From Dehalococcoidia bacterium (GTDB taxonomy: Bacteria > Chloroflexota > Dehalococcoidia > Lucifugimonadales > CAZENU01), in NCBI GenBank assembly GCA_965222125.1, contig CBDCTC010000006.1, positions 408,435-472,434 of the forward strand: a stretch of 64,000 nt of DNA. The letters run 5' to 3'. The translations under genes were made by a program, and so were the position numbers. The notes beneath the pieces were generated by a model. It was not told the origin of the DNA, did no database searches, and was given only the letters and a program-made list of their open reading frames with translations. Positions 1-64,000 of this stretch are shown one piece after another. How positions within the stretch are numbered: position 1 is the stretch's first letter; each line of letters opens with the position of its first letter.

Positions 1-620
1 CCCTGTACGCCTAGCAGGCTCGACACCCAGCCCTCGTTGGCCAGCCCCTGCCTGCTCAGCTCCGTGACCTCGCAGTGGTTGATGATCGGCAGGCCGAACG
101 ACGAGCTGTAGGTCAGCGCCTGCCGCATGACGTTCGCGTTGTGGACGGGCAGGCCGTCGTCGCTGAACCCCACCACGCCGGCCTCCGCGAGCTCGCCCAT
201 CTCGGCGAGCTGCTTCCCCCGGCTGCCCTTGGTCACGCAGCCGATGGGCAGGACGCGGACCGCGCCCTCGTCACGCCCCTTGCGCAGCACGAAGTCGACC
301 ACCGCGCGGGAGTCGATAACCGGGTCGGTGTTGGGCATCGCGCACACCGTGGTGAAGCCCCCCCGGGCCGCGGCCCTCGTGCCGGTGGCGATCGTCTCCT
401 TGTGCTCGAAGCCGGGCTCCCTCAGGTGGCAGTGCAGGTCGACGAATCCGGGGCATACCACCAGCCCGGTAGCGTCCAGGACATCGGCGTTTTCCTTCTC
501 CACGTCTTCCTCGACGCCGAGAATCTTGCCGTCCTCGATGACCACGTCGGCGATCCGGTCGATTCCCTGTGAGGGATCAATCACGCGACCATTCTTGATC
601 AGGATTGGTGTGGAGGTCAT
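1..620 (-). CDS. pyrC: dihydroorotase, N-terminal part (gene runs off the left window edge)
   Basis: Reverse complement from ATG 620..618 reads MTSTPILIKNGRVIDPSQG...LVVCPGFVDLHCHLREPGFEHKETI...CAMPNTDP, with the HxH metal-binding motif and typical DHOase N-terminus. It is absent from the ORF track only because there is no stop inside the window. It lies downstream of pyrR-pyrB. Confidence 0.85.
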   Translation of the reverse strand, partial: MTSTPILIKNGRVIDPSQGIDRIADVVIEDGKILGVEEDVEKENADVLDATGLVVCPGFVDLHCHLREPGFEHKETIATGTRAAARGGFTTVCAMPNTDPVIDSRAVVDFVLRKGRDEGAVRVLPIGCVTKGSRGKQLAEMGELAEAGVVGFSDDGLPVHNANVMRQALTYSSSFGLPIINHCEVTELSRQGLANEGWVSSLLGVQ

Positions 621-624
621 GGAC

Positions 625-987
625 TCAGAGCCTCTCAAGGATGGAGTCGACGTGCGAGTGGGTTGGGATGGGCTCCTTGCGGTCCCACCACCGGAACTCG
701 CTGACTTCGTGTCCCATCACCACGTCGCCGTCGGCCTCGATCAGGAAGACGTGGTGCTTGTTGATGCCCGTTTCCAAGACGAAGAGAGGCTCGGTCCGTT
801 CTGCACTCAGGCCCGTTTCTTCGAAGAGCTCGCGCGCTGCGGCAGCGGCCGGTGTTTCGCCGGGCTCTATGCCGCCTCCCGGCATTGCGAAGTTCGGGTT
901 GACGTCACGGACCAGCAGCACCCTGCCGGCCCTGGGCACAACCACTGTGGCCCGATCGCGGAGTCGACGTCCGCTCATTCCCCGCAC
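625..987 (-). CDS. NUDIX hydrolase
   Basis: 120-aa ORF with a NUDIX box [24 protein letters not shown] (GX5EX7REUXEEXGU pattern). Its stop lies 4 nt before the pyrC ATG. Confidence 0.8.
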
Positions 988-1049
988 CTCTCACAAGATC
1001 GTGCCTCAGGGTCGATCGTCAGGCCTCCGGCTATCGGAATGGCCATCGG

Positions 1050-2683
<1,634 letters not shown>

Positions 2684-2697
2684 CTACCAGGATGCTA

Positions 2698-2728
2698 CCT
2701 TGCCAGCCTCGCGGGACTGGATTAAAGG
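2698..2728 (-). promoter_or_regulatory. candidate PyrR-binding stem-loop
   Basis: Minus strand CCUUUAAUCCAGUCCCGCGAGGCUGGCAAGG has a UCCAG...AGGCU core resembling the PyrR binding-loop consensus (UCCAGAGAGGCU). It lies 45 nt upstream of the terminator hairpin. Confidence 0.35.
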
Positions 2729-2901
2729 TCGTCGACTAGGTCCGGACGTCGCGTGTCAACGTGACCGGCATTGTACCCAATCGCCGCCGTCCGCTTCAAC
2801 CGCCCCCTTTTCCCAAACCGGTCGGTCTCCCGGCCTGGCGGCTTTGACTCGGCGGCGGCGGCGGCATAGAATCGAACGACCACGCACCGGAGACGCAACA
2901 T

Positions 2902-3531
2902 ATGTCAAAGATAGCCTTCGACGTATTCGCCGACTACGCCTGACCGTTCGTTCACAATGCAGCCGTGTGGCTGGATAGAGTAGCCAAGGCCGAGCCGGGA
3001 CTCATAGACGTCACCTGGAAGAGCTTCGTACTGGACCAGATCAACAGCAAGAACGGCCCTGACTGGAAGATCTGGGAGCAGGACGACCGGTACGACAGCC
3101 GCTCCCTGCTGTCGCTGCACGCCGGAGAGTCGGCGAAGCTGCAGGGCCGCGACGCGTTCGAGCGGTTCCATGTCGCGCTCCTCGTCGCCCGCCACGGCGG
3201 ACGCCGCCTGTCGCTTAACGACCGCGGCGCGCTCGTCGAGGTGGCGCGGGAGGTCGGCCTCGACGCCCCCCGGTTCGAGCAGGGGCTGGACGACCTCAGC
3301 CTGCTCGATAACATCGCCCGCGACCACAAGGAGGCGGTGGAGCAGCACGGGGTCTTTGGCACACCGACATTCCTGTTCGAGAACGGCACGTCGGCGTACC
3401 TGAAGTCCTTCGTACCGCCGGAGGACGACTCGGTCGACTTCTTCAACCATTTCGTCGCCATCTTCGCGGACCGTGCCTACGTAGGGGAGATCAAACGCCC
3501 CCAGCCTCCGTGGCCCAAGGGCGCCGTGTAG
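2902..3531 (+). CDS. DsbA/thioredoxin-fold oxidoreductase with in-frame TGA at 2941 (candidate selenocysteine codon)
   Basis: ATG 2902 gives MSKIAFDVFADYA-TGA-PFVHNAAVWLDRV..., in frame with the ORF-track ORF that starts at GTG 2965. The TGA sits where DsbA/FrnE-type proteins have the first active-site Cys. The cis-Pro motif GVFGTPTFLFENG is present in the C-terminal part. Confidence 0.6.
2957..2976 (+). promoter_or_regulatory. candidate bacterial SECIS hairpin
   Basis: AAUGCAGCC-GUGU-GGCUGGAUU: 5 perfect bp, then one G.G mismatch, then 2 more bp. The apical loop contains GU and its first G is 22 nt after the UGA. Confidence 0.4.
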
Positions 3532-3625
3532 CGCCGCCGCACCCGGGAGACCACTGCGTAAGTCCCTGCGGGAAACGGATGTGGTGGAGATGCGTAGATT
3601 TCGAAGCTGGGGACCCCCACTCTGG

Positions 3626-3645
3626 ATTCCCGCCTGCGCGGGAAT
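3626..3645. repeat. REP-like palindrome ATTCCCGC-CTGC-GCGGGAAT
   Basis: Perfect 8-bp stem in the intergenic space between the DsbA-like gene and rnc. It is the motif that reads ...VIPAQAGIQ... in the spurious antisense ORF 2905..3684. There is a single copy in this window. Confidence 0.4.
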
Positions 3646-3698
3646 GACGGTTATGCAAGGGTCTCCACTCGGCGTGAAGGGCATCGAGTTCGAGCGGG

Positions 3699-4415
3699 TT
3701 GCGGGTTAGGGAAAATGCCGTGAGCGACATAGGCGCTCTGGAGGCCGCTCTGGGAGTTGAGTTCAGAGACCGACGCCTTCTGGAGTTAGCGCTCGTCCAC
3801 GGTTCTTACCTGAACGAGAGTCCCGGCTCGTCCGAAGAGTCGAACGAGCGGCTGGAGTTTCTCGGCGACGCCGTGATAGGCGTGGCGGCGGCCCACGAGC
3901 TCTATCGGCGCAATCCCGAGTGGCCGGAAGGCCGGCTTAGCGAGGCCAGATCGGAGCTCGTGCGGGGTGAGACCCTCGCCCGCGTCGCGTCGCGGCTGGC
4001 GCTGGGCGACCATCTCAGGATGGGCAGGGGAGGGGCCTCCAGCGGAGGTCGACAGAGTCCGAGCGTGCTCGCCTCGGCGCTCGAGGCGGTCGTCGGCGCC
4101 CTGTTTCTCGACCGAGGCTACCCCGATGCCGAGGCCCTGGCGCTTCGACTGCTGGAGCCCGAGATGCCTCGGCTCGAGCGGCCGTCGGCTGCCCGGAACC
4201 CGAAGTCGGCTCTGCAGGAGGCTTTGCAGGCGGCGGGAGCGGAGCTGCCCACGTACAGCATCGTCGACGTCACGGGCCAGGATCCCACGCGGCAGTTCAC
4301 GGCCGAGGTGTGCATCGACGGCCGTGTGCTCGGCTCCGGCACGGGCCCTCGAAAGTCCACAGCGGAGCGCCGCGCGGCGGAGGCGGCGCTCGCGGCGATG
4401 TCCGAACTCCGCTGA
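3699..4415 (+). CDS. rnc: ribonuclease III
   Basis: NERLEFLGDAV signature plus a C-terminal dsRBD (KSALQE...GSGTGPRKSTAERRAAEAAL). The start may be GTG 3720 rather than TTG 3699. Confidence 0.9.
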   Translation: MRVRENAVSDIGALEAALGVEFRDRRLLELALVHGSYLNESPGSSEESNERLEFLGDAVIGVAAAHELYRRNPEWPEGRLSEARSELVRGETLARVASRLALGDHLRMGRGGASSGGRQSPSVLASALEAVVGALFLDRGYPDAEALALRLLEPEMPRLERPSAARNPKSALQEALQAAGAELPTYSIVDVTGQDPTRQFTAEVCIDGRVLGSGTGPRKSTAERRAAEAALAAMSELR

Positions 4416-4437
4416 CTCACGACAGGAGGGAACGAAC

Positions 4438-5478
4438 GTGAAGCTGGCCATCCTGCCCAGGCCTATGGAGCTGGTCATCGAGGACCAGTTCCTAGACACC
4501 GAGAACCTCGGCCCCCGCGATGTATACGTGGAGACGGAGCTGACGGCGTTTAAGCTCGGCACCGACCGTGGGAACTACGAAGGCGAGCCGGGGATCCCAG
4601 GCGCCGGCAACAGCTTCCCCAGGAGCGTCGGCGACAGCACGGTCGGCATCGTACGCGGTGTGGGCTCCGGGGTTACCCGCTTCAGGGTCGGCGACCGCGT
4701 CGTGTCTCAGACGGGGCACCGGTCCGCGCACGTCACCCGCGAGGACGACTACGGCGCCACGGGCAACCTCGTGAAGGTGCCCGAGGGCGTCCATCCCGAA
4801 GATGCCGTATACGCCGTCCTTTACTCGCTGAGCGGGTCCTGCTACACGAAGGCGCGTTTCCGGCCGGGCGAGTACGTGGCCGTGGTCGGCACGGGCGTCC
4901 TGGGCATCGCCGCGGTGGCCCTGGGTCCGATCTACGGCGCGCAGGTGGCCGCCATTGCCAACAGCCCCGTGCGCGTGGACATGGCCCTCAAGATGGGCGC
5001 ACACGCCGCGTTCATGTACGACGACCCCGGCCTGCAGGCCAGGCTGGACGAGTTCAGCCTCGGCAACGGGATAGACCTGGTCATTCTCACAGCCAACCCG
5101 TGGCCGGCCTACCGGACCTCGGTCGAGATCGTCCGCCGCGGCGGACGCGTCTCCATCGTGAGCCTGCTGGGTAGGGGAGAGCGGCCCGCGGACTTCAACC
5201 CGCTGTACTCGGGCTACTTCTTCGACAAGGGCATCTCGATCATCGCCGTCAACGGCCGGGTCGAGGACCTCTACCCGAGCGAGACCGGCGCCGGGCTGAC
5301 CCAGTGGCGCAAGACCGAGCGGATACTGGCGCTGATGGCCGGCGGCCGGCTGCAGCCGAGGAAGACTATCACCCACCGCATGCACTACACCGAGATGAAG
5401 AAGGCCTACGACATGGCCTCCAGCCGCGATAAGAACATGCTCGGCGTGGTGTTCGACTGGACCGACGTCACGGGCTAA
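4438..5478 (+). CDS. MDR-superfamily (zinc-type alcohol dehydrogenase-like) oxidoreductase
   Basis: GTG 4438 lies behind AGGAGGG. Rossmann motif VVGTGVLGIAAV. The ORF-track start at 3967 is an extension overlapping rnc in another frame. Confidence 0.8.
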   Translation: MKLAILPRPMELVIEDQFLDTENLGPRDVYVETELTAFKLGTDRGNYEGEPGIPGAGNSFPRSVGDSTVGIVRGVGSGVTRFRVGDRVVSQTGHRSAHVTREDDYGATGNLVKVPEGVHPEDAVYAVLYSLSGSCYTKARFRPGEYVAVVGTGVLGIAAVALGPIYGAQVAAIANSPVRVDMALKMGAHAAFMYDDPGLQARLDEFSLGNGIDLVILTANPWPAYRTSVEIVRRGGRVSIVSLLGRGERPADFNPLYSGYFFDKGISIIAVNGRVEDLYPSETGAGLTQWRKTERILALMAGGRLQPRKTITHRMHYTEMKKAYDMASSRDKNMLGVVFDWTDVTG

Positions 5479-5570
5479 CACCGTATGCTAGTTTCACGGT
5501 GCTCTCTTGACATAGCTGCCGCCATGCGCTGGATCTGGGTGTGGTAACTTGACTCTAGGACGGTGGAGGT

Positions 5571-6060
5571 ATGCGTGTCATGGCTGTAAACGGGACCATT
5601 ATTCCGTTCCCCCGGGCTACGACTTACATGGCTGAGTGGCAAGGCTTCTATTCGACACCGCAGGTCTCTCGCCTGGCCAGAGTACCGCTGAGTACCCTGT
5701 ACAGCTGGAAAGAGAGAGCGGTTATCATGCCTTCGGTCGAGGTCGTGGACAAGGACGGCTATGTCGTTGAGGAGGGCTACTCCTATGCCGACCTGACGAT
5801 TATCAAGATCATGCGGGCACTCAGGGAAGATCGACTGGATCTAAGTTCAGTTGGCGTAGCGCTTCGCCATATGTATGAGAGATTAGGCCCGCCGAGCGAG
5901 GGGTGGTCTGATGCCAATGTGTACATTGTTGGGAACAAGATTTTTGCCGAAAAGTCAGACGAGTGGCACACAACGTCGGCCACTGGCTTCGGACAAAGAG
6001 TGGCCACGCGTCTGTTCGATGATTTGTTTCCCTTGCTACGGGAACGAGAAGAAGAAGGTT
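5571..6060 (+). pseudogene. HTH + DUF433-type (antitoxin-like) gene, 5' part, interrupted by an IS
   Basis: MerR-like HTH (YSTPQVSRLARVPLSTLYSWKERAVI). The ORF ends at a TGA created by the IS junction. Joining 6060 to 8071 restores ...REREEEG-SILVPRDYSEYVEINPSIMGGQPVIRNTRIP (DUF433 core) in frame. Confidence 0.6.
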
Positions 6061-8064
6061 GATTTCCTCGTAACAAGGGGCTTTCGGGTTGGTACTGGGG
6101 AGTGAGGACGGTTTAGGTGTGGAGGGGTTGGATGTTCCGGTTGGGGCTTGTGTAGTGGCCGATGAGGTCGTTGTGGTGCGACCAACGCCGTCCGGGAAGA
6201 GATTACCGGGTTGGCAGCGTCACCCGCAAGGTCATGCAGCGGCGGGGACAGTGGCCAGGGCAGCCGGCCGGGCCAACGTCTCGTCCATCTCGATCAGTCG
6301 TGCCCCGACCATCCGCTTGACGTTGCATGCCAGGGCCTTGAGGTAGACGGCGAGCCGGACCCTCTCGCCGCCACGTACCCGTAAGCGGCCAAGACCATGG
6401 CGCCGTTTCATCTCCGAGTTCGTCCCCTCTATCCCCGCACGCAGCCCGTACCGTTTGCGCCACTGTCCGTCTGACTCTGCCGCACGCCTCCGTGCGATGT
6501 TCATCCTCGCCAGGTCCGCACTCAGCACGTAGGCTCCACCCCGTGACCACTCTCCCCCAAGCTCAGGGCGACTGCGCCACCTCACAGGACACCGGGCACG
6601 CAGCGCGCAGGGCTCACACACCGCCCGGGCGAAGTGTATCTCCACCCGCTCAGGCGCATCCTCATCCTCGTACTCCGCCACCGCCCCATGTCCCGCGGGA
6701 CACACCGCACTCCTCGTCGCCATAACGTCGATGTCAAAGTCAGCAGCAGTCAGTCTGACCGGCTCATCACCACCTCCGTCGGGTTCCTTGTGCGACCGGC
6801 CACCGACCGGGCTCACCAGCTCCGTACCCCTGCGCTCCGCCTCCCATCCGTTCCGGCCAGAACCATATGACGTGTCCGCCCACAGCTCCGAAGGACCTAT
6901 CCCCCGTTCACTCAACTCGTCGATCACCCGCGTCGTCACCACAGAGTCGCTGCCGCTCGATGGCGTGACCTCCACATGCGTGATCATCTGAACGGCGTTG
7001 TCGCTCTCACACGTCTCGGCCACCTGCACCTCGTATCCCTTCCCCTTGTGTCCGCTGTAGGTCACCGCAGGGTCGTGCGGTGTCTGCAGCGAGTCCGACC
7101 GCACATCCCTCGGCTCCCTCAGCGCTATCGGCACCTTCCCCTCTGCCGCATCGTCGTCATCCGCTCCGGGACGACTGTCCCTGTGACCACCCACGTGGCA
7201 CTGCTCGCGCAACAGCCGCTCCAACAGCCCGTACTCGTCCATCTGCGCCACCGCCGTCCCGCGGAACCGATCGACCAGCCGGTACACGTCGCGCGCGCAC
7301 ACCGACAGCCGGCGACGCCCCTCTTCCGAACGCGCGTCCTCGTATCGGGTTGCTTCTGCGGTCTCCTTCAGGTACCGCTGGGCCAGACTATCCCCAATCC
7401 CTTCTCCCAAGCCAGGGTGCTCACGGCTCACCGCCAGCAGAAACACCTGGATCGTCTCGCAGAACAGCCCCAACCGCGTCAACACCGCGATGTTGCTCAT
7501 GATGTGCGTAGAGTCAACGCGCTGCTTGCCTGTACGAAGACCCAGAGCCTCGATCATCCGGTCCGTCGTCTCGCAGAACGCCAACCGCCCCCCGTCGTGC
7601 TCCATCAACCGCACGCGGAAGTTGTGCAGCGTCTTTTGCGCAAGGTGTGCCTCCTCCATCTCCAACCCCAGCGCGTGATGCCACAGCAGGTTGAACTCCA
7701 ACTCCTCCAGGGCCTCGATGTCCGTCAGATCGAACATCTCCTTGAGCACCAGCACCCCGAGCACCGTCTGCACCGCGCGGTTGGGCCTCCCCATGTCCGC
7801 GCTGTACATCGCAGCGAACCGCTCCTCGTCTATCAGCGGCAGAGCCTCCTTCCGAAACACCTGCGCCCAACTCCTCCGCATCAGCCTTGCCTTCCTCGGC
7901 GTGATCAGAAACTCCGACTGCCATAAGCTCTCTTGAGGCTCTCTCGTTCGAAACATCGACTGCCTACTCCTGCTCCTGCTCCTGAGTCTTCTCTCCTCCA
8001 CCTTCTCCAGGACCTATTATCTTCAATCCCACAACCCTCAACCACGACTTTTTACGACAGAATC
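6061..8064 (-). mobile_element. IS element, 2004 bp (IS5/IS1182-superfamily-like), flanked by a 6-bp direct repeat AAGGTT
   Basis: Terminal inverted repeats GATTTCCTCGTAACAAG (6061-) and GATTCTGTCGTAAAAAG (reverse complement of -8064), about 13/18 identical. AAGGTT is present at 6055-6060 and 8065-8070. Excision restores the host ORF in frame. Confidence 0.75.
6232..8001 (-). CDS. DDE transposase
   Basis: 589-aa ORF. The C-terminus ...RYGLRAGIEGTNSEMKRRHGLGRLRVRGGERVRLAVYLKALACNVKRM is typical of IS5/IS1182-type DDE transposases. The N-terminal region resembles the InsH-like N-terminal domain. Confidence 0.8.
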   Translation of the reverse strand: MEERRLRSRSRSRQSMFRTREPQESLWQSEFLITPRKARLMRRSWAQVFRKEALPLIDEERFAAMYSADMGRPNRAVQTVLGVLVLKEMFDLTDIEALEELEFNLLWHHALGLEMEEAHLAQKTLHNFRVRLMEHDGGRLAFCETTDRMIEALGLRTGKQRVDSTHIMSNIAVLTRLGLFCETIQVFLLAVSREHPGLGEGIGDSLAQRYLKETAEATRYEDARSEEGRRRLSVCARDVYRLVDRFRGTAVAQMDEYGLLERLLREQCHVGGHRDSRPGADDDDAAEGKVPIALREPRDVRSDSLQTPHDPAVTYSGHKGKGYEVQVAETCESDNAVQMITHVEVTPSSGSDSVVTTRVIDELSERGIGPSELWADTSYGSGRNGWEAERRGTELVSPVGGRSHKEPDGGGDEPVRLTAADFDIDVMATRSAVCPAGHGAVAEYEDEDAPERVEIHFARAVCEPCALRARCPVRWRSRPELGGEWSRGGAYVLSADLARMNIARRRAAESDGQWRKRYGLRAGIEGTNSEMKRRHGLGRLRVRGGERVRLAVYLKALACNVKRMVGARLIEMDETLARPAALATVPAAA

Positions 8065-8070
8065 AAGGTT

Positions 8071-8293
8071 CTATCCTGGTCCCACGAGACTACAGTGAAT
8101 ATGTAGAGATCAACCCTAGTATTATGGGCGGACAGCCGGTTATACGAAACACGCGGATCCCACATCCCTGTCTCCCACGTTGCTAGCCAAGGGGTCGTCT
8201 ATAGACGACCTGATTCGGTTGTACTACCCAATTCCCCGAGAAACCATCGAAAAAACCGTCGAGTTCGAGAAGTACCTTGACAGCGCTGCCTAG
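8071..8293 (+). pseudogene. 3' part of the DUF433-type gene, additionally frameshifted
   Basis: EYVEINPSIMGGQPVIRNTRIP is followed by IPVSHV and then LLAKGSSIDDLIRLYYPIPRETIEKTVEFEKYLDSAA in two other frames. At least 2 frame changes are needed. Confidence 0.55.
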
Positions 8294-8295
8294 GC

Positions 8296-8730
8296 TGGAA
8301 CGATTGTTGTTGGACGCCGACCCTTGATGTTGACATCCAGCCCTACCCCGAGGCCGTTGGGTTTCAGACTCGGTTTGCCTTACATATCGAGGCTGACGAA
8401 CGTGATGACGTTGCTCTACTCAGATGGGCAAGAAAGAACCACCATATTCTCGTCTGCCATGACAAGCACAAGGACCGATCGACGCGGTTAGAGCTTTATC
8501 CCGAGCTATACATCAATGGCTGGCATATCCTGTGAATCACCGGAGACTCCAGCCAAGATGTGTTGACGGTACTCGGCAAGATTGTGGTCAATCGTGAGAA
8601 GTGGCGCACATGGTTCAGCGAAAACGATGGTGAGATAATACTGAAGATGGATGGGGCCATCTACCGCTCTGCCCACGACCTCTACAGGATGGTGGAGAGG
8701 CACTCTGAGGCAGCCGATGCTGCCAGGTGA
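8296..8730 (+). pseudogene. decayed partner gene (possibly DUF5615/PIN-like toxin type)
   Basis: RLERLLLDADP (stop) is followed by ...HIEADERDDVALLRWARKNHHILVCHDKHKD...GWHIL(TGA)ITGDSSQ... in another frame. That is one frameshift and one in-frame stop. The family assignment is weak. Confidence 0.35.
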
Positions 8731-8879
8731 ATACGCGACCGAAAACCAGTACGACGCGGCAAGCGCTCAACACGTACAACGCCCCCGCGGCAGAACCGCC
8801 TGTTTGACTGCGATTCGGAAAACGACGAATCCCTAGGCCGTACTGTCTAACGTGTGTCTTCGGATAGCCGCTCGCAACC

Positions 8880-8908
8880 TTGACACCCAACCCGGGCTAA
8901 TCTATTCT
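8880..8908 (+). promoter_or_regulatory. sigma70-like promoter for the ileS leader
   Basis: TTGACA (8880-8885), a 17-nt spacer, then TATTCT (8903-8908). Confidence 0.45.
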
Positions 8909-8911
8909 GGA

Positions 8912-9193
8912 TCTACTGGCTGTGATGGAGACGAACAGGCTGGAACACGGGGCGCTCAGCGAGTCTGGCACGGTGAGAGCAGACGCGGCCCGCCCGGCCC
9001 AATATCCCTCCAGAGCCGCGGCCCGAACTTCCTCGGCAGAGGAATTGTAGGCGCCGCCGGAGTCGCCCTCCGTTAACATGGGCGGCCCGATGAATACGGG
9101 CTACAGAGAGTTCCGGCGTTCGCGGTGAGCGTCGGGGAATGAGGGTGGTACCGCGGGTATTTTCGACCCGTCCCTATGAGGGGCGGGTTTTTT
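8912..9193 (+). promoter_or_regulatory. T-box leader with intrinsic terminator
   Basis: Canonical T-box sequence AAUGAGGGUGGUACCGCGG at 9138-9156. Terminator ACCCGUCCC-UAUGA-GGGGCGGGU plus U6 at 9166-9193. F-box-like CCGUUA and distal-loop-like GGUGAGAGC are present. The candidate specifier AUC (Ile) is at 9004-9006. An aminoacyl-tRNA synthetase gene follows. Confidence 0.8.
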
Positions 9194-9271
9194 GTTGCGC
9201 GAGACGGGACGGACCGGGGCCGGCAGGCGTCGAAGAGTACCGTTCCCCGGAGCGATGGTAGGAGCAGTGGC

Positions 9272-12200
9272 ATGTTCAACCTGGTGGACTCGAAGGTCGA
9301 CTTTCCCACACAGGAGCAAGAGACGCTCGCCTGGTGGGAGGAGAACGGCATCGTCGAGAAGTACCTGAAGCGCAACGACGCCTCGGAGAAACGCTTCTCG
9401 TTCATCGACGGGCCGATCACGGCCAACAACCCGATGGGCGTGCATCACGGTTGGGGGAGGACCTACAAGGACCTCTTCCAACGGTTCAAGACGATGCAGG
9501 GCTACCGGCAGCGCTACCAGAACGGGTTCGACGGCCAGGGGCTGTGGATTGAGGTCGAGGTCGAAAAGGAGCTCGGATTCGAGTCGAAGCGGGACATCGA
9601 GGAGTTCGGCATCGACAAGTTCGTCGAGCTGTGCAAGCAGCGAGTCCGCAAGTTCGCCGACGTTCAGACGTGGCAATCGGTCCAGCTCGGCTACTGGATG
9701 GACTGGGACAACTCGTACCACACGATGGCGGACGAGAACAACTACACCATCTGGCACTTCCTGAAGGTGTGTCACGAGCGTGGCTGGATATACGAAGGCA
9801 CCGATGTCATGCCGTGGTGCCCGCGCTGCGGGACCGGGCTGTCGCAGCACGAGATCGTTACCGAGGGCTACAAGGAGATCACCCATCCCGGCCTCTACTT
9901 GCGCTTCCCGCTGGTCGACCGGGAGGGCGAGTCGCTGCTGGTCTGGACGACGACGCCGTGGACGCTGACCAGCAACACAGCGGCCTACGTTCACCCGGAG
10001 TTCACCTACGCGAAGGCGCGCACGGCGGACGGCGTCTTCTACCTGCTGAAGAGCCGGCTGTCGGAGCTGAAGCAGGAGTACGAGCTGCTGGAGGAGATGC
10101 CGGGCCGCGAGCTCGACGGGCTGCGCTACCGGGGGCCGTTCGACGAGCTGCCGGCGCAGCGCGGCGTGGAGCGCCGCGTCGTGCTGTTCGACGACGTCAG
10201 CGAACGCGAGGGCACCGGCGTCGTGCACGCCGCCCCTGGAGCGGGCGAGGCCGACTTCGAGCTGAGCAAGCGCGAGGGACTGACGGTCATCGCGCCCCTG
10301 AACGAGTTCGGTGTATTCGTCGATGGCTTCGACTGGCTGACGGGACGCAGCGTCTTCGAGGTCAACGACGACATCTATCGCAGCCTGCGGGACAAGGGGC
10401 TCTTCTATCGCCTCGAGTCCTATGACCACCGCTACCCCGTCTGTTGGCGCTGCGATACGGAGCTGGTGTTCAGGTTGGTGGACGAGTGGTTCATCTCGAT
10501 GGACGAGCTGCGCGACCTGATCGCGCGCGTCACCAGGAACGTCAAGTGGGTTCCAGCGTTCGGGCTCCAACGGGAGCTGGACTGGCTCCGCAACATGGAC
10601 GACTGGATGATCTCCAAGAAGCGGTACTGGGGCCTGGCCCTGCCGATCTACAAGTGCGAGTGCGGCCACTTCGAGGTCATCGGCAGCGAAACGGAGCTGG
10701 AGGCCAGGGCGATAGAGGGCTGGGACCAATTCGAGGGACACTCGCCGCATCGGCCGTGGATCGACGTGGTCAAGATCCAGTGCACACAGTGCGGCACGGC
10801 CGTCTCGAGAATCCGAGACGTCGGCAACCCGTGGCTCGACGCGGGCATCGTGCCGTTCTCCACGATGGGCTACCGGGACGACCGCGCCTACTGGCGGGAC
10901 TGGTTCCCCGGCGACCTGATCTCCGAGAGCTTCCCCGGCCAGTTCCGCAACTGGTTCTACTCCCTGCTCACCATGAGCACGGTGCTCGAGGACTCGGAGC
11001 CGTTCAAGGCCGTCTTCAGCTACGCGATGATGCGGGACGAGCATGGCGAGGAGATGCACAAGAGCAAGGGCAACGCCATCTGGTTCGAGGACGCCGCAGG
11101 GAAGATGGGTGTCGACTCTATGCGGTGGGTGTACAGCAGGCAGCGGCCGGAGGCCAATCTCAACTTCGGCTTCGGCGTCGCCGACGGGGTACGCCGCAGC
11201 TTCCTGATACCGCTCTGGAACGTCTACTCGTTCTTCGTGACCTACGCCAACATCGACGGCTACGACCCGCGTACCGCCGCGCCGCCGGTGGAGCAGAGGC
11301 CTGAGCTGGACCGGTGGATCATCTCCGAGCTGAACGAGCTGGTGGCCGAAGTCACCGCGGACCTGGAGCGGTACTCGCCTCAGGACGCATGCATACGGGT
11401 CGAGAGCTTCGTAGGCTACCTTTCCAACTGGTATGTCCGCCGCAGCCGCCGCCGCTTCTGGAAGAGCGAGGCGGACGACGACAAGCTGGCGGCCCACTCG
11501 ACCCTGTACGAGTGCCTGGTCACGCTGACCCGGCTGCTGGCGCCGTTCGTGCCGTTCGTGACCGAGGTCATGTACCAGAACCTGGCGCGCCCCGCGAACG
11601 GCCCGGTCGAGAGCGTACATCTTGAGTCCTACCCGGTCGCCGACGAGGCGAGGATCGACCACGGCCTGTCGGAGGCAACCCGGCTGGCGATGAGGCTGTC
11701 CAGTCTCGGCAGGGCGGCCCGCAGCAAGGCCGGGATCAAGGTACGCCAGCCGCTGGACCGCGCCGTAGTGGCTCTGCGGTCCGAGTCCGAGCGCTCCGCC
11801 CTGGAGCGCATCAAGGACCAGGTGCGAGACGAGCTGAACGTCAAGGACGTAGCGGCGATGGAAGACGACGGCGAGATCGTCGGCCTCCACGTCGAGGCCG
11901 TCCTCTCGAAGGTCGGCCCGCGATTTGGCGCTAAGACGAGAGACGTGGTGGCTGCCCTTCAGGCAGCGGACTCACGCGAGGTTCACCGGAGGGTCAGTGG
12001 CGGGCATCCGGTCGAGGTGGGCGAATTCACGCTTGAGCCGGACGAGGTCTCGGTGGCGCGCACGGATGCCCCGGGCTACGTCTCGGCAACGGAGGCGGAG
12101 TACACCGTCGCGGTCACGAAGAAGATCAGCCGCGATCTCGAGCTCGAGGGTCTGGCCCGGGAGCTCGTGCACGTCGTCCAGAACATGAGGCGCTCCGCGG

Positions 12201-12400
12201 GATTCGACATAGCCGACCACATCGACATGTACGTCACCGGCGACGCGGAGCTGGACGAGCTGCTGGCGGCGCACGGCGACTACGTCCGGCGCGAGACGCT
12301 TGCGGACGCGGTCGAGAGAAGGGCGGCGCCCGAGGGAGCGTTCTCCGAGTCGCACAAGGTCAACGGCCGGGAGGCGCTCGTCGGCCTAGTGCGCCGTTAG
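9272..12400 (+). CDS. ileS: isoleucine--tRNA ligase
   Basis: ATG 9272 lies behind GGTAGGAG. HIGH-type motif PMGVHHGWGR, KMSKS-type motif MHKSKGN, and an editing-domain insertion. 1042 aa. Confidence 0.95.
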   Translation: MFNLVDSKVDFPTQEQETLAWWEENGIVEKYLKRNDASEKRFSFIDGPITANNPMGVHHGWGRTYKDLFQRFKTMQGYRQRYQNGFDGQGLWIEVEVEKELGFESKRDIEEFGIDKFVELCKQRVRKFADVQTWQSVQLGYWMDWDNSYHTMADENNYTIWHFLKVCHERGWIYEGTDVMPWCPRCGTGLSQHEIVTEGYKEITHPGLYLRFPLVDREGESLLVWTTTPWTLTSNTAAYVHPEFTYAKARTADGVFYLLKSRLSELKQEYELLEEMPGRELDGLRYRGPFDELPAQRGVERRVVLFDDVSEREGTGVVHAAPGAGEADFELSKREGLTVIAPLNEFGVFVDGFDWLTGRSVFEVNDDIYRSLRDKGLFYRLESYDHRYPVCWRCDTELVFRLVDEWFISMDELRDLIARVTRNVKWVPAFGLQRELDWLRNMDDWMISKKRYWGLALPIYKCECGHFEVIGSETELEARAIEGWDQFEGHSPHRPWIDVVKIQCTQCGTAVSRIRDVGNPWLDAGIVPFSTMGYRDDRAYWRDWFPGDLISESFPGQFRNWFYSLLTMSTVLEDSEPFKAVFSYAMMRDEHGEEMHKSKGNAIWFEDAAGKMGVDSMRWVYSRQRPEANLNFGFGVADGVRRSFLIPLWNVYSFFVTYANIDGYDPRTAAPPVEQRPELDRWIISELNELVAEVTADLERYSPQDACIRVESFVGYLSNWYVRRSRRRFWKSEADDDKLAAHSTLYECLVTLTRLLAPFVPFVTEVMYQNLARPANGPVESVHLESYPVADEARIDHGLSEATRLAMRLSSLGRAARSKAGIKVRQPLDRAVVALRSESERSALERIKDQVRDELNVKDVAAMEDDGEIVGLHVEAVLSKVGPRFGAKTRDVVAALQAADSREVHRRVSGGHPVEVGEFTLEPDEVSVARTDAPGYVSATEAEYTVAVTKKISRDLELEGLARELVHVVQNMRRSAGFDIADHIDMYVTGDAELDELLAAHGDYVRRETLADAVERRAAPEGAFSESHKVNGREALVGLVRR

Positions 12401-12620
12401 AGGGGACTCTTTCAGGAACGGTCCGGCGGGCCGGACTGGACGGAATTGAGAGTTGCGCTGCTCACACCCGTCCGAGAGCATGGGTATGGTGTACGTCAGC
12501 GTCGTCTCGTCTCCGGCCACCTCAATGCCTCCACGGAATTGCTGAAAAGGGCCTTACGCTCAGGGAACGGGGCTTCCGGCAAGAACCCTCTGCTATCGTG
12601 AGGTTCGGATCGCGGCCAAT

Positions 12621-13622
12621 CTACTCTCGCCGATACAGTAGAATGACCGCCTCGTGGGGCACTGCGTGTCGCGATAGAACAGCCTTTATCTCTCTTTCTG
12701 TTTTGTCGGGGTATTCCGGGCGGACCTCTATGGTCAGGCGGTTCTTGCTCGAGTCAGCGTTGACGATCCCCGCGCCCGGGATCTTGCGTATCTCATCCAA
12801 GATCGTCCCATACCATTCCACCAGTTGAGTCCACGTGTAGGTCCCTTGGACCGCCCGTACTCCCAGGAGACTTTGAAACGACTTTCGGCCCAACTGCTCG
12901 ATCACGAGTTCTTCTGCCACCTCTTGTGACGGTTCGAGCAGGTAGACACTGGCGATGCCGGACTCCACGTAAAATCCGCCGAAGCCAGGCATAGAAAGCC
13001 CTGTGATTGGATCGATGGTCTCGGCTGATATGCATTCAAATCCCCCAAGTCTAGTTAAGGGGCGTTCCTGCACTTCAACAACGACGGCCTCCATAGCTGG
13101 CGGAGGTAACCTCTTCTGCAAGATCAGACGCACGCGGTCTACATTGCTTTCGCAGTCCACGCCGACCACGATACGACTGTGCTTCAGATCCCGGCCTGTC
13201 ATGTTCACCTCTGGGATGTCGAATACCTGGGCATCCCGTACAGCCTTGTCGTATTCCAGGAGCTGCTTCATGGTGTATCGCGCCTTGAGCGGACGGACCT
13301 CCCTGATATGCTGCATCCGCCCAAGGCCAAAGTGCTTGGCGGCGGCCGCTTCCGCCGCCGCTTGAGAGGGGTTCACCAGGTATACGTACAGGACACTGTT
13401 GTCGTTGGGATCCAGGAACATCCCCGAGAACCCCGCCTCCTCCAGAGGAGGCGGGGTTGGCGTGGGGCTGGGACCTCCCGCAATGGGCGCCGCCAATGGC
13501 GTGTCAAGCAGAGAGGGAACCCTCGTGTCAGGCCTCCCACACGCCGTGGTAGCTGAGGCCAGGACGGCTGTCAGCACCACGCATACACGGAGCGAAGTCG
13601 ACGGCCAGATCATTATCAGCAA
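12621..13622 (-). CDS. hypothetical secreted lipoprotein with an internal duplication
   Basis: N-terminus ...LRVCVVLTAVLASATTAC has a signal peptide plus lipobox-like Cys. Two related halves are visible (VLYVYLVNPSQAAAEAA... and SVYLLEPSQEVAEEL...). ATG 13613 is an alternative start. Confidence 0.6.
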   Translation of the reverse strand: MLIMIWPSTSLRVCVVLTAVLASATTACGRPDTRVPSLLDTPLAAPIAGGPSPTPTPPPLEEAGFSGMFLDPNDNSVLYVYLVNPSQAAAEAAAAKHFGLGRMQHIREVRPLKARYTMKQLLEYDKAVRDAQVFDIPEVNMTGRDLKHSRIVVGVDCESNVDRVRLILQKRLPPPAMEAVVVEVQERPLTRLGGFECISAETIDPITGLSMPGFGGFYVESGIASVYLLEPSQEVAEELVIEQLGRKSFQSLLGVRAVQGTYTWTQLVEWYGTILDEIRKIPGAGIVNADSSKNRLTIEVRPEYPDKTEREIKAVLSRHAVPHEAVILLYRRE

Positions 13623-13727
13623 TTGAAGTCAGGATCGCACGAGTTCCAAGTGTCGTAGAGTCCTAGGTCACGGTAAATGCCGCCGACCGGGCTGATCCAG
13701 ATCATCGTAGTACCAGTTGCTTACTCC

Positions 13728-13760
13728 AAAGAGAAAGCCCCCGCCTGAACGACGGGGGCT
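13728..13760 (-). terminator. intrinsic terminator
   Basis: On the minus strand, AGCCCCCG-(9 nt)-CGGGGGCT is followed by TTCTCTTT. It lies downstream of the 13832..14155 gene. Confidence 0.5.
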
Positions 13761-13831
13761 TTAACTACAGATCGCGTTCGCCTAGCTACCGGAGACGTTG
13801 GTCGGGCCAGCAGAGAACCCTTACACCGTCT

Positions 13832-14155
13832 CTAAAGCATTCCACTCTGTCGAACGTAGGTGCTGGGACTGTGTGTACACTTGTCTTTGGTGCCTCTGGA
13901 CTGACGATGAAGACCAATTCTCCCGAACAGGGCACTCTCCCCTCTGCTGTCGTAGCACACGTCAGTAGGAGCGGTTATGAACTGCACCACCGGCATTCCG
14001 AGGGCTACGACTCCGAACACAACAGCTACAGCGTATCCGATGACCCGTAGACCTACTTCCTTCGATGTCTTGACCAGGAGGACGCCCACGGCTGCGAACA
14101 CCCCAAACATGACGAACGGAATCAGCATCATCGCGATCAGTTCCCATGTAACCAT
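13832..14155 (-). CDS. small two-TM membrane protein (paralogue of 14323..14601)
   Basis: Two hydrophobic helices flank a GLRVIGYAV motif shared with the neighbouring 92-aa protein (GLRVAGYLV). Cys-containing tail. Confidence 0.55.
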   Translation of the reverse strand: MVTWELIAMMLIPFVMFGVFAAVGVLLVKTSKEVGLRVIGYAVAVVFGVVALGMPVVQFITAPTDVCYDSRGESALFGRIGLHRQSRGTKDKCTHSPSTYVRQSGML

Positions 14156-14292
14156 CAGCTTCTCCTAGGGATCCGTGCTGCCGTCGCCGTACTGGAACAG
14201 TTACCGGTGCCTAGCACCATCAGCACCGCGTTGGTCAGCAAGGAACAAGACCTACCCTGTAGATTTGGTGGTGGTACCCTTGCTGACACGCC

Positions 14293-14320
14293 AAGAAAAC
14301 CCCCGTCGGAGTGACGGGGG
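14293..14320 (-). terminator. intrinsic terminator
   Basis: On the minus strand, CCCCCGTC-ACTCC-GACGGGGG is followed by TTTTCTT, immediately after the stop at 14323. Confidence 0.6.
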
Positions 14321-14322
14321 TT

Positions 14323-14601
14323 CTATGGTGGGGTTGTGGTAGCTTTCCCGTCCACCACATAGATGAACGCTGGTGGGTCTTGGCACTCTACTTCTACTCC
14401 ATTTCTTGTGCAGACCGTCTCACTGACGATGCTGAAGAACAACAGCGTGGGTATGATGAGAGCCAAGAAAGCTGCGACTACTGAGACGAGGTACCCTGCT
14501 ACTCGGAGTCCTGGCTCACTGACTCTCCACGCTGTCACAGCGCCGAAAGTAGCGAATAGGGCGAATAGCAGAAATACCCCGCCGATGGCGACGTAGATCA
14601 T
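14323..14601 (-). CDS. small two-TM membrane protein
   Basis: MIYVAIGGVFLLFALFATFGAV...GLRVAGYLVSVVAAFLALIIPTLLFF...CTRNGVEVEC. Its ATG overlaps the upstream TAA by 1 nt (TAATG). The 198-aa ORF-track version is an extension through the upstream gene. Confidence 0.55.
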   Translation of the reverse strand: MIYVAIGGVFLLFALFATFGAVTAWRVSEPGLRVAGYLVSVVAAFLALIIPTLLFFSIVSETVCTRNGVEVECQDPPAFIYVVDGKATTTPP

Positions 14602-14867
14602 TAGTCGTACTCGCCTGTACCGTATTGGGTCTTGTGGATGTACTCCAAGTAGTAGGAGCACACTTCCAAGGTCGGGCAGTAGCGGAACTCGCCTCTGGCG
14701 AAGTCGTCCGCGCTTGTCTCGCCATAGCCGCCGGTCTTGGTTGACCACACGGTGCCCATGAATGTCCAGAATGGCCAGTACGACTGACCACCTGTGTTGA
14801 AGATGGTGTCCGCCGTGATGATCGTGCCATTGTAGGAGAACAGCGTCCGGGACCAGTAGCGGTACAT
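14601..14867 (-). CDS. hypothetical aromatic-rich 88-aa protein
   Basis: ORF translationally coupled to the downstream membrane protein. Rich in W/Y/F/T/G, with 2 Cys. No family recognised. Confidence 0.45.
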   Translation of the reverse strand: MYRYWSRTLFSYNGTIITADTIFNTGGQSYWPFWTFMGTVWSTKTGGYGETSADDFARGEFRYCPTLEVCSYYLEYIHKTQYGTGEYD

Positions 14868-14936
14868 CTTCCATCCATTTGGAGCGTAGGCAACGCGATC
14901 CCGGGTGTAGTTGTGGCAACCACTATCACTGCTGCC

Positions 14937-15179
14937 CTAGACGGCCGAGTCCGAACTCACTGTCTCCTCGACCGTCACGTTGCTGGCGGTCTCGATGACT
15001 AGAGCCTGTTCTGCCGGCGTCATCTCTGCCAGAGCCGCTTCGGGGTCGGGCGCTGCGAGAATGATAGCCATCAACTCGTCAACGTCCCTTACCTCAGGTG
15101 AGGCGCTTACCACCCCGCTAAAGAGAAGCATCGCCGCGCTTATCGTCACGAGTAGAACAATGACTCTTGTCGCTTGCAT
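14937..15179 (-). CDS. hypothetical small secreted protein (80 aa)
   Basis: ATG 15179 lies behind GGGAGGAAGG. Signal peptide MQATRVIVLLVTISAAMLLFSGVVSA, then an acidic region. The 191-aa ORF-track version is an unlikely extension. Confidence 0.55.
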   Translation of the reverse strand: MQATRVIVLLVTISAAMLLFSGVVSASPEVRDVDELMAIILAAPDPEAALAEMTPAEQALVIETASNVTVEETVSSDSAV

Positions 15180-15230
15180 CGCCTTCCTCCCTTCAGAAAT
15201 GTTTACGCTGACCATGATAGGGCCTCGATG

Positions 15231-15320
15231 TGAAATGGCCGTGAAAAACAACCCCGTTTCCATGAAAGAAGCCATGAAAAACTCTGGGTTTCCATGAAAA
15301 AACCACCGATTTCCGTGAAA
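15231..15320. promoter_or_regulatory. array of six helically phased (C)C(A/G)TGAAA direct repeats in a divergent intergenic region
   Basis: TGAAA starts at 15231, 15242, 15263, 15275, 15295 and 15316, giving spacings of 11, 21, 12, 20 and 21 nt. The array lies between the mini-protein operon and the HK-RR gene. Confidence 0.4.
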
Positions 15321-15348
15321 GCTCTTCCAAGGCGATGGCCGTGATAGA

Positions 15349-17580
15349 ATGCCAACCACTCGTATCTCACGATTTGGCGACCAAAGGATGCGGCGGCATG
15401 GGCAGGGGACGGCGATTGAAGAGGGAAGATTCGGAAGCGCGAGAGATCGAGAGGCTGCGGGCTCGCGTCGCGAGGCCAGCCGCCGCATCACCGAGAGTTG
15501 GGACCTCGACACCGTGCTTCAGAAAGTCGTCGACGGCGCCCGCTCGCTGACCGACGCTCGATATGGCGCAGTCGGGGTGTTCGACGACTCCGGGCGCATA
15601 CGGGACTTCATCACCTCCGACATCACCAGCGAACAGCGTCGACTGCTGGGAGGTCTGCCCAAGGGGTTGGGACTCCTCGGTTACCTGAATGAGATTCGAG
15701 AGCCGCTGCGGCTTACCGACCTCACCCGTCATTCCCAGTCGGTCGGCTTCCCCGAGAACTACCCGCTGAGGAGAACCTTCCTCGGCTCGCCGATCCGCCA
15801 TCTCGGCGAACCGGTCGGCAACATCTACCTCACGGAGAAGGAAGGCGGCGAGGAGTTCACACTCGAAGACGAAGAGACCCTGGTCATGTTCGCGTCACAG
15901 GCCGCAGTCGCGATCGCCAACGCCCAACGATACGGGGCAGAGCGGCGGGCCAGGGATGAGATGGAGACCGAGAGGCGTCGGTTGGCGGCCCTAGTAGAGT
16001 CCTCACCGGTCGGTGTCATGGTGGTTGACGCCGGCACGAGGACCTTCGCGTCGGTCAACCAGGAGGCGGAGCGCATCCTGGGCATGTCGCCGGAGCCCGG
16101 CTCCACGCTTGTGCGATATCACGAGGTGGCGATCTACCGTCGAACGGACGGCAAGAAGTACGAAAGCCACGAACGTCCGCTGACGAGGGCGCTGGACCGC
16201 GGCGAGGTCGTGCGGGCAGAAGAGATATTGTTGAATCGCCCGGACGGTCGGACGGTGACCACTCTCGTCAACGCGACGCCGATCTATTCGGATGGCGGGG
16301 AGATAATATCCGCCGTCGCCGTGATCCAGGACATGACGCCGTTGGAGGAGATAGAACGCCTGCGCAATGAGTTCCTAGCCATGGTGAGCCACGAGCTGCG
16401 AACGCCCCTGACCACCATCAAGGGTTGCACGGGTATCGTGTTGGGCAGCTCCGATCCGCTCGATATCTCCGAGATGCTCCAGTACTTCCGAATGATAGAC
16501 GAGCAGTCGGATCATCTGCGTGGCCTCGTCAACAATCTCCTCGACATGACACGGATAGAAGCGGGAGCCCTATCGGTAACTCCGAAGCCCACGGATGTGA
16601 AATCCCTGGTTGACGAAGCAAGAGCCACGTTCCTCCGCCGCGGGGCCCGGAATACCGTTGAGGTGGACCTCGACCCGAACCTGCCGCTCATCGCGGCGGA
16701 TAGGCGGCGCCTGACTCAGGTGATGGACAATCTGCTGTCCAACGCGTCCAAGTACTCGCCGGACCTCTCCACGATCAGGGTGACCGGATCACGGGATGGA
16801 CTCCACGTGGCAGTCTCAGTATCAGATGAAGGGAGTGGAATACCTTCCGAACAACTGACTGTGCTGTTCAAGAAGTTCTCTCGGGTAGACGACGGCGGCC
16901 GCGAAAGGAAGGTTGCAGGCGAGGGTCTGGGTCTTGCGATCTGCAAGGGGATAGTCGAGGCGCATGGAGGACGTATCTGGGCCGAGAGTGGAGTGGAGGG
17001 AAAAGGCACGCGGATCACGTTTACGATTCCCGAGGCCGCCTACGCTGCTCAGGTATCCTCCGGCGATGCTGTGGTCGCTGCTCCGAGTGATCAAGTTCGG
17101 TTACTTGCGGTAGACGACGAACCTCAAGTGCTGTGGCTCCTCCAGAACATCCTCTCTGAACAAGGATACAAGCTGTCCGGGACCGGCAACCCGGACGAGA
17201 TGATGCGCTTGTTGGGGACGGAGCAGCCCCACCTTGTCTTGTTGGACTTGATGCTGCCCGGTACCAGCGGGTTCGAGTTGATGGGCCGCATCCGGGAAGT
17301 GTCAGAAGCGCCGATCATCTTCCTGTCCGCGAACGACCAGGAGGAGAACGTAGTGAAGGCCCTCAAGATGGGAGCCGACGACTACATTGTCAAACCGTTC
17401 TCTTCGACTGAATTGCTGGCGAGAGTCGCATCATTCCTGCGGAAGCGGAGAGGGGCCGGTACGACCATGCCGCGCCAGCCCTTCAAATTGGGCGACCTAG
17501 CTATCGACTCTACCGACCGCAGCGTGACGGTATCCGGGCGTCCGGTTCAGTTGTCCGCAACTTATACCATTTCAGGCTAA
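15349..17580 (+). CDS. GAF-PAS-HisKA-HATPase-REC hybrid sensor kinase fused to an OmpR-type output; 3' end cut off by an IS630-family insertion
   Basis: H-box FLAMVSHELRTPLTTI; N/G boxes DNLLSNASKYSP, DEGSGIP and GEGLGLAICKGIVEAHGG; receiver LLAVDDEPQVL...LVLLDLMLPGTSG...KPF; the beginning of a winged helix ...RSVTVSGRPVQLSAT. The ORF then reads into the IS. Confidence 0.85.
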   Translation: MPTTRISRFGDQRMRRHGQGTAIEEGRFGSARDREAAGSRREASRRITESWDLDTVLQKVVDGARSLTDARYGAVGVFDDSGRIRDFITSDITSEQRRLLGGLPKGLGLLGYLNEIREPLRLTDLTRHSQSVGFPENYPLRRTFLGSPIRHLGEPVGNIYLTEKEGGEEFTLEDEETLVMFASQAAVAIANAQRYGAERRARDEMETERRRLAALVESSPVGVMVVDAGTRTFASVNQEAERILGMSPEPGSTLVRYHEVAIYRRTDGKKYESHERPLTRALDRGEVVRAEEILLNRPDGRTVTTLVNATPIYSDGGEIISAVAVIQDMTPLEEIERLRNEFLAMVSHELRTPLTTIKGCTGIVLGSSDPLDISEMLQYFRMIDEQSDHLRGLVNNLLDMTRIEAGALSVTPKPTDVKSLVDEARATFLRRGARNTVEVDLDPNLPLIAADRRRLTQVMDNLLSNASKYSPDLSTIRVTGSRDGLHVAVSVSDEGSGIPSEQLTVLFKKFSRVDDGGRERKVAGEGLGLAICKGIVEAHGGRIWAESGVEGKGTRITFTIPEAAYAAQVSSGDAVVAAPSDQVRLLAVDDEPQVLWLLQNILSEQGYKLSGTGNPDEMMRLLGTEQPHLVLLDLMLPGTSGFELMGRIREVSEAPIIFLSANDQEENVVKALKMGADDYIVKPFSSTELLARVASFLRKRRGAGTTMPRQPFKLGDLAIDSTDRSVTVSGRPVQLSATYTISG

Positions 17581-18165
17581 TGAGGCCGCATAGTGTGCTG
17601 GAAGACTTCGCGTTGAGTGTTTGATCCAGTTCCACGCTGTTAACGAGCGTACGCGACCAGGATCATACTCCAACTCACGCAGGTAGGAATCAACCGCCTC
17701 CATCTTCTCTTCCACACTCTCGTACACCCTCCCCTCCACCCAGCGACGGACCTCCTGGAACACACGCTCAGCAGGATTGAGCTCTGGACTGTAGGGCGGC
17801 TGGACTATCGTCGGCAGTCCTACGCCCTCGACCAGCCCGGCGCGGTGACCGCGAGCTCCATCCCACACCAGCGCTGCGATGTCCGAGTGATGCTTCAGGC
17901 CATTGACCGCTGCTGCTATCGACTCGGACTTCATTGAGTCGATCCAACTCCACTGTAGCCTGCCCCTCCGAACGTCCACTACCAGGAACAGGTACGTCCA
18001 CCGGTACACCATCTGCACCCTCTGCACCACCTTCACTCCACGACGCCCCCATACTCTGCGAACCATCCCCCTCAGACCCACTCGCATCTCGTCGGCAAAG
18101 CCAAAGGCCGTCTCTGATGTCACCCCCACTCTGGTAAGGCTGTCTGCGAGGCCCCCTTTTTCCAC
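17572..18165 (-). CDS. IS630-family transposase, DDE catalytic part (orfB)
   Basis: ...LVWDGARGHRAG...PPYSPELNPAERVFQEVRRWVEG. It is in the -1 frame relative to orfA, with a 46-nt overlap. Confidence 0.8.
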   Translation of the reverse strand: MEKGGLADSLTRVGVTSETAFGFADEMRVGLRGMVRRVWGRRGVKVVQRVQMVYRWTYLFLVVDVRRGRLQWSWIDSMKSESIAAAVNGLKHHSDIAALVWDGARGHRAGLVEGVGLPTIVQPPYSPELNPAERVFQEVRRWVEGRVYESVEEKMEAVDSYLRELEYDPGRVRSLTAWNWIKHSTRSLPAHYAASLA

Positions 18166-18638
18166 GACTCCTGTGCTGCCAGATCCGCTTTCTCATGGCG
18201 GCCCCTCGGAACCTTCGGTGAACATCCCAACCGGGACAGCAGGCTGTAGACGCTGCCCGGTTTGTAACTCACACCGTACTCAGACTCTATCCAGTCCCTG
18301 ATCTCTCCCGCCGTCCTGAAACGTCCGATCGACACCTCCTCGGTCAACTCCCGCTCTTGCTCCGCGCTCAGAAACCGGGGTTGACCTCTCCCCCCCATCT
18401 TGTGGGCACTCACTTCCCCCATACCGCCCTCTCTATACCAGCCCACCCACTGCTGGACCGTGCGCTGATGAACCCCTACCGCCCTTGCCGCCTCACCGAG
18501 TTGCCACCCCGAACGCACCAGCCACAGTCCGTGTAGCCGAGTCCGCAGGGTGATATCCTGTTCCCCATGGTAGGCTGACTTCAGCGCCTCCGGACTATCC
18601 TCTGCCCGCCAATCTATTCGAAGCGGTCGTCCGATCAT
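18120..18638 (-). CDS. IS630-family transposase, HTH part (orfA)
   Basis: Winged-helix/HTH N-terminal domain. The overlap with orfB contains TGG-AAA-AAG-GGG (A5G slippery-type run, plus-strand 18156-18161). Confidence 0.8.
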   Translation of the reverse strand: MIGRPLRIDWRAEDSPEALKSAYHGEQDITLRTRLHGLWLVRSGWQLGEAARAVGVHQRTVQQWVGWYREGGMGEVSAHKMGGRGQPRFLSAEQERELTEEVSIGRFRTAGEIRDWIESEYGVSYKPGSVYSLLSRLGCSPKVPRGRHEKADLAAQESWKKGASQTALPEWG

Positions 18639-18734
18639 CTCATGCCCTCCACCTGTCTGGTAGACTCAGCATGGATGAACCAATTGGAACATCTCTAGCC
18701 GCTTTCCGGCCTAGTTACGCTCAATTGGTATAAG

Positions 18735-18971
18735 TATAAGCTTCTCTTCGAGCTTTCGAACAGCGCAGGTCGAGTGTTGACCCGCGACCAGATCTTGCAG
18801 AGGGTCTGGGGTACAGGCTACTCAGGGCAGGGCGAGTTGCTCCGGGCTACCGTAAAGAACCTGCGCCGGAAGTTGGGAGACCACGCCAGCGATCCAAGGT
18901 ACATCTTCACCGAGCCCCGCGTAGGCTACCGCATGGCGAAGGGACAGGAACCAGGACAGACGGAGCCGTGA
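18735..18971 (+). pseudogene. displaced 3' end of the HK-RR gene (OmpR-type winged-helix DNA-binding domain)
   Basis: YKLLFELSNSAGRVLTRDQILQRVWGTGYSGQGELLRATVKNLRRKLGD...IFTEPRVGYRM is the Trans_reg_C pattern. It continues ...VQLSAT(Y) from 17562-17565 in frame if 17565..18736 is removed. Confidence 0.75.
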
Positions 18972-19014
18972 TAGTCGAGCCTGTCGTCTCCCCGCTCATG
19001 GCAGACTGGTCCCA

Positions 19015-19111
19015 ATTACAGCTCCGGAACGAACCCCAATGTGAAGGTTCTCGATTTTCTCAAGTCTGGTGGGCCAAGGCGTACCGATTTGCGAACTTTT
19101 CGGTGGGAGGT
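19015..19111. repeat. ~97-nt repeated element, intact copy A
   Basis: Shares blocks ATTACAG / GGAACGAA / GAAGGTTCTCGATTT / TCAAGTCTGGTGGGCCA / GTACCG....GCGAACTTTTCGGTGGGAGGT with 37608-37683 plus 39364-39388. Confidence 0.5.
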
Positions 19112-19174
19112 CGCCCTTTAGGGGTTAGGAGCAACGTGAGGTCATACATCACCTACGCAATCGACACCGCGAAG

Positions 19175-20032
19175 CTACAGTGGGGACCCTCCCCATTCGC
19201 GAGTCTCGACGCCAGACGATGGCCTTGCTTCGATGCCCAATCGTTGTTTGATCGCTTCTGCGAGCTCGTATCCCTTACCCTTTCGGGTGTTGTCAGTCAC
19301 AACAAATCTAGCGTTGGTGGCCCTTACGTATTCTAGCGTACCCTCAAAGTCAGCGTGATTCGACATGGCCACTCCATACGCTCGTTCAGAATACTCTACA
19401 ACCCGCATGTCGGGTCGGGTGAAATAGGCGCTGAGCACCACCTTTGAGCCTGAGCCCAAGTCCACGGGGGTTTGGTCGCCAGTACCATACACTCTTACAT
19501 AGTGGCCATCTCTAACCAACAGGCTCGCTTCGTCAGAAGGATGAACGATCAACGGTTGGATGGTGTATCCGAAGTCCCTATACACAGCGACCTCTCGCGA
19601 GAGTCTGCGGCTACCAATCACCGAGCAACCGATTTCGTCGTTGATGATCTGAAGCGCACGCTGCAGCGTGCCTCGGTGTGCTTTGATGTGAACAGGACCG
19701 CTAGCGGTCAATCGAAGAACCAACTGCGCGAATCGCTCTTCGCACTCGCCTTGAGAAAACTCCCTAACACTATGTGGAGAACCGTATGTGCTGTCCACGA
19801 CTAATGCGTCCACTTGAATGACGTCATCCAACGGCCATTGGAAGTCTCCTGAGTAGCCAAGACGCAGCCCGTTGTCGAGCTCCGCAATGACTTGTACGGA
19901 ACCGAGCATGTGACCGCTCGGTATCAACGAGACCTCTGAGTTGCCTACCCTGTATCGCTCGAAGGGCCTTAGCACTCTGACGTTAGAGCGGTACGGTAGA
20001 TCAGCGTCGTATTCCGCCACCAATAGGCCCAA
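19175..20032 (-). CDS. MBL-fold / beta-CASP-like hydrolase, probably 5'-truncated
   Basis: IPSGHMLGS, VVDSTYG and MSNHADFEGTLEYV motifs are present, but no HxHxDH motif. The reading frame stays open upstream of the called start with no start codon. G+C is lower. Confidence 0.5.
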   Translation of the reverse strand: MGLLVAEYDADLPYRSNVRVLRPFERYRVGNSEVSLIPSGHMLGSVQVIAELDNGLRLGYSGDFQWPLDDVIQVDALVVDSTYGSPHSVREFSQGECEERFAQLVLRLTASGPVHIKAHRGTLQRALQIINDEIGCSVIGSRRLSREVAVYRDFGYTIQPLIVHPSDEASLLVRDGHYVRVYGTGDQTPVDLGSGSKVVLSAYFTRPDMRVVEYSERAYGVAMSNHADFEGTLEYVRATNARFVVTDNTRKGKGYELAEAIKQRLGIEARPSSGVETREWGGSPL

Positions 20033-20129
20033 AATTCCTTCACTTGTGATGACCTCTTGACACCCCTTGCCTCCCGGCGAACCCCCCCGTCGCCGCTGTC
20101 ATGACCGCCAGCACGGCGCCACCGCCGCT

Positions 20130-20774
20130 TTAGGCGGTATTCCGGTATTCGTACTTGGTGTTCTTCTCCACATAGTTGTCGTAGTGGGTCGTTGGCCGGA
20201 ATGTTCCAGGCACCAACCGGCCGTTCCTCTCGATGGTGTAGTAACCCGATTTGCTCACCTCATCCCACTGAAGTATGACCCGGCCTTGGCCTTGGATGTA
20301 GAACGCCGTGGCCTGATAATCACCAGACTCGGACTCCTGCTCCGCTCCTCCTGCATCGGATTCTTCTTCGGTCGGGGCCGGAGCGGTGCCGGCTGTGGTG
20401 GCAACCGCCGCATCAGACCAGGGGCCCCAACCCTCTGTGTTGCTGGCGCGCACCCGCACCGTGTAGGAAGTCCCCTTCGTTACGCTCTGTCCGCTCCGGT
20501 CCACCACATTGTAGCCGGTCCCGGTGGGCGTGGGCTTCACGTCAGCGTAAGCGGAGTCTTCCGCCGAGGTCAACTTGTACTGGATGCCGTAGCCGGTAAT
20601 GGCCGAAGAACCGGCCGCCGGCGCCGTCCAGGTGACCCGGAAGGAGGTTTGCTCCACGTTGATAATCTCCGGAGCCGCCGGTTGGCCCGGCGGCGTGTTC
20701 GCCACATCCGTAACCGTGATGGTCACCGCGATGCTGGCCGACAGCCCGCCCCCGTCGGTGGCCGTTACGGTCAC
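20130..20774 (-). pseudogene. orphaned ancestral C-terminus of giant gene 1 (end of a cadherin domain, FN3, unique tail)
   Basis: TVTATDGGGLSASIAVTITVTDVANTPPGQPAAPEIINVEQTSFRVTWTAP... is homologous to the last modules of 21644..36631. It is separated from them by two TAGs and a +2-nt frameshift near 20785. Confidence 0.6.
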
Positions 20775-20965
20775 CGAGTAGGGGAAACCTTACCCTCGTA
20801 GTCCAACGCGCCCTGGGTCTGCAGCTGCCCGGTGGCCGAGTCGACGGCGAAGTGGCCATCGTCCGCCGTCGTACCCAAAGTGTAGGTGAGGGTGTCCCCG
20901 CCGTCCGGGTCGGCGGCCGTTACCGGGCTGCCGATGTCCGTGTTGGCGGCGGCGTTCGCCGCCAC
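20771..20965 (-). pseudogene. cadherin-module fragment (third 642-bp unit, frameshifted)
   Basis: AANAAANTDIGSPVTAADPDGGDTLTYTLGTTADDGHFAVDSATGQLQTQGALDYEGK, then out of frame. Confidence 0.6.
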
Positions 20966-21001
20966 GCTGACCGTCGCGGTGGTGGCGGCGAAGGCTGGGG
21001 C

Positions 21002-21643
21002 CTAGTTGGCCGGCACCGGAGCCGCGCCGGCTGTGGTAGCAACGGCCGCATCAGACCAGGGGCTCCAACCCGCTGCGTTACTGGCGCGCACCCGCACCGC
21101 GTAGGAAGTCCCCTCCGCTACGGTCTGCCCACTCCGGTTCACCAGGTTGTAGCCGGTCCCAGTCCCGGTGGGCGTCGGCTTCACGTCTGCGTAAGCCGAG
21201 TCTTCCGCCGAGGCCAGCTTGTACTGGATGCCGTAGCCGGTAATGGCCGAAGAACCTTCCGCCGGCGCCGTCCAGGTGATCCGGAAGGAGGTTTCCTTCA
21301 CGTTGATAATCTCCGGCGCGGCCGGTTGGCCCGGCGGCGTGTCCGCCACATCCGTAACGGTGATGCTCACCGCGATGCTGGCCGACAGCCCGCCGCCCTC
21401 GGTGGCGGTTACCGTCACCGAGTAGGAACTCTTACCCTCGTAGTCTAGGGCGCCCTGGGTCTGCAACTGGCCGCTGGCCGAGTCTATGGCGAAGTGGTCG
21501 TCGTCCGCCGTCGTACCCAAAGTGTAGGTGAGGGTGTCCCCGCCGTCCGGGTCGGCGGCCGTTACCGGGCTGCCGATGTCCGTGTTGGCGGCGGCCTTCG
21601 CCGCCACGCTGACCGTCGCGGTGGTGGCGGCGAAGGCTGGGGC
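21002..21643 (-). pseudogene. complete cadherin+FN3 unit lying between two in-frame TAG codons (second 642-bp unit)
   Basis: Same frame as giant gene 1 (21644-21002 = 642 = 214 codons). Its 3' ~175 nt are identical to the corresponding part of the last in-gene unit. Confidence 0.65.
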
Positions 21644-24600
21644 CTAGTTGGCCGGCACCGGAGCCGCGCCGGCTGTGGTAGCAACGGCCGCATCAGACCA
21701 GGGGCTCCAACCCGCTGCGTTACTGGCGCGCACCCGCACCGCGTAGGAAGTCCCCTCCGCTACGGTCTGCCCACTCCGGTTCACCAGGTTGTAGCCGGTC
21801 CCAGTCCCGGTGGGCGCGGGCTTCACGTCGGCGTAAGCGGAGTCTGCCGCCCCGGTCAGCTTGTATTGGATCCCGTAGCCGGTAATGGTCGAAGAACCGG
21901 CTGCCGGCGCGGCCCAGGTGACCCGGAAGGAGGTTTCCTTCACGTTGATAATCTCCGGCGCGGCCGGTTGGCCCGGCGGCGTGTCCGCCACATCCGTAAC
22001 GGTGATGCTCACCGCGATGCTGGCCGACAGCCCGCCGCCGTCGGTGGCGGTTACCGTCACCGAGTAGGAACTCTTACCCTCGTAGTCTAGGGCGCCCTGG
22101 GTCTGCAACTGGCCGCTGGCCGAGTCTATGGCGAAGTGGTCGTCGTCCGCCGTCGTACCCAAAGTGTAGGTGAGGGTGTCCCCGCCGTCCGGGTCGGTGG
22201 CCGTTACCGGGACACCGATGTCCGTCCCGGCGGCGGTATTCTCGGCCACGCTGACCGTTGCGGTGGCGGCGGCGAAGACCGGGGCCTGGTTGGCCGGGGC
22301 CGGCGCGGCGCCGGCTGTAGTGGCAACGGCCGGGTCAGACCAGGGGCCCCAGCCCTCTGCGTTACTGGCACGCACCCGCACCGCGTAGGAAGTCCCCTTG
22401 GCTACGCTCTGCCCACTCCGGTTCACCAAATTGTAGCCGGTGACGGTCCCGGTGGGCGTGGGCTGCACGCCAGCGTAAGCCGAGTCTTCCGCTCCGCCCA
22501 GCTTGTATTGGATGCCGTAGCCGGTAATGGTCGAAGAACCGGCTGCCGGCGCGGTCCAGGTGACCCGGAAGGAGGTTTGCACCACGTTGATAATCTCCGG
22601 CGCGGCCGGTTGGCCCGGCGGCGTACCCACCGACCGAGTGGACCTGGACGCCGACCGTGCTTGGCTACCGAACTCGGCCACTGTCTCTATGCCGTCGCCG
22701 TCCCAGTCCGCCTTCAGGGCCGGGTACTGGCTGGCCGAGCCCAGGTCCCAAGCCATTTCGCTGCCAGCCCGGTCGAGGAGGTCGGTGTAATCATCCCACT
22801 GCTGGTAGATTCCGGTGAAGGTTATGGTCCCCTGTAACTCAGCAGTAGTTGCCCCCACGCCACCCGGGGGGCTGGATCCCTGACCGCTGGTTTCGGTGTT
22901 CCAGTAGCTCTGGGAGACAGTGGGGGGTACGGGATCCTCCCAACCTGGCTGTAAAGCGCTTTTGCCGATCAGGCCGCCCGGTTTGTACCAAGCCGGCAGG
23001 GAGCCGGTGGAGTAGCTGTTTATGATTGTCCACTGGTTCACACCCACTAAACCGCCCGCGGCGCTACCAGACTCAACATTACCTGTAGCGTAAGTGTTCT
23101 TGATGAAGCCACCGTTGAAGCCTGCCAGTCCGCCCGCATCGCCTTGTGGACTTTGCACATCGCCGGTAGCATAGCTGGCCAGGATTCTCGATCCACGATT
23201 GTTGCTACCTACCAGCCCACCAGCCTCGCCCCTACGTGCATAGACATCGGCCGAAGAATAGCTGTCTTCCACGACACCGGCGATGTTGTTGTGGCCTACC
23301 AGCCCGCCCACGCTGTTACGCGACAGAGTTGCGCCGGACACCCGGCCTGTGGAATAGCAGGCGGTGATGATGCCGGTAGCGTTGGTTCCGACCAACGCCC
23401 CGGTCATGTTGTCTCCGCCCGTCACGTCGACGTTAATCAGACCGAGCCTGCGGATTGACACCCGTCGGTTAGTAGCGGTTTCGAGAGCGTCGGGGCTGTA
23501 ATCCGCGCCAATATAGCCGAACAGTCCGTTGTGATTACTCCCCAGGGACGCGCCGGGAACGCGCCGGTCAATGAACAGGTTGGGGATAGTGTGCCTGTTG
23601 CCTTCCATGATGGCAGTGAATGGGTTGGCGCCCGTACCGATGGGATCCCAGCCCTTGCCGGCGTTCCAGTAGGTGTCGATAGAGTTGGCGTCCTCGCTGC
23701 CGTCAGTGTCGAGGTTCAAGTTTTCGATCAATTCATAGCCGATGCAGTTGGGCGTGTTGGGGTTGTCATCGGTGTCGGGACAGCCCATATCAGCCCTGGC
23801 GTTGGGGAAGGCAGCAGCATAGCTGGCCTGGTTGGCGCTGACATCCACAGCGCCGTCGCCGTTCAGGTCCCAGCGGATGGCGTTCAGCTTGGCGAGAGTG
23901 TCCACATCGATGAGCCCGTCATTATCACTGTCGTAGTCGGTTCCGCCGTTGAGGTCGGTGGCCCTGACGGTGATCTTGGCGGTATCGTCGAAGGCGGTGT
24001 CGCGGTCACCATTGGCGTCCCGGCCGTCCCGCACCTTGACCTTGAGGGAGTATAAGGTGGTGCGCGTGGCGGGGTCGTGGGAGGCTCGGGCCTTCCGGAT
24101 GGGGGTGGCCTTGAAGGCCAAGGCGCCGCTGGCGCTGTCGAGGGTGAAGTAGTCGTGGTCCCCGGTAGCCTCCAGGGCGTAGAACAGGATCTCCCCGGCG
24201 TCCGGGTCCTCGGCGTCCAACTTCCCTACCTCGGTGACGCCCTCGGCGATGCTGAACTCGGCGGCGGGGAAGACCGGGGCCTCGTTGACGTCGGTTACGT
24301 TGACCGTCACCTCGATGCTGGCGTCGGCCGCCGGGGTCGCCTCGACTGAGCCGTCGGCGTCCCTGCCGTCGGAGGCGTTCACCGTCAGCTTATAGGACCT
24401 CCTGGTCTCGTAGTCCAGGGCCCCCTTGGTCTGCAGCTGGCCCGTGGCCGGGTCGATGGCGAAGTGGCCGTCGTCCTCCGTCGCGCCCAGGCTGTAGCTC
24501 AGCGTGGCCCCCGCGTCCGGGTCCTGGGCCCTGACCGGGGCGCCGATGTTCGCCTTGGCGGCGGTGTTCTCCGCCACGCTCCGGGTGGTGGTGGCGGCCG

Positions 24601-27600
24601 GGAAGACCGGGGGTTCGTTCACGTCGGTTACGCTGACATCCACGTCGGCGCTGTCGTCGAAGCCGATGTCGTCGTCGCCGTCGGCGTTCCGGCTGTCCCG
24701 CACCTTGACCCTCAGTCTGTAGGCCGCCTTCTCCTCCCGGTTGGCGGGCTCCTTCAGGGCCAGGACCCCGCCGCTGCTCAGGGTGAACTCGTCGTGATCC
24801 CCGGTGGTGGTGTCCAGTTCGTAGAACAGGGTGTCGTCGTCGGCGTCTTCGTCCCTGGCCGCCAGGGTCCCCACGCTGGTGACGCCCTCCAGGATGCTGA
24901 ACTCGACGTCGGCCAGCACCGGGGGTTCGTTCAGGTCGGTGACCGTGACCTCCACCGCCGCGCTGGCGCTGTTGCCGGCGCCGTCGGTGGCGATCACCGT
25001 CAGGTTGTGGGTCCCCTTGCGCTCGTGGTCCAGGGCCGCCTTCGTCTGCAGCTGCCCGCTGGACGAGCCGACGGCGAAGTTGGCCCCGTCCGTTCCCCCA
25101 AGGGTGTAGGTCAGCGTGGCCCCCGCGTCCGGGTCGGCGGCGGTGATCGGGTCGCCGATGTCGGTCCCGGGCGCCGTGTTCTCCGCCACGCTCCGGGTGG
25201 TGGTGGCGGCGGGGAAGACCGGGGCCTCGTTGACGTCGGTTACGTTGACCGTCACCTCGATGCTGGCGTCGACCGCCGGGGTCGCCTCGACTGAGCCGTC
25301 GGCGTCCCTGCCGTCGGAGGCGTTCACCGTCAGCTTATAGGACCTCTTGGCCTCGTAGTCCAGGGCCCCCTTGGTCTGCAGCTGGCCCGTGGCCGGGTCG
25401 ATGGCGAAGTGGCCGTCGTCCTCCGTCGCGCCCAGGCTGTAGCTCAGCGTGGCCCCCGCGTCCGGGTCCTGGGCCCTGACCGGGGCGCCGATGTTCGCCT
25501 TGGCGGCGGTGTTCTCCGCCACGCTCCGGGTGGTGGTGGCGGCCGGGAAGACCGGGGGTTCGTTCACGTCGGTTACGCTGACATCCACGTCGGCGCTGTC
25601 GTCGAAGCCGGTGTCGTCGTCGCCGTCGGCGTTCCGGCTGTCCCGCACCTTGACCCTCAGTCTGTAGGCCGCCTTCTCCTCCCGGTTGGCGGGCTCCTTC
25701 AGGGCCAGGACCCCGCCGCTGCTCAGGGTGAACTCGTCGTGATCCCCGGTGGTGGTGTCCAGTTCGTAGAACAGGGTGTCGTCGTCGGCGTCTTCGTCCC
25801 TGGCCGCCAGGGTCCCCACGCTGGTGACGCCCTCCAGGATGCTGAACTCGACGTCGGCCAGCACCGGGGGTTCGTTCAGGTCGGTGACCGTGACCTCCAC
25901 CGCCGCGCTGGCGCTGTTGCCGGCGCCGTCGGTGGCGATCACCGTCAGGTTGTGGGTCCCCTTGCGCTCGTGGTCCAGGGCCGCCTTCGTCTGCAGCTGC
26001 CCGCTGGACGAGCCGACGGCGAAGTTGGCCCCGTCCGTTCCCCCCAGGGTGTAGGTCAGCGTGGCCCCCGCGTCCGGGTCGGCGGCGGTGATCGGGTCGC
26101 CGATGTCGGTCCCGGGCGCCGTGTTCTCCGCCACGCTCCGGGTGGTGGTGGCGGCGGGGAAGACCGGGGCCTCGTCCACGTCGGTTACGTTGACCGTCAC
26201 CTCGATGCTGGCGTCGACCGCCGGGGTCGCCTCGACTGAGCCGTCGGCGTCCCTGCCGTCGGCGGCGTTCACCGTCAGCTTATAGGACCTCTTGGTCTCG
26301 TAGTCCAGGGCCCCCTTGGTCTGCAGCTGGCCCGTGGCCGGGTCGATGGCGAAGTGGCCGTCGTCCTCCGTCGCGCCCAGGCTGTAGCTCAGCGTGGCCC
26401 CCGCGTCCGGGTCGGCGGCCCTGACCGGGGCGCCGATGTTCGCCTTGGCGGCGGTGTTCTCCGCCACGCTCCGGGTGGTGGTGGCGGCCGGGAAGACCGG
26501 GGGTTCGTTCACGTCGGTTACGCTGACGTCCACGTCGGCGCTGTCGTCGAAGCCGGTGTCGTCGTCGCCGTCGTCGTTCCGGCTGTCCCGCACCTTGACC
26601 CTCAGTCTGTAGGCCGCCTTCTCCTCCCGGTTGGCGGGCTCCTTCAGGGCCAGGACCCCGCCGCTGCTCAGGGTGAACTCGTCGTGATCCCCGGTGGTGG
26701 TGTCCAGTTCGTAGAACAGGGTGTCGTCGTCGGCGTCTTCGTCCCTGGCCGCCAGGGTCCCCACGCTGGTGACGCCCTCCAGGATGCTGAACTCGACGTC
26801 GGCCAGCACCGGGGGTTCGTTCAGGTCGGTGACCGTGACCTCCACCGCCGCGCTGGCGCTGTTGCCGGCGCCGTCGGTGGCGATCACCGTCAGGTTGTGG
26901 GTCCCCTTGCGCTCGTGGTCCAGGGCCGCCTTCGTCTGCAGCTGCCCGCTGGACGAGCCGACGGCGAAGTTGGCCCCGTCCGTTCCCCCAAGGGTGTAGG
27001 TCAGCGTGGCCCCCGCGTCCGGGTCGGCGGCGGTGATCGGGTCGCCGATGTCGGTCCCGGGCGCCGTGTTCTCCGCCACGCTCCGGGTGGTGGTGGCGGC
27101 GGGGAAGACCGGGGCCTCGTCCACGTCGGTTACGTTGACCGTCACCTCGATGCTGGCGTCGACCGCCGGGGTCGCCTCGACTGAGCCGTCGGCGTCCCTG
27201 CCGTCGGCGGCGTTCACCGTCAGCTTATAGGACCTCTTGGTCTCGTAGTCCAGGGCCCCCTTGGTCTTCAGCTGGCCCGTGGCCGGGTCGATGGCGAAGT
27301 GGCCGTCGTCCTCCGTCGCGCCCAGGCTGTAGCTCAGCGTGGCCCCCGCGTCCGGGTCGGCGGCCCTGACCGGGGCGCCGATGTTCGCCTTGGCGGCGGT
27401 GTTCTCCGCCACGCTCCGGGTGGTGGTGGCGGCGGGGAAGACAGGGGGTTCGTTGGGGCGTTGGATGCCGAACTCCTGCCAGGTGGGCGCTGTGTCATCG
27501 TCAAAGTCCGCGTTGAGCACCGGGTACTCGGCATCGCTGCCGAAGTCCCATGGGTTGTCCCCGAGGGGAATGTCTTGGCCAGTGTCATCGCCCCAGATTA

Positions 27601-30600
27601 AGTCAACGTCCCATTCAGAGTGGAGGCCCTCGTACTTGGTGGACTTCTGCAACTGCTCGGTGGTCAGCCCTCTGCCGCCGGCGCTTGTCTTCAGCCCGGA
27701 GGTTTCGGTATCCCAGTAGCTACTCACGATCTGGCTGCCGAGGCCCGGCGCTTGTATGCCCACCAGCCCGCCGACATCTCTGACGCCGGTCACCGCGCCC
27801 CTGGAGTAGCTCACCGTGATGGAACCGGGCTTGCCAGCGCTGTCCCCATTTTGGCCCACTAGCCCCCCGACGTTGTTATTGCCGGATACCGCGCCGGTGG
27901 CATAGCTGGCCAGCACGGTGCCTTCGTTGAGGGCGACCAGCCCGCCAGCCCTTCCCAGGGACCCGGTGGCCTCCACTGCGGCCTGAGAATAGGACACCTC
28001 AATATGCCCCTTGTTGCGACCCGCCAGGCCACCGACGTAACTGGAGCCGCTGACCGAGACGCCAGCAGAGTCCATGAAGCCCTTGGAGATGCCGACGTAG
28101 CTGGCTTCGATGATGCCGGAGTTTTCGGCCACCAGTCCGCCCACAGTGGTGCCGATGCCGGTTACGGAACCGGCTACGTAGCTGCGCCGAATCGTTCCAC
28201 CAAGGATTTGCCCGGCCAACCCGCCGACATAAGAATTTCCAGTTACGTCGACGTTATCCAGCCCCAGATGTTGGATGACGCTGCCGGTATCGTCTTCCAG
28301 CCCCAAGGAGCCGAACAGCCCCAGATAGTATTCCGCCGGCCGGTTGATGAACAGGTTGGATATGACGTGGCGGTTGCCCTCGAACTCGCCGCTGTACGTG
28401 TCCACTTCAAGAGCGACAGCGCCTCCTACGCGGTACTCCCTGGTAACTCCCAGAATGGGCTTCCAGCCCTTGCCGTCGTTCCAGTAGGCGTCGCCGGAGC
28501 TGGGCCCCTCGGTGCTGTCGGTGTCGAAGTCCAGGTCGGCCTCCAGTTCGTAGCCGGTGCAGCCGCTGTCGGGGCAGCCCATGTTGGGGAGGGGCTTGGG
28601 GAAGGCGGCGTAATAGCTGGTGGCGTCAACGTGGAGGGGAGTTCCCTTACCCTCCCAGTCCCAGCGGACGGCGTCAAGCTGGGACAGAGTGGTGATTTCA
28701 ATTAGGTGGTCATTATCGGCGTCGTAATCCACCGAATCTACGGACCCTTCGTCCACGTCGGTTACGTTGATCGTTACTCGGACAGTGATCTTCTGCTGGT
28801 CGGAGGCGGTGGCGGTCAGGAGTACGATGTAGGAACTTTTGGTCTCGTAGTCCAGGGCGAGCTTGGTCTTCAACTGGCCGTTTTTAGGGTTTATCTCAAA
28901 AAACGCGGCATCCCCCGTATTGGAGGGCGGAGAGTCAACTCCTTCCAAACCGTAGGTGGGCGCCGGACCGTTCAGGGCGATAGCGGTCACCGGCTTACCG
29001 ATGGCCAGGCCAGCCCCGGAGTTCTCTGCCACATTGCGCTGGACGTTGGGTCCCTCGAGGAAGATGGGTGAACCGGCGGGTCTTTGATCGCCGAACTCCT
29101 CCCAGGTGGCTTTGCCGTCGTTGTCGAAGTCCACCTTAAGAACCGGGTAGTTGAACTCCGAGCCGAAGTCCCATGGGTCGTCCACGTCAGTGGCGAGGTC
29201 GTTGTCCTCGTCGGCGTTGTCCCAGTCGATGTTCCAGTCGGCGTAAATGTCCGAGCCGGTCCCATACTCGGTGGGGCTTCTCAGTTCGGCGGTGGTCTTG
29301 CCCACACCGTCGGCGGCGCTGACCGTCTGCCTGGAGGTTTCCGTGTTCCAATAGCTGTTGGTGACAGTGCCGCTTCGATCCCATCCCACCAACCCGCCAT
29401 ATGGCTGCGGGGCGCTTACCTTGCCGGTGGAGTAGCTGCCGGTAACGCTGCCGTCAGCCAGCATACCCACCAGCCCGCCAGCCATGTAGGTGCCGGTCAC
29501 ATCACCGGTGGAGTAAGAGGCCGTTATGCGGCCGCGGTAATTGGCGCCCGCCAAGCCGCCGACATAGCTATTCCGGCTGGGGTCGTTGAGCGCGTTGGCT
29601 TGAGAATAGCTGGCGTGGATGGAGCCTGTGTTATAGCCCACCAGTCCGCCCAGGTCTCTGGAACTGCTGACGGAGCCGGAACTGTAGCTGACCTCGATGA
29701 TACCGGCGTTATAGCCCGCCAGTCCGCCCACGATGGAGTCGCCCTCAATGTCCCCGGCAACTCCGATGCGCTGAACCATGCCGCTATTCCTAACGAATCC
29801 GACCAGTCCGCCCACTCGGTTCTTCCCGGTTACCTGTACGCCCTCCAGCTTCAGTCCGTAAACTCTACCGCCGATAACGCCGAACAGTCCCTGATAGTCC
29901 TCAGTGGGCCGTTGGATGTGCAGGTTGGAAATGGTGTATTGATTGCCTGCGAAGACGCCGGTGTACGGATGGTAGAGGCCGCCGATGGACTGCCAGCCTT
30001 TGCCGGCGTTCCAGTAGTCATCGCCGGAGCTGGGCCCCTCGGTGCTGTCGGTGTCGAAGTCCAGGTTCGCCACCAGCTCATATCCCTTGCAGCCGCTGTC
30101 GGGGCAGCCCATGTTGGGCTTGGGCCTGGGGAAGCCCCTGAAATAGGCAGCGGCGTCGGCCCGCGCCGGGATTCCGTCGCTGTCCAGGTCGTGGCGGATG
30201 GCGTCTAAGTGGGCCAGGGTGGTGATATCGATGAAGCCATTATCATCGGCGTCATAGTCCACCGACACCCCGGACCCTTCGTCCACGTCGGTTACGTTGA
30301 TGGTCACCTCAATGCTGTCGGTCTCCCCGGCGGTGTCGGTGGCGGTCAGGTCTATGGTGTAGGAACTTTTGGTCTCGTAGTCCAGGTTGAGCTTGGTCCT
30401 CAGCTGTCCGGTGGCGGGGTCCACTGTAAAATAATGGTGGTCGCCGCTGCTCATGGTTTCCAGGTGGTAGACCATCTCCCGGCTCCCGCCGTCGCGGTCG
30501 GTGGCGACCAGGGGACGGCCGAGGGCCACGCCGGGCAGGGCGTCCTCCGCCACGGTGCGTTTGGCGGAATCCCCGGCCCTGAAGATCGGCGGCATGATGC

Positions 30601-33600
30601 GATCCTGACTGCCGAACTCCTGCCAAGTGGCCCGGCCGTCGTCGTTGTAGTCCGCCTTCAGCAACGGGTAATGGCTGTCCAACCCGAAGTCCCACGGGGC
30701 ATCGCCGTCGCCATCGCCGTTCAGGTCCAGGTTCCAAGCGGCGTAGATACCCCTGTAGCCTGTGAGCCCTTTCAGCTCGGCGGATGTCTTGCTTAATCGG
30801 GCGGGGACATTCGTCCCATGACCGGCTCCTGCCACTGCTGAGGAGGTTTGAACGTCCCAGTAGCTGTTGACGAAGCCGCCGCCTGCCATCCAACCCACCA
30901 GCCCGCCCGCAAATCTGCCAGCCACTCTCACAGTGGTGTAGCTGGCTGCGACACTGCCAAGGTTATAGCCCACCAACCCGCCAGCGGCAATGTCGGCGCT
31001 CGCTTTCCCGGTGGCGTAGCTGGCTCTTATAGAGCCACGATGGTCTCCAACGAGACCGCCAGCCCATCCTCTAACCCCCAGCAGCGTGGTGGCGGCGATG
31101 TCTTTGGCGGTCACCTCGACTTGGGCGTAGCTGGCCTGGACCGTCCCATAGTTCAAGCCAATCAGCCCCCCGGCGACGGCTCCGGTCACCGAGCCGGCAA
31201 AATAGCTGGCCGTGACGGTGCTGCCCAGCATATTGCTGCCCACCAGGCCACCGGCTGAGGCTTCTCCGCCGTTGACGGAGCCAGTAGCGTAACTGCTCCG
31301 AATCGAACTGGACGCCCTAGTTCGTCCAGTCAGGGCGCCGGTGCTGGCGCCGCCGGTTATGTCCACATTCTCCAGCCCCAAGTTGCGAACCGCCCCCTGG
31401 ATATCTCCGAACAGGCCTTGGAAGCCGTCGGCAGCGTCGGGACGATTGATGAATAGATTGGAAATAACGTGCCTGTTGCCCTCGAAGACGCTGGTGTACG
31501 GGCCGGAATTGTCGCCGATGGACTGCCAGCCCTTGCCGCCGTTCCAGTAGGCGTCGCCGGAGCTGGGCCCCTCGGTGCTGTCGGTGTCGAAGTCCAGGTT
31601 GCCCATCAACTCGTATCCCTTGCAGCCGCTGTCGGGGCAGCCCATGTTGAGGGCGGGCCTGGGGAAGCCGGCGTAATAGCTGGCAGCGTCGGCGGAGAGA
31701 GGAGCTCCCTGACCCTTCCGGTCCCAGCGGACGGCGTTCAGATGGGACAGAGTGGTGATATCAATTAGGCCGTCATCATCGGAGTCATAGTCCACCGAAT
31801 TCCCGGAGCCTCCGTCCACGTCTTTTACATGGATGTATACCACGATGGAGGTCCGATTGTTGTCTATGTCGGTGGCGATTACGCGCATGTCATGAGAACG
31901 CCGGCTCTCGTAGTCCAGAGTGCGTAGGGTCTTGATCTGGCCGCTGTCAGGGTCTATCTCAAAAAATGCATAGTCCCTCGCAAAGACGGGGTGAGGGCCT
32001 ATTGTTTCCAGACTGTAGGTGGGCGCCGGACCGTCCGGGTCGAAGGCGGTCACCGGATTACCAATCTCCAGACCGGCCCCGGCGTTCTCTGCCACGCTGC
32101 GTCGCACGGGAGATTCCGCGTGGAAGACGGGCGGGCGCACGGGGCGCTGTTGGCCGAATTCCTGCCAGGTGGCCCGTTTGTCCCCATCGAATTTCACCTT
32201 CAGCGCCGGGTATTCGTCGTTGGCCCCGAAGTCCCACGGGTCGTCCGGACCAGTGGAGTATTGGCCGTCCTCATCTTCGTTGTCCCAGTCGATGTTCCAG
32301 GCGGAGTATTGAGCCGGGAAGCTGCCGTATGCGGTGGGGCTTCTCAGTTGGGCGGTGGTTCTTCCTTGCCCACCGAGTGTACCGGCCACCTCGCCGGCGC
32401 TGCTCGTCTGAGTGGAGGATTCGGTGTTCCAGTAAGTGCTGACGTGGACACTGCTGTTGGCTTCCGCCTTCCCCACCAGCCCGCCAACATCGACATTCCC
32501 CAGGCTGGTCACCCTGCCGGTGGAATAGCCGGTTAGTATGGAGCCTGCATTTACGCCCACCAGCCCGCCAATGCCAACTGGGTTGGCTGTCTGGCCGGTG
32601 GTCACCTGGCCGGTGGCGTAGCTGGCTAGAATTGTGGCTCCGGCATCATTTCTGCCCACCAATCCGCCGATGGATGCTGTACCGATTACGCGGGCCTGGG
32701 AGTAGCTGACCCTGATGAAGCCTTTGTTTACGCCCACCAGTCCGCCGATAGTGCTGTCGCCGGTTATGCTGCCGGTGGCGTAGCTGGCCTGGATGTCGCC
32801 TTCATTGTAGGCCGCCAGTCCTCCGACTCCGCCGAGGACGGCCGAGAGGGAGGCGTCGCTGACGGAACTGCGCTTGATCGAACTTCCGGCTGTGGCGGAT
32901 CCCGTGATTCCGCCAACTGCAAACTTAGCGTGTATTGTGACGTTCTTCAGCCTGAGGTTGCGAACCTCACCACCGATTGCGGCGAACAGGCCCGCGTAAT
33001 TCTTGTCAGGGCGAGAGATGTACAGGGTGGATATGGAGTGGCGGTTGCCCTCGAAGGCGCCGCTGTACGGCACATCCTTGCTGCCGATGGGCGCCCAGCC
33101 CAGGCCGCCGTTCCAGAAGGTGGCGTCCGCGCCGGTAATCGTATTGTCGTTGTTCTCATCGAAATCCAGGTTTCCAATCAGTTCGTAGCCTATGCAGCCG
33201 CTGTCGGGGCAGCCCATGTTGGCGGCGGGCCTGGGGAAGGCGGCGTAATACTTGGCGGCGTTGGCGCGGGGAGGCTCTCCCCTCCCCTCGCGGTCCCAGC
33301 GGACGGCGTTCAGCTGGGACAGCGTGGTGATATCAATTAGGCGGTCATTATCGAGGTCGTAATCCACCGAATTTCCGGAGCCTTCGTCCACGTTTCTTAC
33401 ATTGACGATTACCTCCTTGCTGGTCTGATGGCCGTCTATGTCTGTTGCGATCACGAGCAGGCGGTAAGAACTTTTGGTTTCGTAGTCCAGCGTGCGCTTG
33501 GTCTTCAGTTGGCCGCTGACCGGATCCATCGCAAAGTATTCGGCATACTGTCCGCCGAGGCCGTATCCGGGCGCCGGGCCGTCCGGGTCGAAGGCGGTCA

Positions 33601-36600
33601 CCGGCCTACCAATGTTCAGACCGGCCCCGGCGTTCTCCGCCTCGCTGCGTTGCACGGCGGATTGCTCGTGGAAGACGGGCGGGCGCACGGGGCGCTGTTC
33701 GCCGAACTCCTGCCAGGTGGGCGACTTGCCGTCATAATTGAAGTCCACCTTCAGCGCCGGGTATTCGTTGCTGGCCCCGAAGTCCCACGGGTCGTCCTTG
33801 TCAGTGGCAAGGTCGTTGTCGTTGTCGGCGTTGTCCCAGTCGATGTTCCAAACGGCGTAAATGTCCGAGCCAGTGCCGTAGTCGGTGGGGCTTCTCAGTA
33901 GGGAAGTGATCTTGGACGTCCCGGCGGCGCTGTCCGTCTGACCGGAGGATTCGGCGTTCCAGTAGCTGCGGGCTGTGAGGCCGATGCCCACTTTCCCCAC
34001 CAGCCCGCCAATATCGGCTTCGGAATTCCTCGGGGCGGTCACCCGGCCGGTGGAATAGCTGTTTTGTATGACGCCGTCATTACTGCCCACCAACCCGCCA
34101 ATTTTAACTGCTGCGTTGGCTGTCTGGCGGGCGGTCACCTGTCCGGTGGCGTAGCTGGCTTGAATTATGCCTCCGTTGTGATTGTAGCCCACCAGCCCGC
34201 CGATGTTTCCCCCGGATAGCGTATTGGTTACGCTGGCTTGGGAGTAGCTGACCTTGATGAAGCCCCTGTTTGAGCCCACCAGCCCGCCGATCCCCCCGGC
34301 GCCCCCGGTGCCGCTTATGCTGCCGGTGGAGTAGCTGGTCTGGATGTCGCCTTCATTGTAGCCCACCAGTACGCCGATTCCATTGCGGCCGTCCACGGAA
34401 CCGTTGACGGAACTGCGCTTAATCGAACTCCCGGAGGCGGCGTGTCCCGTGATTCCGCCAACCAGAGACTGAGCGCGTATTTTGACGTTCTTCAGCCTGA
34501 GGTTGCGAATCTCACCACCGATTGCAGCGAACAGGCCCGCGTAATTTTGATCGGTACGGCGGATGTACAGGTTGTATATGAAATGGCGGTTGCCCTCGAA
34601 GACGCCGCTGTACGGCTCATCCCGGCTGCCGATGGGCGCCCAGCCCAGGCCGCCGTTCCAGAAGGTGGCGTCCGCGCGGGTAATCGTATTGTCGTTGTTC
34701 TCATCGAAATCCAGGTTTCTAATCAGTTCGTAGCCTATGCAGCCGCTTTGGGGGCAGCCCAAGCCGTCAACGGCATTGGGGAAGGCAGCGTTGTAGCTGC
34801 CGCGGTTGGCTCTGTCGTCGGCCGCTCCGTCGCCGTCCAGGTCCCAGCGGACGGCGTTCAACTGGTCCAGCGTGTTGATTGAAATCAGGCCGTCGCCGTT
34901 GTCGTCGTAGGCGACCCCGCCCAGCAGACCCCGCTTCGGTCGGGTCCAGGCGCCGGCGCCCTCGGAGTTAAGGGCGCGTGCCCGCATCTCGTACAGGCCG
35001 ACCGGGACTCCGGGCTTAACTGACAGAGCAAAGGAGGAGGGTCTCGGTACCTCGGGATAATCCTCTGTTACGCTGGGGCCGTTTTGCCAGGGTCCCCACG
35101 CCCACCTATCCGGGTCGGTTCCGGTGCGTAGCCGGTATTGCACTTCGTAGGAGGTTGTGAACGGGGTGATGTGTTGGAGATAGGTAGAAATCTTCGACCG
35201 GTCGGGCTGCTCCCATTGGGCCAACAGCTCTCTGCTGCCGACTTCGCCGGTTACCGTGAATCGCGCGGGCGGCGGCGGAACCAGCTTCCACTGGTCGCCA
35301 AACTCCTGCCAGGTAAACTCTGAATCGCCGTCCCAGTTCACCTTCAGCGCCGGGTAGAGACTCGCGTGCCCGAAATCCCATCTATTGCCGGGCCAATTTA
35401 CATAGATGTTCTGCACTCCCGCGGTGTCCGGGTCGATGTCTTTGAGTGCATCGGTGGGATAACGCATCTGAATGCCGGTCTTGCCGTAGCGGTCGGCAGG
35501 GGGGACGTTGGGGCCAGTCGCCAACTCGGTGTTCCAGTAGCTTCTTGCAACTGACAGGTTGGCATTGGTGCTATGGCCGAACAGTCCGCCTAAATTCTGG
35601 GGGGGGGTAATGCCCGGCTTGGCCGTGACCGGGCTGATGGTGTAGCTGTTGCTGATGAAGGCTGCGGTGGATCCCTCAATTAACCCGACCAGTCCTCCCG
35701 CATTCCCGGGGACTATCGTAAGTTCCTCTCGCTTGTAGGCGCTCCCGGTGACCGTCACGCTGCCAGTGGAATAGGAATCGAGGACATATCCGCCTTTCAT
35801 GACGCCCACCAAGCCGCCGAGTCGATCCGTGCCCTCCACCTGGGCGGTGGAGTAGCTGTATTCAACGCTGCCGCCTTTTATGTAACCAACGAGTCCCCCG
35901 AGGGTGGACTTGCCCCTCACCATCGAGCCGCCGGACGCATAAACCTCGCTGATTTGGGATTCGCCCGCTGCTTCCCCCACCAGCGTGCCCACCATGTCAC
36001 GGCCGGTTACTTCAGCGCCGACTAGCCCCAGGTTCCGGATGTGGGCGCCAGTGAAGGTGCGACCAAACAGCCCCAAAAAGTCATCGTCGGGGCGATTGAT
36101 CCGCAGGTTGCGAATGATGTGGCCATTGCCTACAAAGACCGCAGTTAAGGAGTAGAAACCATAGCCGATAGGACGCCAGTTGGAAAAGTCGGTCTCGTTC
36201 CGGTCCAAGCGGCCGTTGCCGTTGCTGTCGAAGTCAGTGAGGTTGACCTCGCCATCCCCGTTGACATCGAAATTCAGGTGTTCCGTCAGCTCGTAGCCTT
36301 TGCAGCCGCTCGAGGGACAGCCCATTCTCGCTGACGGGTTGGGGAATGCGACGGCGTAGCGGCCCTGATTGGCGTCTTCGTCCACCGTTCCGTCGCCGTT
36401 CAGGTCGTAGCGAATGGCGCCCAGTTGAAGGAGGTTGGAAACCTCAATCAGCCCGTCGTTGTTGTCGTCGTAGTCGGTGGTGGCGGACTGGGCTGCGGCC
36501 GGGCTTGCCGAAAAGAGGAGCAGCGCTACGGCGGCCAGCGCCAGCAGCAGGGCGGAACAGGCTATCCAGACCCTGGTTCCCCTCACCGTCTCGCCCTTCC

Positions 36601-36631
36601 TGAGCCGAAGTCGGGGGGGGGGTAGCACCAA
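21644..36631 (-). CDS. giant secreted modular protein (GLUG beta-helix repeats, Ca-binding DxDxDG segments, cadherin and FN3 domains), up to 4995 aa
   Basis: Signal peptide ...WIACSALLLALAAVALLLFSASPAAAQS. Seven supermodules start at DYDxDxDGLI..L.QLNAxRWDL.GDG and carry many GGLVG (GLUG) repeats. Cadherin-like ...VAENT..G..IG.PV.A.DPD...LTY.L...F.ID..SGQL.T...LDYE... and FN3 ...SF.VTW.AP...I.GY..QY. The probable true start is GTG 36586 behind AGGAAGGG. Confidence 0.9.
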   Translation of the reverse strand: MVLPPPRLRLRKGETVRGTRVWIACSALLLALAAVALLLFSASPAAAQSATTDYDDNNDGLIEVSNLLQLGAIRYDLNGDGTVDEDANQGRYAVAFPNPSARMGCPSSGCKGYELTEHLNFDVNGDGEVNLTDFDSNGNGRLDRNETDFSNWRPIGYGFYSLTAVFVGNGHIIRNLRINRPDDDFLGLFGRTFTGAHIRNLGLVGAEVTGRDMVGTLVGEAAGESQISEVYASGGSMVRGKSTLGGLVGYIKGGSVEYSYSTAQVEGTDRLGGLVGVMKGGYVLDSYSTGSVTVTGSAYKREELTIVPGNAGGLVGLIEGSTAAFISNSYTISPVTAKPGITPPQNLGGLFGHSTNANLSVARSYWNTELATGPNVPPADRYGKTGIQMRYPTDALKDIDPDTAGVQNIYVNWPGNRWDFGHASLYPALKVNWDGDSEFTWQEFGDQWKLVPPPPARFTVTGEVGSRELLAQWEQPDRSKISTYLQHITPFTTSYEVQYRLRTGTDPDRWAWGPWQNGPSVTEDYPEVPRPSSFALSVKPGVPVGLYEMRARALNSEGAGAWTRPKRGLLGGVAYDDNGDGLISINTLDQLNAVRWDLDGDGAADDRANRGSYNAAFPNAVDGLGCPQSGCIGYELIRNLDFDENNDNTITRADATFWNGGLGWAPIGSRDEPYSGVFEGNRHFIYNLYIRRTDQNYAGLFAAIGGEIRNLRLKNVKIRAQSLVGGITGHAASGSSIKRSSVNGSVDGRNGIGVLVGYNEGDIQTSYSTGSISGTGGAGGIGGLVGSNRGFIKVSYSQASVTNTLSGGNIGGLVGYNHNGGIIQASYATGQVTARQTANAAVKIGGLVGSNDGVIQNSYSTGRVTAPRNSEADIGGLVGKVGIGLTARSYWNAESSGQTDSAAGTSKITSLLRSPTDYGTGSDIYAVWNIDWDNADNDNDLATDKDDPWDFGASNEYPALKVDFNYDGKSPTWQEFGEQRPVRPPVFHEQSAVQRSEAENAGAGLNIGRPVTAFDPDGPAPGYGLGGQYAEYFAMDPVSGQLKTKRTLDYETKSSYRLLVIATDIDGHQTSKEVIVNVRNVDEGSGNSVDYDLDNDRLIDITTLSQLNAVRWDREGRGEPPRANAAKYYAAFPRPAANMGCPDSGCIGYELIGNLDFDENNDNTITGADATFWNGGLGWAPIGSKDVPYSGAFEGNRHSISTLYISRPDKNYAGLFAAIGGEVRNLRLKNVTIHAKFAVGGITGSATAGSSIKRSSVSDASLSAVLGGVGGLAAYNEGDIQASYATGSITGDSTIGGLVGVNKGFIRVSYSQARVIGTASIGGLVGRNDAGATILASYATGQVTTGQTANPVGIGGLVGVNAGSILTGYSTGRVTSLGNVDVGGLVGKAEANSSVHVSTYWNTESSTQTSSAGEVAGTLGGQGRTTAQLRSPTAYGSFPAQYSAWNIDWDNEDEDGQYSTGPDDPWDFGANDEYPALKVKFDGDKRATWQEFGQQRPVRPPVFHAESPVRRSVAENAGAGLEIGNPVTAFDPDGPAPTYSLETIGPHPVFARDYAFFEIDPDSGQIKTLRTLDYESRRSHDMRVIATDIDNNRTSIVVYIHVKDVDGGSGNSVDYDSDDDGLIDITTLSHLNAVRWDRKGQGAPLSADAASYYAGFPRPALNMGCPDSGCKGYELMGNLDFDTDSTEGPSSGDAYWNGGKGWQSIGDNSGPYTSVFEGNRHVISNLFINRPDAADGFQGLFGDIQGAVRNLGLENVDITGGASTGALTGRTRASSSIRSSYATGSVNGGEASAGGLVGSNMLGSTVTASYFAGSVTGAVAGGLIGLNYGTVQASYAQVEVTAKDIAATTLLGVRGWAGGLVGDHRGSIRASYATGKASADIAAGGLVGYNLGSVAASYTTVRVAGRFAGGLVGWMAGGGFVNSYWDVQTSSAVAGAGHGTNVPARLSKTSAELKGLTGYRGIYAAWNLDLNGDGDGDAPWDFGLDSHYPLLKADYNDDGRATWQEFGSQDRIMPPIFRAGDSAKRTVAEDALPGVALGRPLVATDRDGGSREMVYHLETMSSGDHHYFTVDPATGQLRTKLNLDYETKSSYTIDLTATDTAGETDSIEVTINVTDVDEGSGVSVDYDADDNGFIDITTLAHLDAIRHDLDSDGIPARADAAAYFRGFPRPKPNMGCPDSGCKGYELVANLDFDTDSTEGPSSGDDYWNAGKGWQSIGGLYHPYTGVFAGNQYTISNLHIQRPTEDYQGLFGVIGGRVYGLKLEGVQVTGKNRVGGLVGFVRNSGMVQRIGVAGDIEGDSIVGGLAGYNAGIIEVSYSSGSVSSSRDLGGLVGYNTGSIHASYSQANALNDPSRNSYVGGLAGANYRGRITASYSTGDVTGTYMAGGLVGMLADGSVTGSYSTGKVSAPQPYGGLVGWDRSGTVTNSYWNTETSRQTVSAADGVGKTTAELRSPTEYGTGSDIYADWNIDWDNADEDNDLATDVDDPWDFGSEFNYPVLKVDFDNDGKATWEEFGDQRPAGSPIFLEGPNVQRNVAENSGAGLAIGKPVTAIALNGPAPTYGLEGVDSPPSNTGDAAFFEINPKNGQLKTKLALDYETKSSYIVLLTATASDQQKITVRVTINVTDVDEGSVDSVDYDADNDHLIEITTLSQLDAVRWDWEGKGTPLHVDATSYYAAFPKPLPNMGCPDSGCTGYELEADLDFDTDSTEGPSSGDAYWNDGKGWKPILGVTREYRVGGAVALEVDTYSGEFEGNRHVISNLFINRPAEYYLGLFGSLGLEDDTGSVIQHLGLDNVDVTGNSYVGGLAGQILGGTIRRSYVAGSVTGIGTTVGGLVAENSGIIEASYVGISKGFMDSAGVSVSGSSYVGGLAGRNKGHIEVSYSQAAVEATGSLGRAGGLVALNEGTVLASYATGAVSGNNNVGGLVGQNGDSAGKPGSITVSYSRGAVTGVRDVGGLVGIQAPGLGSQIVSSYWDTETSGLKTSAGGRGLTTEQLQKSTKYEGLHSEWDVDLIWGDDTGQDIPLGDNPWDFGSDAEYPVLNADFDDDTAPTWQEFGIQRPNEPPVFPAATTTRSVAENTAAKANIGAPVRAADPDAGATLSYSLGATEDDGHFAIDPATGQLKTKGALDYETKRSYKLTVNAADGRDADGSVEATPAVDASIEVTVNVTDVDEAPVFPAATTTRSVAENTAPGTDIGDPITAADPDAGATLTYTLGGTDGANFAVGSSSGQLQTKAALDHERKGTHNLTVIATDGAGNSASAAVEVTVTDLNEPPVLADVEFSILEGVTSVGTLAARDEDADDDTLFYELDTTTGDHDEFTLSSGGVLALKEPANREEKAAYRLRVKVRDSRNDDGDDDTGFDDSADVDVSVTDVNEPPVFPAATTTRSVAENTAAKANIGAPVRAADPDAGATLSYSLGATEDDGHFAIDPATGQLQTKGALDYETKRSYKLTVNAADGRDADGSVEATPAVDASIEVTVNVTDVDEAPVFPAATTTRSVAENTAPGTDIGDPITAADPDAGATLTYTLGGTDGANFAVGSSSGQLQTKAALDHERKGTHNLTVIATDGAGNSASAAVEVTVTDLNEPPVLADVEFSILEGVTSVGTLAARDEDADDDTLFYELDTTTGDHDEFTLSSGGVLALKEPANREEKAAYRLRVKVRDSRNADGDDDTGFDDSADVDVSVTDVNEPPVFPAATTTRSVAENTAAKANIGAPVRAQDPDAGATLSYSLGATEDDGHFAIDPATGQLQTKGALDYEAKRSYKLTVNASDGRDADGSVEATPAVDASIEVTVNVTDVNEAPVFPAATTTRSVAENTAPGTDIGDPITAADPDAGATLTYTLGGTDGANFAVGSSSGQLQTKAALDHERKGTHNLTVIATDGAGNSASAAVEVTVTDLNEPPVLADVEFSILEGVTSVGTLAARDEDADDDTLFYELDTTTGDHDEFTLSSGGVLALKEPANREEKAAYRLRVKVRDSRNADGDDDIGFDDSADVDVSVTDVNEPPVFPAATTTRSVAENTAAKANIGAPVRAQDPDAGATLSYSLGATEDDGHFAIDPATGQLQTKGALDYETRRSYKLTVNASDGRDADGSVEATPAADASIEVTVNVTDVNEAPVFPAAEFSIAEGVTEVGKLDAEDPDAGEILFYALEATGDHDYFTLDSASGALAFKATPIRKARASHDPATRTTLYSLKVKVRDGRDANGDRDTAFDDTAKITVRATDLNGGTDYDSDNDGLIDVDTLAKLNAIRWDLNGDGAVDVSANQASYAAAFPNARADMGCPDTDDNPNTPNCIGYELIENLNLDTDGSEDANSIDTYWNAGKGWDPIGTGANPFTAIMEGNRHTIPNLFIDRRVPGASLGSNHNGLFGYIGADYSPDALETATNRRVSIRRLGLINVDVTGGDNMTGALVGTNATGIITACYSTGRVSGATLSRNSVGGLVGHNNIAGVVEDSYSSADVYARRGEAGGLVGSNNRGSRILASYATGDVQSPQGDAGGLAGFNGGFIKNTYATGNVESGSAAGGLVGVNQWTIINSYSTGSLPAWYKPGGLIGKSALQPGWEDPVPPTVSQSYWNTETSGQGSSPPGGVGATTAELQGTITFTGIYQQWDDYTDLLDRAGSEMAWDLGSASQYPALKADWDGDGIETVAEFGSQARSASRSTRSVGTPPGQPAAPEIINVVQTSFRVTWTAPAAGSSTITGYGIQYKLGGAEDSAYAGVQPTPTGTVTGYNLVNRSGQSVAKGTSYAVRVRASNAEGWGPWSDPAVATTAGAAPAPANQAPVFAAATATVSVAENTAAGTDIGVPVTATDPDGGDTLTYTLGTTADDDHFAIDSASGQLQTQGALDYEGKSSYSVTVTATDGGGLSASIAVSITVTDVADTPPGQPAAPEIINVKETSFRVTWAAPAAGSSTITGYGIQYKLTGAADSAYADVKPAPTGTGTGYNLVNRSGQTVAEGTSYAVRVRASNAAGWSPWSDAAVATTAGAAPVPAN
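24265..27442 (-). repeat. ~3.4 x 945-bp tandem units (three cadherin domains each) inside giant gene 1
   Basis: Antisense ORFs recur every 945 nt (24464, 25409, 26354, 27299). The protein repeats FPAATTTRSVAENTAAKANIG...SVTDVNEPPV with only a few substitutions. Confidence 0.85.
36613..36622 (-). repeat. poly-C tract (C10 on the coding strand), 26 nt upstream of the probable start of giant gene 1
   Basis: Plus strand G10. The context CTA-C10-GACTTCGGCTCAGGAAGGG is shared with the gene 2 leader. Confidence 0.9.
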
Positions 36632-36844
36632 GTATTAGAAGCGCCTTCGCGCTCCTGGACGGCCAAGTATGGTGGCTGTCGAGTGCTATACCCAGTCTGC
36701 TGCGTTCTACCACGTTGTTTTTATGCGAACGGCGACGGCATCATATCCGACTTTTCAGCAAAATTAAACCTTTGCAACATATTATCAGGGTAATCTAGAT
36801 CGTATTGCGTAAGGAAGGGCCAGTACTGCACCCAGGGGGTATGG

Positions 36845-36904
36845 ATGGGACAAGAAGCAGTCTATGTAGGCATTGATGTGGCTAAGGCCCAGGTGGACGT
36901 CGCG
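36845..36904 (+). pseudogene. IS110-family transposase N-terminal remnant (20 codons)
   Basis: MGQEAVYVGIDVAKAQVDVA matches the conserved IS110-family N-terminus (VGIDVAK..LDVA). The sequence then switches abruptly to an antisense GLUG fragment. An AT-richer ~150 nt precedes it. Confidence 0.5.
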
Positions 36905-37080
36905 TCGCGCACCACCCGGCTGGCGTAGCTGGCCCGGATGGCGCCACCGCGAAAATCACCCACCAAACCGCCGATATCGTCACCACCGCTGACGCTGCCG
37001 GTGGTGTAGGCGAACCTGATGTAGCCATAGGCGCTGCTGAAGGAGACGTCCTCCAGCGCCGGGGGGTTGTCAACGCTGTT
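36905..37080 (-). pseudogene. fragment of a third GLUG-repeat gene
   Basis: ...ALEDVSFSSAYGYIRFAYTTGSVSGGDDIGGLVGDFRGGAIRASYAS resembles the start of the beta-helix repeats of the giant genes. It has no start and no continuation. Confidence 0.5.
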
Positions 37081-37282
37081 GGCCACTGGATCCAGGGACT
37101 TTCCCAGAGAATGAAAAGACCCTGCCACTGGATCCCGTCGGATGACTGTCAGCCAACCCCCGGCGGAGCAGCGGCGGACCGGAAGCCGAGGGCTTGGCGG
37201 GATACCGAAGCCGTCGGGAAGGCCGCCACACTTTTGTCGCCCCCCCCCCCGGCCCATCATGTTCCGGTGCGGCCTTCCTTCT

Positions 37283-37392
37283 GTTGCGGTGAAGCCCCGG
37301 CGGAAGGGCGCTGGCCGGCCGGCAGGATGGAGCTCACGCTGAACAACCCCTCCCACGTTGCGGTGAAGCCCCGTCGGAAGGGCGCTGGCCGG
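37283..37392 (+). repeat. two 36-nt direct repeats separated by 38 nt
   Basis: GTTGCGGTGAAGCCCCGGCGGAAGGGCGCTGGCCGG at 37283-37318 and at 37357-37392 (1 mismatch). Confidence 0.6.
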
Positions 37393-37607
37393 GGCTTGTC
37401 CTGGCCGGGGCGCTGACTGGTTGAGTATGTCCAACCCAATTCTACGGCGCCAACCGGAACTTCAGCGCAAAAGCTCTTGATTTTGTCCAGTTGGGAAGAT
37501 GGCCCTTTTGCAGAAGAAATGGCCCTTTTGCAAGTCCATCAGCCACCTGCAAGACTCCCGCATTTCCCGGCAGTTGTCACCGCCTATCTGAACAGGGGGG
37601 ATGACGG

Positions 37608-37683
37608 ATTACAGTACCAACTGGAACGAAATCACGAAGGTTCTCGATTTCGTCAAGTCTGGTGGGCCAGAGTGTACCGTACT
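37608..37683. repeat. ~97-nt repeated element, copy B, left part (split by an IS)
   Basis: Matches 19015-19090 in blocks and ends at the TACT target duplication. Confidence 0.5.
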
Positions 37684-39363
37684 GAGCCTGTCCCAGAAGT
37701 GGAAATTGCGGATAGGGGGAGCGGATAGAGGTCGGAGGGTTCGCTGAAAGGCCCTGGCCTGAGCGGTTAGGACAGGCGACGGAGCGATGGGTCAGCTGCT
37801 GTCATCACTGCAGGTCAGGAGACGGGACGAGGCTCCGGGCCATTAAATAGACCGATCAAGGGGCTGGAGCGCCACACCCGACAGAGAGTACGCAGGTTGA
37901 AGGCGGTGGCCAACATAGTCCACTCGGCCGCCACGTTGGCGAGACCGCGCAGCAGAAACCTCCGTGCCCTCTGTTGCTCCTTGATGATCCCGAAGACAGG
38001 CTCGACCAGCTGCTTTCTCAGCTTGTACGCCTCTCTAGCTGCTGAGGTGGACATCCAGGCACGATGACGGCGCAGCACTGCGTCGTGCGGCCCTATCGCT
38101 AAGCTCCGCCCAATCTCCTTGGCCCTGGTACAGGCTCTGAAGGCTGGGCATGCCTGACAGACAGCGCCGGAAGCCCGGTACAGTCGCAACGGGACTCCGT
38201 TCGCGTGCTGTATACGAACGAACTTGAGCGTCTGTCCCTGCGGACACGTAAAGCTGTCGCTCGGCTCGTTGTAGGTGAATTGGTCCTTGTGATATGGGTC
38301 TTTGAGGAACCGTTGCCGTGACTCGGACACCACCACCTGCTGACCTCGACGGGTGCACTCTGCCAGGTGACTTGCGGCGAAATATCCGGCGTCGGCCAAC
38401 GTCATCTGTGCTCTTGTCCCGGTCGTCTCTTCGGCCTGCTCGACCATCGGAACCAGCAGGGCATTGTCATTGGCCGCATCCACCACGTCCACGGCGGTGA
38501 CCAACATGCCGGTCGCTCCCCCATCCGTCTCTGTGGGTGAGACCATAGCCTGAGCGTTGTAGCCAGCCACGATGCCTTGCCTACCCTTCATCAGCCTGGC
38601 GTCTGGGTCGGTCAGGTTGATGCGCTTGTGGCGCTTCTGACTCGCAAGATCGTCTATCGCCTGCCTCACCTGCTCTCTCAAGACCTCCTTGTCAGCCAAC
38701 TCCTCAGGCAGATGGGCAACAGCAGTGTCTTCTCCCGCTTCGTTCTGAGCCTCAAGGTCGGTTATCGCCCGCTCCAACCGATCCAATAGCCCTCTCAGCC
38801 CCTCGGCATCGTAGCTCCTGTTCACTGACGCGTTGGCGACCACCTTCGTACCATCCACCGCCTGAACCGCCAGATCCACCAACTTCATGGCCACCGCCGT
38901 ACGCACCGTACGCTCGAACAGCTTCCTCATGGCCTGCCGATGCCCTCTGTAGAACCTCCACAGGGTGTTGTGGTCAGGATGCTGCCACCCGGTCAGCCAC
39001 AGGTACGGTATCTGGTCCCGGCAGGCCGCCTCCAGCTTCCGGCACGAGCGCACCCCGGTCATGAAGCCGTACAGCCACACGCTCAACAGCGCACGTGGAT
39101 GGTAGGCTGGCGCTCCCAGCACCTCCCCGTCTATCTTCACCCCAAGCTCCCCCCAGTCCTCCCGGTCCAAAGCGTCAACGAACTCGGCCACGAACCGCGC
39201 CGGATGGTCCAGCGGCAACAACTCGTCAAGCGTCGGCGGCAACATCCACATCTGCTCTCGGCCCATCGGTCGAAGCGGCATCTCAATATCTCCCACCTTG
39301 ATGTCGCTTCAAACGTACACCTGACCCATACTCAATGCCAACCCAGACTTGTGAGACAGGCTC
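37684..39363 (-). mobile_element. IS1182-family-like insertion sequence, 1680 bp, with 4-bp target duplication TACT
   Basis: IRs GAGCCTGTCCCAGAAGT (37684-) and GAGCCTGTCTCACAAGT (reverse complement of -39363), 15/17 identical. TACT is at 37680-37683 and 39364-39367. Removing the IS reconstitutes GTACCG-TACT-GCGAAC, colinear with copy A GTACCG-ATTT-GCGAAC. Confidence 0.85.
37815..39296 (-). CDS. IS1182-family-like DDE transposase
   Basis: N-terminus ...LPPTLDELLPLDHPARFVAEFVDALD...GAPAYHPRALLSVWLYGFMTGVRSCRKLEAACRDQIPYLWL and C-terminus ...VEPVFGIIKEQQRARRFLLRGLANVAAEWTMLATAFNLR. Confidence 0.85.
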   Translation of the reverse strand: MGDIEMPLRPMGREQMWMLPPTLDELLPLDHPARFVAEFVDALDREDWGELGVKIDGEVLGAPAYHPRALLSVWLYGFMTGVRSCRKLEAACRDQIPYLWLTGWQHPDHNTLWRFYRGHRQAMRKLFERTVRTAVAMKLVDLAVQAVDGTKVVANASVNRSYDAEGLRGLLDRLERAITDLEAQNEAGEDTAVAHLPEELADKEVLREQVRQAIDDLASQKRHKRINLTDPDARLMKGRQGIVAGYNAQAMVSPTETDGGATGMLVTAVDVVDAANDNALLVPMVEQAEETTGTRAQMTLADAGYFAASHLAECTRRGQQVVVSESRQRFLKDPYHKDQFTYNEPSDSFTCPQGQTLKFVRIQHANGVPLRLYRASGAVCQACPAFRACTRAKEIGRSLAIGPHDAVLRRHRAWMSTSAAREAYKLRKQLVEPVFGIIKEQQRARRFLLRGLANVAAEWTMLATAFNLRTLCRVWRSSPLIGLFNGPEPRPVS

Positions 39364-39388
39364 TACTGCGAACTTTTCGGTGGGAGGT
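39364..39388. repeat. ~97-nt repeated element, copy B, right part
   Basis: TACTGCGAACTTTTCGGTGGGAGGT matches 19087-19111. Confidence 0.5.
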
Positions 39389-39455
39389 GACGCTGTAATC
39401 CCTGGCAAAGCGAGACGGGCTTCTTGGCGGTGACCCTGGGTTTGGACTGTCGCAG

Positions 39456-39779
39456 CTAGGCGCTGGGTTGCTCTTGCCGTAAAGGTTTCTCTACAGCTTC
39501 GATCCGCAGCCGCAGCCCCAGCGCGCCCACGACCCTGATGACCGTGGCAAAGGACGGGTTGCCATCTTCGGATAGCGCCTTGTAGAGGCCTCCGCGGTTG
39601 AGCCCAACATCACGGGCCAGACCACTCATGTTCTGGGCACGGGCAATCGTGCCCAGTGCAGCGCGGATGGCGCTGCCATCGCCAGGGTCCGCCTCTGCGC
39701 ATAGCTCAAGATGCCGTCGAGCATCCTCCTCGGTCTGAATATAGTCCGCCGCGTCAAACTCCGTCAGTTTCTCAAGCAT
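39456..39779 (-). CDS. higA: HigA-family (XRE-type HTH) antitoxin
   Basis: ...[55 protein letters not shown] is the typical 'addiction module antidote' sequence. Its ATG overlaps the stop of the upstream toxin frame (AATGCTTGA). Confidence 0.75.
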
Positions 39780-40095
39780 TCAATCCTTCCATTTTGGCCG
39801 CCATCTGCTTGGCTCGCTCGATGTCCCGCCGTTGGCCGTCCTTTTGACCGCCACACAGCAGCACGATCACCTCGGCGCCCCGTCGGATGAAGTAGAGCCG
39901 ATAGCCAGGTCCGTAGTGTATCCGCAGCTCCGACACACCACCCCCTCACCGTCCTTGCATCCCCAAGGCGCCCCGCTCAGACAACGTCCAACCGGGCGAC
40001 GATCTGGCGGAACGCCTCTTTGTCCCACAGCCTGCGCAGCCACCGCCGGAACGTTTCCGTCTGGAGTACGGTGATTATGCCAAAACGGTTCACCA
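39776..40095 (-). pseudogene. RelE/HigB-type 'addiction module killer' gene, frameshifted
   Basis: Three frames carry consecutive pieces: (V)VNRFGIITVLQTETFRRWLRRLWDKEAFRQIVARLDVV(stop), then GCKDGEGVV, then [53 protein letters not shown](stop). Confidence 0.5.
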
Positions 40096-40401
40096 CAGTA
40101 GGTATATCGTCAAGGAGAGAGCGATCTGGGGGATTGTACGGTAGAAGTGGGACTGGGGGCACTGAACTACGAACTCTTGAGTTGGAGGTTGAGTTGCAGC
40201 ACTCTGCAACGCTATAAAACCGCGCTATTCGTGGGCGGTAGAATTGCCTGCGACGGATAGGCAGTGGCCTTCTCGAACGAACCCTGTCGTTGGGGCCCAT
40301 CGCTGTGACAGGCCCCCAACCTTCCGCGCGGCAGGCACCCCCCTGGGCGCACCCAGCGGGGCGGCCTGCCCTCGTCGAACTCCAGCTATTTCGCGGCCCC
40401 G

Positions 40402-43400
40402 CTACTTGGTCGTGCCGCTCGACGACACCCAGTCGCTACTCCCCGCGGAGTTGACGGCCCGCACCCGCACGTCATAGGAGAGGCCTCCGCCGAGGAAGTC
40501 AATCGTGACCCTACTGACCGTGCTGTCGTGGGGGAAATCAAGCCAGTATTTGTCGATGCTCAACTTGTACTGCACCTCAAAGTGGGTGATGGGCGGCTTG
40601 CCCGTCATGTCCGGCATGTTCCAGGTGAGCCGCAGTTTGGAGTACCCCGGGGTCACCTCGAGGTTCGTGGTTGCGCCCGGCGGCACGGGCGTAACCGGCG
40701 CCGCCGTGGGCGTGCCCTGTGCGCTTGCCCAGACGCTGTTCCCCTCGGCATTCTTGGCCCGCACCCGCACCTTGTATGTGGAACCGGCGGTGAGGCCCTG
40801 GATCGTTGTGCCTGTGCCGCTGTGGGAGTGATCGTTCCAGTCAGTGGCCGTGACCAACTTGTACTGTACGTCGTAGCCGGTGACGGGCGGCTTGCCCCTC
40901 ATGTCCGGCGCGGACCAGGAGACCCGTATCCCGTTGACCTCTTCAAACACCGCTAAGCCCGGGAGCGCGCCCGGCGGCTCGTCCACGTTGGTGACGGTGA
41001 TGGTCACGGCGGTGGTGTCCGAGCCGCCATTCCCGTCGCTCACGTTCACGGTCACCGAATAGGAGTTCTGGCCCTCGTAGTCCAGCGCTCCGCTGGTCTG
41101 GAGCCGGTTGCCGGAGAGAGCGAAGTGGCCGGAGTCGGCGCCGCTCAGCGCGTAGGTCAGCGAGTCGCTGTCGGGATCGGTGGCCGCCAGGGGGAGGCCG
41201 ATGTCTTGGCCGGCCGGCGTGTTCTCTGCCACGCTGCGGCTGGCGCTGGCGCCCTCGTCGAAGGACGGCGCGCGGTTGGCCTGCGGCGGGGCCACCACCG
41301 GCGCCTCGTTCACGTTGGTGACGGTGATGGTCACGTCGATGGTGTCCGTCCCGCCGCGGCCGTCGGAGACGTACACGGTGACCGCGTAGGAGCTCTTGAC
41401 CCCCGCATAGTCCCCGCTGGTCCGCAGTTGGTTGCCGGAGAGAGCGAAGTGGCCGGAGTCCGTTCCGCCCAGCGCGTAGGTCAGCGAGTCGCTGTCGGGG
41501 TCGGTGGCCGCCAGGGGCAGGCCGATGTCGGTCCCGGCCGGCGTGTTCTCTGCCACGCTGCGGCTGGCGCTGGCGCCCTCGTCGAAGGACGGCGCGCGGT
41601 TGGCCGGCGGCGGGGCCACCACCGGCGCCTCGTTCACGTTGGTGACGGTGATGGTCACGTCGATGGTGTCCGTCCCGCCGCGGCCGTCGCTCACGGTCAC
41701 GGTCACCGCGTAGGAGTTCTTGACCCCCTCGTAGTCCAGGGCGCCGCTGGTGCGCAGTTGGTTGCCGGAGAGGGCGAAGTGGCCGGAGTCCGTTCCGCCC
41801 AGCGCGTAGGTCAGCGAGTCGCTGTCGGGGTCGGTGGCCGCCAGGGGCAGGCCGATGTTCCTGCCCGCCGGCGTGTTCTCCGCCACGCTGCGGCTGGCGC
41901 CGGCGCCCTCGTCGAAGGACGGCGCGCGGTTTGGCGTCGGTGTGGGCGTCGTCGCCACCGGCGGCGCGTCCACGGCGGTGACGGTGATGGTGATGTCGAG
42001 GACGTCCACTCCGCCCTTGAGGTCGCCCACGACCACCTCGAACGAATACGAGCTCTTGGTCAGGGGCCTGCCGACTTTGATCTGGCCGCTCCCGCTGCCG
42101 ATGCTGAAGTGGCTGGAGTCCGCTCCACTGACCATGTAGAAGAGGGCGTCGCCATCCTGGTCGGTAGCCGTGACGGGCCTGCCCACGCGGACGCCCCGCG
42201 AGGACCCCGCCACCACGCTGCGGGTCGCCGAGGCGCCTTCCCGGAAGACCGGGTCCCTGTTGGCGCGGCCTCCGGTTACCGTGATGATGACCCCGATAAC
42301 GTCGAGCCTGCCCTTTCCGTCCGTAGCGAGCAGTTGGATGGTGTACTCGTCCGCGGGCCCCAGCTTCCTGGCAGTCCTCAGTTGACCGGTCAGCCGGTCC
42401 ACGGTGAAAGGCGACGACCTGGTGTAGACGCTATAGAAGGGCCCTGCCATGCCGGCGGAGACGGTCGCCGTGACCGGGGCGCCCACGGCCGTGCCGACGG
42501 GAGCGTAGGCGTCAACCGTGCGTCTGGCGACGCCCACCTTGTCGAAGGCCAGGGTCCCGGTGGGCGCCACCGGCGTCGGCGTGACCGTCGGCGCTTCGTC
42601 CACGTTGGTGACGGTGATGGTCACGGCGATGGTGTCCGTCCCGCCGCGGCCGTCGGAGACGGTCACGGTCACCAAGTAGGAGCTCTTGCCCTCGTAGTCC
42701 AGGGCGCCGCTGGTCCGGAGCCGGTTGCCGGCGAGGGCGAAGTGGCCCGAGTCCGTTCCGCCCAGCGCGTAGCTCAGCGAGTCGCTGTCGGGGTCTGTGG
42801 CCGCCAAGGGGAGACCGATGTCCTGGCCGGACGCCGTGTTCTCCGCCACGCTGCGGCTGGCGCTTGCGCCCTCGTCGAAGGACGGCGCGCGATTGGCAGG
42901 CGGCGGGACCACTCCCGGCGGCTCGTTCACGACGTCGGTGACGTCGATGGTCACGGTGATGCTGTCCGTCCCCCCGTTCCCGTCGGAGACGGTCACGACG
43001 ACGGTGTAGCGGTTATTGCTCTCGTAGTCCAGGGCGCTCTTGGTCTTCAACTGACCGGAGGCCCAGTCGATGGCGAAGTGGCCGTGGTCGCCGGTGGTGG
43101 CGTCGATGGCGTAAACGAGCGTGTCCCCAGCGTCCGCGTCGGTGGCTGCTATGGGCAACCCGATGTTGGTCCCGGCTGCGGTGTTCTCCGCCACGCTGCG
43201 CGTCGTGCTGGCGCCGTCGGTGAAGACCGGGACGGCATTGCTGACGGGCGGCGCGGTCGGCACGCCGGTGTCGGGCGACGTCCAGGAACCGTCGCCGTCG
43301 GCGTTGGTGGCCCGCACCTGCACCCGGTAGGTATCGCCGGCGGTGAGGCCGGTTATCTTGGCCGAGGTCCCGGTCCCCGCGTGGGCGTGGTTCACCCAAT

Positions 43401-46400
43401 TCCCCCACTGGCCGGGGCCTGCGGCGAAATCGCGCCGGCTGTAGTGCAGCTTATAGCCGGTGACGGGGGGCTTGCCCGTCATGTCCGGCGCCGTCCAGGT
43501 GACCCGCAGCCCGTTGGCCGCCGCGAGTACCCCAAGGCCGGTGGGCGCCGACGGCCGCTCGCTCACGTCCTGGACGCCGACGGTCACCACGACCGTGTCG
43601 TCCCAGGTCAGGGACGCCACGCCCGCGGCGTTCTTGCTGTCCTTCACCTGGATGCTGACCGTATAGGAGTCCTTCGCCTCGAAGTCCGGGGCAGTCTTGA
43701 AGGTGAGCGTCCTCGTGCCCGCGTTGAAGTTGAAGGAGTCGTCGTCGCCGGTGTCGGGAAGCATCCGGTAGGTCAGCGTGTCGCCCTCCGGGTCGGTGGC
43801 GGCCGTGACGGTCCCCGCGGCAGTCTGGTTCTCGTTCGGCGTGAGCGTCTGGGCGCCGGCGGGGAAGGCCGGCTTCTCGTTCACGTTGGTGACGGTGATG
43901 GTCACGTCGATGCTGTCCGTCCCGCCGTTGCCGTCGGAGACGGTCACCGTGATCGAGTAGCTGGTCGTCCCGCTCTCGTAGTCCAGGGCGCCTTTGGCCT
44001 TCAGCTGGCCCGTGCCCGTGTCGATGGCGAAGTGGGCGTAGTCGCCGGTGGCGCCGTCGATGGCGTACACCAGCGTGTCCCCGGCGTCCGCGTCCGTGGC
44101 CGTCAGGGGATTGCCGATGGCGGTCCCGGCTGCGGTGTTCTCCGGCACGCTGCGCGACGTGTCCGCGCCCTCGCCGAAGGTCGGGTCCGCGTTGACGAGG
44201 GGCGGCACGGTGGGCACGCCGGTGTCGTACGACGACCAGCCGCTGATGCCCTCGGCGTTCTTCGCCCGCACCCGCACCCGGTAGGTCGAGTCCGGGGTGA
44301 GGCCGGTTATGTCGTGGGTCAGCACGAGCCCGGCATCGGTTATGACCGCGGCGCCCCAGGTTGCCGTGGTCGCGCCGACGGCGACGGCGGTGCGCAGGCT
44401 GTACTCCACGTCGTAGCCGTCGAGGGTCGGCTTGTTCGTCATTACCGGCGCCGTCCAGGTGACCCGCAGCCCGTTGGCTATCCCACCGGCCGCGACGCCC
44501 GTTGGGGCGGTCGGCGGCTCGTCCACGTCGGTGACACTGATGTTCACCAGGATCGTGTCCGTCGCGCTGCTGGTGTCGGTGGCCGTGACGGTGATCGCGT
44601 AGGAGACCGCCGTTTCGTAGTCCAGCGAGGCTTTAGCCTTGATCTGTCCGGTGGAGGAGATGCTGAAGAGGTTCGCGCCCGTGCCGCTCAGCGATAAGGT
44701 GACCGAGTCTCCGTCGTCCACGTCCGTGGCCGGGACGGGAAGGCCCACGTTGGCGTTGGCGCCCGCGTTCTCTGCCACGCTGCGGTTGAGCGGGCCCGCC
44801 CCGGCGGTGAACACCGGCGCCTCGTTCACGTCGCCGACCGAGATGTTGACCACGATCGTGTCGTCCCAAACCGTGTCCGCCACGCCCGCAGCGCTCAGGC
44901 TGTCCCGCACCTGCACGGTGACGGTGTAGCTGGATTTCGTCTCGTAGTCCAGGGCGTCCTTGACCTTCAGCTGGCCCGTGCCCGTATCGATCTCGAAGTT
45001 AGCGTGGTCGCCGGTGGTGGTGTCCAGCGCGTAGGTCAGCGTGTCCAGGGGGTCGGCCTTGGTGTCCGGGTCTGTCGCCTCGACCGGGTCGCCGATGGCG
45101 TCCCCGGCCACCGCGCTTTCGCTCACGCTCCGGGCTGTGGGGCCGGCCCCGTCGTCGAACGCCGGCGGCTCGTTTACGTCGGTGACCGTGATCGTCACCA
45201 TGATTGCGTCTATGCCGTTGCTTCCGTCGTTCACCTTCACATAGACATCGTAGGAGCCCGCCGTCTCGTGGTCCAGCGGGTCCTTGGTCTTCAGCTGGCC
45301 GGTGGCGCTGTCTATCGTGAACTTCCTGCTCCCTGTCGAATCGGTCATCGAGTAGACCAGGGTGTCCCCTGCGTCGGAGTCCGCGGCCCCGACGGGCAGG
45401 CCGATGTTGGTGTTGGCGGCGGTGTTCTCCGCCACGCTGCGCGACGCCTTTATGCCTTCCGTGAAGGACGGCAGGGCGTTGCCAGTCCAGCTCCCGCACT
45501 GTTCCGCCTTCGGCGAGTCCGTGCTCTTCGCCCCGTCCGTGTTCAGGGAGCACACCCGCACCTCAAATATGCGCCCGCCGCCCGTGGCAACGGTATGCGT
45601 TGTGGGCGTGCCATCGGCAGCATTAACAGTGTACGTGGTGATATCGGTGGTCGTGCCGAGGCCACTGCGCGGGAAGTCGACCCAGTCCGGCGCCCAGGCA
45701 GCGTTGGCGCTGTACTTCTGCCTCCACTCCACTTTGTAGCCGGTGAGGGCCGGCTTGCCCGTGTTATCCGCCGCCGCGGGGGCCGTCCAAGTGACCCTGA
45801 TCCTGTTGGCCAGCGTTACCACGTCGATGTGCATATTGGTGGGCGGGGTCCACCGTTCGAGCGCGTCCGTTACGTTGATGGTAACGGTGATGGTGTCTGT
45901 CAGGTTGCCGTCGTCCGTGGCGGTGACGACCACCGTAAAGGTGTTCTTCACGGCCTCGAAGTTCAGCGAGGCGTCAGCCGTGATCTGCCCGGTGCTGGAG
46001 CTGATGGTGAATCTGCCCGAATCCGCGCCGCTCAACGCGTAGGCGCGCGTGTCTCCGGAGTCCACGTCCGTGGCCGTTACGGGAAGGCCCACGTTGGCGT
46101 TGGCCCCCCCGTTCTCCGCCACCTCCCTCGTGGCGGTGGTTCCTGGGAACGTTGGCGCCTCGTTCACGTTCGTGACGTTGATCGTAACGGTGATGGTGTC
46201 CGTCAGGTTGCCGTCGTCCGTGGCGGTGACGACCACCGTAAAGGTGTTCTTCACGGCCTCGAAGTTCAGCGAGGCGTCAGCCGTGATCTGCCCGGTGCTG
46301 GAGCTGATGGTGAAGCTGCCCGAATCCGCGCCGCTCAACGCGTAGGCGCGCGTGTCTCCGGAGTCCACGTCCGTGGCCGTTACGGGAAGGCCCACGTTGG

Positions 46401-49400
46401 CGTTGGCCCCCCCGTTCTCCGCCACCTCCCTCGTGGCGGTGGTTCCTGGGAACGTTGGCGCCTCGTTCACGTTCGTGACGTTGATGGTAACGGTGATGGT
46501 GTCCGTCAGGTTGCCGTCGTCCGTGGCGGTGACGACCACCGTAAAGGTGTTCTTCACGGCCTCGAAGTTCAGCGAGGCGTCAGCCGTGATCTGCCCGGTG
46601 CTGGAGCTGATGGTGAAGCTGCCCGAATCCGCGCCGCTCAACGCGTAGGCGCGCGTGTCTCCGGAGTCCACGTCCGTGGCCGTTACGGGAAGGCCCACGT
46701 TGGCGTTGGCCCCCCCGTTCTCCGCCACCTCCCTCGTGGCGGTGGTTCCTGGGAACGTTGGCGCCTCGTTCACGTTCGTGACGTTGATGGTAACGGTGAT
46801 GGTGTCCGTCAGGTTGCCGTCGTCCGTGGCGGTGACGACCACCGTAAAGGTGTTCTTCACGGCCTCGAAGTTCAGCGAGGCGTCAGCCGTGATCTGCCCG
46901 GTGCTGGAGCTGATGGTGAAGCTGCCCGAATCCGCGCCGCTCAACGCGTAGGCGCGCGTGTCTCCGGAGTCCACGTCCGTGGCCGTTACGGGAAGGCCCA
47001 CGTTGGCGTTGGCCCCCCCGTTCTCCGCCACCTCCCTCGTGGCGGTGGTTCCTGGGAACGTTGGCGCCTCGTTCACGTTCGTGACGTTGATGGTAACGGT
47101 GATGGTGTCCGTCAGGTTGCCGTCGTCCGTGGCGGTGACGACCACCGTAAAGGTGTTCTTCACGGCCTCGAAGTTCAGCGAGGCGTCAGCCGTGATCTGC
47201 CCGGTGCTGGAGCTGATGGTGAAGCTGCCCGAATCCGCGCCGCTCAACGCGTAGGCGCGCGTGTCTCCGGAGTCCACGTCCGTGGCCGTTACGGGAAGGC
47301 CCACGTTGGCGTTGGCCCCCCCGTTCTCCGCCACCTCCCTCGTGGCGGTGGTTCCTGGGAACGTTGGCGCCTCGTTCACGTTCGTGACGTTGATGGTAAC
47401 GGTGATGGTGTCCGTCAGGTTGCCGTCGTCCGTGGCGGTGACGACCACCGTAAAGGTGTTCTTCACGGCCTCGAAGTTCAGCGAGGCGTCAGCCGTGATC
47501 TGCCCGGTGCTGGAGCTGATGGTGAAGCTGCCCGAATCCGCGCCGCTCAACGCGTAGGCGCGCGTGTCTCCGGAGTCCACGTCCGTGGCCGTTACGGGAA
47601 GGCCCACGTTGGCGTTGGCCCCCCCGTTCTCCGCCACCTCCCTCGTGGCGGTGGTTCCTGGGAACGTTGGCGCCTCGTTCACGTTCGTGACGTTGATCGT
47701 AACGGTGATGGTGTCCGTCAGGTTGCCGTCGTCCGTGGCGGTGACGACCACCGTAAAGGTGTTCTTCACGGCCTCGAAGTTCAGCGAGGCGTCAGCCGTG
47801 ATCTGCCCGGTGCTGGAGCTGATGGTGAAGCTGCCCGAATCCGCGCCGCTCAACGCGTAGGCGCGCGTGTCTCCGGAGTCCACGTCCGTGGCCGTTACGG
47901 GAAGGCCCACGTTGGCGTTGGCCCCCCCGTTCTCCGCCACCTCCCTCGTGGCGGTGGTTCCTGGGAACGTTGGCGCCTCGTTCACGTTCGTGACGTTGAT
48001 CGTAACGGTGATGGTGTCCGTCAGGTTGCCGTCGTCCGTGGCGGTGACGACCACCGTAAAGGTGTTCTTCACGGCCTCGAAGTTCAGCGAGGCGTCAGCC
48101 ATGATCTGCCCGGTGCTGGAGCTGATGGTGAAGCTGCCCGAATCCGCGCCGCTCAACGCGTAGGCGCGCGTGTCTCCGGAGTCCACGTCCGTGGCCGTTA
48201 CGGGAAGGCCCACGTTGGCGTTGGCCCCCCCGTTCTCCGCCACCTCCCTCGTGGCGGTGGTTCCTGGGAACGTTGGCGCCTCGTTCACGTTCGTGACGTT
48301 GATCGTAACGGTGATGGTGTCCGTCAGGTTGCCGTCGTCCGTGGCGGTGACGACCACCGTAAAGGTGTTCTTCACGGCCTCGAAGTTCAGCGAGGCGTCA
48401 GCCGTGATCTGCCCGGTGCTGGAGCTGATGGTGAAGCTGCCCGAATCCGCGCCGCTCAACGCGTAGGCGCGCGTGTCTCCGGAGTCCACGTCCGTGGCCG
48501 TTACGGGAAGGCCCACGTTGGCGTTGGCCCCCCCGTTCTCCGCCACCTCCCTCGTGGCGGTGGTTCCTGGGAACGTTGGCGCCTCGTTCACGTTCGTGAC
48601 GTTGATCGTAACGGTGATGGTGTCCGTCAGGTTGCCGTCGTCCGTGGCGGTGACGACCACCGTAAAGGTGTTCTTCACGGCCTCGAAGTTCAGCGAGGCG
48701 TCAGCCGTGATCTGCCCGGTGCTGGAGCTGATGGTGAAGCTGCCCGAATCCGCGCCGCTCAACGCGTAGGCGCGCGTGTCTCCGGAGTCCACGTCCGTGG
48801 CCGTTACGGGAAGGCCCACGTTGGCGTTGGCCCCCCCGTTCTCCGCCACCTCCCTCGTGGCGGTGGTTCCTGGGAACTCCGGCGCCTCGTTCACGTTCGT
48901 GACGTTGATCGTCACCGCTACCGTGGCGTCCCAGGCCGTGTCCGCCGTGCCCGCGTCGTCCAAGCTGTCCCGCACCTGAATGCTGACCGTGTAGCTGTCT
49001 TTCGCCTCGAAGTTCGGGGCAGCCTTGAAGGTGAGCGCCCTCGTGGTGGTGTTGAAGGTGAAGAGGGCGTGGTCGCCGGTAGTGGTGAGCATCCGGTAGG
49101 TCAGCGTGGGGTTTGCGTCCGGGTCCACGGCCGCTGTAACGGTCCCCGCGGCGGTCTGGTTCTCGTTCGGGGTCATCGTCTGGGTCTTGGGGCTGAACTC
49201 CGGCGCCTCGTTCACGTTCTGAAGGTTGATCGTCACCGTTATGGTGCTGTCCCACGTATTGTCCCCAGTGCCCTGGGCGTTCTTGGTGTCCCGCACCCGG
49301 ATCTTGACCGTGTAGGTCGTCTTTGGCGGAGTCGCCTCGAAGTTCGGGGCAGCCTTGAAGGCGAGTGCCCTCGTGCCTGCGTTGAAGTTGAACAGGGCGT

Positions 49401-52400
49401 GGTCGCCGTCGCCTGCGCCCGTCATCATCTGGTAGGTCAGCGCGTCGCCCTCCGGGTCCACCGCAGCGGTGACGGTCCCCGCCGCCGTCTGTTCCTCGTC
49501 CGGGATCATCGTCTGGGCGATGGTGGGCGCCGCCGGCACCAGGGTGCCGGTCGAGTCCGTGTAGGCGACTGACATGAACACCGGCGGCCTGTTGGTCACC
49601 AGGGCCGGCGCCGAGCGGCCCTGCCGCCCGAACTCGTAAGCGCTGGGCGTGCCGTCCCTGTCCCACTCCGCCTTCAGCGCCGGGTACTGGCTCGCCGTGC
49701 CGAAGTCCCACGGGTCGTCGTCGGTGTTGGAATCCCCGTCCATGTCAATATTCCAGTTGGCGTATATGCCCGCATAGCCGTCGGCCTGCGTGGGCGACTG
49801 CAACGCGGAGGTGGTCTTGCCCACGCCGCCGGCGCTGGTCCCCTGCCCGCTGGTCGTAGTGTCCCAGTAGCTGTCGGTGACCGTCGGGCTGCTCCGCTGC
49901 CGCCCGACCAGCCCGCCCACGCGGGTGGAGCCTTGCACCTGGCCCCGGGCGTAGCTGGCCGTCACCGTTCCTCCATCGAGTTCGCCCACCAGCCCGCCGA
50001 CGTTCGTGCCGCCGCCGGCAACGTCACCGGCGGCGTAGCTGGCTTCAATTTTTCCTCCGACGAAGCCCGCCAGCCCGCCGAGGTTGACGCCGGAGCCGGA
50101 GACGTCGGCCGTTGTGTAGCTGCGGCGGACCTCGCCGCTGGAGGATACACGGCCCACCAGCCCGCCGACGTTCGTGCCGCCGCCGGTGACGCTGCCCGTG
50201 GAGTAGCTACTTTCCACCGTGCCGTCAACCAAGCCAGCCAGCGAACCCACGGCCGTCTTCCCGGTAACGGTGGCGTTGACCAGGCCCAGGTTGCGGATGA
50301 CGCCTCCCGAGCCAATCGCCCCGAACAGGCCCACGCGAGAGATGTTCGGCCGGTTGATCAACATGTTGGACATGGTGTACCCGCCGCCATCGAAGGTGCC
50401 GACGTAGGGGTGCCCGTCGCTCCCCAGGGGAATCCAGCCTTTGCCGCCGAACCAGGAGGTGTCGGCGGAGGTAACGGTACCGTCGTTTCCGTGGGTGTCG
50501 AAGTCCAGGTTCCTTATGAGCTCGTAGCCGGTGCACGTCGGCTGGTCGGGCGTACCGGCGTTGCTGTCATGGTCGGCGTCGGGGCAGCCCATACCCACTG
50601 GCGAGTTGGGGAAGGCGCGGGCATAGAGGGGCTGGCCGGAGCGGCCGTTACCGTCCAGGTCATAGCGGATGGCGTTCAGCTGGACAATGAAGGAAACCTC
50701 GATGAGCCCGTCGCCGTCGGCGTCGTAGTCCTTGTTTACGTTGATGGTCACCGTGATACTGGCGGACGTTCCGCTGCTGTAGGTGGCGGTTACCACGACG
50801 GAATAGGAAGCTTTGACCGCGCGGTTCAGGGCGCCCTGGGTCTTCAGCTGACCGCTGCCAGCGTCCATGTCGAAATGGCCGGCGTCTGTGCCGCTCAAGG
50901 CGTAGGTCAGCGTGGCCCCGGCTGCTGGGGCCTGCGCGACCGGGGAGCCGGGGATGTCCTGGTTCGCGGGAGCGCCCTCGGTCACGGTAAGCGTCTTGCG
51001 GGTTCCGTCGACAAAGATATCGGAGCGGTACTGGCCCCCGAACTCGTAGGCCGTGCCGCCCCCGTACGCCGCCGCCTTCAGCGCCGGGTACTGCTGGGTC
51101 GTGCCGAAGTGCCACGGATCGTCGCCGCCCGCCTGGCCGTCCAGGTTCAGATTCCAGCTGGAGTAGATGCCGGCGTAGCCGTCGGCCTGCGTGGGCGACT
51201 GCAACGCGGAGGTGGTCTTGCCCACGCCGCCGGCGCTGGTCCTCTGCCCGCTGGTCTGCGTGTCCCAGTAGCTGTCGGTAACCGTGAGCAGGCCTTGGTT
51301 CTTCAAGCCAATCAGTCCTCCCACGCGGCTGTTGCCGGACACCGCGCCGGCGGCGTAGCTGGCTGTCACGTGGTTCATGAACGAGCTGGCGAGCATCATT
51401 TGGCCGATCAGCCCGCCTACATGGCCGTCGCCGGATACCGCGCCTGTGGCGTAGCTGGCCCGGATCCTGTTGGGCCGAGCAGCTCTATAGTCAAGGACCT
51501 CCCCAATCAGCCCGCCGGCGATATTGCCGGTGGCGGTGACGGTGACGGTGGCGTAGCTCTTCTCCATGGTGGAGGCGACAAAGGAGCCGATCAGCCCGCC
51601 TACAGCGTAGTCGCCCGATACGGCGCCCGTGGCGTAGACTGCCTTCACCGTAGCGCTTTCGGTGTGGCCGGCCAACGCGCCAATATGAATTGCGCCGGTT
51701 ACGTTCACGTTCTCCAGTCCCAAGTTCTCGACCGAGCTGTTCCTTCCAAGGGAGCCAAACAGCCCATTCTCATCGTCCTGGGGACGGCTGATGAACAGGT
51801 GGGAGATGGTGTGGCCGTTGCCTTCGAAGGCCCCAGTGTACCGCTCCCCGTCCGCGTCCCTGCCGATGGGCGCCCAGCCGTCGCCGCCGCTCCAGTAGGT
51901 GCGGTCGTCGACCTCGGTCATCTGGCCGTCGCCGTTCTCGTCGAAGTCCAGGTCCGCCGTCAGCTCGTAGCCGCGGCAAACCGCGTTGGGGCAGCCCATC
52001 CCCTCCGCCGGCGTGGTGAAGACGGCCAGGTAGCCCACGTTGGCGCTCACCCCGTCCCCGGCCAGGTCCCAGCGCATCGCGTCCAGCTGGGCCAGGCTGT
52101 CCACTTCGATCAGCCCGTCGTCGTCCGAGTCATAGTCCACCGAGTCCGTCGCTCCCTCGCTCACGTCGTCGACCGAGATGGTCACGTCGATGCTGGCCGT
52201 CATGCCCGCGCTGTCCGTAGCGACGACCCGCACCTGTAGCGCGGTCCTGGTCTCGTGGTCCAGCACGATCTTGGTCGAGATCTGGCCCGTGGAGTGATGT
52301 ATGACGAAATACGCGGCGTCGGCGCCCGCCAGCGAGTAGATGAGCCAGTCTCCCGCGTCGGCGTCCGTGGCCGTGGGCGAGCCGCTGATGGCGACGTCCG

Positions 52401-55400
52401 GGCGGGTGTTCTCCGGCACGGTCACCGTCTTGCTGGGGCCGTCCGCGAAGGTCGGGGGGGTGGTGAACGCCACCCGCGATTGGCTCCCGAACTCGGCCGC
52501 CGTCGCGCTGCCGCTCTCGTCCGTGTCGAACTTCAGCGCCGGGTACTCGTTGGCTGTGCCGAAGTCCCACTTGGCGGCGTCCCAGGTGGCGTAGATGTTC
52601 TGGACGCCGACGGTGGCGCCGTCCATATCGGTGGTCGTGTCCACCGGCGCCTGCAGCTCCGCGGTGGTCTTGCCCGTTGAGAGGGCCGCGACACTCGAGT
52701 CCTCGTCCGCTATGGCATGGCCCGAGGTCTCGGTGTCCCAGTAGTTGCCCGTACCGATTCCGAGGCGGGCGCCAAAGAATACTTTGGCTATGATGCCGCC
52801 GGTTAGGCCTGCGCTCGAAACACGGCCCCGGGCGTAGCTGCGCAAGATCTCCCAATTGCAATTGCCGAGACCGGAGCCGACCAGGCCGCCCGCGTACATG
52901 CGGTCGGCGGTCACCGTGACGTTGGCGTAGCTGTCCAGAATGGCGGCGTCGCTGGTGGCCATGTAGCCTGCCAAACCGCCGGCGGAGGTCCCACGCGGCG
53001 GGCCGGTGGCGGAGCGCGCGGCCCTCACGTACCCGGTGGCGTACACCATCTCCAGCGTGCCGTCGAGGCTGCCCACGAACGCCCCTACATACTCTCCGCC
53101 CGTCACGGACACCCGCTCCAAGCCCAGATTGCGAACGACGGCGCCGTCGCGCAAGGTTCTCCACAGCCCCACGTCCGTTTCCGCCGGGCGGTTGATGTAC
53201 AGGTTGGAGATCCGGTGCCCCTTGCCGTCGAACGTGGCAGTGAACCGTTTGCCCGTGGCGTCGACGCCCAGCGGATCCCAGCCCAACCCCTCGTTCCAGG
53301 CGCCGTCTGCGGGGGTGATGACACCGTCGCCGTCCTCGTCGAAGTCCAGGTCCGCCGTCAGCTCGTAGCCCGTGCACGTCGGCTGGTCAGGCGTGGCCGC
53401 GTCGCTGTCGTGGTCGGTGAGGACGCAGCCCATGCCCGCTGCGGGGTTGGGGAAGGCCAGCGCGTAGTCGTCGGCGTTGGCCGCGATGGGGTCGCCGTCT
53501 CCGTCCGGGTCCCACCGGATGGCGTTCAGCTGCTTCAGGCTGCTGACCTCGATCAGGCCATCGTCGTTGCCGTCGTAGTCCACGCCGGTCGACTGCGCCA
53601 ACGGCACGCCGGTGACGGCCGCCGTCCAGGGGCTGGAGCCCTCGTTGTTCTTGGCCAGCGCCTGCACCTGGTAGGTCGACCCGGCGGTGAGGCCGGTTAT
53701 CGTGGCGGTGGTCCCGGTCCCGACGTGGTCGAAAGCCAACCAGGCGCCCCACACAACGGGGTCGCCGGCGGCGCTGGTGCGCAGGCTGTGCTGCACGTCG
53801 TAGTCCGAGAGGGGCGGCTTGGCGGCCGGCATCACCGGCGCCGTCCAGGTCACCCGCAGTCCTTCGACCACCGGGAAGACCTGGAGGTTGGTGGGGGCCG
53901 TTGGCGGCTCGAGCGTGTCGTCAACGGTGACCGTGAGCGCCAGGGTGATGTCCACCGTGGCGTCGTTGGCGCCGGCGGCGTTCTTGCCGTCATGCACGGT
54001 AACGCTGACGCTGTAGCGCGGCTTCGTCTCGTGGTTCGCCGCGTCATTCAGGGTCAGTACTCCTGCGCCGGAGATGGCGAAGGCGGCTGCATCCGTGCCG
54101 GTCACCGCGTAGGTCAGCGTGTCGCTGTCCGGGTCGGTGGCGGCATAGGTTCCCACCGCCGTTGCGCCCTCCGCCACGTTGGGCGTCGCGTCGGCCCCGG
54201 CGTCGAAGACCGGCGGGGCGTTGGCCGGCGGCTGCACCGGCGCCCCCGGCGCGGAGCGGCCCTGCCTGCCGAACTCGTAGGCGGTGGCCGTGCTGTCCTT
54301 GTCGGTGTCATACTTCAGCGCCGGGTACTGGCTGGACGTGCCGAAGTCCCAGGTGGCCGCTGCCCAGGTCGAGTAGATGCCCGTGGCGCTGGTGGGCGAT
54401 TGCAGCCCCGCCGTGTTCTGGCTGACGGCCCCGGCGCCCCCGGCGCTGGCGGCCTGAGCGCTGGTTGTGGCGTCCCAGTAGCCGGCGGTCACCGTGGCGT
54501 CCGCAGTAGCCTCCCCCACCAGTCCGCCCTTGGTCCTGGCGGCCGAGTTTCCGCCGCTGACCAGCATAGCCACCGCGGATACGGCCCCCACGGCGTAGCT
54601 GTTGGTGATCCTGGCCGTGCTGTTCCGGTTGAACCCCACCAGTCCGCCCACCGCTCTGTTGCCGTTGACCGTCACGCTGGAGTAGCTGTTGGTTACAACG
54701 CCTCTGTTGTCTCCCACCAGCCCGCCCACGTTCTCGAATCCCGTAACTGCGCCGGTGGAGTAGGAGCCCTCCACCGCGCCGCGGTTGCTCCCCAACAATC
54801 CCCCTATGGAGTTGAACGTGGGCGACCCTGTGCGGTCGATGTCCACGTCCAACACGGCCACGTTGCGAAGGACCCCGGGACTATTGATGCTGCCGAACAG
54901 CCCCTGGTCGCCAATAGCGGCCCGTATCCTCATATTGGAGATGGTGTGGCCGCCGCCGTCGAAGGTGGCGGTGAACGGGGTGGCCCAGGCGCCGATGGCC
55001 GTCCACGAGGGGTAGTCGTCGCTGCTGTCCACGTCGCCGTCGTCGTCGGTGTCGAAGTCTAGGTCGTCCGTCAGCTCGTAGCCGGTGCAGGCGTTGCCGG
55101 CGCAGCCCATGCTGGCCGCCGCGTTGGGGAAGGCGTGGTCAAAGGAGGCCTGGTTGGCAGCGGTCACCGCGCCGTTGCCGTCCAGGTCGTAGCGAATGGC
55201 GTTCAGCTGCGCCAGGCTGTCCACCTCGATAAGCCCGTCGTCGTCCGTGTCGTAGTCCGTCGGCGGCGGCGGGGCCGCGCGCGCCTGGCTGCCGAACTCC
55301 TGCCAGGTCGCCCCGCCGATGCCATTGGTGTCGTACTTCAGGGCCGGGTACTGGCTGGCCGTGCCGAAGTCCCAGGTGGCCGCTGCCCAGGTCAAGTAGA

Positions 55401-58400
55401 TGCCCGTGGCGCCGGTGGGCGATTGCAGTCCCGCCGTGGTCTGGCCCACGGCGCCGGCGCCCCCGGCGCTGGCGGACTGCCTGCTGGCCTCGGTGTCCCA
55501 GTAGCCGGCCGTGACCGTGGCGCCCCCGTCGTTCTTGCCCACCAGACCGCCAACATCCGCGATGGGATTTTGACGTGAACCGCCTCCTGGGGGCGTTCCG
55601 GTTAGTCCATGGGTGGCTACCTTGCCCATGGCGTAGCTGTTGGTGATGGTCCCCGATGCGTTCTCGTTCCATCCCACCAGGCCGCCGACCTGGGTGTTGC
55701 CGGTGACCGCCATGCGGGAGTAGCTGTCGCTGATCGCCCCCCGGTTGTGGCCCACCAAGCCTCCTGTCTTCGAGAAGGCCCAGATGCTGCCCCCGCTGAC
55801 GAAGACGCGCTGGATAGCGCCCCGGTTGCTCCCCGCCACCGCAGCGGCGGAGTCGAGCGTCAATGCCCCGGTGCGGTCGATGCTGGGGTTCACCATGCCC
55901 AGGTTGCGGATGACCGAGGACGTGTCCGTGCTGCCGAACAGGCCCACGTCTCCCCCGCCGATTCTGATGTACAGATTGGAGATGGTGTGGCCTCTGCCGT
56001 CAAAGGTGGCGTTGAAGGGGTTGGCCCAATCGCCGATGGGCGCCCAGCCGGCGCCGCTGTTCCACCAGGCGGCGTCCGCGGAGGTGATAGCGTTGTCGTT
56101 GTTCTGGTCGAAGTTCAGGTCGTCCGTCAGCTCGTAGCCGGCGCAGGCGGAGTTGAGGCAGCCCATGCTGCCCTGCGCGTTGGGAAAGGCGGTATCGTAA
56201 CTGGCCTTGTCGGCGGGGGTCACCCCGCCGTCGCCGTTCAGGTCGTAGCGGATGGCGTTCAGCTTCGCCAGGCTGTCCACCTCGATCAGGCCGTCGTCGT
56301 CCGTGTCGTAGTCCACCGGCGCTATGCGCACCTGGCCGCCGAACTCCTGCCAGGTCGCCCCGCCGACGCCGTCGGTGTCGTACTTCAGCGCCGGGTACTC
56401 GCTGGTCGTCCCGAAGTCCCACTTGACGGTACCCCATGCCGAGTAGATGCCCGTCGCGCCGGTGGGCGATTGCAGTCCCGCCGTGGTCTGAGCGGCGCCG
56501 GCGGCGCTGGCGGCCTGCCCGCTGGCCTCGGTGTCCCAGTAGCTGGCCGTCACCGCGGCGCCGCTGGAATTCTGGCCCACCAGACCGCCAAAGTCCGCGG
56601 CGGCATTTGTCCCTGAAACGCCGCCGCGCGTTCCGGCCTCTCCGTGGGTGGCCACTCCCCCGGCGGCGTAGCTGTTGGTGATGATTCCCGAAGCGGTCTC
56701 GTTCCACCCCACCAGGCCGCCGACCTGGGTGTTGCCGGTGACCGTCATGCGGGAGTAGCTATTGCTGACCGTTCCCCGGTTGTGGCCCGCCACACCGCCT
56801 ATCTTCGCGTAGGCCCAGATGCTGCCGCCCGTGACGAAGACGCGGTCGATCGTCCCACGGTTGCTCCCCGCCACCGCAGCGGCGGAGTCGAGCGCCAATG
56901 ACCCTGTGCGGTCGATGCTCGGGCTCACCATGCCCAGGTTGCGGATGACCGAGGCCGTGTCGGTGCTGCCGAACAGGCCGACGTCTCCCCCGCCTACTCT
57001 GATGTACATGTGGGAGACGGTGTGGCCGCCGCCGTCAAAGGTGGCGTTGAAGGGGGCGGCCCAGTTGCCGATTGGCGCCCAGCCGGCGCCGCTGTTCCAC
57101 CAAGCGGCGTCCGCGGAGGTAATAGCGTTGTCGTTATTCTGGTCGAAGTCCAAGTCCGCCGTCAGCTCGTAGCCGGTGCAGTTGGGCGTCGCGGCATCGC
57201 CGTCGGTGTCGGGACAGCCCATGCCCGCCTCCGGGTAGGGGAAGACGGCGGCGTAGTTGCTGGCGCTGGCCGAAGCCGGGGCGCCGTCGCCGTCCAGGTC
57301 CCAGCGGATGGCGTTCAGCTTCGTCAGGCTGCCCACTTCGATCAGGCCGTCGTCGTCGAGGTCGTAGTCGACCGCCGCCGCAGGCACGCCGTTGACGGCC
57401 GCCGTCCATGCGCTTTCGCCCTCGTTGTTCTTGGCCATCACCTGCACCTGGTAGGTCGACCCGGCGACGAGGCCGGTTATCGTGGCGGTGGTCCCGGTCC
57501 CGACGTGGTTGAAAGCCACCCAGGCGCCCCACGTAGCGGGGTCGCCGGCGGCGCTGGTGCGCAGGCTGTGCTGCACGTCGTAGTCATCGAGGGCCGGCTT
57601 GGTAGATGGCATCACCGGCGCCGTCCAGGTGACCGTCAGCCCGTTGGCCGCAGGAACGACCCCCAAGCTGGTGGGAACCGTTGGCGGCTCGAGCGTGTCG
57701 TCAACGGTGACCGAGATCGCCAACGTGAGGTCCACCGTGGTGTCGGCGCCGCCGGCGGCGTTCTTGCCGTCGTGCACGGTAACGTTGACGCTGTAGCTCT
57801 CCTTCGTCTCGTGGTTCGACGCGCTAGCGAGGGTCAGCGCCCCGGCGCCGGAGATGGCGAAATCGGATGCGTCCGTGCCGGTCACCGCGTAGGTCAGCTG
57901 GTCGCCCTCCGGGTCGGTGGCGGCATAGGTCCCCACCGCCGTTACGCCCTCCGCAATGTTGGGCGACGCGTTGTACCCGGCGTTGAAGGTCGGCGGGGCG
58001 TTGGCCGGCGGCCCCACCCCCGGCGCCGAGCGGCCCTGCCGCCCGAACTCGTAGGCCGTGGGTGTACCGTCGCCGTCCCACTCCACCTTCAGGGCCGGGT
58101 ACTCGCTGGCCGTCCCGAAGTCCCATGGGTCGTCGGTCTCGGTCGTGGTGTCGTCATCGACATCGGCGTTGTCCACGTCGATGTCCCAGTCGGCGTAGAT
58201 GCCCGCATAGCCGTCGGTCTGCGCGGGCGACTGCAACTGGAGGGTGGTCTTGCCGACGCCGGTGGTGGCGTCGCTGTCGTCGGCAATGCCGCTGCTGGTG
58301 ACGTCCCAGTAGCTGTTGGTGATTGTGCCCTTGTTGAGTTCGCCTATCAGCCCGCCTTTATCGCTACCGGCCCCGGTTACCGCGCCGGTGGCGTAGCTGG

Positions 58401-59106
58401 CGGTGATGTCACCCCCGGACTCGCCCACCAGCCCGCCAATGCGGTTGCTATGGCTGGAGCTGCCGGCTACCGCGCCGGTGGCGTAGCTAGCCCGAATTGG
58501 TCCCCGGTTGGTGCCCACCAGCCCGCCTAAACGAGTGCCAAATCCGGTGACGCTGGCGGTGGAGTAGCTCCTCTGGATTGAACCATTCTCACTCAAGTGA
58601 CCTACCAGCCCGCCCACGTGAGTAAGCTTGTTGCTGACAACTATGCCGGTGGAGTAGGCGGCATCTACAGTGCCGTAGGCATGGCCAATCAGCGCGCCGG
58701 TGTAGCCCCAGCCGGTTACGTTCACGTCCACCAGTCCCACGTTGCGGAAGAAGCCGGCCTCGGAGGAGATGCCGAAAAGCCCCACCCACCGGTGAGCCCG
58801 GCTGATGAAGAGGTTGGAGATGGTGTGGCCATTGCCCTCGAAGATGGCGTTGTACCAGGTGTTCCTCCCCGAAGAATCATCCCCGATGGGCTCCCAGCCC
58901 GAGCCGCTGTTGTAATAATCGTCGGCGGCGTCGATCACCGCAGCGCCGCCGGAGTCGCTGCCCGTGTCCGTGTTGAAGTCCAGGTTCGCGTCCAGCTCGT
59001 AGCCCGTGCAGTCGTTTGTCGTCGGCGTCGGTGGCGGTGATGGGACAGCCCATGCCCGTTGCGGGATTGGGGAAGGCCAGCGCGTAGTCGTTGGCGTTGG
59101 CCACAT
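40402..59106 (-). CDS. giant secreted modular protein 2, main part (GLUG beta-helix, cadherin, FN3), 6234-aa ORF
   Basis: Same supermodule architecture as gene 1 (modules 2-8). It contains a 10 x 101-aa identical cadherin array followed by alternating cadherin/FN3 domains to the C-terminus. The real continuity with 58877..60529 is at ~59016, not at the ORF-track Met. Confidence 0.9.
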   Translation of the reverse strand: MWPTPTTTRWPSPIPQRAWAVPSPPPTPTTNDCTGYELDANLDFNTDTGSDSGGAAVIDAADDYYNSGSGWEPIGDDSSGRNTWYNAIFEGNGHTISNLFISRAHRWVGLFGISSEAGFFRNVGLVDVNVTGWGYTGALIGHAYGTVDAAYSTGIVVSNKLTHVGGLVGHLSENGSIQRSYSTASVTGFGTRLGGLVGTNRGPIRASYATGAVAGSSSHSNRIGGLVGESGGDITASYATGAVTGAGSDKGGLIGELNKGTITNSYWDVTSSGIADDSDATTGVGKTTLQLQSPAQTDGYAGIYADWDIDVDNADVDDDTTTETDDPWDFGTASEYPALKVEWDGDGTPTAYEFGRQGRSAPGVGPPANAPPTFNAGYNASPNIAEGVTAVGTYAATDPEGDQLTYAVTGTDASDFAISGAGALTLASASNHETKESYSVNVTVHDGKNAAGGADTTVDLTLAISVTVDDTLEPPTVPTSLGVVPAANGLTVTWTAPVMPSTKPALDDYDVQHSLRTSAAGDPATWGAWVAFNHVGTGTTATITGLVAGSTYQVQVMAKNNEGESAWTAAVNGVPAAAVDYDLDDDGLIEVGSLTKLNAIRWDLDGDGAPASASASNYAAVFPYPEAGMGCPDTDGDAATPNCTGYELTADLDFDQNNDNAITSADAAWWNSGAGWAPIGNWAAPFNATFDGGGHTVSHMYIRVGGGDVGLFGSTDTASVIRNLGMVSPSIDRTGSLALDSAAAVAGSNRGTIDRVFVTGGSIWAYAKIGGVAGHNRGTVSNSYSRMTVTGNTQVGGLVGWNETASGIITNSYAAGGVATHGEAGTRGGVSGTNAAADFGGLVGQNSSGAAVTASYWDTEASGQAASAAGAAQTTAGLQSPTGATGIYSAWGTVKWDFGTTSEYPALKYDTDGVGGATWQEFGGQVRIAPVDYDTDDDGLIEVDSLAKLNAIRYDLNGDGGVTPADKASYDTAFPNAQGSMGCLNSACAGYELTDDLNFDQNNDNAITSADAAWWNSGAGWAPIGDWANPFNATFDGRGHTISNLYIRIGGGDVGLFGSTDTSSVIRNLGMVNPSIDRTGALTLDSAAAVAGSNRGAIQRVFVSGGSIWAFSKTGGLVGHNRGAISDSYSRMAVTGNTQVGGLVGWNENASGTITNSYAMGKVATHGLTGTPPGGGSRQNPIADVGGLVGKNDGGATVTAGYWDTEASRQSASAGGAGAVGQTTAGLQSPTGATGIYLTWAAATWDFGTASQYPALKYDTNGIGGATWQEFGSQARAAPPPPTDYDTDDDGLIEVDSLAQLNAIRYDLDGNGAVTAANQASFDHAFPNAAASMGCAGNACTGYELTDDLDFDTDDDGDVDSSDDYPSWTAIGAWATPFTATFDGGGHTISNMRIRAAIGDQGLFGSINSPGVLRNVAVLDVDIDRTGSPTFNSIGGLLGSNRGAVEGSYSTGAVTGFENVGGLVGDNRGVVTNSYSSVTVNGNRAVGGLVGFNRNSTARITNSYAVGAVSAVAMLVSGGNSAARTKGGLVGEATADATVTAGYWDATTSAQAASAGGAGAVSQNTAGLQSPTSATGIYSTWAAATWDFGTSSQYPALKYDTDKDSTATAYEFGRQGRSAPGAPVQPPANAPPVFDAGADATPNVAEGATAVGTYAATDPDSDTLTYAVTGTDAAAFAISGAGVLTLNDAANHETKPRYSVSVTVHDGKNAAGANDATVDITLALTVTVDDTLEPPTAPTNLQVFPVVEGLRVTWTAPVMPAAKPPLSDYDVQHSLRTSAAGDPVVWGAWLAFDHVGTGTTATITGLTAGSTYQVQALAKNNEGSSPWTAAVTGVPLAQSTGVDYDGNDDGLIEVSSLKQLNAIRWDPDGDGDPIAANADDYALAFPNPAAGMGCVLTDHDSDAATPDQPTCTGYELTADLDFDEDGDGVITPADGAWNEGLGWDPLGVDATGKRFTATFDGKGHRISNLYINRPAETDVGLWRTLRDGAVVRNLGLERVSVTGGEYVGAFVGSLDGTLEMVYATGYVRAARSATGPPRGTSAGGLAGYMATSDAAILDSYANVTVTADRMYAGGLVGSGLGNCNWEILRSYARGRVSSAGLTGGIIAKVFFGARLGIGTGNYWDTETSGHAIADEDSSVAALSTGKTTAELQAPVDTTTDMDGATVGVQNIYATWDAAKWDFGTANEYPALKFDTDESGSATAAEFGSQSRVAFTTPPTFADGPSKTVTVPENTRPDVAISGSPTATDADAGDWLIYSLAGADAAYFVIHHSTGQISTKIVLDHETRTALQVRVVATDSAGMTASIDVTISVDDVSEGATDSVDYDSDDDGLIEVDSLAQLDAMRWDLAGDGVSANVGYLAVFTTPAEGMGCPNAVCRGYELTADLDFDENGDGQMTEVDDRTYWSGGDGWAPIGRDADGERYTGAFEGNGHTISHLFISRPQDDENGLFGSLGRNSSVENLGLENVNVTGAIHIGALAGHTESATVKAVYATGAVSGDYAVGGLIGSFVASTMEKSYATVTVTATGNIAGGLIGEVLDYRAARPNRIRASYATGAVSGDGHVGGLIGQMMLASSFMNHVTASYAAGAVSGNSRVGGLIGLKNQGLLTVTDSYWDTQTSGQRTSAGGVGKTTSALQSPTQADGYAGIYSSWNLNLDGQAGGDDPWHFGTTQQYPALKAAAYGGGTAYEFGGQYRSDIFVDGTRKTLTVTEGAPANQDIPGSPVAQAPAAGATLTYALSGTDAGHFDMDAGSGQLKTQGALNRAVKASYSVVVTATYSSGTSASITVTINVNKDYDADGDGLIEVSFIVQLNAIRYDLDGNGRSGQPLYARAFPNSPVGMGCPDADHDSNAGTPDQPTCTGYELIRNLDFDTHGNDGTVTSADTSWFGGKGWIPLGSDGHPYVGTFDGGGYTMSNMLINRPNISRVGLFGAIGSGGVIRNLGLVNATVTGKTAVGSLAGLVDGTVESSYSTGSVTGGGTNVGGLVGRVSSSGEVRRSYTTADVSGSGVNLGGLAGFVGGKIEASYAAGDVAGGGTNVGGLVGELDGGTVTASYARGQVQGSTRVGGLVGRQRSSPTVTDSYWDTTTSGQGTSAGGVGKTTSALQSPTQADGYAGIYANWNIDMDGDSNTDDDPWDFGTASQYPALKAEWDRDGTPSAYEFGRQGRSAPALVTNRPPVFMSVAYTDSTGTLVPAAPTIAQTMIPDEEQTAAGTVTAAVDPEGDALTYQMMTGAGDGDHALFNFNAGTRALAFKAAPNFEATPPKTTYTVKIRVRDTKNAQGTGDNTWDSTITVTINLQNVNEAPEFSPKTQTMTPNENQTAAGTVTAAVDPDANPTLTYRMLTTTGDHALFTFNTTTRALTFKAAPNFEAKDSYTVSIQVRDSLDDAGTADTAWDATVAVTINVTNVNEAPEFPGTTATREVAENGGANANVGLPVTATDVDSGDTRAYALSGADSGSFTISSSTGQITADASLNFEAVKNTFTVVVTATDDGNLTDTITVTINVTNVNEAPTFPGTTATREVAENGGANANVGLPVTATDVDSGDTRAYALSGADSGSFTISSSTGQITADASLNFEAVKNTFTVVVTATDDGNLTDTITVTINVTNVNEAPTFPGTTATREVAENGGANANVGLPVTATDVDSGDTRAYALSGADSGSFTISSSTGQIMADASLNFEAVKNTFTVVVTATDDGNLTDTITVTINVTNVNEAPTFPGTTATREVAENGGANANVGLPVTATDVDSGDTRAYALSGADSGSFTISSSTGQITADASLNFEAVKNTFTVVVTATDDGNLTDTITVTINVTNVNEAPTFPGTTATREVAENGGANANVGLPVTATDVDSGDTRAYALSGADSGSFTISSSTGQITADASLNFEAVKNTFTVVVTATDDGNLTDTITVTINVTNVNEAPTFPGTTATREVAENGGANANVGLPVTATDVDSGDTRAYALSGADSGSFTISSSTGQITADASLNFEAVKNTFTVVVTATDDGNLTDTITVTINVTNVNEAPTFPGTTATREVAENGGANANVGLPVTATDVDSGDTRAYALSGADSGSFTISSSTGQITADASLNFEAVKNTFTVVVTATDDGNLTDTITVTINVTNVNEAPTFPGTTATREVAENGGANANVGLPVTATDVDSGDTRAYALSGADSGSFTISSSTGQITADASLNFEAVKNTFTVVVTATDDGNLTDTITVTINVTNVNEAPTFPGTTATREVAENGGANANVGLPVTATDVDSGDTRAYALSGADSGSFTISSSTGQITADASLNFEAVKNTFTVVVTATDDGNLTDTITVTINVTNVNEAPTFPGTTATREVAENGGANANVGLPVTATDVDSGDTRAYALSGADSGRFTISSSTGQITADASLNFEAVKNTFTVVVTATDDGNLTDTITVTINVTDALERWTPPTNMHIDVVTLANRIRVTWTAPAAADNTGKPALTGYKVEWRQKYSANAAWAPDWVDFPRSGLGTTTDITTYTVNAADGTPTTHTVATGGGRIFEVRVCSLNTDGAKSTDSPKAEQCGSWTGNALPSFTEGIKASRSVAENTAANTNIGLPVGAADSDAGDTLVYSMTDSTGSRKFTIDSATGQLKTKDPLDHETAGSYDVYVKVNDGSNGIDAIMVTITVTDVNEPPAFDDGAGPTARSVSESAVAGDAIGDPVEATDPDTKADPLDTLTYALDTTTGDHANFEIDTGTGQLKVKDALDYETKSSYTVTVQVRDSLSAAGVADTVWDDTIVVNISVGDVNEAPVFTAGAGPLNRSVAENAGANANVGLPVPATDVDDGDSVTLSLSGTGANLFSISSTGQIKAKASLDYETAVSYAITVTATDTSSATDTILVNISVTDVDEPPTAPTGVAAGGIANGLRVTWTAPVMTNKPTLDGYDVEYSLRTAVAVGATTATWGAAVITDAGLVLTHDITGLTPDSTYRVRVRAKNAEGISGWSSYDTGVPTVPPLVNADPTFGEGADTSRSVPENTAAGTAIGNPLTATDADAGDTLVYAIDGATGDYAHFAIDTGTGQLKAKGALDYESGTTSYSITVTVSDGNGGTDSIDVTITVTNVNEKPAFPAGAQTLTPNENQTAAGTVTAATDPEGDTLTYRMLPDTGDDDSFNFNAGTRTLTFKTAPDFEAKDSYTVSIQVKDSKNAAGVASLTWDDTVVVTVGVQDVSERPSAPTGLGVLAAANGLRVTWTAPDMTGKPPVTGYKLHYSRRDFAAGPGQWGNWVNHAHAGTGTSAKITGLTAGDTYRVQVRATNADGDGSWTSPDTGVPTAPPVSNAVPVFTDGASTTRSVAENTAAGTNIGLPIAATDADAGDTLVYAIDATTGDHGHFAIDWASGQLKTKSALDYESNNRYTVVVTVSDGNGGTDSITVTIDVTDVVNEPPGVVPPPANRAPSFDEGASASRSVAENTASGQDIGLPLAATDPDSDSLSYALGGTDSGHFALAGNRLRTSGALDYEGKSSYLVTVTVSDGRGGTDTIAVTITVTNVDEAPTVTPTPVAPTGTLAFDKVGVARRTVDAYAPVGTAVGAPVTATVSAGMAGPFYSVYTRSSPFTVDRLTGQLRTARKLGPADEYTIQLLATDGKGRLDVIGVIITVTGGRANRDPVFREGASATRSVVAGSSRGVRVGRPVTATDQDGDALFYMVSGADSSHFSIGSGSGQIKVGRPLTKSSYSFEVVVGDLKGGVDVLDITITVTAVDAPPVATTPTPTPNRAPSFDEGAGASRSVAENTPAGRNIGLPLAATDPDSDSLTYALGGTDSGHFALSGNQLRTSGALDYEGVKNSYAVTVTVSDGRGGTDTIDVTITVTNVNEAPVVAPPPANRAPSFDEGASASRSVAENTPAGTDIGLPLAATDPDSDSLTYALGGTDSGHFALSGNQLRTSGDYAGVKSSYAVTVYVSDGRGGTDTIDVTITVTNVNEAPVVAPPQANRAPSFDEGASASRSVAENTPAGQDIGLPLAATDPDSDSLTYALSGADSGHFALSGNRLQTSGALDYEGQNSYSVTVNVSDGNGGSDTTAVTITVTNVDEPPGALPGLAVFEEVNGIRVSWSAPDMRGKPPVTGYDVQYKLVTATDWNDHSHSGTGTTIQGLTAGSTYKVRVRAKNAEGNSVWASAQGTPTAAPVTPVPPGATTNLEVTPGYSKLRLTWNMPDMTGKPPITHFEVQYKLSIDKYWLDFPHDSTVSRVTIDFLGGGLSYDVRVRAVNSAGSSDWVSSSGTTK
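45873..48905 (-). repeat. 10 x 303-bp near-identical tandem repeat (one 101-aa cadherin domain per unit) inside giant gene 2
   Basis: Antisense ORFs recur every 303 nt from 46049 to 48776. The unit is (T/E)FPGTTATREVAENGGANANVGLPVTATDVDSGDTRAYALSGADSGSFTISSSTGQITADASLNFEAVKNTFTVVVTATDDGNLTDTITVTINVTNVNEAP. Only three variable nucleotide positions were seen by eye. Confidence 0.9.
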
Positions 59107-60529
59107 CTGGGGCGCCGTCGCCGTCCAGGTCCCAGCGCATCGCGTTCAGCTGGTCCAGGTCGGCGACCTCAATCAGCCCGTCGTCGTCCAGGTCGTAGTC
59201 CACCACCGGCGCGGAGCGGCCCTGCCGTCCGAACTCGTAGGCCGTGGCCCTGCCGTCGCCGTCCTCGTCCGCTTTCAGCGCCGGGTACTGGCTGGCCGTG
59301 CCGAAGTCCCACGGGTCGTCGTCGGTGCTGGCGTCCCCGTCCAGGTTGAGGTTCCAGTTGGCGTAGATGCCCGCGTAGCCGTCGGTCTGCGTGGGCATTT
59401 GCAAATCTCTGGTGGTCTTGCCGACGCCGGTATCCGCATTATTGTCGTCGGCGATGCCGGTGGTAGTGACGTCCCAGTAGCTGTGGCCCACCGTGGCGCC
59501 ACTGCCACTCGGATTTAGCAATCCCCCTGCGTGGCCTGAGGCGGAGGTGACGGCGCCGGTGGAATAGCTGGCGTAGATACCGCCTTCCGACGCGCCAACC
59601 AAGCCGCCAGCCTGAGCATTGCTGGAGCCTGTGGCAGTGACGGCGCCCGTGGCATAGACGGCATATAAAGAGGTTGGAGAATAGCCCGCCAGCCCACCGA
59701 CGTCATCAAGGCCAGTGACAGCGCCAGTGGCGTAACTGACCCGCACAGTGCCCCCGCTGTACCCAACCAAGCCACCCACATTTTTGCCAGTGGCCGTAAC
59801 GACGGCGCTGGAGCGGCTGTACTCGACCACCCCGCTGCTGCTGTTGATAGCCCCAACCAGGCCGCCAACCTTGCCCACGCCGGAGACGGTCCCGCTGGAG
59901 GAGCTGTGGCTCACCGTGCCCAGCGTGATGTGCCCCACCAGCGCGCCAACGTCGTTGTTGCCTGTCACCTTCGCGTCGACCAGGTGAACGCGCGTGACCG
60001 TCGCGCCGCCCAGCTGGCCGAACAGCCCGATGTAGTTGTCGCTGTTGCCCGCAACGTTGATGAACAGGTTGCTGATCGTGTGGTTGTTGCCCTCGAAGGT
60101 GGTCCGGAAGGGGTTCGGCCCGCTGTCGCCCAGCGGCTCCCAGCCGTCGCCGCCGTTCCAGTAGGTATCGGCGACGGTAACGGCATCGTCGTCGCCGTGG
60201 GTGTCAAAGTCCAGGTCCGCCTCCAACTCGTAGCCCGTGCAGGTGGCGGCGCAGCCCATGCTCGCGAGCGCGTTGGGGAAGGCGATATCATAGTTGGCCT
60301 GGTCGCCGGAGGCCACTGTGCCGTTGCCATCCAGGTCGTACCGGATGGCGTTCAACTGGGCTAAGTTGGAAACCTCGATGAGGTTGTCGCCGTCGGTGTC
60401 GTAGTCCACGGTGCCCGACCCCGACTGCGCCCCGGCAGGACTAGCCGGGGAGAGGAGCAGCGCTCCCAGCGCCAAGGCCAGCAGCCCGATGAGTCCGAAC
60501 CGGGCGAGGCTGCCCGCCGCCACGCTCAT
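58877..60529 (-). CDS. giant protein 2, N-terminal part (signal peptide, module 1, start of module 2), separated from the main ORF by a 1-nt frameshift
   Basis: MSVAAGSLARFGLIGLLALALGALLLSPASPAGAQS, then DYDTDGDNLIEVSNLAQLNAIRYDLDGNG... The homologous text ...GMGCPITATDADD continues as (N)DCTGYELDANLDF in the frame of 40402..59106. Confidence 0.85.
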   Translation of the reverse strand: MSVAAGSLARFGLIGLLALALGALLLSPASPAGAQSGSGTVDYDTDGDNLIEVSNLAQLNAIRYDLDGNGTVASGDQANYDIAFPNALASMGCAATCTGYELEADLDFDTHGDDDAVTVADTYWNGGDGWEPLGDSGPNPFRTTFEGNNHTISNLFINVAGNSDNYIGLFGQLGGATVTRVHLVDAKVTGNNDVGALVGHITLGTVSHSSSSGTVSGVGKVGGLVGAINSSSGVVEYSRSSAVVTATGKNVGGLVGYSGGTVRVSYATGAVTGLDDVGGLAGYSPTSLYAVYATGAVTATGSSNAQAGGLVGASEGGIYASYSTGAVTSASGHAGGLLNPSGSGATVGHSYWDVTTTGIADDNNADTGVGKTTRDLQMPTQTDGYAGIYANWNLNLDGDASTDDDPWDFGTASQYPALKADEDGDGRATAYEFGRQGRSAPVVDYDLDDDGLIEVADLDQLNAMRWDLDGDGAPDVANANDYALAFPNPATGMGCPITATDADDKRLHGLRAGREPGLQHGHGQRLRRRCGDRRRRRLLQQRLGLGAHRG

Positions 60530-60563
60530 GAGCCCGCCTGCCCACTTCCTGACCGCAAAAATC

Positions 60564-60580
60564 GGGGGGGGGGGGGGGGG
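60564..60580 (-). repeat. poly-C tract (C17 on the coding strand), 34 nt upstream of the ATG of giant gene 2
   Basis: Plus strand G17. The context is CTA-C17-GATTTTTGCGGTCAGGAAGTGG. Confidence 0.9.
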
Positions 60581-60690
60581 TAGAAAAACGCCGCCGGCGC
60601 AGCGTCGCGCTAACGGCAGATTGGGCTAGGGTCGGGGCGTTGGACATTGTTCTATCGTCTCCTTCACCTGTGATAATGGCGGACTTCGCT

Positions 60691-61110
60691 CTACGCCCAG
60701 GCGGTGGTGGCCGGGACCAGCCTGCCGTGGGCCGGGTCCACTGCCAAGCGCAGCCCTTCCAGCGTGTAGGGCCCCAACAGGGCGCGGGCGTCGTCATTCC
60801 CGAAGACCACCAGGGTGGCCTCGGTGCGTCCGTCGATGGTGGCCCGAGCTTCCCCGATGTCGTACTCCACGGGCCGCCCGTCGGCCAGCACGAGGCTGAT
60901 CTTGTCGATGGGCGACACCCCAATGTCCCGCAGCAGGTTGGCGGGCACGATGGCGTAGCTGGCCCCGGTATCCACCATCGCCTCTATCTCCAGCGACCGT
61001 TGGCCGTCCATGCTCTCCAGCCGGATGGGCCAGTTGAAAACGCCCAAATCCCTCACTCCCTTTGCGCCGTGTTTCCAAGGGACTATTCTACGAGTCGGGC
61101 ATTCTACCAT
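60691..61110 (-). CDS. retropepsin-like (clan AA) aspartyl protease
   Basis: ...LEIEAMVDTGASYAIVPANLLRDIGV... has the DTGA active-site motif in the usual context. The start is uncertain. Confidence 0.65.
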   Translation of the reverse strand: MVECPTRRIVPWKHGAKGVRDLGVFNWPIRLESMDGQRSLEIEAMVDTGASYAIVPANLLRDIGVSPIDKISLVLADGRPVEYDIGEARATIDGRTEATLVVFGNDDARALLGPYTLEGLRLAVDPAHGRLVPATTAWA

Positions 61111-61228
61111 TTTGCGTCGGTTTCCGGCAACAAGAAAGGATCACATACTCACCTATAGCGACGCGCAGAGGGGTGTCCCTGCGCCGCCGGAGTTGAAACG
61201 CAAAAAGGGCGGCATACATGACTGTGCA

Positions 61229-61269
61229 GGGGGGGAGGGCATCGCTCGATCAGCGATGCCCTCCCCCCC
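61229..61269. terminator. long GC-rich hairpin just downstream of the SNF2 gene stop
   Basis: GGGGGGGAGGGCATCGCT-CGATC-AGCGATGCCCTCCCCCCC (18-bp stem). The T-rich run follows only on the plus strand, so it may act bidirectionally or as an RNA-stability element. Confidence 0.5.
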
Positions 61270-61287
61270 TTTCCTTTGTGTTGCGAC

Positions 61288-63645
61288 CTAGCGTCCCGCG
61301 CCGACCGTCTCCTTCTCCCGCTCCTGTTCCAGAGTCAGCGCCCACTCGAACATGGAAATGCTCGCGGGCTGAGCCTTGCGCTTGCGGCGCTTCGGCTTGA
61401 CCGGCTCCTCGGCCATGAACTCCGCCCAGGAGAAGAGCGACTGCTGCGGCTCGTCGGCCTCGACGTAATGGCCGTTCCCGTTGGCACGGTGGCCATTGGA
61501 CGGAACAAGCTCGACCGTCGGACCGATGCCGAATAGGTCGTCATGGCCGTTGCCATTGACCCCCAAGGTCTCCGGCTCCGCCTCGACGACCTCCCAGCCG
61601 TCGTCCACCAGCAGTTCCTCGGCGATGGCCTCGGAGTCCCTGGTCTGGGCGAAGACCTGCTCCACCGTCTCGGCGTCTTCCTCGTCTCCGCTGACGATTC
61701 CCCGATCGTGGTCGAGGACAAGCTTGCGGGCTAGAGCCATCATCAGGTCATCCCCGTCGTCCCCGAAGGCGGCCAGACCGTCCTCCGGCAGCTCGCCCTC
61801 GACGGCGAGGGAGCTTTGCAGCTTCTTCGCCACCAGCTTCAGTGCGTCCGCCTGTAGCGTGTTGCGGTAGCTCATGTACACTACCTTCACCGGCCTGGTC
61901 TGGCCGATGCGCCACGAGCGGCGGGAAGCCTGCCTCATGACGTACACACTGTAATCAACCTCCCCCCAGCAAATAGTTGGGAAGTCGATCAGGTCGAGAC
62001 CCGTCTGCACCAACCTGGGGTGGCATATCAACACGTCGATGCCCTGCTTGACCTTGTCGGCGACCCACGCCTCCCGTTTGTCCGGGGCCACGGCGTCGGC
62101 CTTCATCACCGCCACCCGGAACCCGTGCCGGATGAGTATGTCGTCCATCCGCTCGGTGACGTCCCTGGTCCCCGTGTGGGTCACGTAGACCAGCACCCGT
62201 CGGCCCTCCATCCGCTCCGCCGCCACCAGGTCGATGAGCGCCTTCTCCTTCGGGTAGAGTTTGTCTTCGGACAGGGGCGGCACCTGCACGATGACGTCGC
62301 CGCTTCGGGGATCGAAGACCGTCTCCCCCCTGGTGCAACCGTCCGGGTAGGCCAAGAGGGTCTGAAGGTATGTGGCGAGCAGCCGCTTGGAGCCGGACTT
62401 GAGGGCCTCGGCCAGCTCCTTCCTCAGCTCCTCGAACACGTGGTTGTAGGCGCTGCGCTGGGAGTAGCCCGTTCCGTCCTCCTCCGAGTCCATCGAGGAC
62501 AGGAGTATCTGCTCCTCGTAGGGAGGCAGCCCGGAGGCTACATCGGAGAGTCTGAGGAACACCGTGTTGTGTATCAGGTGGAACAGGGCCGATGGCACCA
62601 GCCCCGGCCTCTCCCTGGTCACCTTGCGGTACTTGCGGCGTCTGCTGCTTCTGCCGTCCTCCACCGAGTCGTCGTCGGGCTTGCCGACGGTGTGCTCCTC
62701 GAAGCCGTAGCGCTGTATCCAGCGGTGCTCGTCGGAGCGCCCGAACTCCGTCCTGATCTCCGGGCTGAACCGGTAGAGCAGGTGGAAGATGGTCGAGGCG
62801 TATCCACCTAAGAGGGTCCCTGTCAGGGAGAGGGACTTGCCGCAGGCGTCGGCCAGCACTCCGGCGGCGATGCCTTGTGCCGAGCCGCGCCCCTTGTACT
62901 CGTGTACTTCGTCCCCGATAAGCAGGTCGAAGAAGCCCCGCATCCGGTGCTTCACGTAGTCGGCCAAGGGGTAGCGTGCGGGGCCGGACCTGTCGGCCTG
63001 CCACAGCGGGCCGCCGCAGCCGGCGCAGGTGTGCTTGCGGCGGTTCAGGTCGGCGTCCGTCAGCGGCACGCCGTCCTTGTCCACGACCTGCGCCGTGCAG
63101 TCGGGGCAGCAGGGGACCCGGAAGGGTTCCCCCGTCTCCTCGTCCCTGATGAGTTTTCCCCTGGAGGTGGCCCACCGCTCAATGACGGTGGCCTTCCAGC
63201 GGTAGGAGAGCTTGGCTCGCTCTCTACTCATCACGGCGAACAGAGGCCCTGAGCCGATGGAGAGTCTGAGCTTCTCCAGGTCGGTGATGGAGGTGACGAC
63301 GGCGGCCCTTGCCAGGGGAACCGTCTGCTCCACCTCCCGCTTCCACTTGCCGGTCAGGTGAGGCGGGCAGATTATCAGAATCCTCTGAAAGCCCGCCATG
63401 TATGCGGCCGCGGCGGCGATGAAGGTCTTGCCGGTGCCCATCTCGCCGACGACGGTGGTGCCCCGGTGGGCTTCGAGAGAGAGGGCCGCGCCCTTGATGG
63501 CGTCGGCCTGCGCCCCCAGGGGGGTGCGGAGCAGGCGTGGGAGCTTGCCGCCGTTCTCCGAGGGCCTGTACAGCGGCGGGTAGGACTCCACCACCCGCTG
63601 AGCGATGGCGTCCTTGAATGTGTCGATGAACTGTCCGAGGTTCAT
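61288..63645 (-). CDS. SNF2-family helicase with an inserted Zn-ribbon
   Basis: Walker A GEMGTGKT, DEVH box (LLIGDEVHEY), C-terminal helicase motifs ...LICHPRLVQTGLDL...RQASRRSWRIGQTRPV, and CPDC...CAGC between motifs I and II. Strong SD (AGGAGGGAG) before ATG 63645. Confidence 0.85.
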   Translation of the reverse strand: MNLGQFIDTFKDAIAQRVVESYPPLYRPSENGGKLPRLLRTPLGAQADAIKGAALSLEAHRGTTVVGEMGTGKTFIAAAAAYMAGFQRILIICPPHLTGKWKREVEQTVPLARAAVVTSITDLEKLRLSIGSGPLFAVMSRERAKLSYRWKATVIERWATSRGKLIRDEETGEPFRVPCCPDCTAQVVDKDGVPLTDADLNRRKHTCAGCGGPLWQADRSGPARYPLADYVKHRMRGFFDLLIGDEVHEYKGRGSAQGIAAGVLADACGKSLSLTGTLLGGYASTIFHLLYRFSPEIRTEFGRSDEHRWIQRYGFEEHTVGKPDDDSVEDGRSSRRRKYRKVTRERPGLVPSALFHLIHNTVFLRLSDVASGLPPYEEQILLSSMDSEEDGTGYSQRSAYNHVFEELRKELAEALKSGSKRLLATYLQTLLAYPDGCTRGETVFDPRSGDVIVQVPPLSEDKLYPKEKALIDLVAAERMEGRRVLVYVTHTGTRDVTERMDDILIRHGFRVAVMKADAVAPDKREAWVADKVKQGIDVLICHPRLVQTGLDLIDFPTICWGEVDYSVYVMRQASRRSWRIGQTRPVKVVYMSYRNTLQADALKLVAKKLQSSLAVEGELPEDGLAAFGDDGDDLMMALARKLVLDHDRGIVSGDEEDAETVEQVFAQTRDSEAIAEELLVDDGWEVVEAEPETLGVNGNGHDDLFGIGPTVELVPSNGHRANGNGHYVEADEPQQSLFSWAEFMAEEPVKPKRRKRKAQPASISMFEWALTLEQEREKETVGAGR

Positions 63646-63747
63646 GTCTTTCTCCCTCCTGTATGAGAGTGCTTGGGGTTGGGCGATAAGCGAGTCCCGC
63701 CAGTCGATGGGACCAACGGGGCCTCGTGAGCGGCTCGTGTGAGCCGT

Positions 63748-63941
63748 CTATGCTGCGTTCGGAAGGGACTCCCGCCGGTGCACGTCGTCGTAGCAGCGGC
63801 CCTTCAGGTGGTAGGACCGCACCGGGGTTGAGACAGCCCGTCCGCCGATGATGTCCACCGAGGCGGTCTGCATGGCGGGTTCGCCGGGGGCGATGGGCTG
63901 CCCGCAGAGCGAGCAGTTTCCAACGTCATGGTTATCTGCAT
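63748..63941 (-). CDS. possible small CxxC zinc-ribbon protein, apparently frameshifted near its start
   Basis: The protein-like frame reads ...NCSLCGQPIAPGEPAMQTASVDIIGGRAVSTPVRSYHLKGRCYDDVHRRESLPNAA(TAG). The only well-placed start (ATG 63941 behind GGAAGGAAGG) is in another frame. One extra A in GGAAAC (plus-strand TTT 63917-63919) would join them. Confidence 0.25.
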
Positions 63942-64000
63942 CTTCACGACCTTCCTTCCTTTATAAGGGTGTTGCGTCCAGACGAAGCGAGGCCCCGCCG

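What the first reader, a model, noticed from the sequence alone, without database searches (positions are those of the whole stretch)
2902..3531. In-frame TGA at the active-site position of a DsbA-like oxidoreductase, followed by a SECIS-like hairpin: candidate selenoprotein
- The ORF track starts this gene at GTG 2965. The same frame is open from ATG 2902 (GGAG 9 nt upstream) and is interrupted only by TGA 2941-2943: MSKIAFDVFADYA-[TGA]-PFVHNAAVWLDRV...
- In DsbA/FrnE-type thioredoxin-fold proteins this N-terminal strand reads ...F.D..CP.C..., so the TGA falls exactly on the first redox Cys. The truncated version would lack the active site altogether.
- The rest of the fold is intact, including the cis-Pro loop GVFGTPTFLFENG.
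- From 13 nt after the TGA there is a hairpin, AAUGCAGCC-GUGU-GGCUGGAUU (2957-2976), with a GU-containing apical loop. The loop G is 22 nt after the UGA, which is compatible with bacterial SECIS geometry.
- The second position of the motif is not Cys (U-P-F-V), so this would be a single-Sec enzyme.
Basis: partly seen in the sequence, partly recalled or inferred. Interest (0 to 1): 0.7.

Follow-up and report, generated by a model that had tools for sequence, protein, structure and literature searches.

The report
Selenocysteine-containing DsbA-like oxidoreductase gene
This gene encodes a thioredoxin-fold (DsbA-like) redox enzyme whose single catalytic residue is very probably selenocysteine, encoded by a UGA "stop" codon; gene callers therefore cut off its active site here and in its relatives in Dehalococcoidia/SAR202 bacteria, but the kind of protein is already known.

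Summary
ATG 2902 to TAG 3531 is one reading frame, broken only by TGA 2941-2943.

- **Conserved TGA.** All 84 gene copies examined (the window, 80 loci from Dehalococcoidia/SAR202 genomes and 3 tandem paralogues) have TGA at this column. So do 4 of 4 more divergent relatives.
- **Upstream coding.** The 13 codons before the TGA are conserved as protein. In 73 of 84 copies they follow a start codon with a Shine-Dalgarno-like motif.
- **Cys homologues.** Full-length homologues carry TGC (Cys) at this column, in the motif D-x-x-C-P-[FYW]-[VA].
- **SECIS hairpin.** It lies at 2956-2977, with a GUGU loop 21 nt after the UGA. Alone it is no better than chance. Across the family, synonymous sites are nearly frozen only over it. 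Divergent Sec forms keep a hairpin at the same place with different sequence, and two divergent Cys forms lack it.
- **Fold.** The protein is a cytoplasmic-type, single-redox-residue DsbA-like protein. Its closest solved structure is Deinococcus DR2335 (TM 0.80).
- **Not shown.** No Sec machinery lies in the 64 kb window, and the rest of the genome could not be searched. The literature lists Dehalococcoidia MAGs among the most selenoprotein-rich bacteria.

DsbA-like selenoproteins are known, including a catalogued "DxxUP" form that fits this motif.

The parts
2889..2892 (+). Shine-Dalgarno-like GGAG, 9 nt upstream of the true start codon
   Evidence: Read directly from the sequence. An SD-like motif plus a start codon lies 13-14 codons upstream of the TGA in 73 of 84 family copies.
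2902..3531 (+). Full coding sequence of the DsbA-like selenoprotein: 209 residues with Sec at residue 14, stop TAG 3529-3531
   Evidence: Translation. Pfam DSBA covers residues 7-170. tblastn matches query residues 1-209 in most of the 80 genome loci (residue 1-8 to 207-209 in all). GC3 is 0.87, against 0.67 for the overlapping antisense ORF.
2941..2943 (+). In-frame TGA read as selenocysteine (residue 14), at the N-terminus of helix alpha-1 of the thioredoxin fold
   Evidence: TGA in 84 of 84 copies and in 4 of 4 divergent relatives. TGC (Cys) in homologues. In the AlphaFold2 model of a Cys homologue, Cys14 sits between strand 4-10 and helix 15-31.
2956..2977 (+). SECIS-type hairpin. Core stem 2960-2964 with 2969-2973, loop GUGU 2965-2968, outer A-U pairs 2957-2958 with 2975-2976
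   Evidence: Stability is -6.8 kcal/mol for the core and -9.8 extended. 96% of cells are paired across 84 sequences, against 13-44% for slid controls. Third-position entropy at codons 19-24 is 0-0.75 bits, against 1.4-1.95 at 4-fold and 6-fold sites elsewhere. Divergent Sec forms keep a hairpin at the same place with different sequence.
2965..2967 (+). GTG (Val22) that gene callers take as the start codon. It lies in the hairpin loop and is not a real start
   Evidence: ORF list. Database homologues begin at this position. No SD-like motif precedes it in any of the 84 copies.
3349..3372 (+). GVFGTPTF, the cis-proline loop of the thioredoxin fold (T154-P155)
   Evidence: G150, F152, G153, P155, T156 and F157 are invariant. 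In the model the loop precedes strand 157-160.
3699..4415 (+). RNase III gene (rnc), the conserved downstream neighbour on the same strand. This is context only; no functional link is shown
   Evidence: Pfam Ribonuclease_3 plus dsrm. rnc lies downstream on the same strand in 70 of the sources searched.

Best explanation
Window 2902-3531 encodes a 209-residue, cytoplasmic-type DsbA-like thioredoxin-fold protein. Its only redox-active residue is selenocysteine at position 14 (motif D-Y-A-U-P-F-V).

**Decoding (inferred from the known bacterial mechanism).**
- When the ribosome reaches UGA 2941-2943, SelB-GTP carrying Sec-tRNA(Sec) is held by the mRNA hairpin at 2956-2977. Its apical loop GUGU starts 21 nt after the UGA.
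- SelB then delivers Sec in competition with release factor 2.
- The base after the UGA is C in all 84 copies, as the Pro codon requires. By general knowledge this is a weak termination context.

**Chemistry (inferred).**
- There is no resolving Cys and no other Cys in the protein. The selenol therefore has to work by a monothiol-type mechanism.
- It would attack a disulfide, mixed disulfide or other electrophile. The resulting selenenyl-sulfide would be resolved by an external thiol, either a low-molecular-weight thiol or a partner protein.
- Cys-type relatives are fused to dephospho-CoA kinase in four separate sequence clusters. This makes coenzyme A a candidate thiol partner, but it is only a lead.

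**What is shown.** The conserved in-frame UGA, the Cys/Sec column, the DsbA-like fold, and selection on the hairpin.

**What is inferred.** SelB-dependent decoding in this organism, and the enzyme's substrate.
For: 1. **Conserved UGA.**
   - TGA occupies the column in 84 of 84 copies at 49-98% protein identity.
   - It is also present in 4 of 4 more divergent relatives.
2. **Coding on both sides of the UGA.**
   - The upstream 13 codons are conserved as protein and vary at third positions.
   - A start codon with an SD-like motif lies 13-14 codons upstream in 73 of 84 copies.
   - Pfam DSBA starts at residue 7.
3. **Cys homologues.**
   - The codon is TGC in L081-L083, L090 and L091.
   - 37 full-length representatives carry D-x-x-C-P-[FYW]-[VA].
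   - The solved homologue DR2335 has its active Cys24 in DFLCPYAW.
4. **RNA element.**
   - Third-position entropy at 4-fold and 6-fold sites is 1.44-1.95 bits across the gene. At codons 20-24 it is 0.75, 0.44, 0.22 and 0.0.
   - Asn19 uses AAT in 76 of 82 copies, although other Asn codons prefer C. Ala20 uses GCA in 69 of 82 copies, whereas A is never the commonest third base at the other conserved Ala codons. Position +35 is T in 74 of 84. Each of these bases pairs in the stem.
   - 96% of cells are paired, against 13-44% when the partners are slid.
5. **Published bacterial SECIS criteria are met.**
   - The loop is 4 nt and begins with GU.
   - The spacing from the UGA is 21 nt.
   - The stem is 5+2 bp.
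   - The extended hairpin has a free energy of -9.8 kcal/mol.
6. **Structure kept while sequence changes.**
   - Divergent Sec forms have hairpins with the apical loop starting at +20 to +24. Their loops are GGUC, GUU, GGUCUG and AUUUG, at -7.0 to -12.6 kcal/mol.
   - Two divergent Cys forms have no such hairpin.
7. **TGA is an ordinary stop elsewhere.**
   - 5 of 18 long ORFs end in TGA.
   - Two ORFs of 4995 and 6234 codons contain no TGA.
   - No other in-frame-TGA gene candidate exists in the window.
8. **Lineage.**
   - Two Dehalococcoidia MAGs are among the ten most selenoprotein-rich bacteria in BSepDB, with 49 and 46 genes (PMC13326102).
   - The supplementary trait table of PMC5029168 marks Dehalogenimonas '+' in its first three columns. 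I read these as SelD, SelA and SelB, although the column headings were not in the retrieved text.
9. **Fold.**
   - The AlphaFold2 model of the Cys homologue has pLDDT 91.5.
   - Foldseek gives TM 0.80 to DR2335.
Against: - No selA, selB or selD (tblastn with the E. coli proteins) and no tRNA at all were found in the 64 kb window. None was found in the roughly 6 kb flanks of the related loci either. The rest of the genome could not be searched.
- The hairpin is short. Alone it is not statistically distinguishable from background.
- No Rfam family matches the region.
- Classical compensatory covariation within the close family is sparse, because the element is almost invariant.
- The comparison of divergent Sec forms with divergent Cys forms rests on 4 and 2 sequences.
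- One divergent Sec form (L086) has a loop, AUUUG, without G in its first two positions.
- There is no experimental evidence of selenium incorporation.
Confidence: 0.9

Rival explanations
1. The annotated 188-residue protein starting at GTG 2965 is the real product. The TGA then terminates a 13-codon upstream ORF, a leader peptide or a remnant, and the hairpin is a regulatory or chance structure.
For: Gene callers predict this form here and in almost all database relatives. The hairpin alone is not significant.
Against: - The truncated product would lack strand beta-1, the active-site residue and the first turns of helix alpha-1.
- The 13 upstream codons are conserved as the D-x-x-[U/C]-P motif in all copies, and they are contiguous with the rest of the protein in Cys forms.
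- No SD-like motif precedes the internal GTG in any of the 84 copies.
- The internal 'start' is not conserved. Callers pick M/V at different codons (MWLDRV, VHNAAVWL, MYNSAVWL).
Confidence: 0.03
2. The UGA is read through without the Sec system. It could be decoded as Trp, Cys or Gly by a near-cognate or suppressor tRNA, or under a reassigned genetic code, with the hairpin acting only as a read-through stimulator.
For: Sec machinery was not found in the window. Some pipelines translate the codon as Trp (P0181 and P0243).
Against: - The checked 'W' call (P0181) comes from applying code 4 to a TGA codon.
- TGA is used as a normal stop in the window and is absent from 11,000 codons of giant ORFs.
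- The column is the catalytic Cys in homologues, which is the signature of Sec rather than Trp or Gly.
- The hairpin has the loop sequence and spacing of SelB-binding elements.
- The lineage is documented as Sec-using.
Confidence: 0.05
3. The TGA is a sequencing or assembly error, or an inactivating mutation, so the gene is a pseudogene.
For: A single-base change separates TGA from TGC, and rare close relatives carry TGC.
Against: The TGA is identical in 84 of 84 independent assemblies of different species (short-read and long-read MAGs), and in divergent relatives. There are no other disruptions, and purifying selection is strong along the whole frame.
Confidence: 0.01

Closest known systems
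DsbA-like selenoprotein 'form 2', motif DxxUP, PF01323 (table in the 2026 review PMC13188914, credited to Peng et al. 2016; example MDP6049977.1)
   Same: Same Pfam domain. It has one Sec, and the stated motif DxxUP fits D11-Y-A-U14-P15 here and in all 84 relatives.
   Different: [quoted passage not shown] Whether it is the same family, or a different (perhaps fused) DSBA-domain protein, is unknown. The DxxSP/DxxCP stretch is common to several PF01323 subfamilies (my own knowledge of GST kappa and HCCA isomerase).
DsbA-like selenoprotein 'form 1' (Sargasso Sea, Zhang, Fomenko & Gladyshev 2005; COG2761/FrnE type, UxxC)
   Same: A DsbA/FrnE-type thioredoxin fold with Sec at the first redox position, and a bacterial SECIS directly downstream of the UGA.
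   Different: That family has a resolving Cys (UxxC). Here the fourth position is Val or Ala (U-P-[FYW]-[VA]), and the window protein contains no Cys at all.
DR2335 of Deinococcus radiodurans (PDB 7DK9/7DKA), a DsbA-like protein with a single conserved Cys
   Same: It is the best structural and sequence match among solved structures. Foldseek gives TM 0.80 at 28-30% identity, and the profile search gives E=3e-15. It has the same single-residue motif (DFLC24PYAW) and the same C-terminal RP-P tail. It appears to lack a signal peptide, so it is predicted cytoplasmic.
   Different: It has Cys rather than Sec, comes from a different phylum, and has no reported functional data (PMC8945050).
Rv2466c (mycoredoxin-2) and FrnE, cytoplasmic DsbA-like reductases that depend on low-molecular-weight thiols or a C-terminal CxxxxC
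   Same: The same fold class (Foldseek E about 1e-8, TM 0.65-0.70). Some Cys relatives weakly match Pfam Rv2466c-like. They serve as a model for thiol-dependent reductase chemistry.
   Different: Those enzymes have CPWC dithiol motifs. Identity is only about 20%.
E. coli fdhF/fdnG SECIS, and the consensus bacterial SECIS model
   Same: A hairpin inside the coding region just after the UGA. The loop is small and begins with G followed by U or G. The spacing lies within 16-37 nt. One relative (L087) even has the loop GGUC, which by my own recollection (not checked here) is the loop of the E. coli fdhF SECIS.
   Different: The stem sequence is different. No bulged U is evident, and no Rfam model matches.

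Membership tests
Bacterial selenoprotein gene (UGA decoded as Sec) | In-frame UGA conserved among orthologues, with coding conservation on both sides | tested here: met
   TGA in 84 of 84 copies and in 4 of 4 divergent relatives. The upstream 13 codons and the downstream frame are conserved.
Bacterial selenoprotein gene (UGA decoded as Sec) | Homologues carry Cys at the aligned position | tested here: met
   TGC in L081-L083, L090 and L091. 37 of 39 full-length representatives have Cys, and the checked one of the 2 'W' forms is TGA in the DNA. DR2335 has Cys24 there.
Bacterial selenoprotein gene (UGA decoded as Sec) | Bacterial SECIS: upper stem of 4-16 bp, apical loop of 3-9 nt with G in its first two positions followed by G or U, 16-37 nt from the UGA, free energy of -7.5 kcal/mol or lower | tested here: met
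   5+2 bp stem, GUGU loop, 21 nt spacing, -9.8 kcal/mol (criteria, computation). Geometry alone is common: 38-50% of TGAs in the window pass it. The real support is the synonymous constraint and the conserved position with changed sequence.
Bacterial selenoprotein gene (UGA decoded as Sec) | selA, selB, selC (tRNA-Sec) and selD present in the same genome | not testable with these tools
   None lies in the 64 kb window or in the locus flanks. Published tables appear to mark the Sec trait present in Dehalogenimonas and list two Dehalococcoidia MAGs with 46-49 selenoprotein genes.
Bacterial selenoprotein gene (UGA decoded as Sec) | Selenium demonstrably incorporated into the protein | not testable with these tools
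   This needs 75Se labelling or mass spectrometry.
DSBA-like thioredoxin domain (Pfam PF01323) | Match to the family profile above the curated cut-off, and a thioredoxin fold with an inserted helical domain | tested here: met
   52.8 bits against a cut-off of 25.6, covering residues 7-170. The AlphaFold2 model of a 61%-identical Cys homologue has pLDDT 91.5. Its best solved matches are all DsbA-like proteins.
Classical DsbA / FrnE dithiol oxidoreductases | CxxC (or UxxC) active site with a resolving Cys | tested here: not met
   The motif is U-P-F-V. The fourth position is Val or Ala in all 84 copies, and the window protein has no Cys.
Classical periplasmic DsbA | N-terminal signal peptide for export | tested here: not met
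   The protein starts directly with strand beta-1 (residues 4-10 in the model) and has no hydrophobic leader. This is by inspection; no dedicated predictor was run.
DsbA-like selenoprotein form 2 (DxxUP) | PF01323 domain with one Sec in the motif DxxUP | tested here: met
   D11-Y12-A13-U14-P15. The motif is conserved in the family.
DsbA-like selenoprotein form 2 (DxxUP) | Sequence relationship to the catalogued exemplar MDP6049977.1 | not testable with these tools
   The exemplar's sequence was not retrievable.
Rfam SECIS families | Match to a curated covariance model | tested here: not met
   No match in 2850-3100 even at E<=10. Only PyrR passes the gathering threshold anywhere in the window.

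The most novel reading that the evidence does not exclude
This is a selenoprotein family that no catalogue resolves: a single-Sec, DR2335-type DsbA-like enzyme, widespread in Dehalococcoidia/SAR202 genomes, and truncated in nearly all of the predicted-protein entries seen here. Its chemistry would be tied to coenzyme A, because Cys-type relatives occur as fusions to dephospho-CoA kinase in four separate sequence clusters. It could, for example, be a CoA-dependent mixed-disulfide (de-CoAlation) reductase, which would make it part of an undescribed low-molecular-weight-thiol redox system in this lineage.
Probability: 0.15. Interest if true: 0.55.

Novelty: new member of a known kind. Interest (0 to 1): 0.35.

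Why it matters
**Annotation.**
- In almost every database entry seen here, the protein is truncated at the residue after the hairpin loop and so loses its catalytic residue. NCBI's 'DsbA family protein' MCH8206211.1 is one example.
- At least 452 candidate stretches in species-representative genomes encode a relative.
- No NCBIfam model covers the family. A family model with a Sec column would correct these annotations.

**Biology.**
- The gene adds a widespread, conserved selenoprotein to SAR202/Dehalococcoidia, an abundant deep-ocean and sediment lineage that has been reported as selenoprotein-rich.
- It gives a natural Sec/Cys pair for a single-redox-residue DsbA-like enzyme. Its Cys counterpart DR2335 has a crystal structure but no known function.
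- The CoaE fusions offer a testable functional lead.

None of this would surprise a selenoprotein specialist.

Tried and rejected
- **Single-sequence folding of 2941-3000.** It was not significant (z = -0.08). I dropped it as evidence.
- **Rfam.** No SECIS match at the gathering threshold or at E<=10.
- **RNAalifold.** It recovered only a 4-bp core with no compensatory pairs, because the element is almost invariant in close relatives. I replaced it with the synonymous-site test and with divergent relatives.
- **Sec machinery.**
  - tblastn with E. coli SelA, SelB and SelD against the window and 83 loci gave one weak hit, in L069.
  - That hit is a 383-aa SelA-like PLP enzyme, shorter than E. 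coli SelA (463 aa) and matching it only weakly (28% identity over 182 residues). I did not count it as SelA.
  - ARAGORN found no tRNA-Sec.
  - I found no way to query the rest of the source genome.
- **Second selenoprotein gene in the window.** A scan for in-frame TGAs with high GC3 on both sides returned only this gene plus artefacts.
- **Exact look-up of U-containing full-length sequences.** I had wanted to see whether NCBI already annotates them as selenoproteins.
- **Source contig.** The window's own 188-aa product is not on record, so the source contig could not be identified.
- **coaE next to the gene.** None was found in the window or in the loci.
- **Rejected readings.**
  - Pseudogene or sequencing error.
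  - An upstream leader ORF followed by a truncated protein.
  - A reassigned genetic code.
Full report
**1. The observation**

The mechanical ORF list starts the gene at GTG 2965 and ends it at 3531, giving 188 aa. The same frame is open from ATG 2902 and is interrupted only by TGA 2941-2943. GGAG lies at 2889-2892, 9 nt before the ATG.

The read-through product is MSKIAFDVFADYA-[TGA]-PFVHNAAVWLDRV... It contains GVFGTPTFLFENG. With Cys placed at the TGA, Pfam DSBA (PF01323) matches residues 7-170 at E=5.7e-14 and 52.8 bits, against a cut-off of 25.6. The domain therefore begins upstream of the stop codon.

The hairpin is real, with small corrections:
- The 3' arm is GGCUGGAUA.
- The core is five pairs, 2960-2964 with 2969-2973.
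- There is a G.G mismatch, followed by two A-U pairs.
- The loop is GUGU (2965-2968).

By itself the hairpin means little. Folding 2941-3000 gives z = -0.08. Some hairpin of loose SECIS geometry follows 38-50% of all TGA triplets in this 64.6% G+C window, and 5-7% reach -7.5 kcal/mol with an uninterrupted stem. No Rfam model matches.

**2. Comparative evidence for recoding**

A protein search returned 874 relatives. Nearly all of the best 120 are 188-195 aa and begin at MWLDRV, [MV]HNAAVWLDRV or similar, just after the TGA column. Only three are full length, and these read ...DIYADYACP[YW]VYNAAVWLDRV.

One scan of species-representative genomes found at least 452 relatives, and the best 80 loci were kept. 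All are Dehalococcoidia, SAR202 or Chloroflexota MAGs. The closest is contig CBDHDR010000002.1, at 98% identity.

I extracted the column from the DNA:
- All 84 gene copies have TGA. These are the window, the 80 loci and three tandem paralogues, at 49-98% protein identity.
- The 13 preceding codons are conserved as ..D[VI][FY].D[YF].-. They vary at third positions, which is the signature of translation.
- A start codon with an SD-like motif lies 13-14 codons upstream of the TGA in 73 of 84 copies. None of the 84 has such a motif before the internal GTG that gene callers use.

The three full-length close homologues carry TGC at the column.

A search of 1.84 billion cluster representatives with a Cys homologue gave the wider picture. 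Among the best 150:
- 37 are full length, with D-x-x-C-P-[FYW]-[VA] and no second Cys in the motif.
- 26 begin just after the column.
- 2 show Trp there. The one I checked is TGA in the DNA, called under genetic code 4.

Four divergent 'truncated' representatives all have an in-frame TGA at the same column, preceded by the conserved D-Y-x motif.

TGA is otherwise an ordinary stop here. It ends 5 of 18 long ORFs and is absent from two ORFs of 4995 and 6234 codons. No other gene in the window has a plausible in-frame TGA.

**3. Evidence that the hairpin is a selected RNA element**

I built a codon-aware alignment of the 84 genes and measured third-position entropy at conserved residues:
- At 4-fold and 6-fold degenerate residues it is 1.44-1.95 bits everywhere in the gene.
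- The exception is codons 20-24 (Ala, Ala, Val, [Trp], Leu), where it is 0.75, 0.44, 0.22 and 0.0 bits.
- Asn19 scores 0.38, against 0.7-0.94 for most other 2-fold sites.

The fixed bases go against the gene's own codon preference:
- Asn19 is AAT in 76 of 82 copies, although other Asn codons prefer C.
- Ala20 is GCA in 69 of 82 copies, whereas A is never the commonest third base at the other conserved Ala codons.
- Position +35 is T in 74 of 84 copies, although other Asp codons prefer C.

Each of these bases pairs in the proposed stem.

The seven-pair structure is formed in 96% of cells, against 13-44% when partners are slid by 1-3 columns. There are a few double changes in the outer pairs.

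The element meets the published bacterial SECIS criteria (review PMC13188914; computed):
- The loop is 4 nt and begins with GU.
- It lies 21 nt from the UGA.
- The stem is 5+2 bp.
- The free energy is -9.8 kcal/mol.

The four divergent Sec forms keep a hairpin whose apical loop starts at +20 to +24, but with different sequences. Their loops are GGUC, GUU, GGUCUG and AUUUG, at -7.0 to -12.6 kcal/mol. Two divergent Cys (TGC) forms have no such hairpin. The three close Cys forms still carry the ancestral hairpin, consistent with recent Sec-to-Cys changes. The sample is small, but the pattern is what a SECIS predicts.

**4. What the protein is**

An AlphaFold2 model of the 61%-identical natural Cys homologue is confident, with pLDDT 91.5. 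It puts Cys14 between strand 4-10 and helix 15-31, the canonical thioredoxin-fold active-site position. The T-P cis-proline loop comes before strand 157-160.

Structural matches:
- The best solved match is the DsbA-like protein DR2335 of Deinococcus radiodurans (7DK9/7DKA), at TM 0.80 and 28-30% identity.
- It is followed by Rv2466c, FrnE, YjbH and GST kappa.

DR2335 carries DFLC24PYAW at the same place. It is described as a predicted cytoplasmic DsbA-like protein with a single conserved Cys and no functional data (PMC8945050).

The window protein has no signal peptide and no Cys. The selenol must therefore act alone and be recycled by an external thiol. That step is inference.

Four representative clusters are fusions of dephospho-CoA kinase (CoaE) to a Cys-type domain of this family. 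This is a lead towards coenzyme A as the partner thiol, nothing more. No coaE lies next to the gene in the window or in the loci.

The conserved neighbour is RNase III, downstream on the same strand in 70 of the sources searched.

**5. Sec machinery**

- No tRNA gene lies in the window.
- No SelA, SelB or SelD homologue lies in the window or the locus flanks.
- The one weak hit, in L069, is a 383-aa SelA-like PLP enzyme and was not counted as SelA.

Published data support the lineage:
- The supplementary trait table of PMC5029168 marks Dehalogenimonas and many other Chloroflexi '+' in its first columns. I read these as SelD, SelA and SelB.
- BSepDB lists two Dehalococcoidia MAGs, with 49 and 46 selenoprotein genes, among the ten richest bacteria. 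One carries a UUID-style isolate name like several of the loci found here (PMC13326102).

**6. Comparison with what is known**

DsbA-like selenoproteins have been known since the Sargasso Sea analysis, which described a UxxC form of the COG2761 type (PMC1088965).

[quoted passage not shown] The present family reads D-Y-A-U-P, which fits form 2 and not form 1. I could not retrieve the exemplar to test identity.

NCBIfam has no model for the family. Its only match is a weak partial hit to the Rcas_1661 selenolipoprotein model, far below cut-off. NCBI names a truncated member 'DsbA family protein'.

**7. Verdict**

- Confidence that residue 14 is selenocysteine inserted via the downstream hairpin: about 0.9.
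- Rival readings together: under 0.1. These are a truncated protein, Sec-independent read-through, and error or pseudogene.
- Novelty: a new (or newly recognised) member of a known kind, possibly already catalogued as DsbA-like form 2.
- Interest: modest. The practical point is that the annotation error appears systematic across a large, ecologically important lineage. The scientific leads are the Sec/Cys pair for a structurally solved but functionally unknown enzyme, and the CoaE fusions.

Noticed in passing
window 21644-36631 (-) and 40402-59106 (-): Two giant ORFs of 4995 and 6234 codons are packed with Cadherin (11-14 significant stretches each), bacterial cadherin-like, GLUG, fn3, Big_9 and RibLong domains. 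They are probably giant surface adhesin-like proteins and occupy about half of the window.
   Followed up: partly
window 2621-2732 (-), with 2063-2659 (-) and 1050-2447 (-): A PyrR binding site (Rfam RF00515, 54.7 bits, just above the gathering score) lies upstream of a PyrR-type phosphoribosyltransferase gene and an aspartate carbamoyltransferase gene. This pyr operon is transcribed divergently from the selenoprotein gene.
   Followed up: partly
window 6232-8001 (-): A 589-aa DDE transposase (DDE_Tnp_1_6, DUF772), i.e. an insertion sequence, lies 2.7 kb downstream of the gene.
   Followed up: no
L057 (2081 and 3040), L062 (2242 and 3040), L070 (2129 and 2914): Three genomes carry two tandem copies of the Sec-containing DsbA-like gene. 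Both copies have TGA and the hairpin.
   Followed up: no
L076:3040-3093: One relative has a diverged peptide (AAVLLEAAK) after the TGA. In place of the usual hairpin there appears to be a different one, CGCCGC...GCGGCG. I noticed this by eye in the alignment.
   Followed up: no
proteins P0144, P0149, P0197, P0209 (not in the window): These are fusions of dephospho-CoA kinase (CoaE) to a Cys-type domain of this DsbA-like family, in four separate 50%-identity clusters. They hint at a functional link to coenzyme A.
   Followed up: partly
L092:233-322 (protein P0181); also P0243: Some public gene calls translate the Sec codon as Trp, because genetic code 4 was applied to short contigs. The DNA has TGA.
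   Followed up: yes
window 2905-3684 (-): A 259-codon antisense ORF overlaps the whole selenoprotein gene. Its GC3 is 0.67, against 0.87 for the sense frame, so it is a spurious high-GC shadow ORF.
   Followed up: yes

What the first reader, a model, noticed from the sequence alone, without database searches (positions are those of the whole stretch)
36584..36640. Poly-C (C10) tract in a conserved leader upstream of giant gene 1: candidate slipped-strand phase-variation switch
- On the coding strand the gene 1 leader reads CTTGGTG-CTA-C10-GACTTCGGCTCAGGAAGGGCGAGACG-GTG.
- The gene 2 leader reads GTTTTT-CTA-C17-GATTTTTGCGGTCAGGAAGTGGGCAGGCGGGCTC-ATG.
- The flanks (CTA before the tract, GA(C/T)TT...G(G)(C/T)TCAGGAAG(G/T)GG after it) are shared, while the tract length differs (10 versus 17).
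- The tract lies 26 nt (gene 1) or 34 nt (gene 2) upstream of the probable start, in the 5' UTR or core-promoter spacer.
- Homopolymeric C/G tracts in promoter spacers are an established mechanism of on/off or graded switching of surface proteins, for example in Bordetella fim promoters and Neisseria opc/porA.
- The ORF-track start (TTG 36631) would read the tract as Pro-Pro-Pro. GTG 36586, behind AGGAAGGG and followed directly by the signal peptide, is more plausible.
Basis: partly seen in the sequence, partly recalled or inferred. Interest (0 to 1): 0.7.

Follow-up and report, generated by a model that had tools for sequence, protein, structure and literature searches.

The report
Hypervariable poly-C switch in giant adhesin genes
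The runs of C in front of the two giant surface-protein genes are real, recur in front of related genes in many Dehalococcoidia genomes and differ in length between near-identical copies, so they look like classical slippage-prone on/off switches that most likely act on translation (reading frame) and not on the promoter.

Summary
C10 lies at 36613-36622 and C17 at 60564-60580, both on the minus (coding) strand, 26 and 34 nt before the probable starts of two giant GLUG/cadherin genes.

The same CTA-Cn-GAyTTT module precedes related genes in about ten leader families from Dehalococcoidia genome bins, apparently sponge-associated. In the gene 2 family the flanks are 92-100% identical, yet n is 7, 10, 15, 17, 18, 18 and 23. 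A sister leader type has n = 14, 12 and 8. The tract is therefore hypermutable, which supports the slipped-strand idea.

The proposed promoter-spacer or 5'-UTR placement is not supported in general. In 6 of 7 independent families with n of 10 or more, an ATG sits 64-81 nt upstream and reads into the tract (control frequency 0.15). Four families have no start codon between the tract and the signal-peptide core, so there the tract lies inside the coding sequence. One has a clear promoter, ribosome-binding site and ATG upstream.

The best reading is a frame-shifting (translational) phase switch. It is probably leaky or graded in the window, because both genes have a second start after the tract.

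Gene 1 is the weakest case. It has the short C10, no upstream ATG and its own well-spaced ribosome-binding site, and no orthologues were found to compare.

This is a new member of a known kind.

The parts
36613..36622 (-). C10 homopolymer (the finding), context CTA-C10-GACTT
   Evidence: homologous position to the tracts of gene 2, L002, L013, L015 and L020
36594..36601 (-). AGGAAGGG, Shine-Dalgarno-like, 7 nt before GTG 36586
   Evidence: read directly; flagged as SD
21644..36586 (-). Giant gene 1 (about 4980 codons from GTG 36586): signal peptide, GLUG, M26-N-like and cadherin domains
36626..36631 (-). TTG and GTG, in frame with gene 1 at n = 10, 2-3 codons before the tract, preceded by an in-frame TAA; no ribosome-binding site
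36583..36666 (-). 27-codon ORF (TTG start, no SD) that crosses the tract and stops at a TGA overlapping the gene 1 GTG (GTGA); possible remnant of the leader ORF
   Evidence: frame 1: LAVQEREGASNTWCYPPPDFGSGRARR*; tentative similarity to the L071 leader
60564..60580 (-). C17 homopolymer before gene 2, context TTTTTCTA-C17-GATTTTTGCGG
   Evidence: n = 15, 23, 10, 18, 18, 7 in the same leader elsewhere
60441..60647 (-). Leader ORF: ATG 60647, MSNAPTLAQSAVSATLRRRRFST + Pro run. At n = 17 it runs 68 codons out of frame across the gene 2 start
60659..60664 (-). AAGGAG, ribosome-binding site of the leader ORF (11 nt before the ATG); a GGAG core is kept in all family members despite surrounding changes
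60673..60678 (-). CATTAT, possible -10 box upstream of the leader ORF (ATTAT shared with the L001 and L002 leaders). Inference only
60588..60604 (-). Short GC hairpin followed by TTTTT immediately before CTA-C17 (terminator-like, weak)
58877..60529 (-). Giant gene 2, first 550 codons from ATG 60529 (signal peptide, GLUG)
40402..59106 (-). Giant gene 2, remaining 6234 codons in another frame (frameshift at AAA 59015-59017)
60691..61046 (-). Retropepsin-like small gene directly upstream of the gene 2 leader, conserved in the same position in relatives; its promoter-like site TTGCCG-18-TAGAAT is at 61101-61130

Best explanation
The C10 and C17 runs are copies of a conserved, hypermutable poly-C module (consensus YTA-Cn-GAyTTT) at the 5' end of giant secreted GLUG/cadherin protein genes of Dehalococcoidia.

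In its complete form the module has a promoter, a ribosome-binding site and an ATG. About 22-26 leader codons follow, then the C run (read as proline in any frame), then the positively charged and hydrophobic parts of the signal peptide.

Replication slippage changes n. This changes the frame that joins the leader ATG to the body of the gene, which is translational phase variation.

In the window and its closest relatives a second start codon lies just after the tract, so three states are possible:
- leader fused in frame to the protein;
- leader ORF stopping at a TGA that overlaps the main start (ATGA or GTGA), which allows re-initiation;
- leader ORF running 45-70 codons out of frame over the main start, which should interfere with it.

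Gene 2 (n = 17) is in the third state. Gene 1 (n = 10) has lost the leader ATG and has its own good ribosome-binding site, so its tract is probably a weakened or relic switch.

Shown: the tract exists, recurs, varies in length, and lies downstream of an ATG and inside the coding sequence in several families. Inferred: slippage within populations, translation of the leader, and any effect on expression.
For: Recurrence:
- 12 of the 18 C/G runs of 8 or more in 446 kb of related loci are leader tracts, all C on the coding strand.
- Including the proteins recovered later, there are about 10 leader families.

Hypervariability:
- Gene 2 family: n = 17, 15, 23, 10, 18, 18, 7.
- Sister leader type: n = 14, 12, 8.
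- L001 family: n = 8, 14, 12, 6.
- Flanks stay 92-100% identical. L013 and L017 have flanks 100% and 98.7% identical with n = 14 and 12. L012 and L072 have a downstream flank 100% identical with n = 23 and 18.

Upstream ATG:
- An ATG 64-81 nt upstream is open into the tract in 6 of 7 independent families with n of 10 or more. The control frequency is 0.15, giving a binomial p of about 7e-5.
- The leader starts M-x-N in five families, and MFNH is the true start of a tract-free homologue, L042.

Tract inside the coding sequence:
- L060, L062, L064 and L070 have no ATG, GTG or TTG between the tract and the hydrophobic core.
- L070 has a 10/12 promoter match, AAGGAG, an ATG and an in-frame C24.
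- L071 is an in-frame C21.

Other support:
- A stop overlapping the main start occurs in one frame in three unrelated leader types.
- The gene 2 ATG lacks a well-spaced ribosome-binding site.
- No Rfam family and no significant RNA fold were found.
- Precedent: in Gardnerella nanH3 a poly-C run of 8-14 lies about 100 nt into the ORF.
Against: - No read-level data, so slippage within a population is inferred from differences between assemblies. Homopolymer consensus errors of 1-2 nt cannot be excluded.
- Gene 1 has no ATG leader ORF, has its own ribosome-binding site, and no orthologue was found to test variation of its C10.
- Both window genes have a start downstream of the tract, so expression may not depend on n.
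- The few substitutions in the gene 2 leader ORF are mostly non-synonymous, so the leader peptide sequence itself is not clearly under selection.
- The TA and GA flanks are conserved regardless of the leader frame, which points to a nucleotide-level constraint that the frame-shift model does not explain.
- Among loci found without bias, in-frame fusions are only 2 of 15.
Confidence: 0.6

Rival explanations
1. Transcriptional switch: the C run is the spacer of a promoter, or lies between an activator site and a -10 box. Its length then sets promoter strength, as in the Bordetella fim or Neisseria opc promoters.
For: - The 3' flank GAyTTT or CATTTT keeps the A2 and T6 positions of a -10 hexamer in five families.
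- TTTCTA-C17-GATTTT in gene 2 gives a 17-nt spacer.
- A weak hairpin plus T5 just upstream could end read-through from the previous gene.
- Bordetella C-stretches reach C19.
Against: - The promoter scan finds no hexamer pair around either tract.
- The hexamers match consensus at only 3 of 6 positions.
- In L060, L062, L064 and L070 a transcript starting after the tract would carry no start codon before the signal-peptide core.
- L070 has a strong promoter, ribosome-binding site and ATG upstream of its tract.
Confidence: 0.12
2. Expression-level recoding without a DNA switch. RNA polymerase slips on the long G template run, or ribosomes stall on the polyproline product in an EF-P-dependent way. 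Every cell then makes a mixture of frames, or a throttled amount of protein, and n tunes the level without turning the gene on or off.
For: - The run is always C on the coding strand, in 21 of 21 loci, and encodes proline in every frame.
- Runs of 10-24 exceed the 8-9 bp RNA-DNA hybrid (own knowledge).
- Most assembled alleles are out of frame with the leader ATG, yet the giant ORFs remain intact.
Against: - Slippage by bacterial RNA polymerase is documented mainly for A/T runs (own knowledge).
- A pure C run, as opposed to mixed proline codons, argues against selection for the peptide alone.
- No data here bear directly on RNA heterogeneity.
Confidence: 0.1
3. RNA-level leader element. The poly-C in the 5' UTR pairs with the G-rich ribosome-binding and start region, or binds a protein or Rho, and so sets translation or termination.
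For: - In the minimum-energy fold of the gene 1 leader the C run pairs with GGUGAGGGG around the start codon.
- Both leaders are G-rich after the tract.
Against: - The folds are no better than shuffled sequence (z = -1.49 and +1.13).
- No such pairing is predicted for gene 2.
- No Rfam match.
- This does not explain the conserved upstream ATG.
Confidence: 0.06
4. No regulatory role. The tract is a mutational relic, or a hotspot for insertion or recombination, carried along at the 5' end of these genes. In gene 1 it is simply decaying.
For: - Gene 1 lacks the leader ATG, and sequence upstream of its tract has no homologue in any fetched locus.
- A pseudogene fragment and an IS lie upstream.
- In L074, L079 and L051 the same element end, CCATACATACCCCTGWCAG, abuts the 5' edge of a C run.
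- Short alleles (C6-C8) exist.
Against: The module is retained in about ten diverged leader families and in a 46% GC genome, where a C24 run is highly improbable. Long, unstable runs are not expected to persist without selection.
Confidence: 0.12

Closest known systems
Gardnerella nanH3 sialidase poly-C tract (bioRxiv 10.1101/2020.09.16.300947)
   Same: - A C run of 8-14 on the coding strand, about 100 nt after the start codon of a secreted, surface-tethered protein.
- Only some lengths keep the frame.
- Annotation often starts after the tract and loses the N-terminus.
   Different: - There the tract follows the complete signal peptide, and off-lengths give truncated peptides.
- Here it precedes the hydrophobic core, is longer (up to 24), sits in an extra N-terminal leader, and in some families is followed by a second start codon.
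- Different phylum. Within-culture variation was shown there and not here.
Neisseria pilC poly-G and opa CTCTT repeats in the signal-peptide coding region; Moraxella catarrhalis mid/hag 5' poly-G (own knowledge)
   Same: A simple repeat between the start codon and the mature part of an adhesin, with frame-dependent on/off switching.
   Different: - Those examples are Proteobacteria and are experimentally proven.
- They have no conserved second start or overlapping stop-start arrangement.
Haemophilus influenzae lic1 (CAAT)n with alternative ATGs (own knowledge)
   Same: The repeat number selects which of several start codons is in frame, giving strong, weak or no expression. This is the nearest analogue to the proposed three states.
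   Different: - lic1 uses a tetranucleotide repeat, and its alternative starts all lie upstream of the repeat.
- Here the alternative start lies downstream, and one frame ends on it.
Bordetella fim2/fim3/fimX C-stretch and Neisseria opc poly-C promoters (PMC1891110; PMC3960869)
   Same: A long poly-C run (up to C19) upstream of a surface-structure gene, with length polymorphism between strains.
   Different: - Those tracts lie between an activator site or -35 box and the -10 box and act on transcription.
- Here no flanking promoter hexamers were found, and several family members need a start codon upstream of the tract.

Membership tests
Simple-repeat contingency locus, translational (frame-shift) type | Homopolymer of about 8 or more in the 5' part of the coding sequence of a surface or secreted protein gene | tested here: met
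   - The tract lies inside the coding sequence in L060, L062, L064, L070 and L071.
- In gene 2 it lies inside an SD-ATG leader ORF.
- For gene 1 this holds only if TTG 36631, GTG 36628 or TTG 36666 are used.
Simple-repeat contingency locus, translational (frame-shift) type | Repeat length differs between closely related genomes while the flanks are conserved | tested here: met
   - Gene 2 family: n = 7-23 with flanks 92-100% identical.
- L001 family: n = 6-14.
- Not testable for gene 1, because no orthologue was found.
Simple-repeat contingency locus, translational (frame-shift) type | Length heterogeneity within one population or culture at high frequency, reversible | not testable with these tools
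   No reads were available. The metagenome DNA scan found no relevant copies.
Simple-repeat contingency locus, translational (frame-shift) type | Length change switches the gene product on or off | tested here: inconclusive
   In silico, the frames give fused, stop-on-start or overlapping leader ORFs. However, the window genes have a start codon after the tract, so dependence on n is unproven.
Simple-repeat contingency locus, transcriptional (promoter-spacer) type | Tract lies between recognisable -35 or activator and -10 elements | tested here: not met
   - No promoter-like pair was found around either tract.
- Only 3 of 6 positions match in each candidate hexamer.
- In L070 the promoter is about 100 nt upstream of the tract.
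Simple-repeat contingency locus, transcriptional (promoter-spacer) type | The start codon of the regulated gene lies downstream of the tract | tested here: inconclusive
   - True for gene 1, gene 2, L002, L013, L020 and L001.
- False for L060, L062, L064 and L070.
Ribosome-arrest or attenuation leader peptide | Short upstream ORF with its own ribosome-binding site and a conserved arrest motif at the peptide level | tested here: inconclusive
   - The upstream ORF and SD are present.
- Only the proline run and the M-x-N start recur.
- The other residues diverge, and substitutions are mostly non-synonymous.
Curated cis-regulatory RNA (Rfam) | Match to a covariance model | tested here: not met
   No match was found in either leader at the gathering threshold or at E up to 1.

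The most novel reading that the evidence does not exclude
The module is a three-state translational rheostat and not a plain on/off frameshift. The same C run, sitting between a leader ATG and a second start codon, selects among three outcomes:
- an N-terminally extended protein;
- termination and re-initiation at an overlapping ATGA or GTGA;
- an out-of-frame leader ORF that occludes the main start.

Polyproline stalling could add an EF-P-dependent input. This would be conserved across giant adhesin genes of sponge-associated Dehalococcoidia. A mobile element that docks at the edge of the C run and brings its own ATG at -65 might rewire the switch.
Probability: 0.2. Interest if true: 0.7.

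Novelty: new member of a known kind. Interest (0 to 1): 0.5.

Why it matters
Phase variation by simple repeats is known mostly from host-adapted pathogens and a few commensals. I found no report of it in Chloroflexota or in sponge symbionts.

Here it is attached to the largest surface proteins of uncultivated Dehalococcoidia. The related genome bins belong to sponge-symbiont lineages.

If the tracts switch these adhesin-like giants on and off, symbiont populations would carry pre-existing surface diversity. That is relevant to evading host phagocytosis or phage.

There is also a practical consequence. Gene callers start these genes after the tract or split them, so their N-termini and leader ORFs are systematically mis-annotated.

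Tried and rejected
- Exact look-ups of the small gene upstream of gene 2, with two possible starts, found nothing on record.
- The single metagenome DNA scan for GGCGTTTTTCTACCCCCCC gave three unrelated or artefactual hits.
- A homologue search with the gene 1 N-terminus gave at most 48% identity, so the variability of gene 1's own C10 could not be tested.
- BLAST of the gene 1 upstream region against all loci found only the GLUG pseudogene fragment.
- RNA folding of both leaders was no better than shuffled sequence.
- Rfam scans found nothing in the leaders.
- I looked for a second slippery run at the points where homologous giant genes are split after 300-400 codons. None was consistent.
- The similarity of the gene 1 upstream sequence to the L071 leader (GGAGCG...GGCGCYTCTAAT) is short. 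MAFFT did not recover it cleanly, so it stays tentative.
- The element abutting C runs in L074, L079 and L051 was followed until it was clear that only its last 20 nt or so plus the run are shared with L051. Its nature remains unresolved.
- A recent-duplication explanation for the shared flanks was rejected: the proteins are 46% identical and the module is spread over many genomes.
Full report
**What is there**

On the minus strand the window carries two giant genes.
- Gene 1 runs from GTG 36586 (or TTG 36631) to 21644.
- Gene 2 starts at ATG 60529 and runs 550 codons to 58877. It then continues in another frame from 59106 to 40402.
- Both begin with a signal peptide followed by a DYD..DGLIEVSNL module, GLUG motifs and cadherin/fn3-type repeats.

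- C10 lies at 36613-36622, 26 nt before GTG 36586.
- C17 lies at 60564-60580, 34 nt before ATG 60529.

With the window's own dinucleotide frequencies, 0.76 C/G runs of 10 or more and 0.00025 runs of 17 or more are expected. C10 alone is unremarkable. C17 and the shared context are not.

**Where the window comes from**

A scan of species-representative genomes with the two N-termini returned 66 loci. Nearly all are from Dehalococcoidia genome bins, with at most 46% protein identity to gene 1.

The gene 2 leader, the small retropepsin-like gene before it and the first kilobase of gene 2 are about 95% identical to several of these bins. Other bins in the list belong to lineages described from sponges. 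The sponge association of the window itself is an inference.

**The tract recurs**

In the 66 loci (446 kb) there are 18 C/G runs of 8 or more. Twelve of them are C runs on the coding strand just upstream of the signal peptide of a GLUG gene.

Further examples came from protein searches and contig look-ups. Together there are about ten leader families. The immediate context is mostly YTA-Cn-GA, often followed by a T run. The 60 nt after the tract are alignable between gene 1, gene 2, L002, L013, L015 and L020. Because the proteins have diverged to 39-46% identity, this is a conserved module and not a recent duplication.

**The tract is hypervariable**

| Leader family | Locus: run length |
|---|---|
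| Gene 2 | window 17; L011 15; L012 23; L015 10; L072 18; L073 18; L075 7 |
| Sister type with an 11-nt deletion after the tract | L013 14; L017 12; L074 8 |
| L001 | L001 8; L048 14; L076 12; L077 and L078 6 |

- Over 150 nt on each side the flanks are 92-100% identical in the gene 2 family.
- L013 and L017 have flanks 100% and 98.7% identical with n = 14 and 12.
- L012 and L072 have a downstream flank 100% identical with n = 23 and 18.
- The contig names of the recovered ENA records are of the metaMDBG type, which implies accurate long reads. Consensus error of one or two bases is possible, but it cannot explain a range of 7-24.

For gene 1 no orthologue exists in the collections searched.

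**Where the tract sits relative to expression signals**

No sigma-70-like hexamer pair flanks either tract.

An ATG lies 64-81 nt upstream and is open into the tract in 6 of the 7 independent families with n of 10 or more. At random positions of the same sequences this happens 15% of the time, giving a binomial p of about 7e-5.
- In gene 2 this is ATG 60647, preceded by AAGGAG. Its GGAG core survives in all relatives although the surrounding bases and spacing change.
- The leader peptides begin M-x-N in five families (MSNA, MFNA, MLNP, MFNH and, from a GTG, MANV).
- MFNH is the genuine start of a tract-free homologue, L042.

Four families (L060, L062, L064, L070) have no ATG, GTG or TTG between the tract and the hydrophobic core of the signal peptide. 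The start codon must therefore be upstream, and the tract is inside the coding sequence.

L070 is the clearest case and comes from a 46% GC genome. It has TTGCTA-18-TATAAT, AAGGAG and an ATG, then 14 codons, TCTA-C24-ATTTT in frame, and then the signal peptide. L071 is a second in-frame example, with C21.

In any frame a C run reads as proline.

**Consequences of n in the window-type leaders**

Where a second start follows the tract (gene 1, gene 2, L002, L013, L020, L001), the three frames after the tract give three outcomes:
- fusion of the leader to the protein (L017, L001);
- a leader ORF that stops at a TGA overlapping the main start, as ATGA, GTGA or TGATG (L011, L072, L013, L020, L076);
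- a leader ORF that runs 45-70 codons out of frame over the main start (gene 2 in the window, L012, L015, L073, L002, L048).

The overlapping stop-start is seen in three unrelated leader types, which is suggestive but statistically weak.

The gene 2 ATG has no well-placed ribosome-binding site, because AGGAAG ends 16 nt upstream. Its translation may therefore depend on ribosomes arriving from the leader ORF. This step is inference.

**Gene 1 specifically**

- Homology with the other leaders starts at CTA-C10. The 240 nt upstream match nothing else.
- Further upstream lie a GLUG gene fragment and an IS.
- There is no ATG leader ORF.
- A 27-codon ORF from TTG 36666 crosses the tract and ends on the GTGA of the main start. 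TTG 36631 and GTG 36628 are in frame at n = 10. None of the three has a ribosome-binding site.
- GTG 36586 has AGGAAGGG 7 nt upstream.

In gene 1 the tract probably lies in an untranslated or weakly translated leader. It is still long enough to slip, but I rate the chance that it controls gene 1 at about one in three.

**Rivals**

- The promoter-spacer model keeps some support from the -10-like GAyTTT after the tract, and from the weak hairpin plus T5 before it in gene 2. It cannot hold for the families without a downstream start codon.
- Polymerase slippage or polyproline stalling could make the output graded and not binary. This fits the exclusive use of C on the coding strand (21 of 21 loci) but is untested.
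- An RNA-structure role has no support.
- A purely neutral relic is unlikely for the family, but possible for gene 1.

**Comparison with known systems**

- The closest documented case I could read is Gardnerella nanH3, with a poly-C run of 8-14 about 100 nt into the ORF of a secreted sialidase. It varies within cultures and confuses annotation.
- pilC, opa, mid/hag and lic1 are analogous from my own knowledge.
- Bordetella fim and Neisseria opc are the transcriptional counterparts.
- Two literature searches found nothing on simple-repeat phase variation in Chloroflexota or on GLUG giants of Dehalococcoidia.

**Verdict**

The slipped-strand interpretation is supported for the family and for gene 2, while the placement in a promoter spacer or UTR is not. 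The most likely mechanism is a reading-frame switch in a 5' coding leader. It is a new member of a known kind, of moderate interest.

Noticed in passing
window 59015-59017 (minus strand), within 58877-59106: Gene 2 is split. The text reads GACGACAAACGACTGC where homologues have DDNDC(T/L)GYEL. One extra A shifts the frame, so the first 550 codons and the remaining 6234 codons are in different frames. This is either a real pseudogene or an assembly error.
   Followed up: partly
window 37283-37318 and 37357-37392; C11 at 37240-37250 (plus strand): Two copies of a 36-nt repeat, GTTGCGGTGAAGCCCCG(G/T)CGGAAGGGCGCTGGCCGG, are separated by a 38-nt spacer, like a two-repeat CRISPR remnant. A third long run (C11 on the plus strand) lies next to it. 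There was no Rfam match.
   Followed up: partly
window 36862-37060 and 37684-39363: Upstream of gene 1 lies a fragment of another GLUG gene (GGLVG repeats ending at a stop at 36862). Beyond it is an IS with 17-nt inverted ends and a DDE transposase (37815-39296, minus strand). The region between the two giant genes has been rearranged.
   Followed up: partly
window 35599-35607 (minus strand): A C9 run lies inside gene 1, about 327 codons in, and reads T-P-P-Q. It is a second slippery run whose change would truncate the protein.
   Followed up: no
L074 549-568; L076 459-482 (= L079 3459-3482); L051 5701-5723: The same sequence, CCATACATACCCCTG(T/A)CAG, abuts the 5' edge of a C8, C12 or C11 run in three loci.
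- In L074 and L079 it is the end of a unit carrying a divergently oriented DDE_Tnp_1 transposase.
- That unit replaces the normal leader of two different gene families and supplies an ATG 65 nt before the run.
- In L051 the flanking parts are present without the transposase, and the run is not followed by a giant gene.
This may be a mobile element that targets or carries C runs.
   Followed up: partly
window 60691-61046, promoter-like site 61101-61130: A small retropepsin-like aspartic protease gene with a strong extended -10 (TGGTAGAAT) sits directly upstream of the gene 2 leader. It is conserved in that position in all relatives.
   Followed up: partly
L013 and L017 versus window 60546-60556: An 11-nt deletion removes the AGGAAG motif after the tract in a sister leader type and changes the main start from CTCATG to AGGTGAGCGTGATG. 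AGGAAG is therefore not essential to the module.
   Followed up: yes
window 2621-2732 (minus strand): A PyrR binding site (RF00515, 54.7 bits, just above the gathering score) is the only curated RNA family found in the window.
   Followed up: no
window 46104-48831 (plus strand): C7 runs (G7 on the coding strand of gene 2) recur every 303 nt ten times, marking near-identical 101-codon tandem repeats inside gene 2.
   Followed up: no
L070-L076 (ENA contigs): Many homologous giant genes are called as a 200-400-codon N-terminal ORF followed at once by the rest of the gene. No common slippery run was found at the break points. The cause, whether pseudogenes or low-coverage consensus errors, is unknown.
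   Followed up: partly

What the first reader, a model, noticed from the sequence alone, without database searches (positions are those of the whole stretch)
60530..60600. Poly-C (C17) tract in the homologous leader upstream of giant gene 2
- A run of 17 identical bases (G17 on the plus strand, 60564-60580) is far beyond chance for this composition. My rough expectation for a run of at least 17 in 64 kb is well below 0.01.
- It sits in the same CTA-Cn-GA(Y)TT...TCAGGAAG context as the C10 tract of gene 1.
- Two paralogous giant surface-protein genes with the same leader but different tract lengths is the pattern expected for independently phase-variable loci.
- Tracts of this length are also error-prone for polymerases and sequencers, so the number 17 itself needs confirmation.
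Basis: partly seen in the sequence, partly recalled or inferred. Interest (0 to 1): 0.75.

Follow-up and report, generated by a model that had tools for sequence, protein, structure and literature searches.

The report
Hypervariable poly-C tract before giant adhesin gene
A run of 17 C's just upstream of a giant surface-adhesin gene in an uncultivated Dehalococcoidia bacterium is real and varies from 8 to 23 C's between otherwise near-identical copies in related genomes, so it looks like a slippage-driven on/off or volume switch, a known kind of device not previously reported in this phylum.

Summary
G17 lies at 60564-60580 on the plus strand, which is C17 on the gene strand, 34 nt before the ATG of giant GLUG/cadherin/FN3 gene 2. 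About 3e-5 to 2e-4 such runs are expected by chance.

The same leader occurs in at least 8 other Dehalococcoidia long-read assemblies. Flanks are 92-98% identical and the tracts are pure: C8, 10, 11, 11, 13, 13, 14, 15, 17, 17, 17, 17, 18, 18, 23. Two contigs from one sample are identical over 606 nt except for 6 C's. Length hypervariability is therefore shown, and an artefact is very unlikely, although each count may be off by about 1.

The tract is not in a promoter spacer. Promoter-like sites lie at least 105 nt upstream. The tract sits in the transcribed leader, inside a short upstream reading frame that starts at an ATG with a Shine-Dalgarno (SD) ribosome-binding site 67 nt upstream. That ATG is at the position where tract-less relatives start their adhesin gene, and the tract reads as poly-proline.

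Tract length decides whether this frame fuses to the adhesin ORF, stops at a UGA overlapping the adhesin start, or overruns it out of frame, as it does in the window.

My best reading is a contingency locus acting at the level of translation. The mechanism is inferred, not shown. It is a new member of a known kind, and of moderate interest.

The parts
60564..60580 (-). Uninterrupted C17 tract (G17 on the plus strand). It is the hypervariable element.
   Evidence: Homologous tracts of 8-23 C's occur.
60530..60563 (-). Conserved 34-nt linker GATTTTTGCGGTCAGGAAGTGGGCAGGCGGGCTC between the tract and the adhesin start. It contains the shared TCAGGAAG motif and a G3/G4 indel site.
   Evidence: The linker is conserved in all leader types. 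L025, L041 and L042 carry a 12-nt, frame-preserving deletion.
60527..60529 (-). ATG start of giant gene 2 (MSVAAGSLARFGLIGLLALALGALLLSPASPAGAQS...). The following A gives AUGA, so a UGA stop in the +1 frame overlaps the start.
   Evidence: An RTG occurs at this position in all 15 leaders seen.
60441..60647 (-). Upstream reading frame. The ATG at 60647-60645 opens MSNAPTLAQSAVSATLRRRRFST, followed by poly-Pro encoded by the tract. With C17 the frame overruns the adhesin ATG out of frame and stops at 60441.
   Evidence: (ORF 60441..60923).
60659..60665 (-). Shine-Dalgarno-like GAAGGAG, 11 nt before the upstream ATG.
   Evidence: A GGAG, GGGAG or AAAGG element is kept in all type-A leaders.
60584..60606 (-). 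Terminator-like hairpin: an 8-bp stem with a GCCG loop (-13.1 kcal/mol), followed by U5. It lies inside the upstream frame, and 3 nt (CUA) separate its U5 run from the tract.
   Evidence: The substitutions seen fall in the loop, in the loop-closing pair, or turn a G.U pair into A-U.
60691..61047 (-). 118-aa retropepsin-like aspartic protease gene. It is co-oriented with, and directly upstream of, the leader in most related loci.
   Evidence: 357 homologues, most of them 118 aa.
61101..61130 (-). Sigma-70-like promoter TTGCCG-18-TGgTAGAAT (extended -10) upstream of the protease gene. It is the only promoter-like site in 60300-61400.
   Evidence: It is conserved in the alignment.
40402..60529 (-). 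Giant gene 2, about 6,700 codons, with GLUG, cadherin, FN3 and Big_9 repeats. In this window it is split by one extra A at 59015-59017.
36613..36622 (-). C10 tract in the leader of gene 1 (CTA-C10-GACTTCGGCTCAGGAAG-N9-GTG at 36586). It is a paralogous short version of the same motif.

Best explanation
The C17 run is a slippage-prone simple-sequence tract, that is, a contingency locus, at the 5' end of a giant adhesin gene in a Dehalococcoidia lineage.

**Proposed mechanism**
- The tract is transcribed. Transcription starts from a promoter upstream of the small protease gene, or, in other loci, from a consensus promoter about 105-120 nt upstream of the tract.
- The tract lies inside a short upstream reading frame that begins at an SD-equipped ATG 67 nt before it and reads the tract as poly-proline.
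- Replication slippage changes the number of C's. This resets the phase in which ribosomes from the upstream ATG reach the adhesin start 34-35 nt beyond the tract. There are three phases:
  1. in frame, giving an N-terminally extended adhesin;
  2. stopping at a UGA that overlaps the start (AUGA or GUGA), which allows termination-reinitiation;
  3. running about 30 codons into the adhesin ORF out of frame, which should occlude its start. This is the state in the window.
- Each giant adhesin gene that carries the tract can therefore be switched independently and heritably.

**Shown:** the tract, its hypervariability with conserved flanks, its position downstream of promoter-like sites, and the upstream ATG and the three phases in silico.

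**Inferred:** that the upstream ATG is used, and that phase changes adhesin output.
For: - **Hypervariability.** Fifteen homologous tracts, all uninterrupted, have n = 8, 10, 11, 11, 13, 13, 14, 15, 17, 17, 17, 17, 18, 18, 23. Flanks from -440 to +120 are 92-98% identical.
- **Close pairs.** L041 and L042 are identical over 606 nt except for 6 C's. The window and its orthologue L006 differ by 2 C's within roughly 99%-identical sequence.
- **Specificity.** In 64 kb plus 143 kb of related DNA, every homopolymer of at least 9 nt is this tract, lies in or beside a giant gene, or lies in the promoter region of the protease gene that precedes one (L003).
- **Transcribed position.** Promoter-like sites lie upstream of the upstream ATG: window 61130-61101, L025 ATGACA-17-TACAAT, and L041/L042 TTGACA-17-TATAAA (read). 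None flanks the tract.
- **Upstream start.** The ATG with GGAG is kept in all type-A leaders. Tract-less relatives L032 and L033 start their adhesin gene at the same distance after the protease stop. L034 and L043b show that the upstream peptide resembles an ordinary adhesin N-terminus.
- **All three phases occur in assemblies.** In frame: L001, L002, L009, gene 1. UGA overlap: L005, L006, L025, L041, L042. Overrun: window, L003, L004, L008.
- **Frame-preserving deletion.** The 12-nt linker deletion in L025, L041 and L042 keeps the reading frame.
Against: - There are no reads, transcripts or proteins, so neither switching within a population nor any effect on expression is shown.
- The upstream peptide is not conserved as a protein. 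Substitutions are 4 synonymous to 11 non-synonymous, no better than in the other two frames.
- The adhesin start has some SD-like potential of its own: -8 to -12 kcal/mol against -6 to -9.5 for the upstream ATG. It may therefore initiate independently.
- The phase classes are about uniform (4/5/4). They rest on homopolymer counts from long-read assemblies, which can be off by 1, so they carry little weight.
- From general knowledge: a run of 17 C's should also provoke RNA-polymerase slippage and ribosomal frameshifting on CCC codons. Both would blur a strict three-phase switch.
- Leader types C and D (L009, L043a, gene 1) have different upstream starts, or ones derived from an insertion sequence (IS).
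Confidence: 0.45

Rival explanations
1. Length-dependent effect at the transcript level, not the reading frame. The poly-C RNA, or the G-run on the template strand, acts as a graded brake. Possible routes are a Rho loading site in the leader, RNA-polymerase pausing or slippage on the run, or a G-quadruplex in the template strand. Longer tracts would give less full-length adhesin mRNA.
For: - The tract is in the transcribed leader, immediately after a terminator-like hairpin plus U5.
- Lengths span a wide range (8-23) with no period-3 preference, as expected for a volume control.
- The upstream peptide is not conserved.
- From general knowledge: poly(C) is the classical activator of Rho, and G15 or longer can fold into a quadruplex.
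Against: - Predicted RNA folding energy is almost independent of n (-84 to -87 kcal/mol for n = 0-23).
- Neither Rho nor any rut-like context was examined here.
- If the upstream frame is translated, ribosomes would shield the tract from Rho.
- The hairpin is missing from leader types B, C and D, which still keep the tract.
Confidence: 0.2
2. Hypermutable but functionally neutral relic. A C-run arose at the junction of a partial 5' duplication of the adhesin gene and has spread among paralogues by gene conversion. Its length drifts, with no regulatory consequence, because the adhesin is translated from its own start.
For: - The whole 5' cassette (protease, leader, signal peptide) is homogenised among paralogues and species, while the gene bodies diverge.
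- The adhesin start has SD-like potential.
- The phase classes are uniform.
- Some tract-bearing genes are already broken: the window frameshift and the nonsense codon in L041/L042.
Against: - Fifteen of 15 tracts are pure C with no interrupting base, across at least 4 leader types and at least 8 species-level genomes. Long neutral homopolymers are expected to shrink or be interrupted.
- The association with one gene class is exclusive.
Confidence: 0.2
3. Promoter-spacer switch of the Bordetella fim, Neisseria porA or Mycoplasma vlp type. The tract separates a -35-like TTTCTA from a -10-like GATTTT, and the promoter is on only at about 17 C's.
For: - The commonest lengths are 17-18 (6 of 15).
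- GAYTTT keeps A at position 2 and T at position 6 in most leaders.
- The terminator-like hairpin just upstream would otherwise insulate the adhesin gene.
Against: - The consensus scan finds no promoter at the tract.
- Both hexamers match the consensus at only 3 of 6 positions.
- The sequence upstream of the tract differs completely among leader types: gtttttcta, ctctgtttg, cctgtcag, ttggtgcta.
- Good promoters lie 105-120 nt upstream, followed by an SD-ATG.
- A range of 8-23 would leave most copies permanently off.
Confidence: 0.07
4. Sequencing or assembly artefact. The run, or its length, is produced by homopolymer errors or polishing.
For: - The related assemblies I retrieved are long-read, and the window contains a probable 1-nt indel.
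- One related contig (L024) ends about 45 nt before the expected tract.
Against: - The tract recurs at the same place in more than 10 independent contigs from several assemblies, at up to 212x coverage.
- The differences of 2 to 12 nt are far beyond homopolymer miscalls.
Confidence: 0.03

Closest known systems
Intragenic homopolymer switches in the signal-peptide-coding 5' end of surface-protein genes, such as the Neisseria pilC poly-G tract and the opa CTCTT repeats (my own knowledge, not checked here)
   Same: - An uninterrupted G/C run lies just after a start codon and before or within the signal-peptide region of an adhesin gene.
- Slippage changes the reading frame.
- Several paralogous genes carry the tract and can switch independently.
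   Different: - The tract is much longer: up to 23, against about 8-13.
- A second, conserved start codon with the signal peptide lies 34-35 nt downstream, so two of the three phases may still give protein.
- The upstream peptide is not conserved.
- The organism is an uncultivated Dehalococcoidia, not a pathogen.
Promoter poly-C or poly-G spacer switches: Bordetella pertussis fim2/fim3 poly-C, Neisseria porA/opc, Mycoplasma hyorhinis vlp poly-A, Treponema pallidum tpr poly-G (own knowledge). The abstract listed for PMC2715451 describes Helicobacter sabA, with tracts in both the promoter and the coding region.
   Same: A homopolymer directly upstream of a surface-protein gene, with length variable between strains and several paralogues affected.
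   Different: Here the tract is not between promoter elements. Promoter-like sites lie at least 105 nt upstream, and the upstream flank is not conserved among leader types.
Simple-sequence repeats in a 5' untranslated region acting through mRNA structure or processing, for example Haemophilus influenzae (PMC12721329; abstract seen)
   Same: The repeat lies in the transcribed leader between the promoter and the adhesin ORF, so the effect is post-transcriptional.
   Different: - No length-dependent RNA structure is predicted here.
- The repeat is a homopolymer that is potentially translated as poly-Pro.
Leader-peptide or upstream-ORF control with overlapping stop and start codons (translational coupling), and proline-codon leaders such as Salmonella mgtP (own knowledge)
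   Same: An SD-driven short frame ahead of the main ORF, an AUGA/GUGA stop-start overlap in one phase, consecutive Pro codons, and a terminator-like hairpin within the leader.
   Different: - In known cases the leader is genetically fixed and senses physiology.
- Here the leader's frame is itself mutable.
- No alternative antiterminator pairing was found.

Membership tests
Simple-sequence-repeat contingency (phase-variable) locus | An uninterrupted repeat long enough for slipped-strand mispairing (G/C run of about 8 or more). | tested here: met
   C17 in the window. All 15 homologous tracts are pure C, n = 8-23.
Simple-sequence-repeat contingency (phase-variable) locus | Repeat number differs between close relatives while the flanks stay conserved. 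| tested here: met
   Flanks are 92-98% identical. L041 and L042 are identical over 606 nt except for 6 C's. The window and orthologue L006 have C17 and C15.
Simple-sequence-repeat contingency (phase-variable) locus | The repeat is placed where a length change alters expression (promoter, 5' leader or 5' coding region) of a surface or host-interaction gene. | tested here: met
   The tract is 34 nt before the start of a signal-peptide-bearing GLUG/cadherin/FN3 protein and lies inside an SD-ATG frame. The position is met. The effect on expression is inferred.
Simple-sequence-repeat contingency (phase-variable) locus | Length heterogeneity within one population, with reversible switching. | not testable with these tools
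   No reads are available. The JGI metagenome scan returned only chance hits.
Simple-sequence-repeat contingency (phase-variable) locus | Expression state correlates with repeat number. | not testable with these tools
   No transcriptome, proteome or reporter data.
Promoter-spacer repeat switch (fim, porA, vlp type) | The tract lies between the -35 (or an activator site) and the -10 of the gene's promoter. | tested here: not met
   No promoter-like site spans the tract. Promoter-like sites lie at least 105 nt upstream. The upstream flank is not conserved among leader types.
Intragenic frameshift switch (pilC, opa type) | The tract lies downstream of the start codon that is actually used, so that one length class in three gives full-length protein. 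| tested here: inconclusive
   - An SD-ATG lies 67 nt upstream, at the position of the adhesin start in tract-less relatives.
- It is in frame in 4 of 13 copies.
- No coding signature is seen in the upstream peptide.
- A conserved second start follows.
Intrinsic terminator or attenuator in the leader | A GC-rich hairpin followed by a U-run, plus a mutually exclusive antiterminator. | tested here: inconclusive
   - A hairpin of -13.1 kcal/mol plus U5 is present and conserved in type-A leaders.
- No alternative pairing stands out.
- It is absent from leader types B to D.
Any curated cis-regulatory RNA family (Rfam 15) | A match to a covariance model. | tested here: not met
   No hit at gathering score near the tract. 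With the E-value threshold, only two chance-level hits appear in 60400-61200.

The most novel reading that the evidence does not exclude
The tract may be a three-state translational switch of a kind not yet described. A mutable poly-proline upstream frame would choose among three outcomes:
- fusion to the adhesin ORF;
- stop-start reinitiation at the overlapping UGA;
- occlusion of the giant adhesin's own start codon.

Output would be further graded by tract-length-dependent ribosome stalling, RNA-polymerase slippage or Rho loading. The switch would be carried on a conserved, recombining 5' cassette (promoter, protease, leader, signal peptide) shared by many giant adhesin genes of one symbiont lineage. 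It would also be targeted by an insertion sequence that lands in the C-run.
Probability: 0.15. Interest if true: 0.75.

Novelty: new member of a known kind. Interest (0 to 1): 0.55.

Why it matters
- **A new setting for a known device.** Slippage-driven contingency loci are textbook features of host-adapted pathogens such as Neisseria, Haemophilus, Campylobacter, Helicobacter, Bordetella and Mycoplasma. Four full-text searches returned nothing on them in Chloroflexota/Dehalococcoidia or in sponge-type symbionts.
- **What this case adds.** A whole set of giant cadherin/FN3/GLUG adhesin genes in an uncultivated Dehalococcoidia lineage carries the same pure, hypervariable C tract. If it switches or tunes adhesin output, these bacteria would be varying their largest surface proteins stochastically, as pathogens do. 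That bears on how symbionts or biofilm dwellers cope with hosts, phages or grazers.
- **It is directly testable.** Existing long-read metagenomes allow per-read tract counts.
- **A practical point.** Gene callers and assemblers mishandle these 5' ends, giving contig breaks, shifted starts and apparent pseudogenes.

Tried and rejected
1. **JGI metagenome scan** for C7+GAYTT..TCAGGAAG: 13 hits, all C7-C8 with unrelated flanks. They are chance matches, so they give no population data.
2. **Exact look-up of the helicase**: not on record.
3. **Exact look-ups of protease variants** P0008, P0006, P0047, P0016 and P0010: these copies sit in unrelated contexts (next to ClpB, OsmC/rhodanese or amidohydrolase genes). 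The protease family is multi-copy and not diagnostic of the leader.
4. **Protein search with the fused N-terminus**: only 2 short hits, so the giant proteins are poorly reachable this way. The two hits did lead to L041-L043.
5. **RNA-structure switch**: the minimum free energy barely changes with n from 0 to 23. Rejected as the main mechanism.
6. **Known RNA families**: none.
7. **SD strength comparison**: not discriminating, because the G-rich linker also pairs with the anti-SD.
8. **Synonymous versus non-synonymous test of the upstream frame**: no coding signal.
9. **Twin-arginine (Tat) signal** in TLRRRRFST: rejected, because the hydrophobic core begins about 27 residues later.
10. **Homology between the C11 at 37240-37250 and the leader**: rejected, because the T-rich motif lies on the opposite side of the run.
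11. **Identifying the sampling environment from accession numbers**: nothing found. A sponge origin is only my guess from study-style sample labels and HiFi data notes.

Full report
**1. Observation**

The plus strand carries 17 consecutive G's at 60564-60580. This is the longest homopolymer in the 64-kb window, which is 64.6% G+C. The number of runs of at least 17 expected by chance is 1.9e-4 under an iid model and 2.8e-5 under a first-order Markov model.

On the minus strand the run reads ...GCGTTTTTCTA-C17-GATTTTTGCGGTCAGGAAGTGGGCAGGCGGGCTC-ATG. The ATG at 60529 opens MSVAAGSLARFGLIGLLALALGALLLSPASPAGAQS..., which is a typical signal peptide. GLUG-motif modules follow, then cadherin, FN3 and Big_9 repeats.

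Gene 1 has CTA-C10-GACTTCGGCTCAGGAAG-N9-GTG at 36613-36622. The similarity is limited to about 20-25 nt around the tract.

All four G/C runs of at least 9 in the window lie in or beside the 5' ends of the two giant genes.

**2. Relatives and length variation**

I scanned one genome per bacterial and archaeal species for C8+GAYTT(2-8 nt)TCAGGAAG. The scan gave 10 loci, 9 of them in Dehalococcoidia MAGs assembled into megabase contigs. Two of the 10 loci (L007 and L010) look like chance matches.

- Seven loci (L001-L006, L008) carry the same leader as the window, with C18, C18, C13, C11, C17, C15 and C23. L009 has a diverged leader with C17.
- Look-ups through the neighbouring protease gene and through two short N-terminal proteins added L025 (C14), L041 (C17), L042 (C11) and L043 (C8 and C13).
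- All 15 tracts are pure C.
- From 440 nt upstream to 120 nt downstream of the tract the copies are 92-98% identical. Beyond +240 identity falls to 55-75%.
- L041 and L042 come from one sample at 182x and 212x coverage. They are identical over 606 nt except for 6 C's.
- L006 is the orthologue of window gene 2, with the same helicase and protease upstream. Within about 5 kb of roughly 99% identity, the only indels are 2 C's in the tract, one extra A in the window, and one at the alignment edge.

Individual counts may still be off by about 1, because the related assemblies are long-read.

The JGI metagenome scan returned only chance matches. No read-level population data could be obtained.

**3. 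Anatomy around the tract**

- **Upstream gene.** A 118-aa retropepsin-like protease gene lies upstream in the same orientation (60691-61047). It has an extended -10 promoter-like site, TTGCCG-18-TGgTAGAAT, at 61130-61101. This is the only promoter-like match in 60300-61400, and it is conserved in the relatives.
- **Upstream start.** Forty-three nucleotides after the protease stop there is GAAGGAG-N11-ATG (60647). This frame reads MSNAPTLAQSAVSATLRRRRFST and then the tract as poly-proline.
- **Hairpin.** Codons 14-21 of that frame contain a conserved hairpin (8 bp, GCCG loop, -13.1 kcal/mol) followed by U5 and CUA, directly before the tract. The few substitutions seen fall in the loop, in the loop-closing pair, or turn a G.U pair into A-U.
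- **Loci without the protease.** In L002, L025, L041 and L042 the same upstream frame is preceded by strong promoter-like sites 105-120 nt before the tract: ATGACA-17-TACAAT and TTGACA-17-TATAAA (read).

The tract is therefore in the transcribed leader, not in a promoter spacer. Nothing promoter-like flanks it, and the sequence immediately upstream differs completely among the four leader types.

**4. Origin of the upstream frame**

Relatives without a tract (L032, L033) have protease, about 41 nt containing an SD, then the adhesin start. That start is at the position where the window has its upstream ATG.

L034 and leader type B (L043b) begin MSDAMTIERTGAFRFAGG... and MSNTMTAARTGAFRFAGSF.... 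These look like ordinary adhesin N-termini.

The upstream frame is therefore best read as the ancestral or duplicated 5' end of the adhesin gene. The C-run lies between it and a second start codon, which is an RTG in 15 of 15 leaders and carries the signal peptide.

**5. Consequence of length**

Tract length, together with a G3/G4 indel in the linker, sets how the upstream frame meets the adhesin start.

| Phase | Copies |
|---|---|
| In frame (fusion) | L001, L002, L009, gene 1 |
| Stop at the UGA overlapping AUGA/GUGA (coupling) | L005, L006, L025, L041, L042 |
| Overrun about 30 codons out of frame | window, L003, L004, L008 |

The 12-nt deletion in the L025, L041 and L042 linker preserves the frame.

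This architecture is what one expects of a translational contingency switch, with possibly two productive phases. The window's C17 would be the occluding phase. Gene 2 is in addition broken by the extra A at 59015-59017.

**6. Weaknesses**

- The upstream peptide shows no coding signature. Substitutions are 4 synonymous to 11 non-synonymous, no better than in the other frames.
- The adhesin start has SD-like pairing of its own.
- The phase classes are uniform, and they rest on error-prone counts.
- Predicted RNA folding is insensitive to n, so a structural switch is unlikely.
- No Rfam family matches.
- From general knowledge, a run of 17 C's should also cause RNA-polymerase slippage and ribosomal frameshifting on CCC codons, and five to seven prolines stall ribosomes without EF-P. 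Output may therefore be graded rather than binary.

Rivals that remain:
- a transcript-level brake (Rho loading on poly-C, pausing, or a quadruplex in the template G-run);
- a neutral hypermutable relic.

Against neutrality stand the purity of all 15 tracts across at least 4 leader types and at least 8 species-level genomes, and their exclusive association with giant adhesin genes in 207 kb examined.

**7. Comparison with known systems**

Functionally this is a simple-sequence contingency locus. The closest analogues are homopolymers in the signal-peptide-coding 5' end of adhesin or pilus genes, such as Neisseria pilC and opa (my own knowledge). Repeats in 5' untranslated regions that act after transcription are also close (Haemophilus, PMC12721329, abstract seen).

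It fails the defining feature of promoter-spacer switches such as fim, porA and vlp.

Membership in the general class is supported on three of five defining features. The other two, within-population heterogeneity and an expression effect, cannot be tested here.

Four literature searches returned nothing on such loci in Chloroflexota or sponge-type symbionts. The environment of these MAGs could not be established.

**8. Verdict**

The tract is real, non-random, conserved in position and hypervariable in length. The phase-variation reading is reasonable and now has comparative support. The tract most likely acts in a translated leader rather than in a promoter.

It is a new member of a known kind in an unexpected lineage, and of moderate interest (0.55). 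The mechanism is inferred, with confidence of about 0.45 for the translational model. I estimate about 0.7 that the tract is a functional contingency locus of some kind.

Noticed in passing
window 59015-59017 (minus strand, 'gacgacAAAcgac'): Giant gene 2 is split into two ORFs (58877-60529 and 40402-59106) by one extra A. The orthologue L006 reads 'gacgacaacgac' here and is uninterrupted. This is either a true pseudogene or a long-read indel error.
   Followed up: yes
window 35599-35607: A second pure C9 run (gene strand) lies inside the coding region of gene 1, about 1 kb from its start. It encodes ...GITPPQNL... and has unusually AT-rich flanks. It is a possible intragenic frameshift hotspot.
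   Followed up: partly
window 37240-37250: C11 on the plus strand (G11 on the gene strand) sits inside the loop of a 10-bp inverted repeat, GGAAGGCCGC...GCGGCCTTCC. The region is a degenerate GLUG-like remnant with direct repeats, between an IS transposase gene (37815-39296) and gene 1. It is not homologous to the leader motif.
   Followed up: partly
L009 1065-1110 (minus strand) and L043 100-1465: An insertion sequence with a DDE_Tnp_1 transposase and ends ACATACCCCTGTCA sits exactly at the poly-C tract in two independent loci. In L043 it is flanked by C7 and C8, with a solo end beside it. The C-run appears to be an insertion hotspot for this IS.
   Followed up: partly
L003 1028-1037; L024 2324-2331: A G10 run (G8 in L024) lies immediately upstream of the 'aaaaTGgTAGAAT' -10 element of the protease promoter, where the window has no run. 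It could be a second, promoter-level variable tract in some genomes.
   Followed up: no
window 60410-61130 versus L001-L008; window 55500-60563 versus L006: - The promoter, protease, leader and signal peptide form a roughly 700-nt cassette that is 92-98% identical among paralogues and species, while the adhesin bodies are 55-75% identical.
- Against L006, the first 5 kb of the giant gene is about 99% identical, but the upstream helicase is only about 85% identical.
- This suggests gene conversion or recent transfer of adhesin genes.
   Followed up: partly
L041 and L042, 1729-1731: Both copies carry the same TAG nonsense codon at adhesin codon 77, where the window has CAG. The rest of the giant ORF continues in frame after it.
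   Followed up: no
L024 (contig end, 67 nt after the protease stop): A 72-kb long-read contig ends about 45 nt before the place where the C tract is expected. This is consistent with assemblers breaking at the heterogeneous or low-quality tract.
   Followed up: no
window 60691-61047 and loci L026-L031, L035-L040, L044-L046: The 118-aa retropepsin-like aspartic protease belongs to a large family: 357 homologues at E<=1e-20, most of them 118 aa. Copies are scattered in unrelated contexts (after ClpB, or next to OsmC/rhodanese or amidohydrolase genes). Its link to the adhesin genes is unexplained.
   Followed up: partly
window 46104-48837: At least ten copies of a 303-nt unit, each with the same C7 run and identical 15-nt flanks at a fixed 303-nt spacing, lie inside gene 2. 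Its translation shows near-identical repeat units there. A run of near-identical 303-nt repeats is itself a likely site of copy-number variation and assembly collapse.
   Followed up: no
window 2621-2732 (minus strand): Rfam PyrR binding site (RF00515, 54.7 bits, just above the gathering score). It is the only curated RNA family hit in the window.
   Followed up: no
window 61228-61270: A 19-bp perfect hairpin (G7...C7 arms) between the helicase and protease genes. It is terminator-like on the plus strand, contains its own short G/C runs, and is useful as a homopolymer error control.
   Followed up: no
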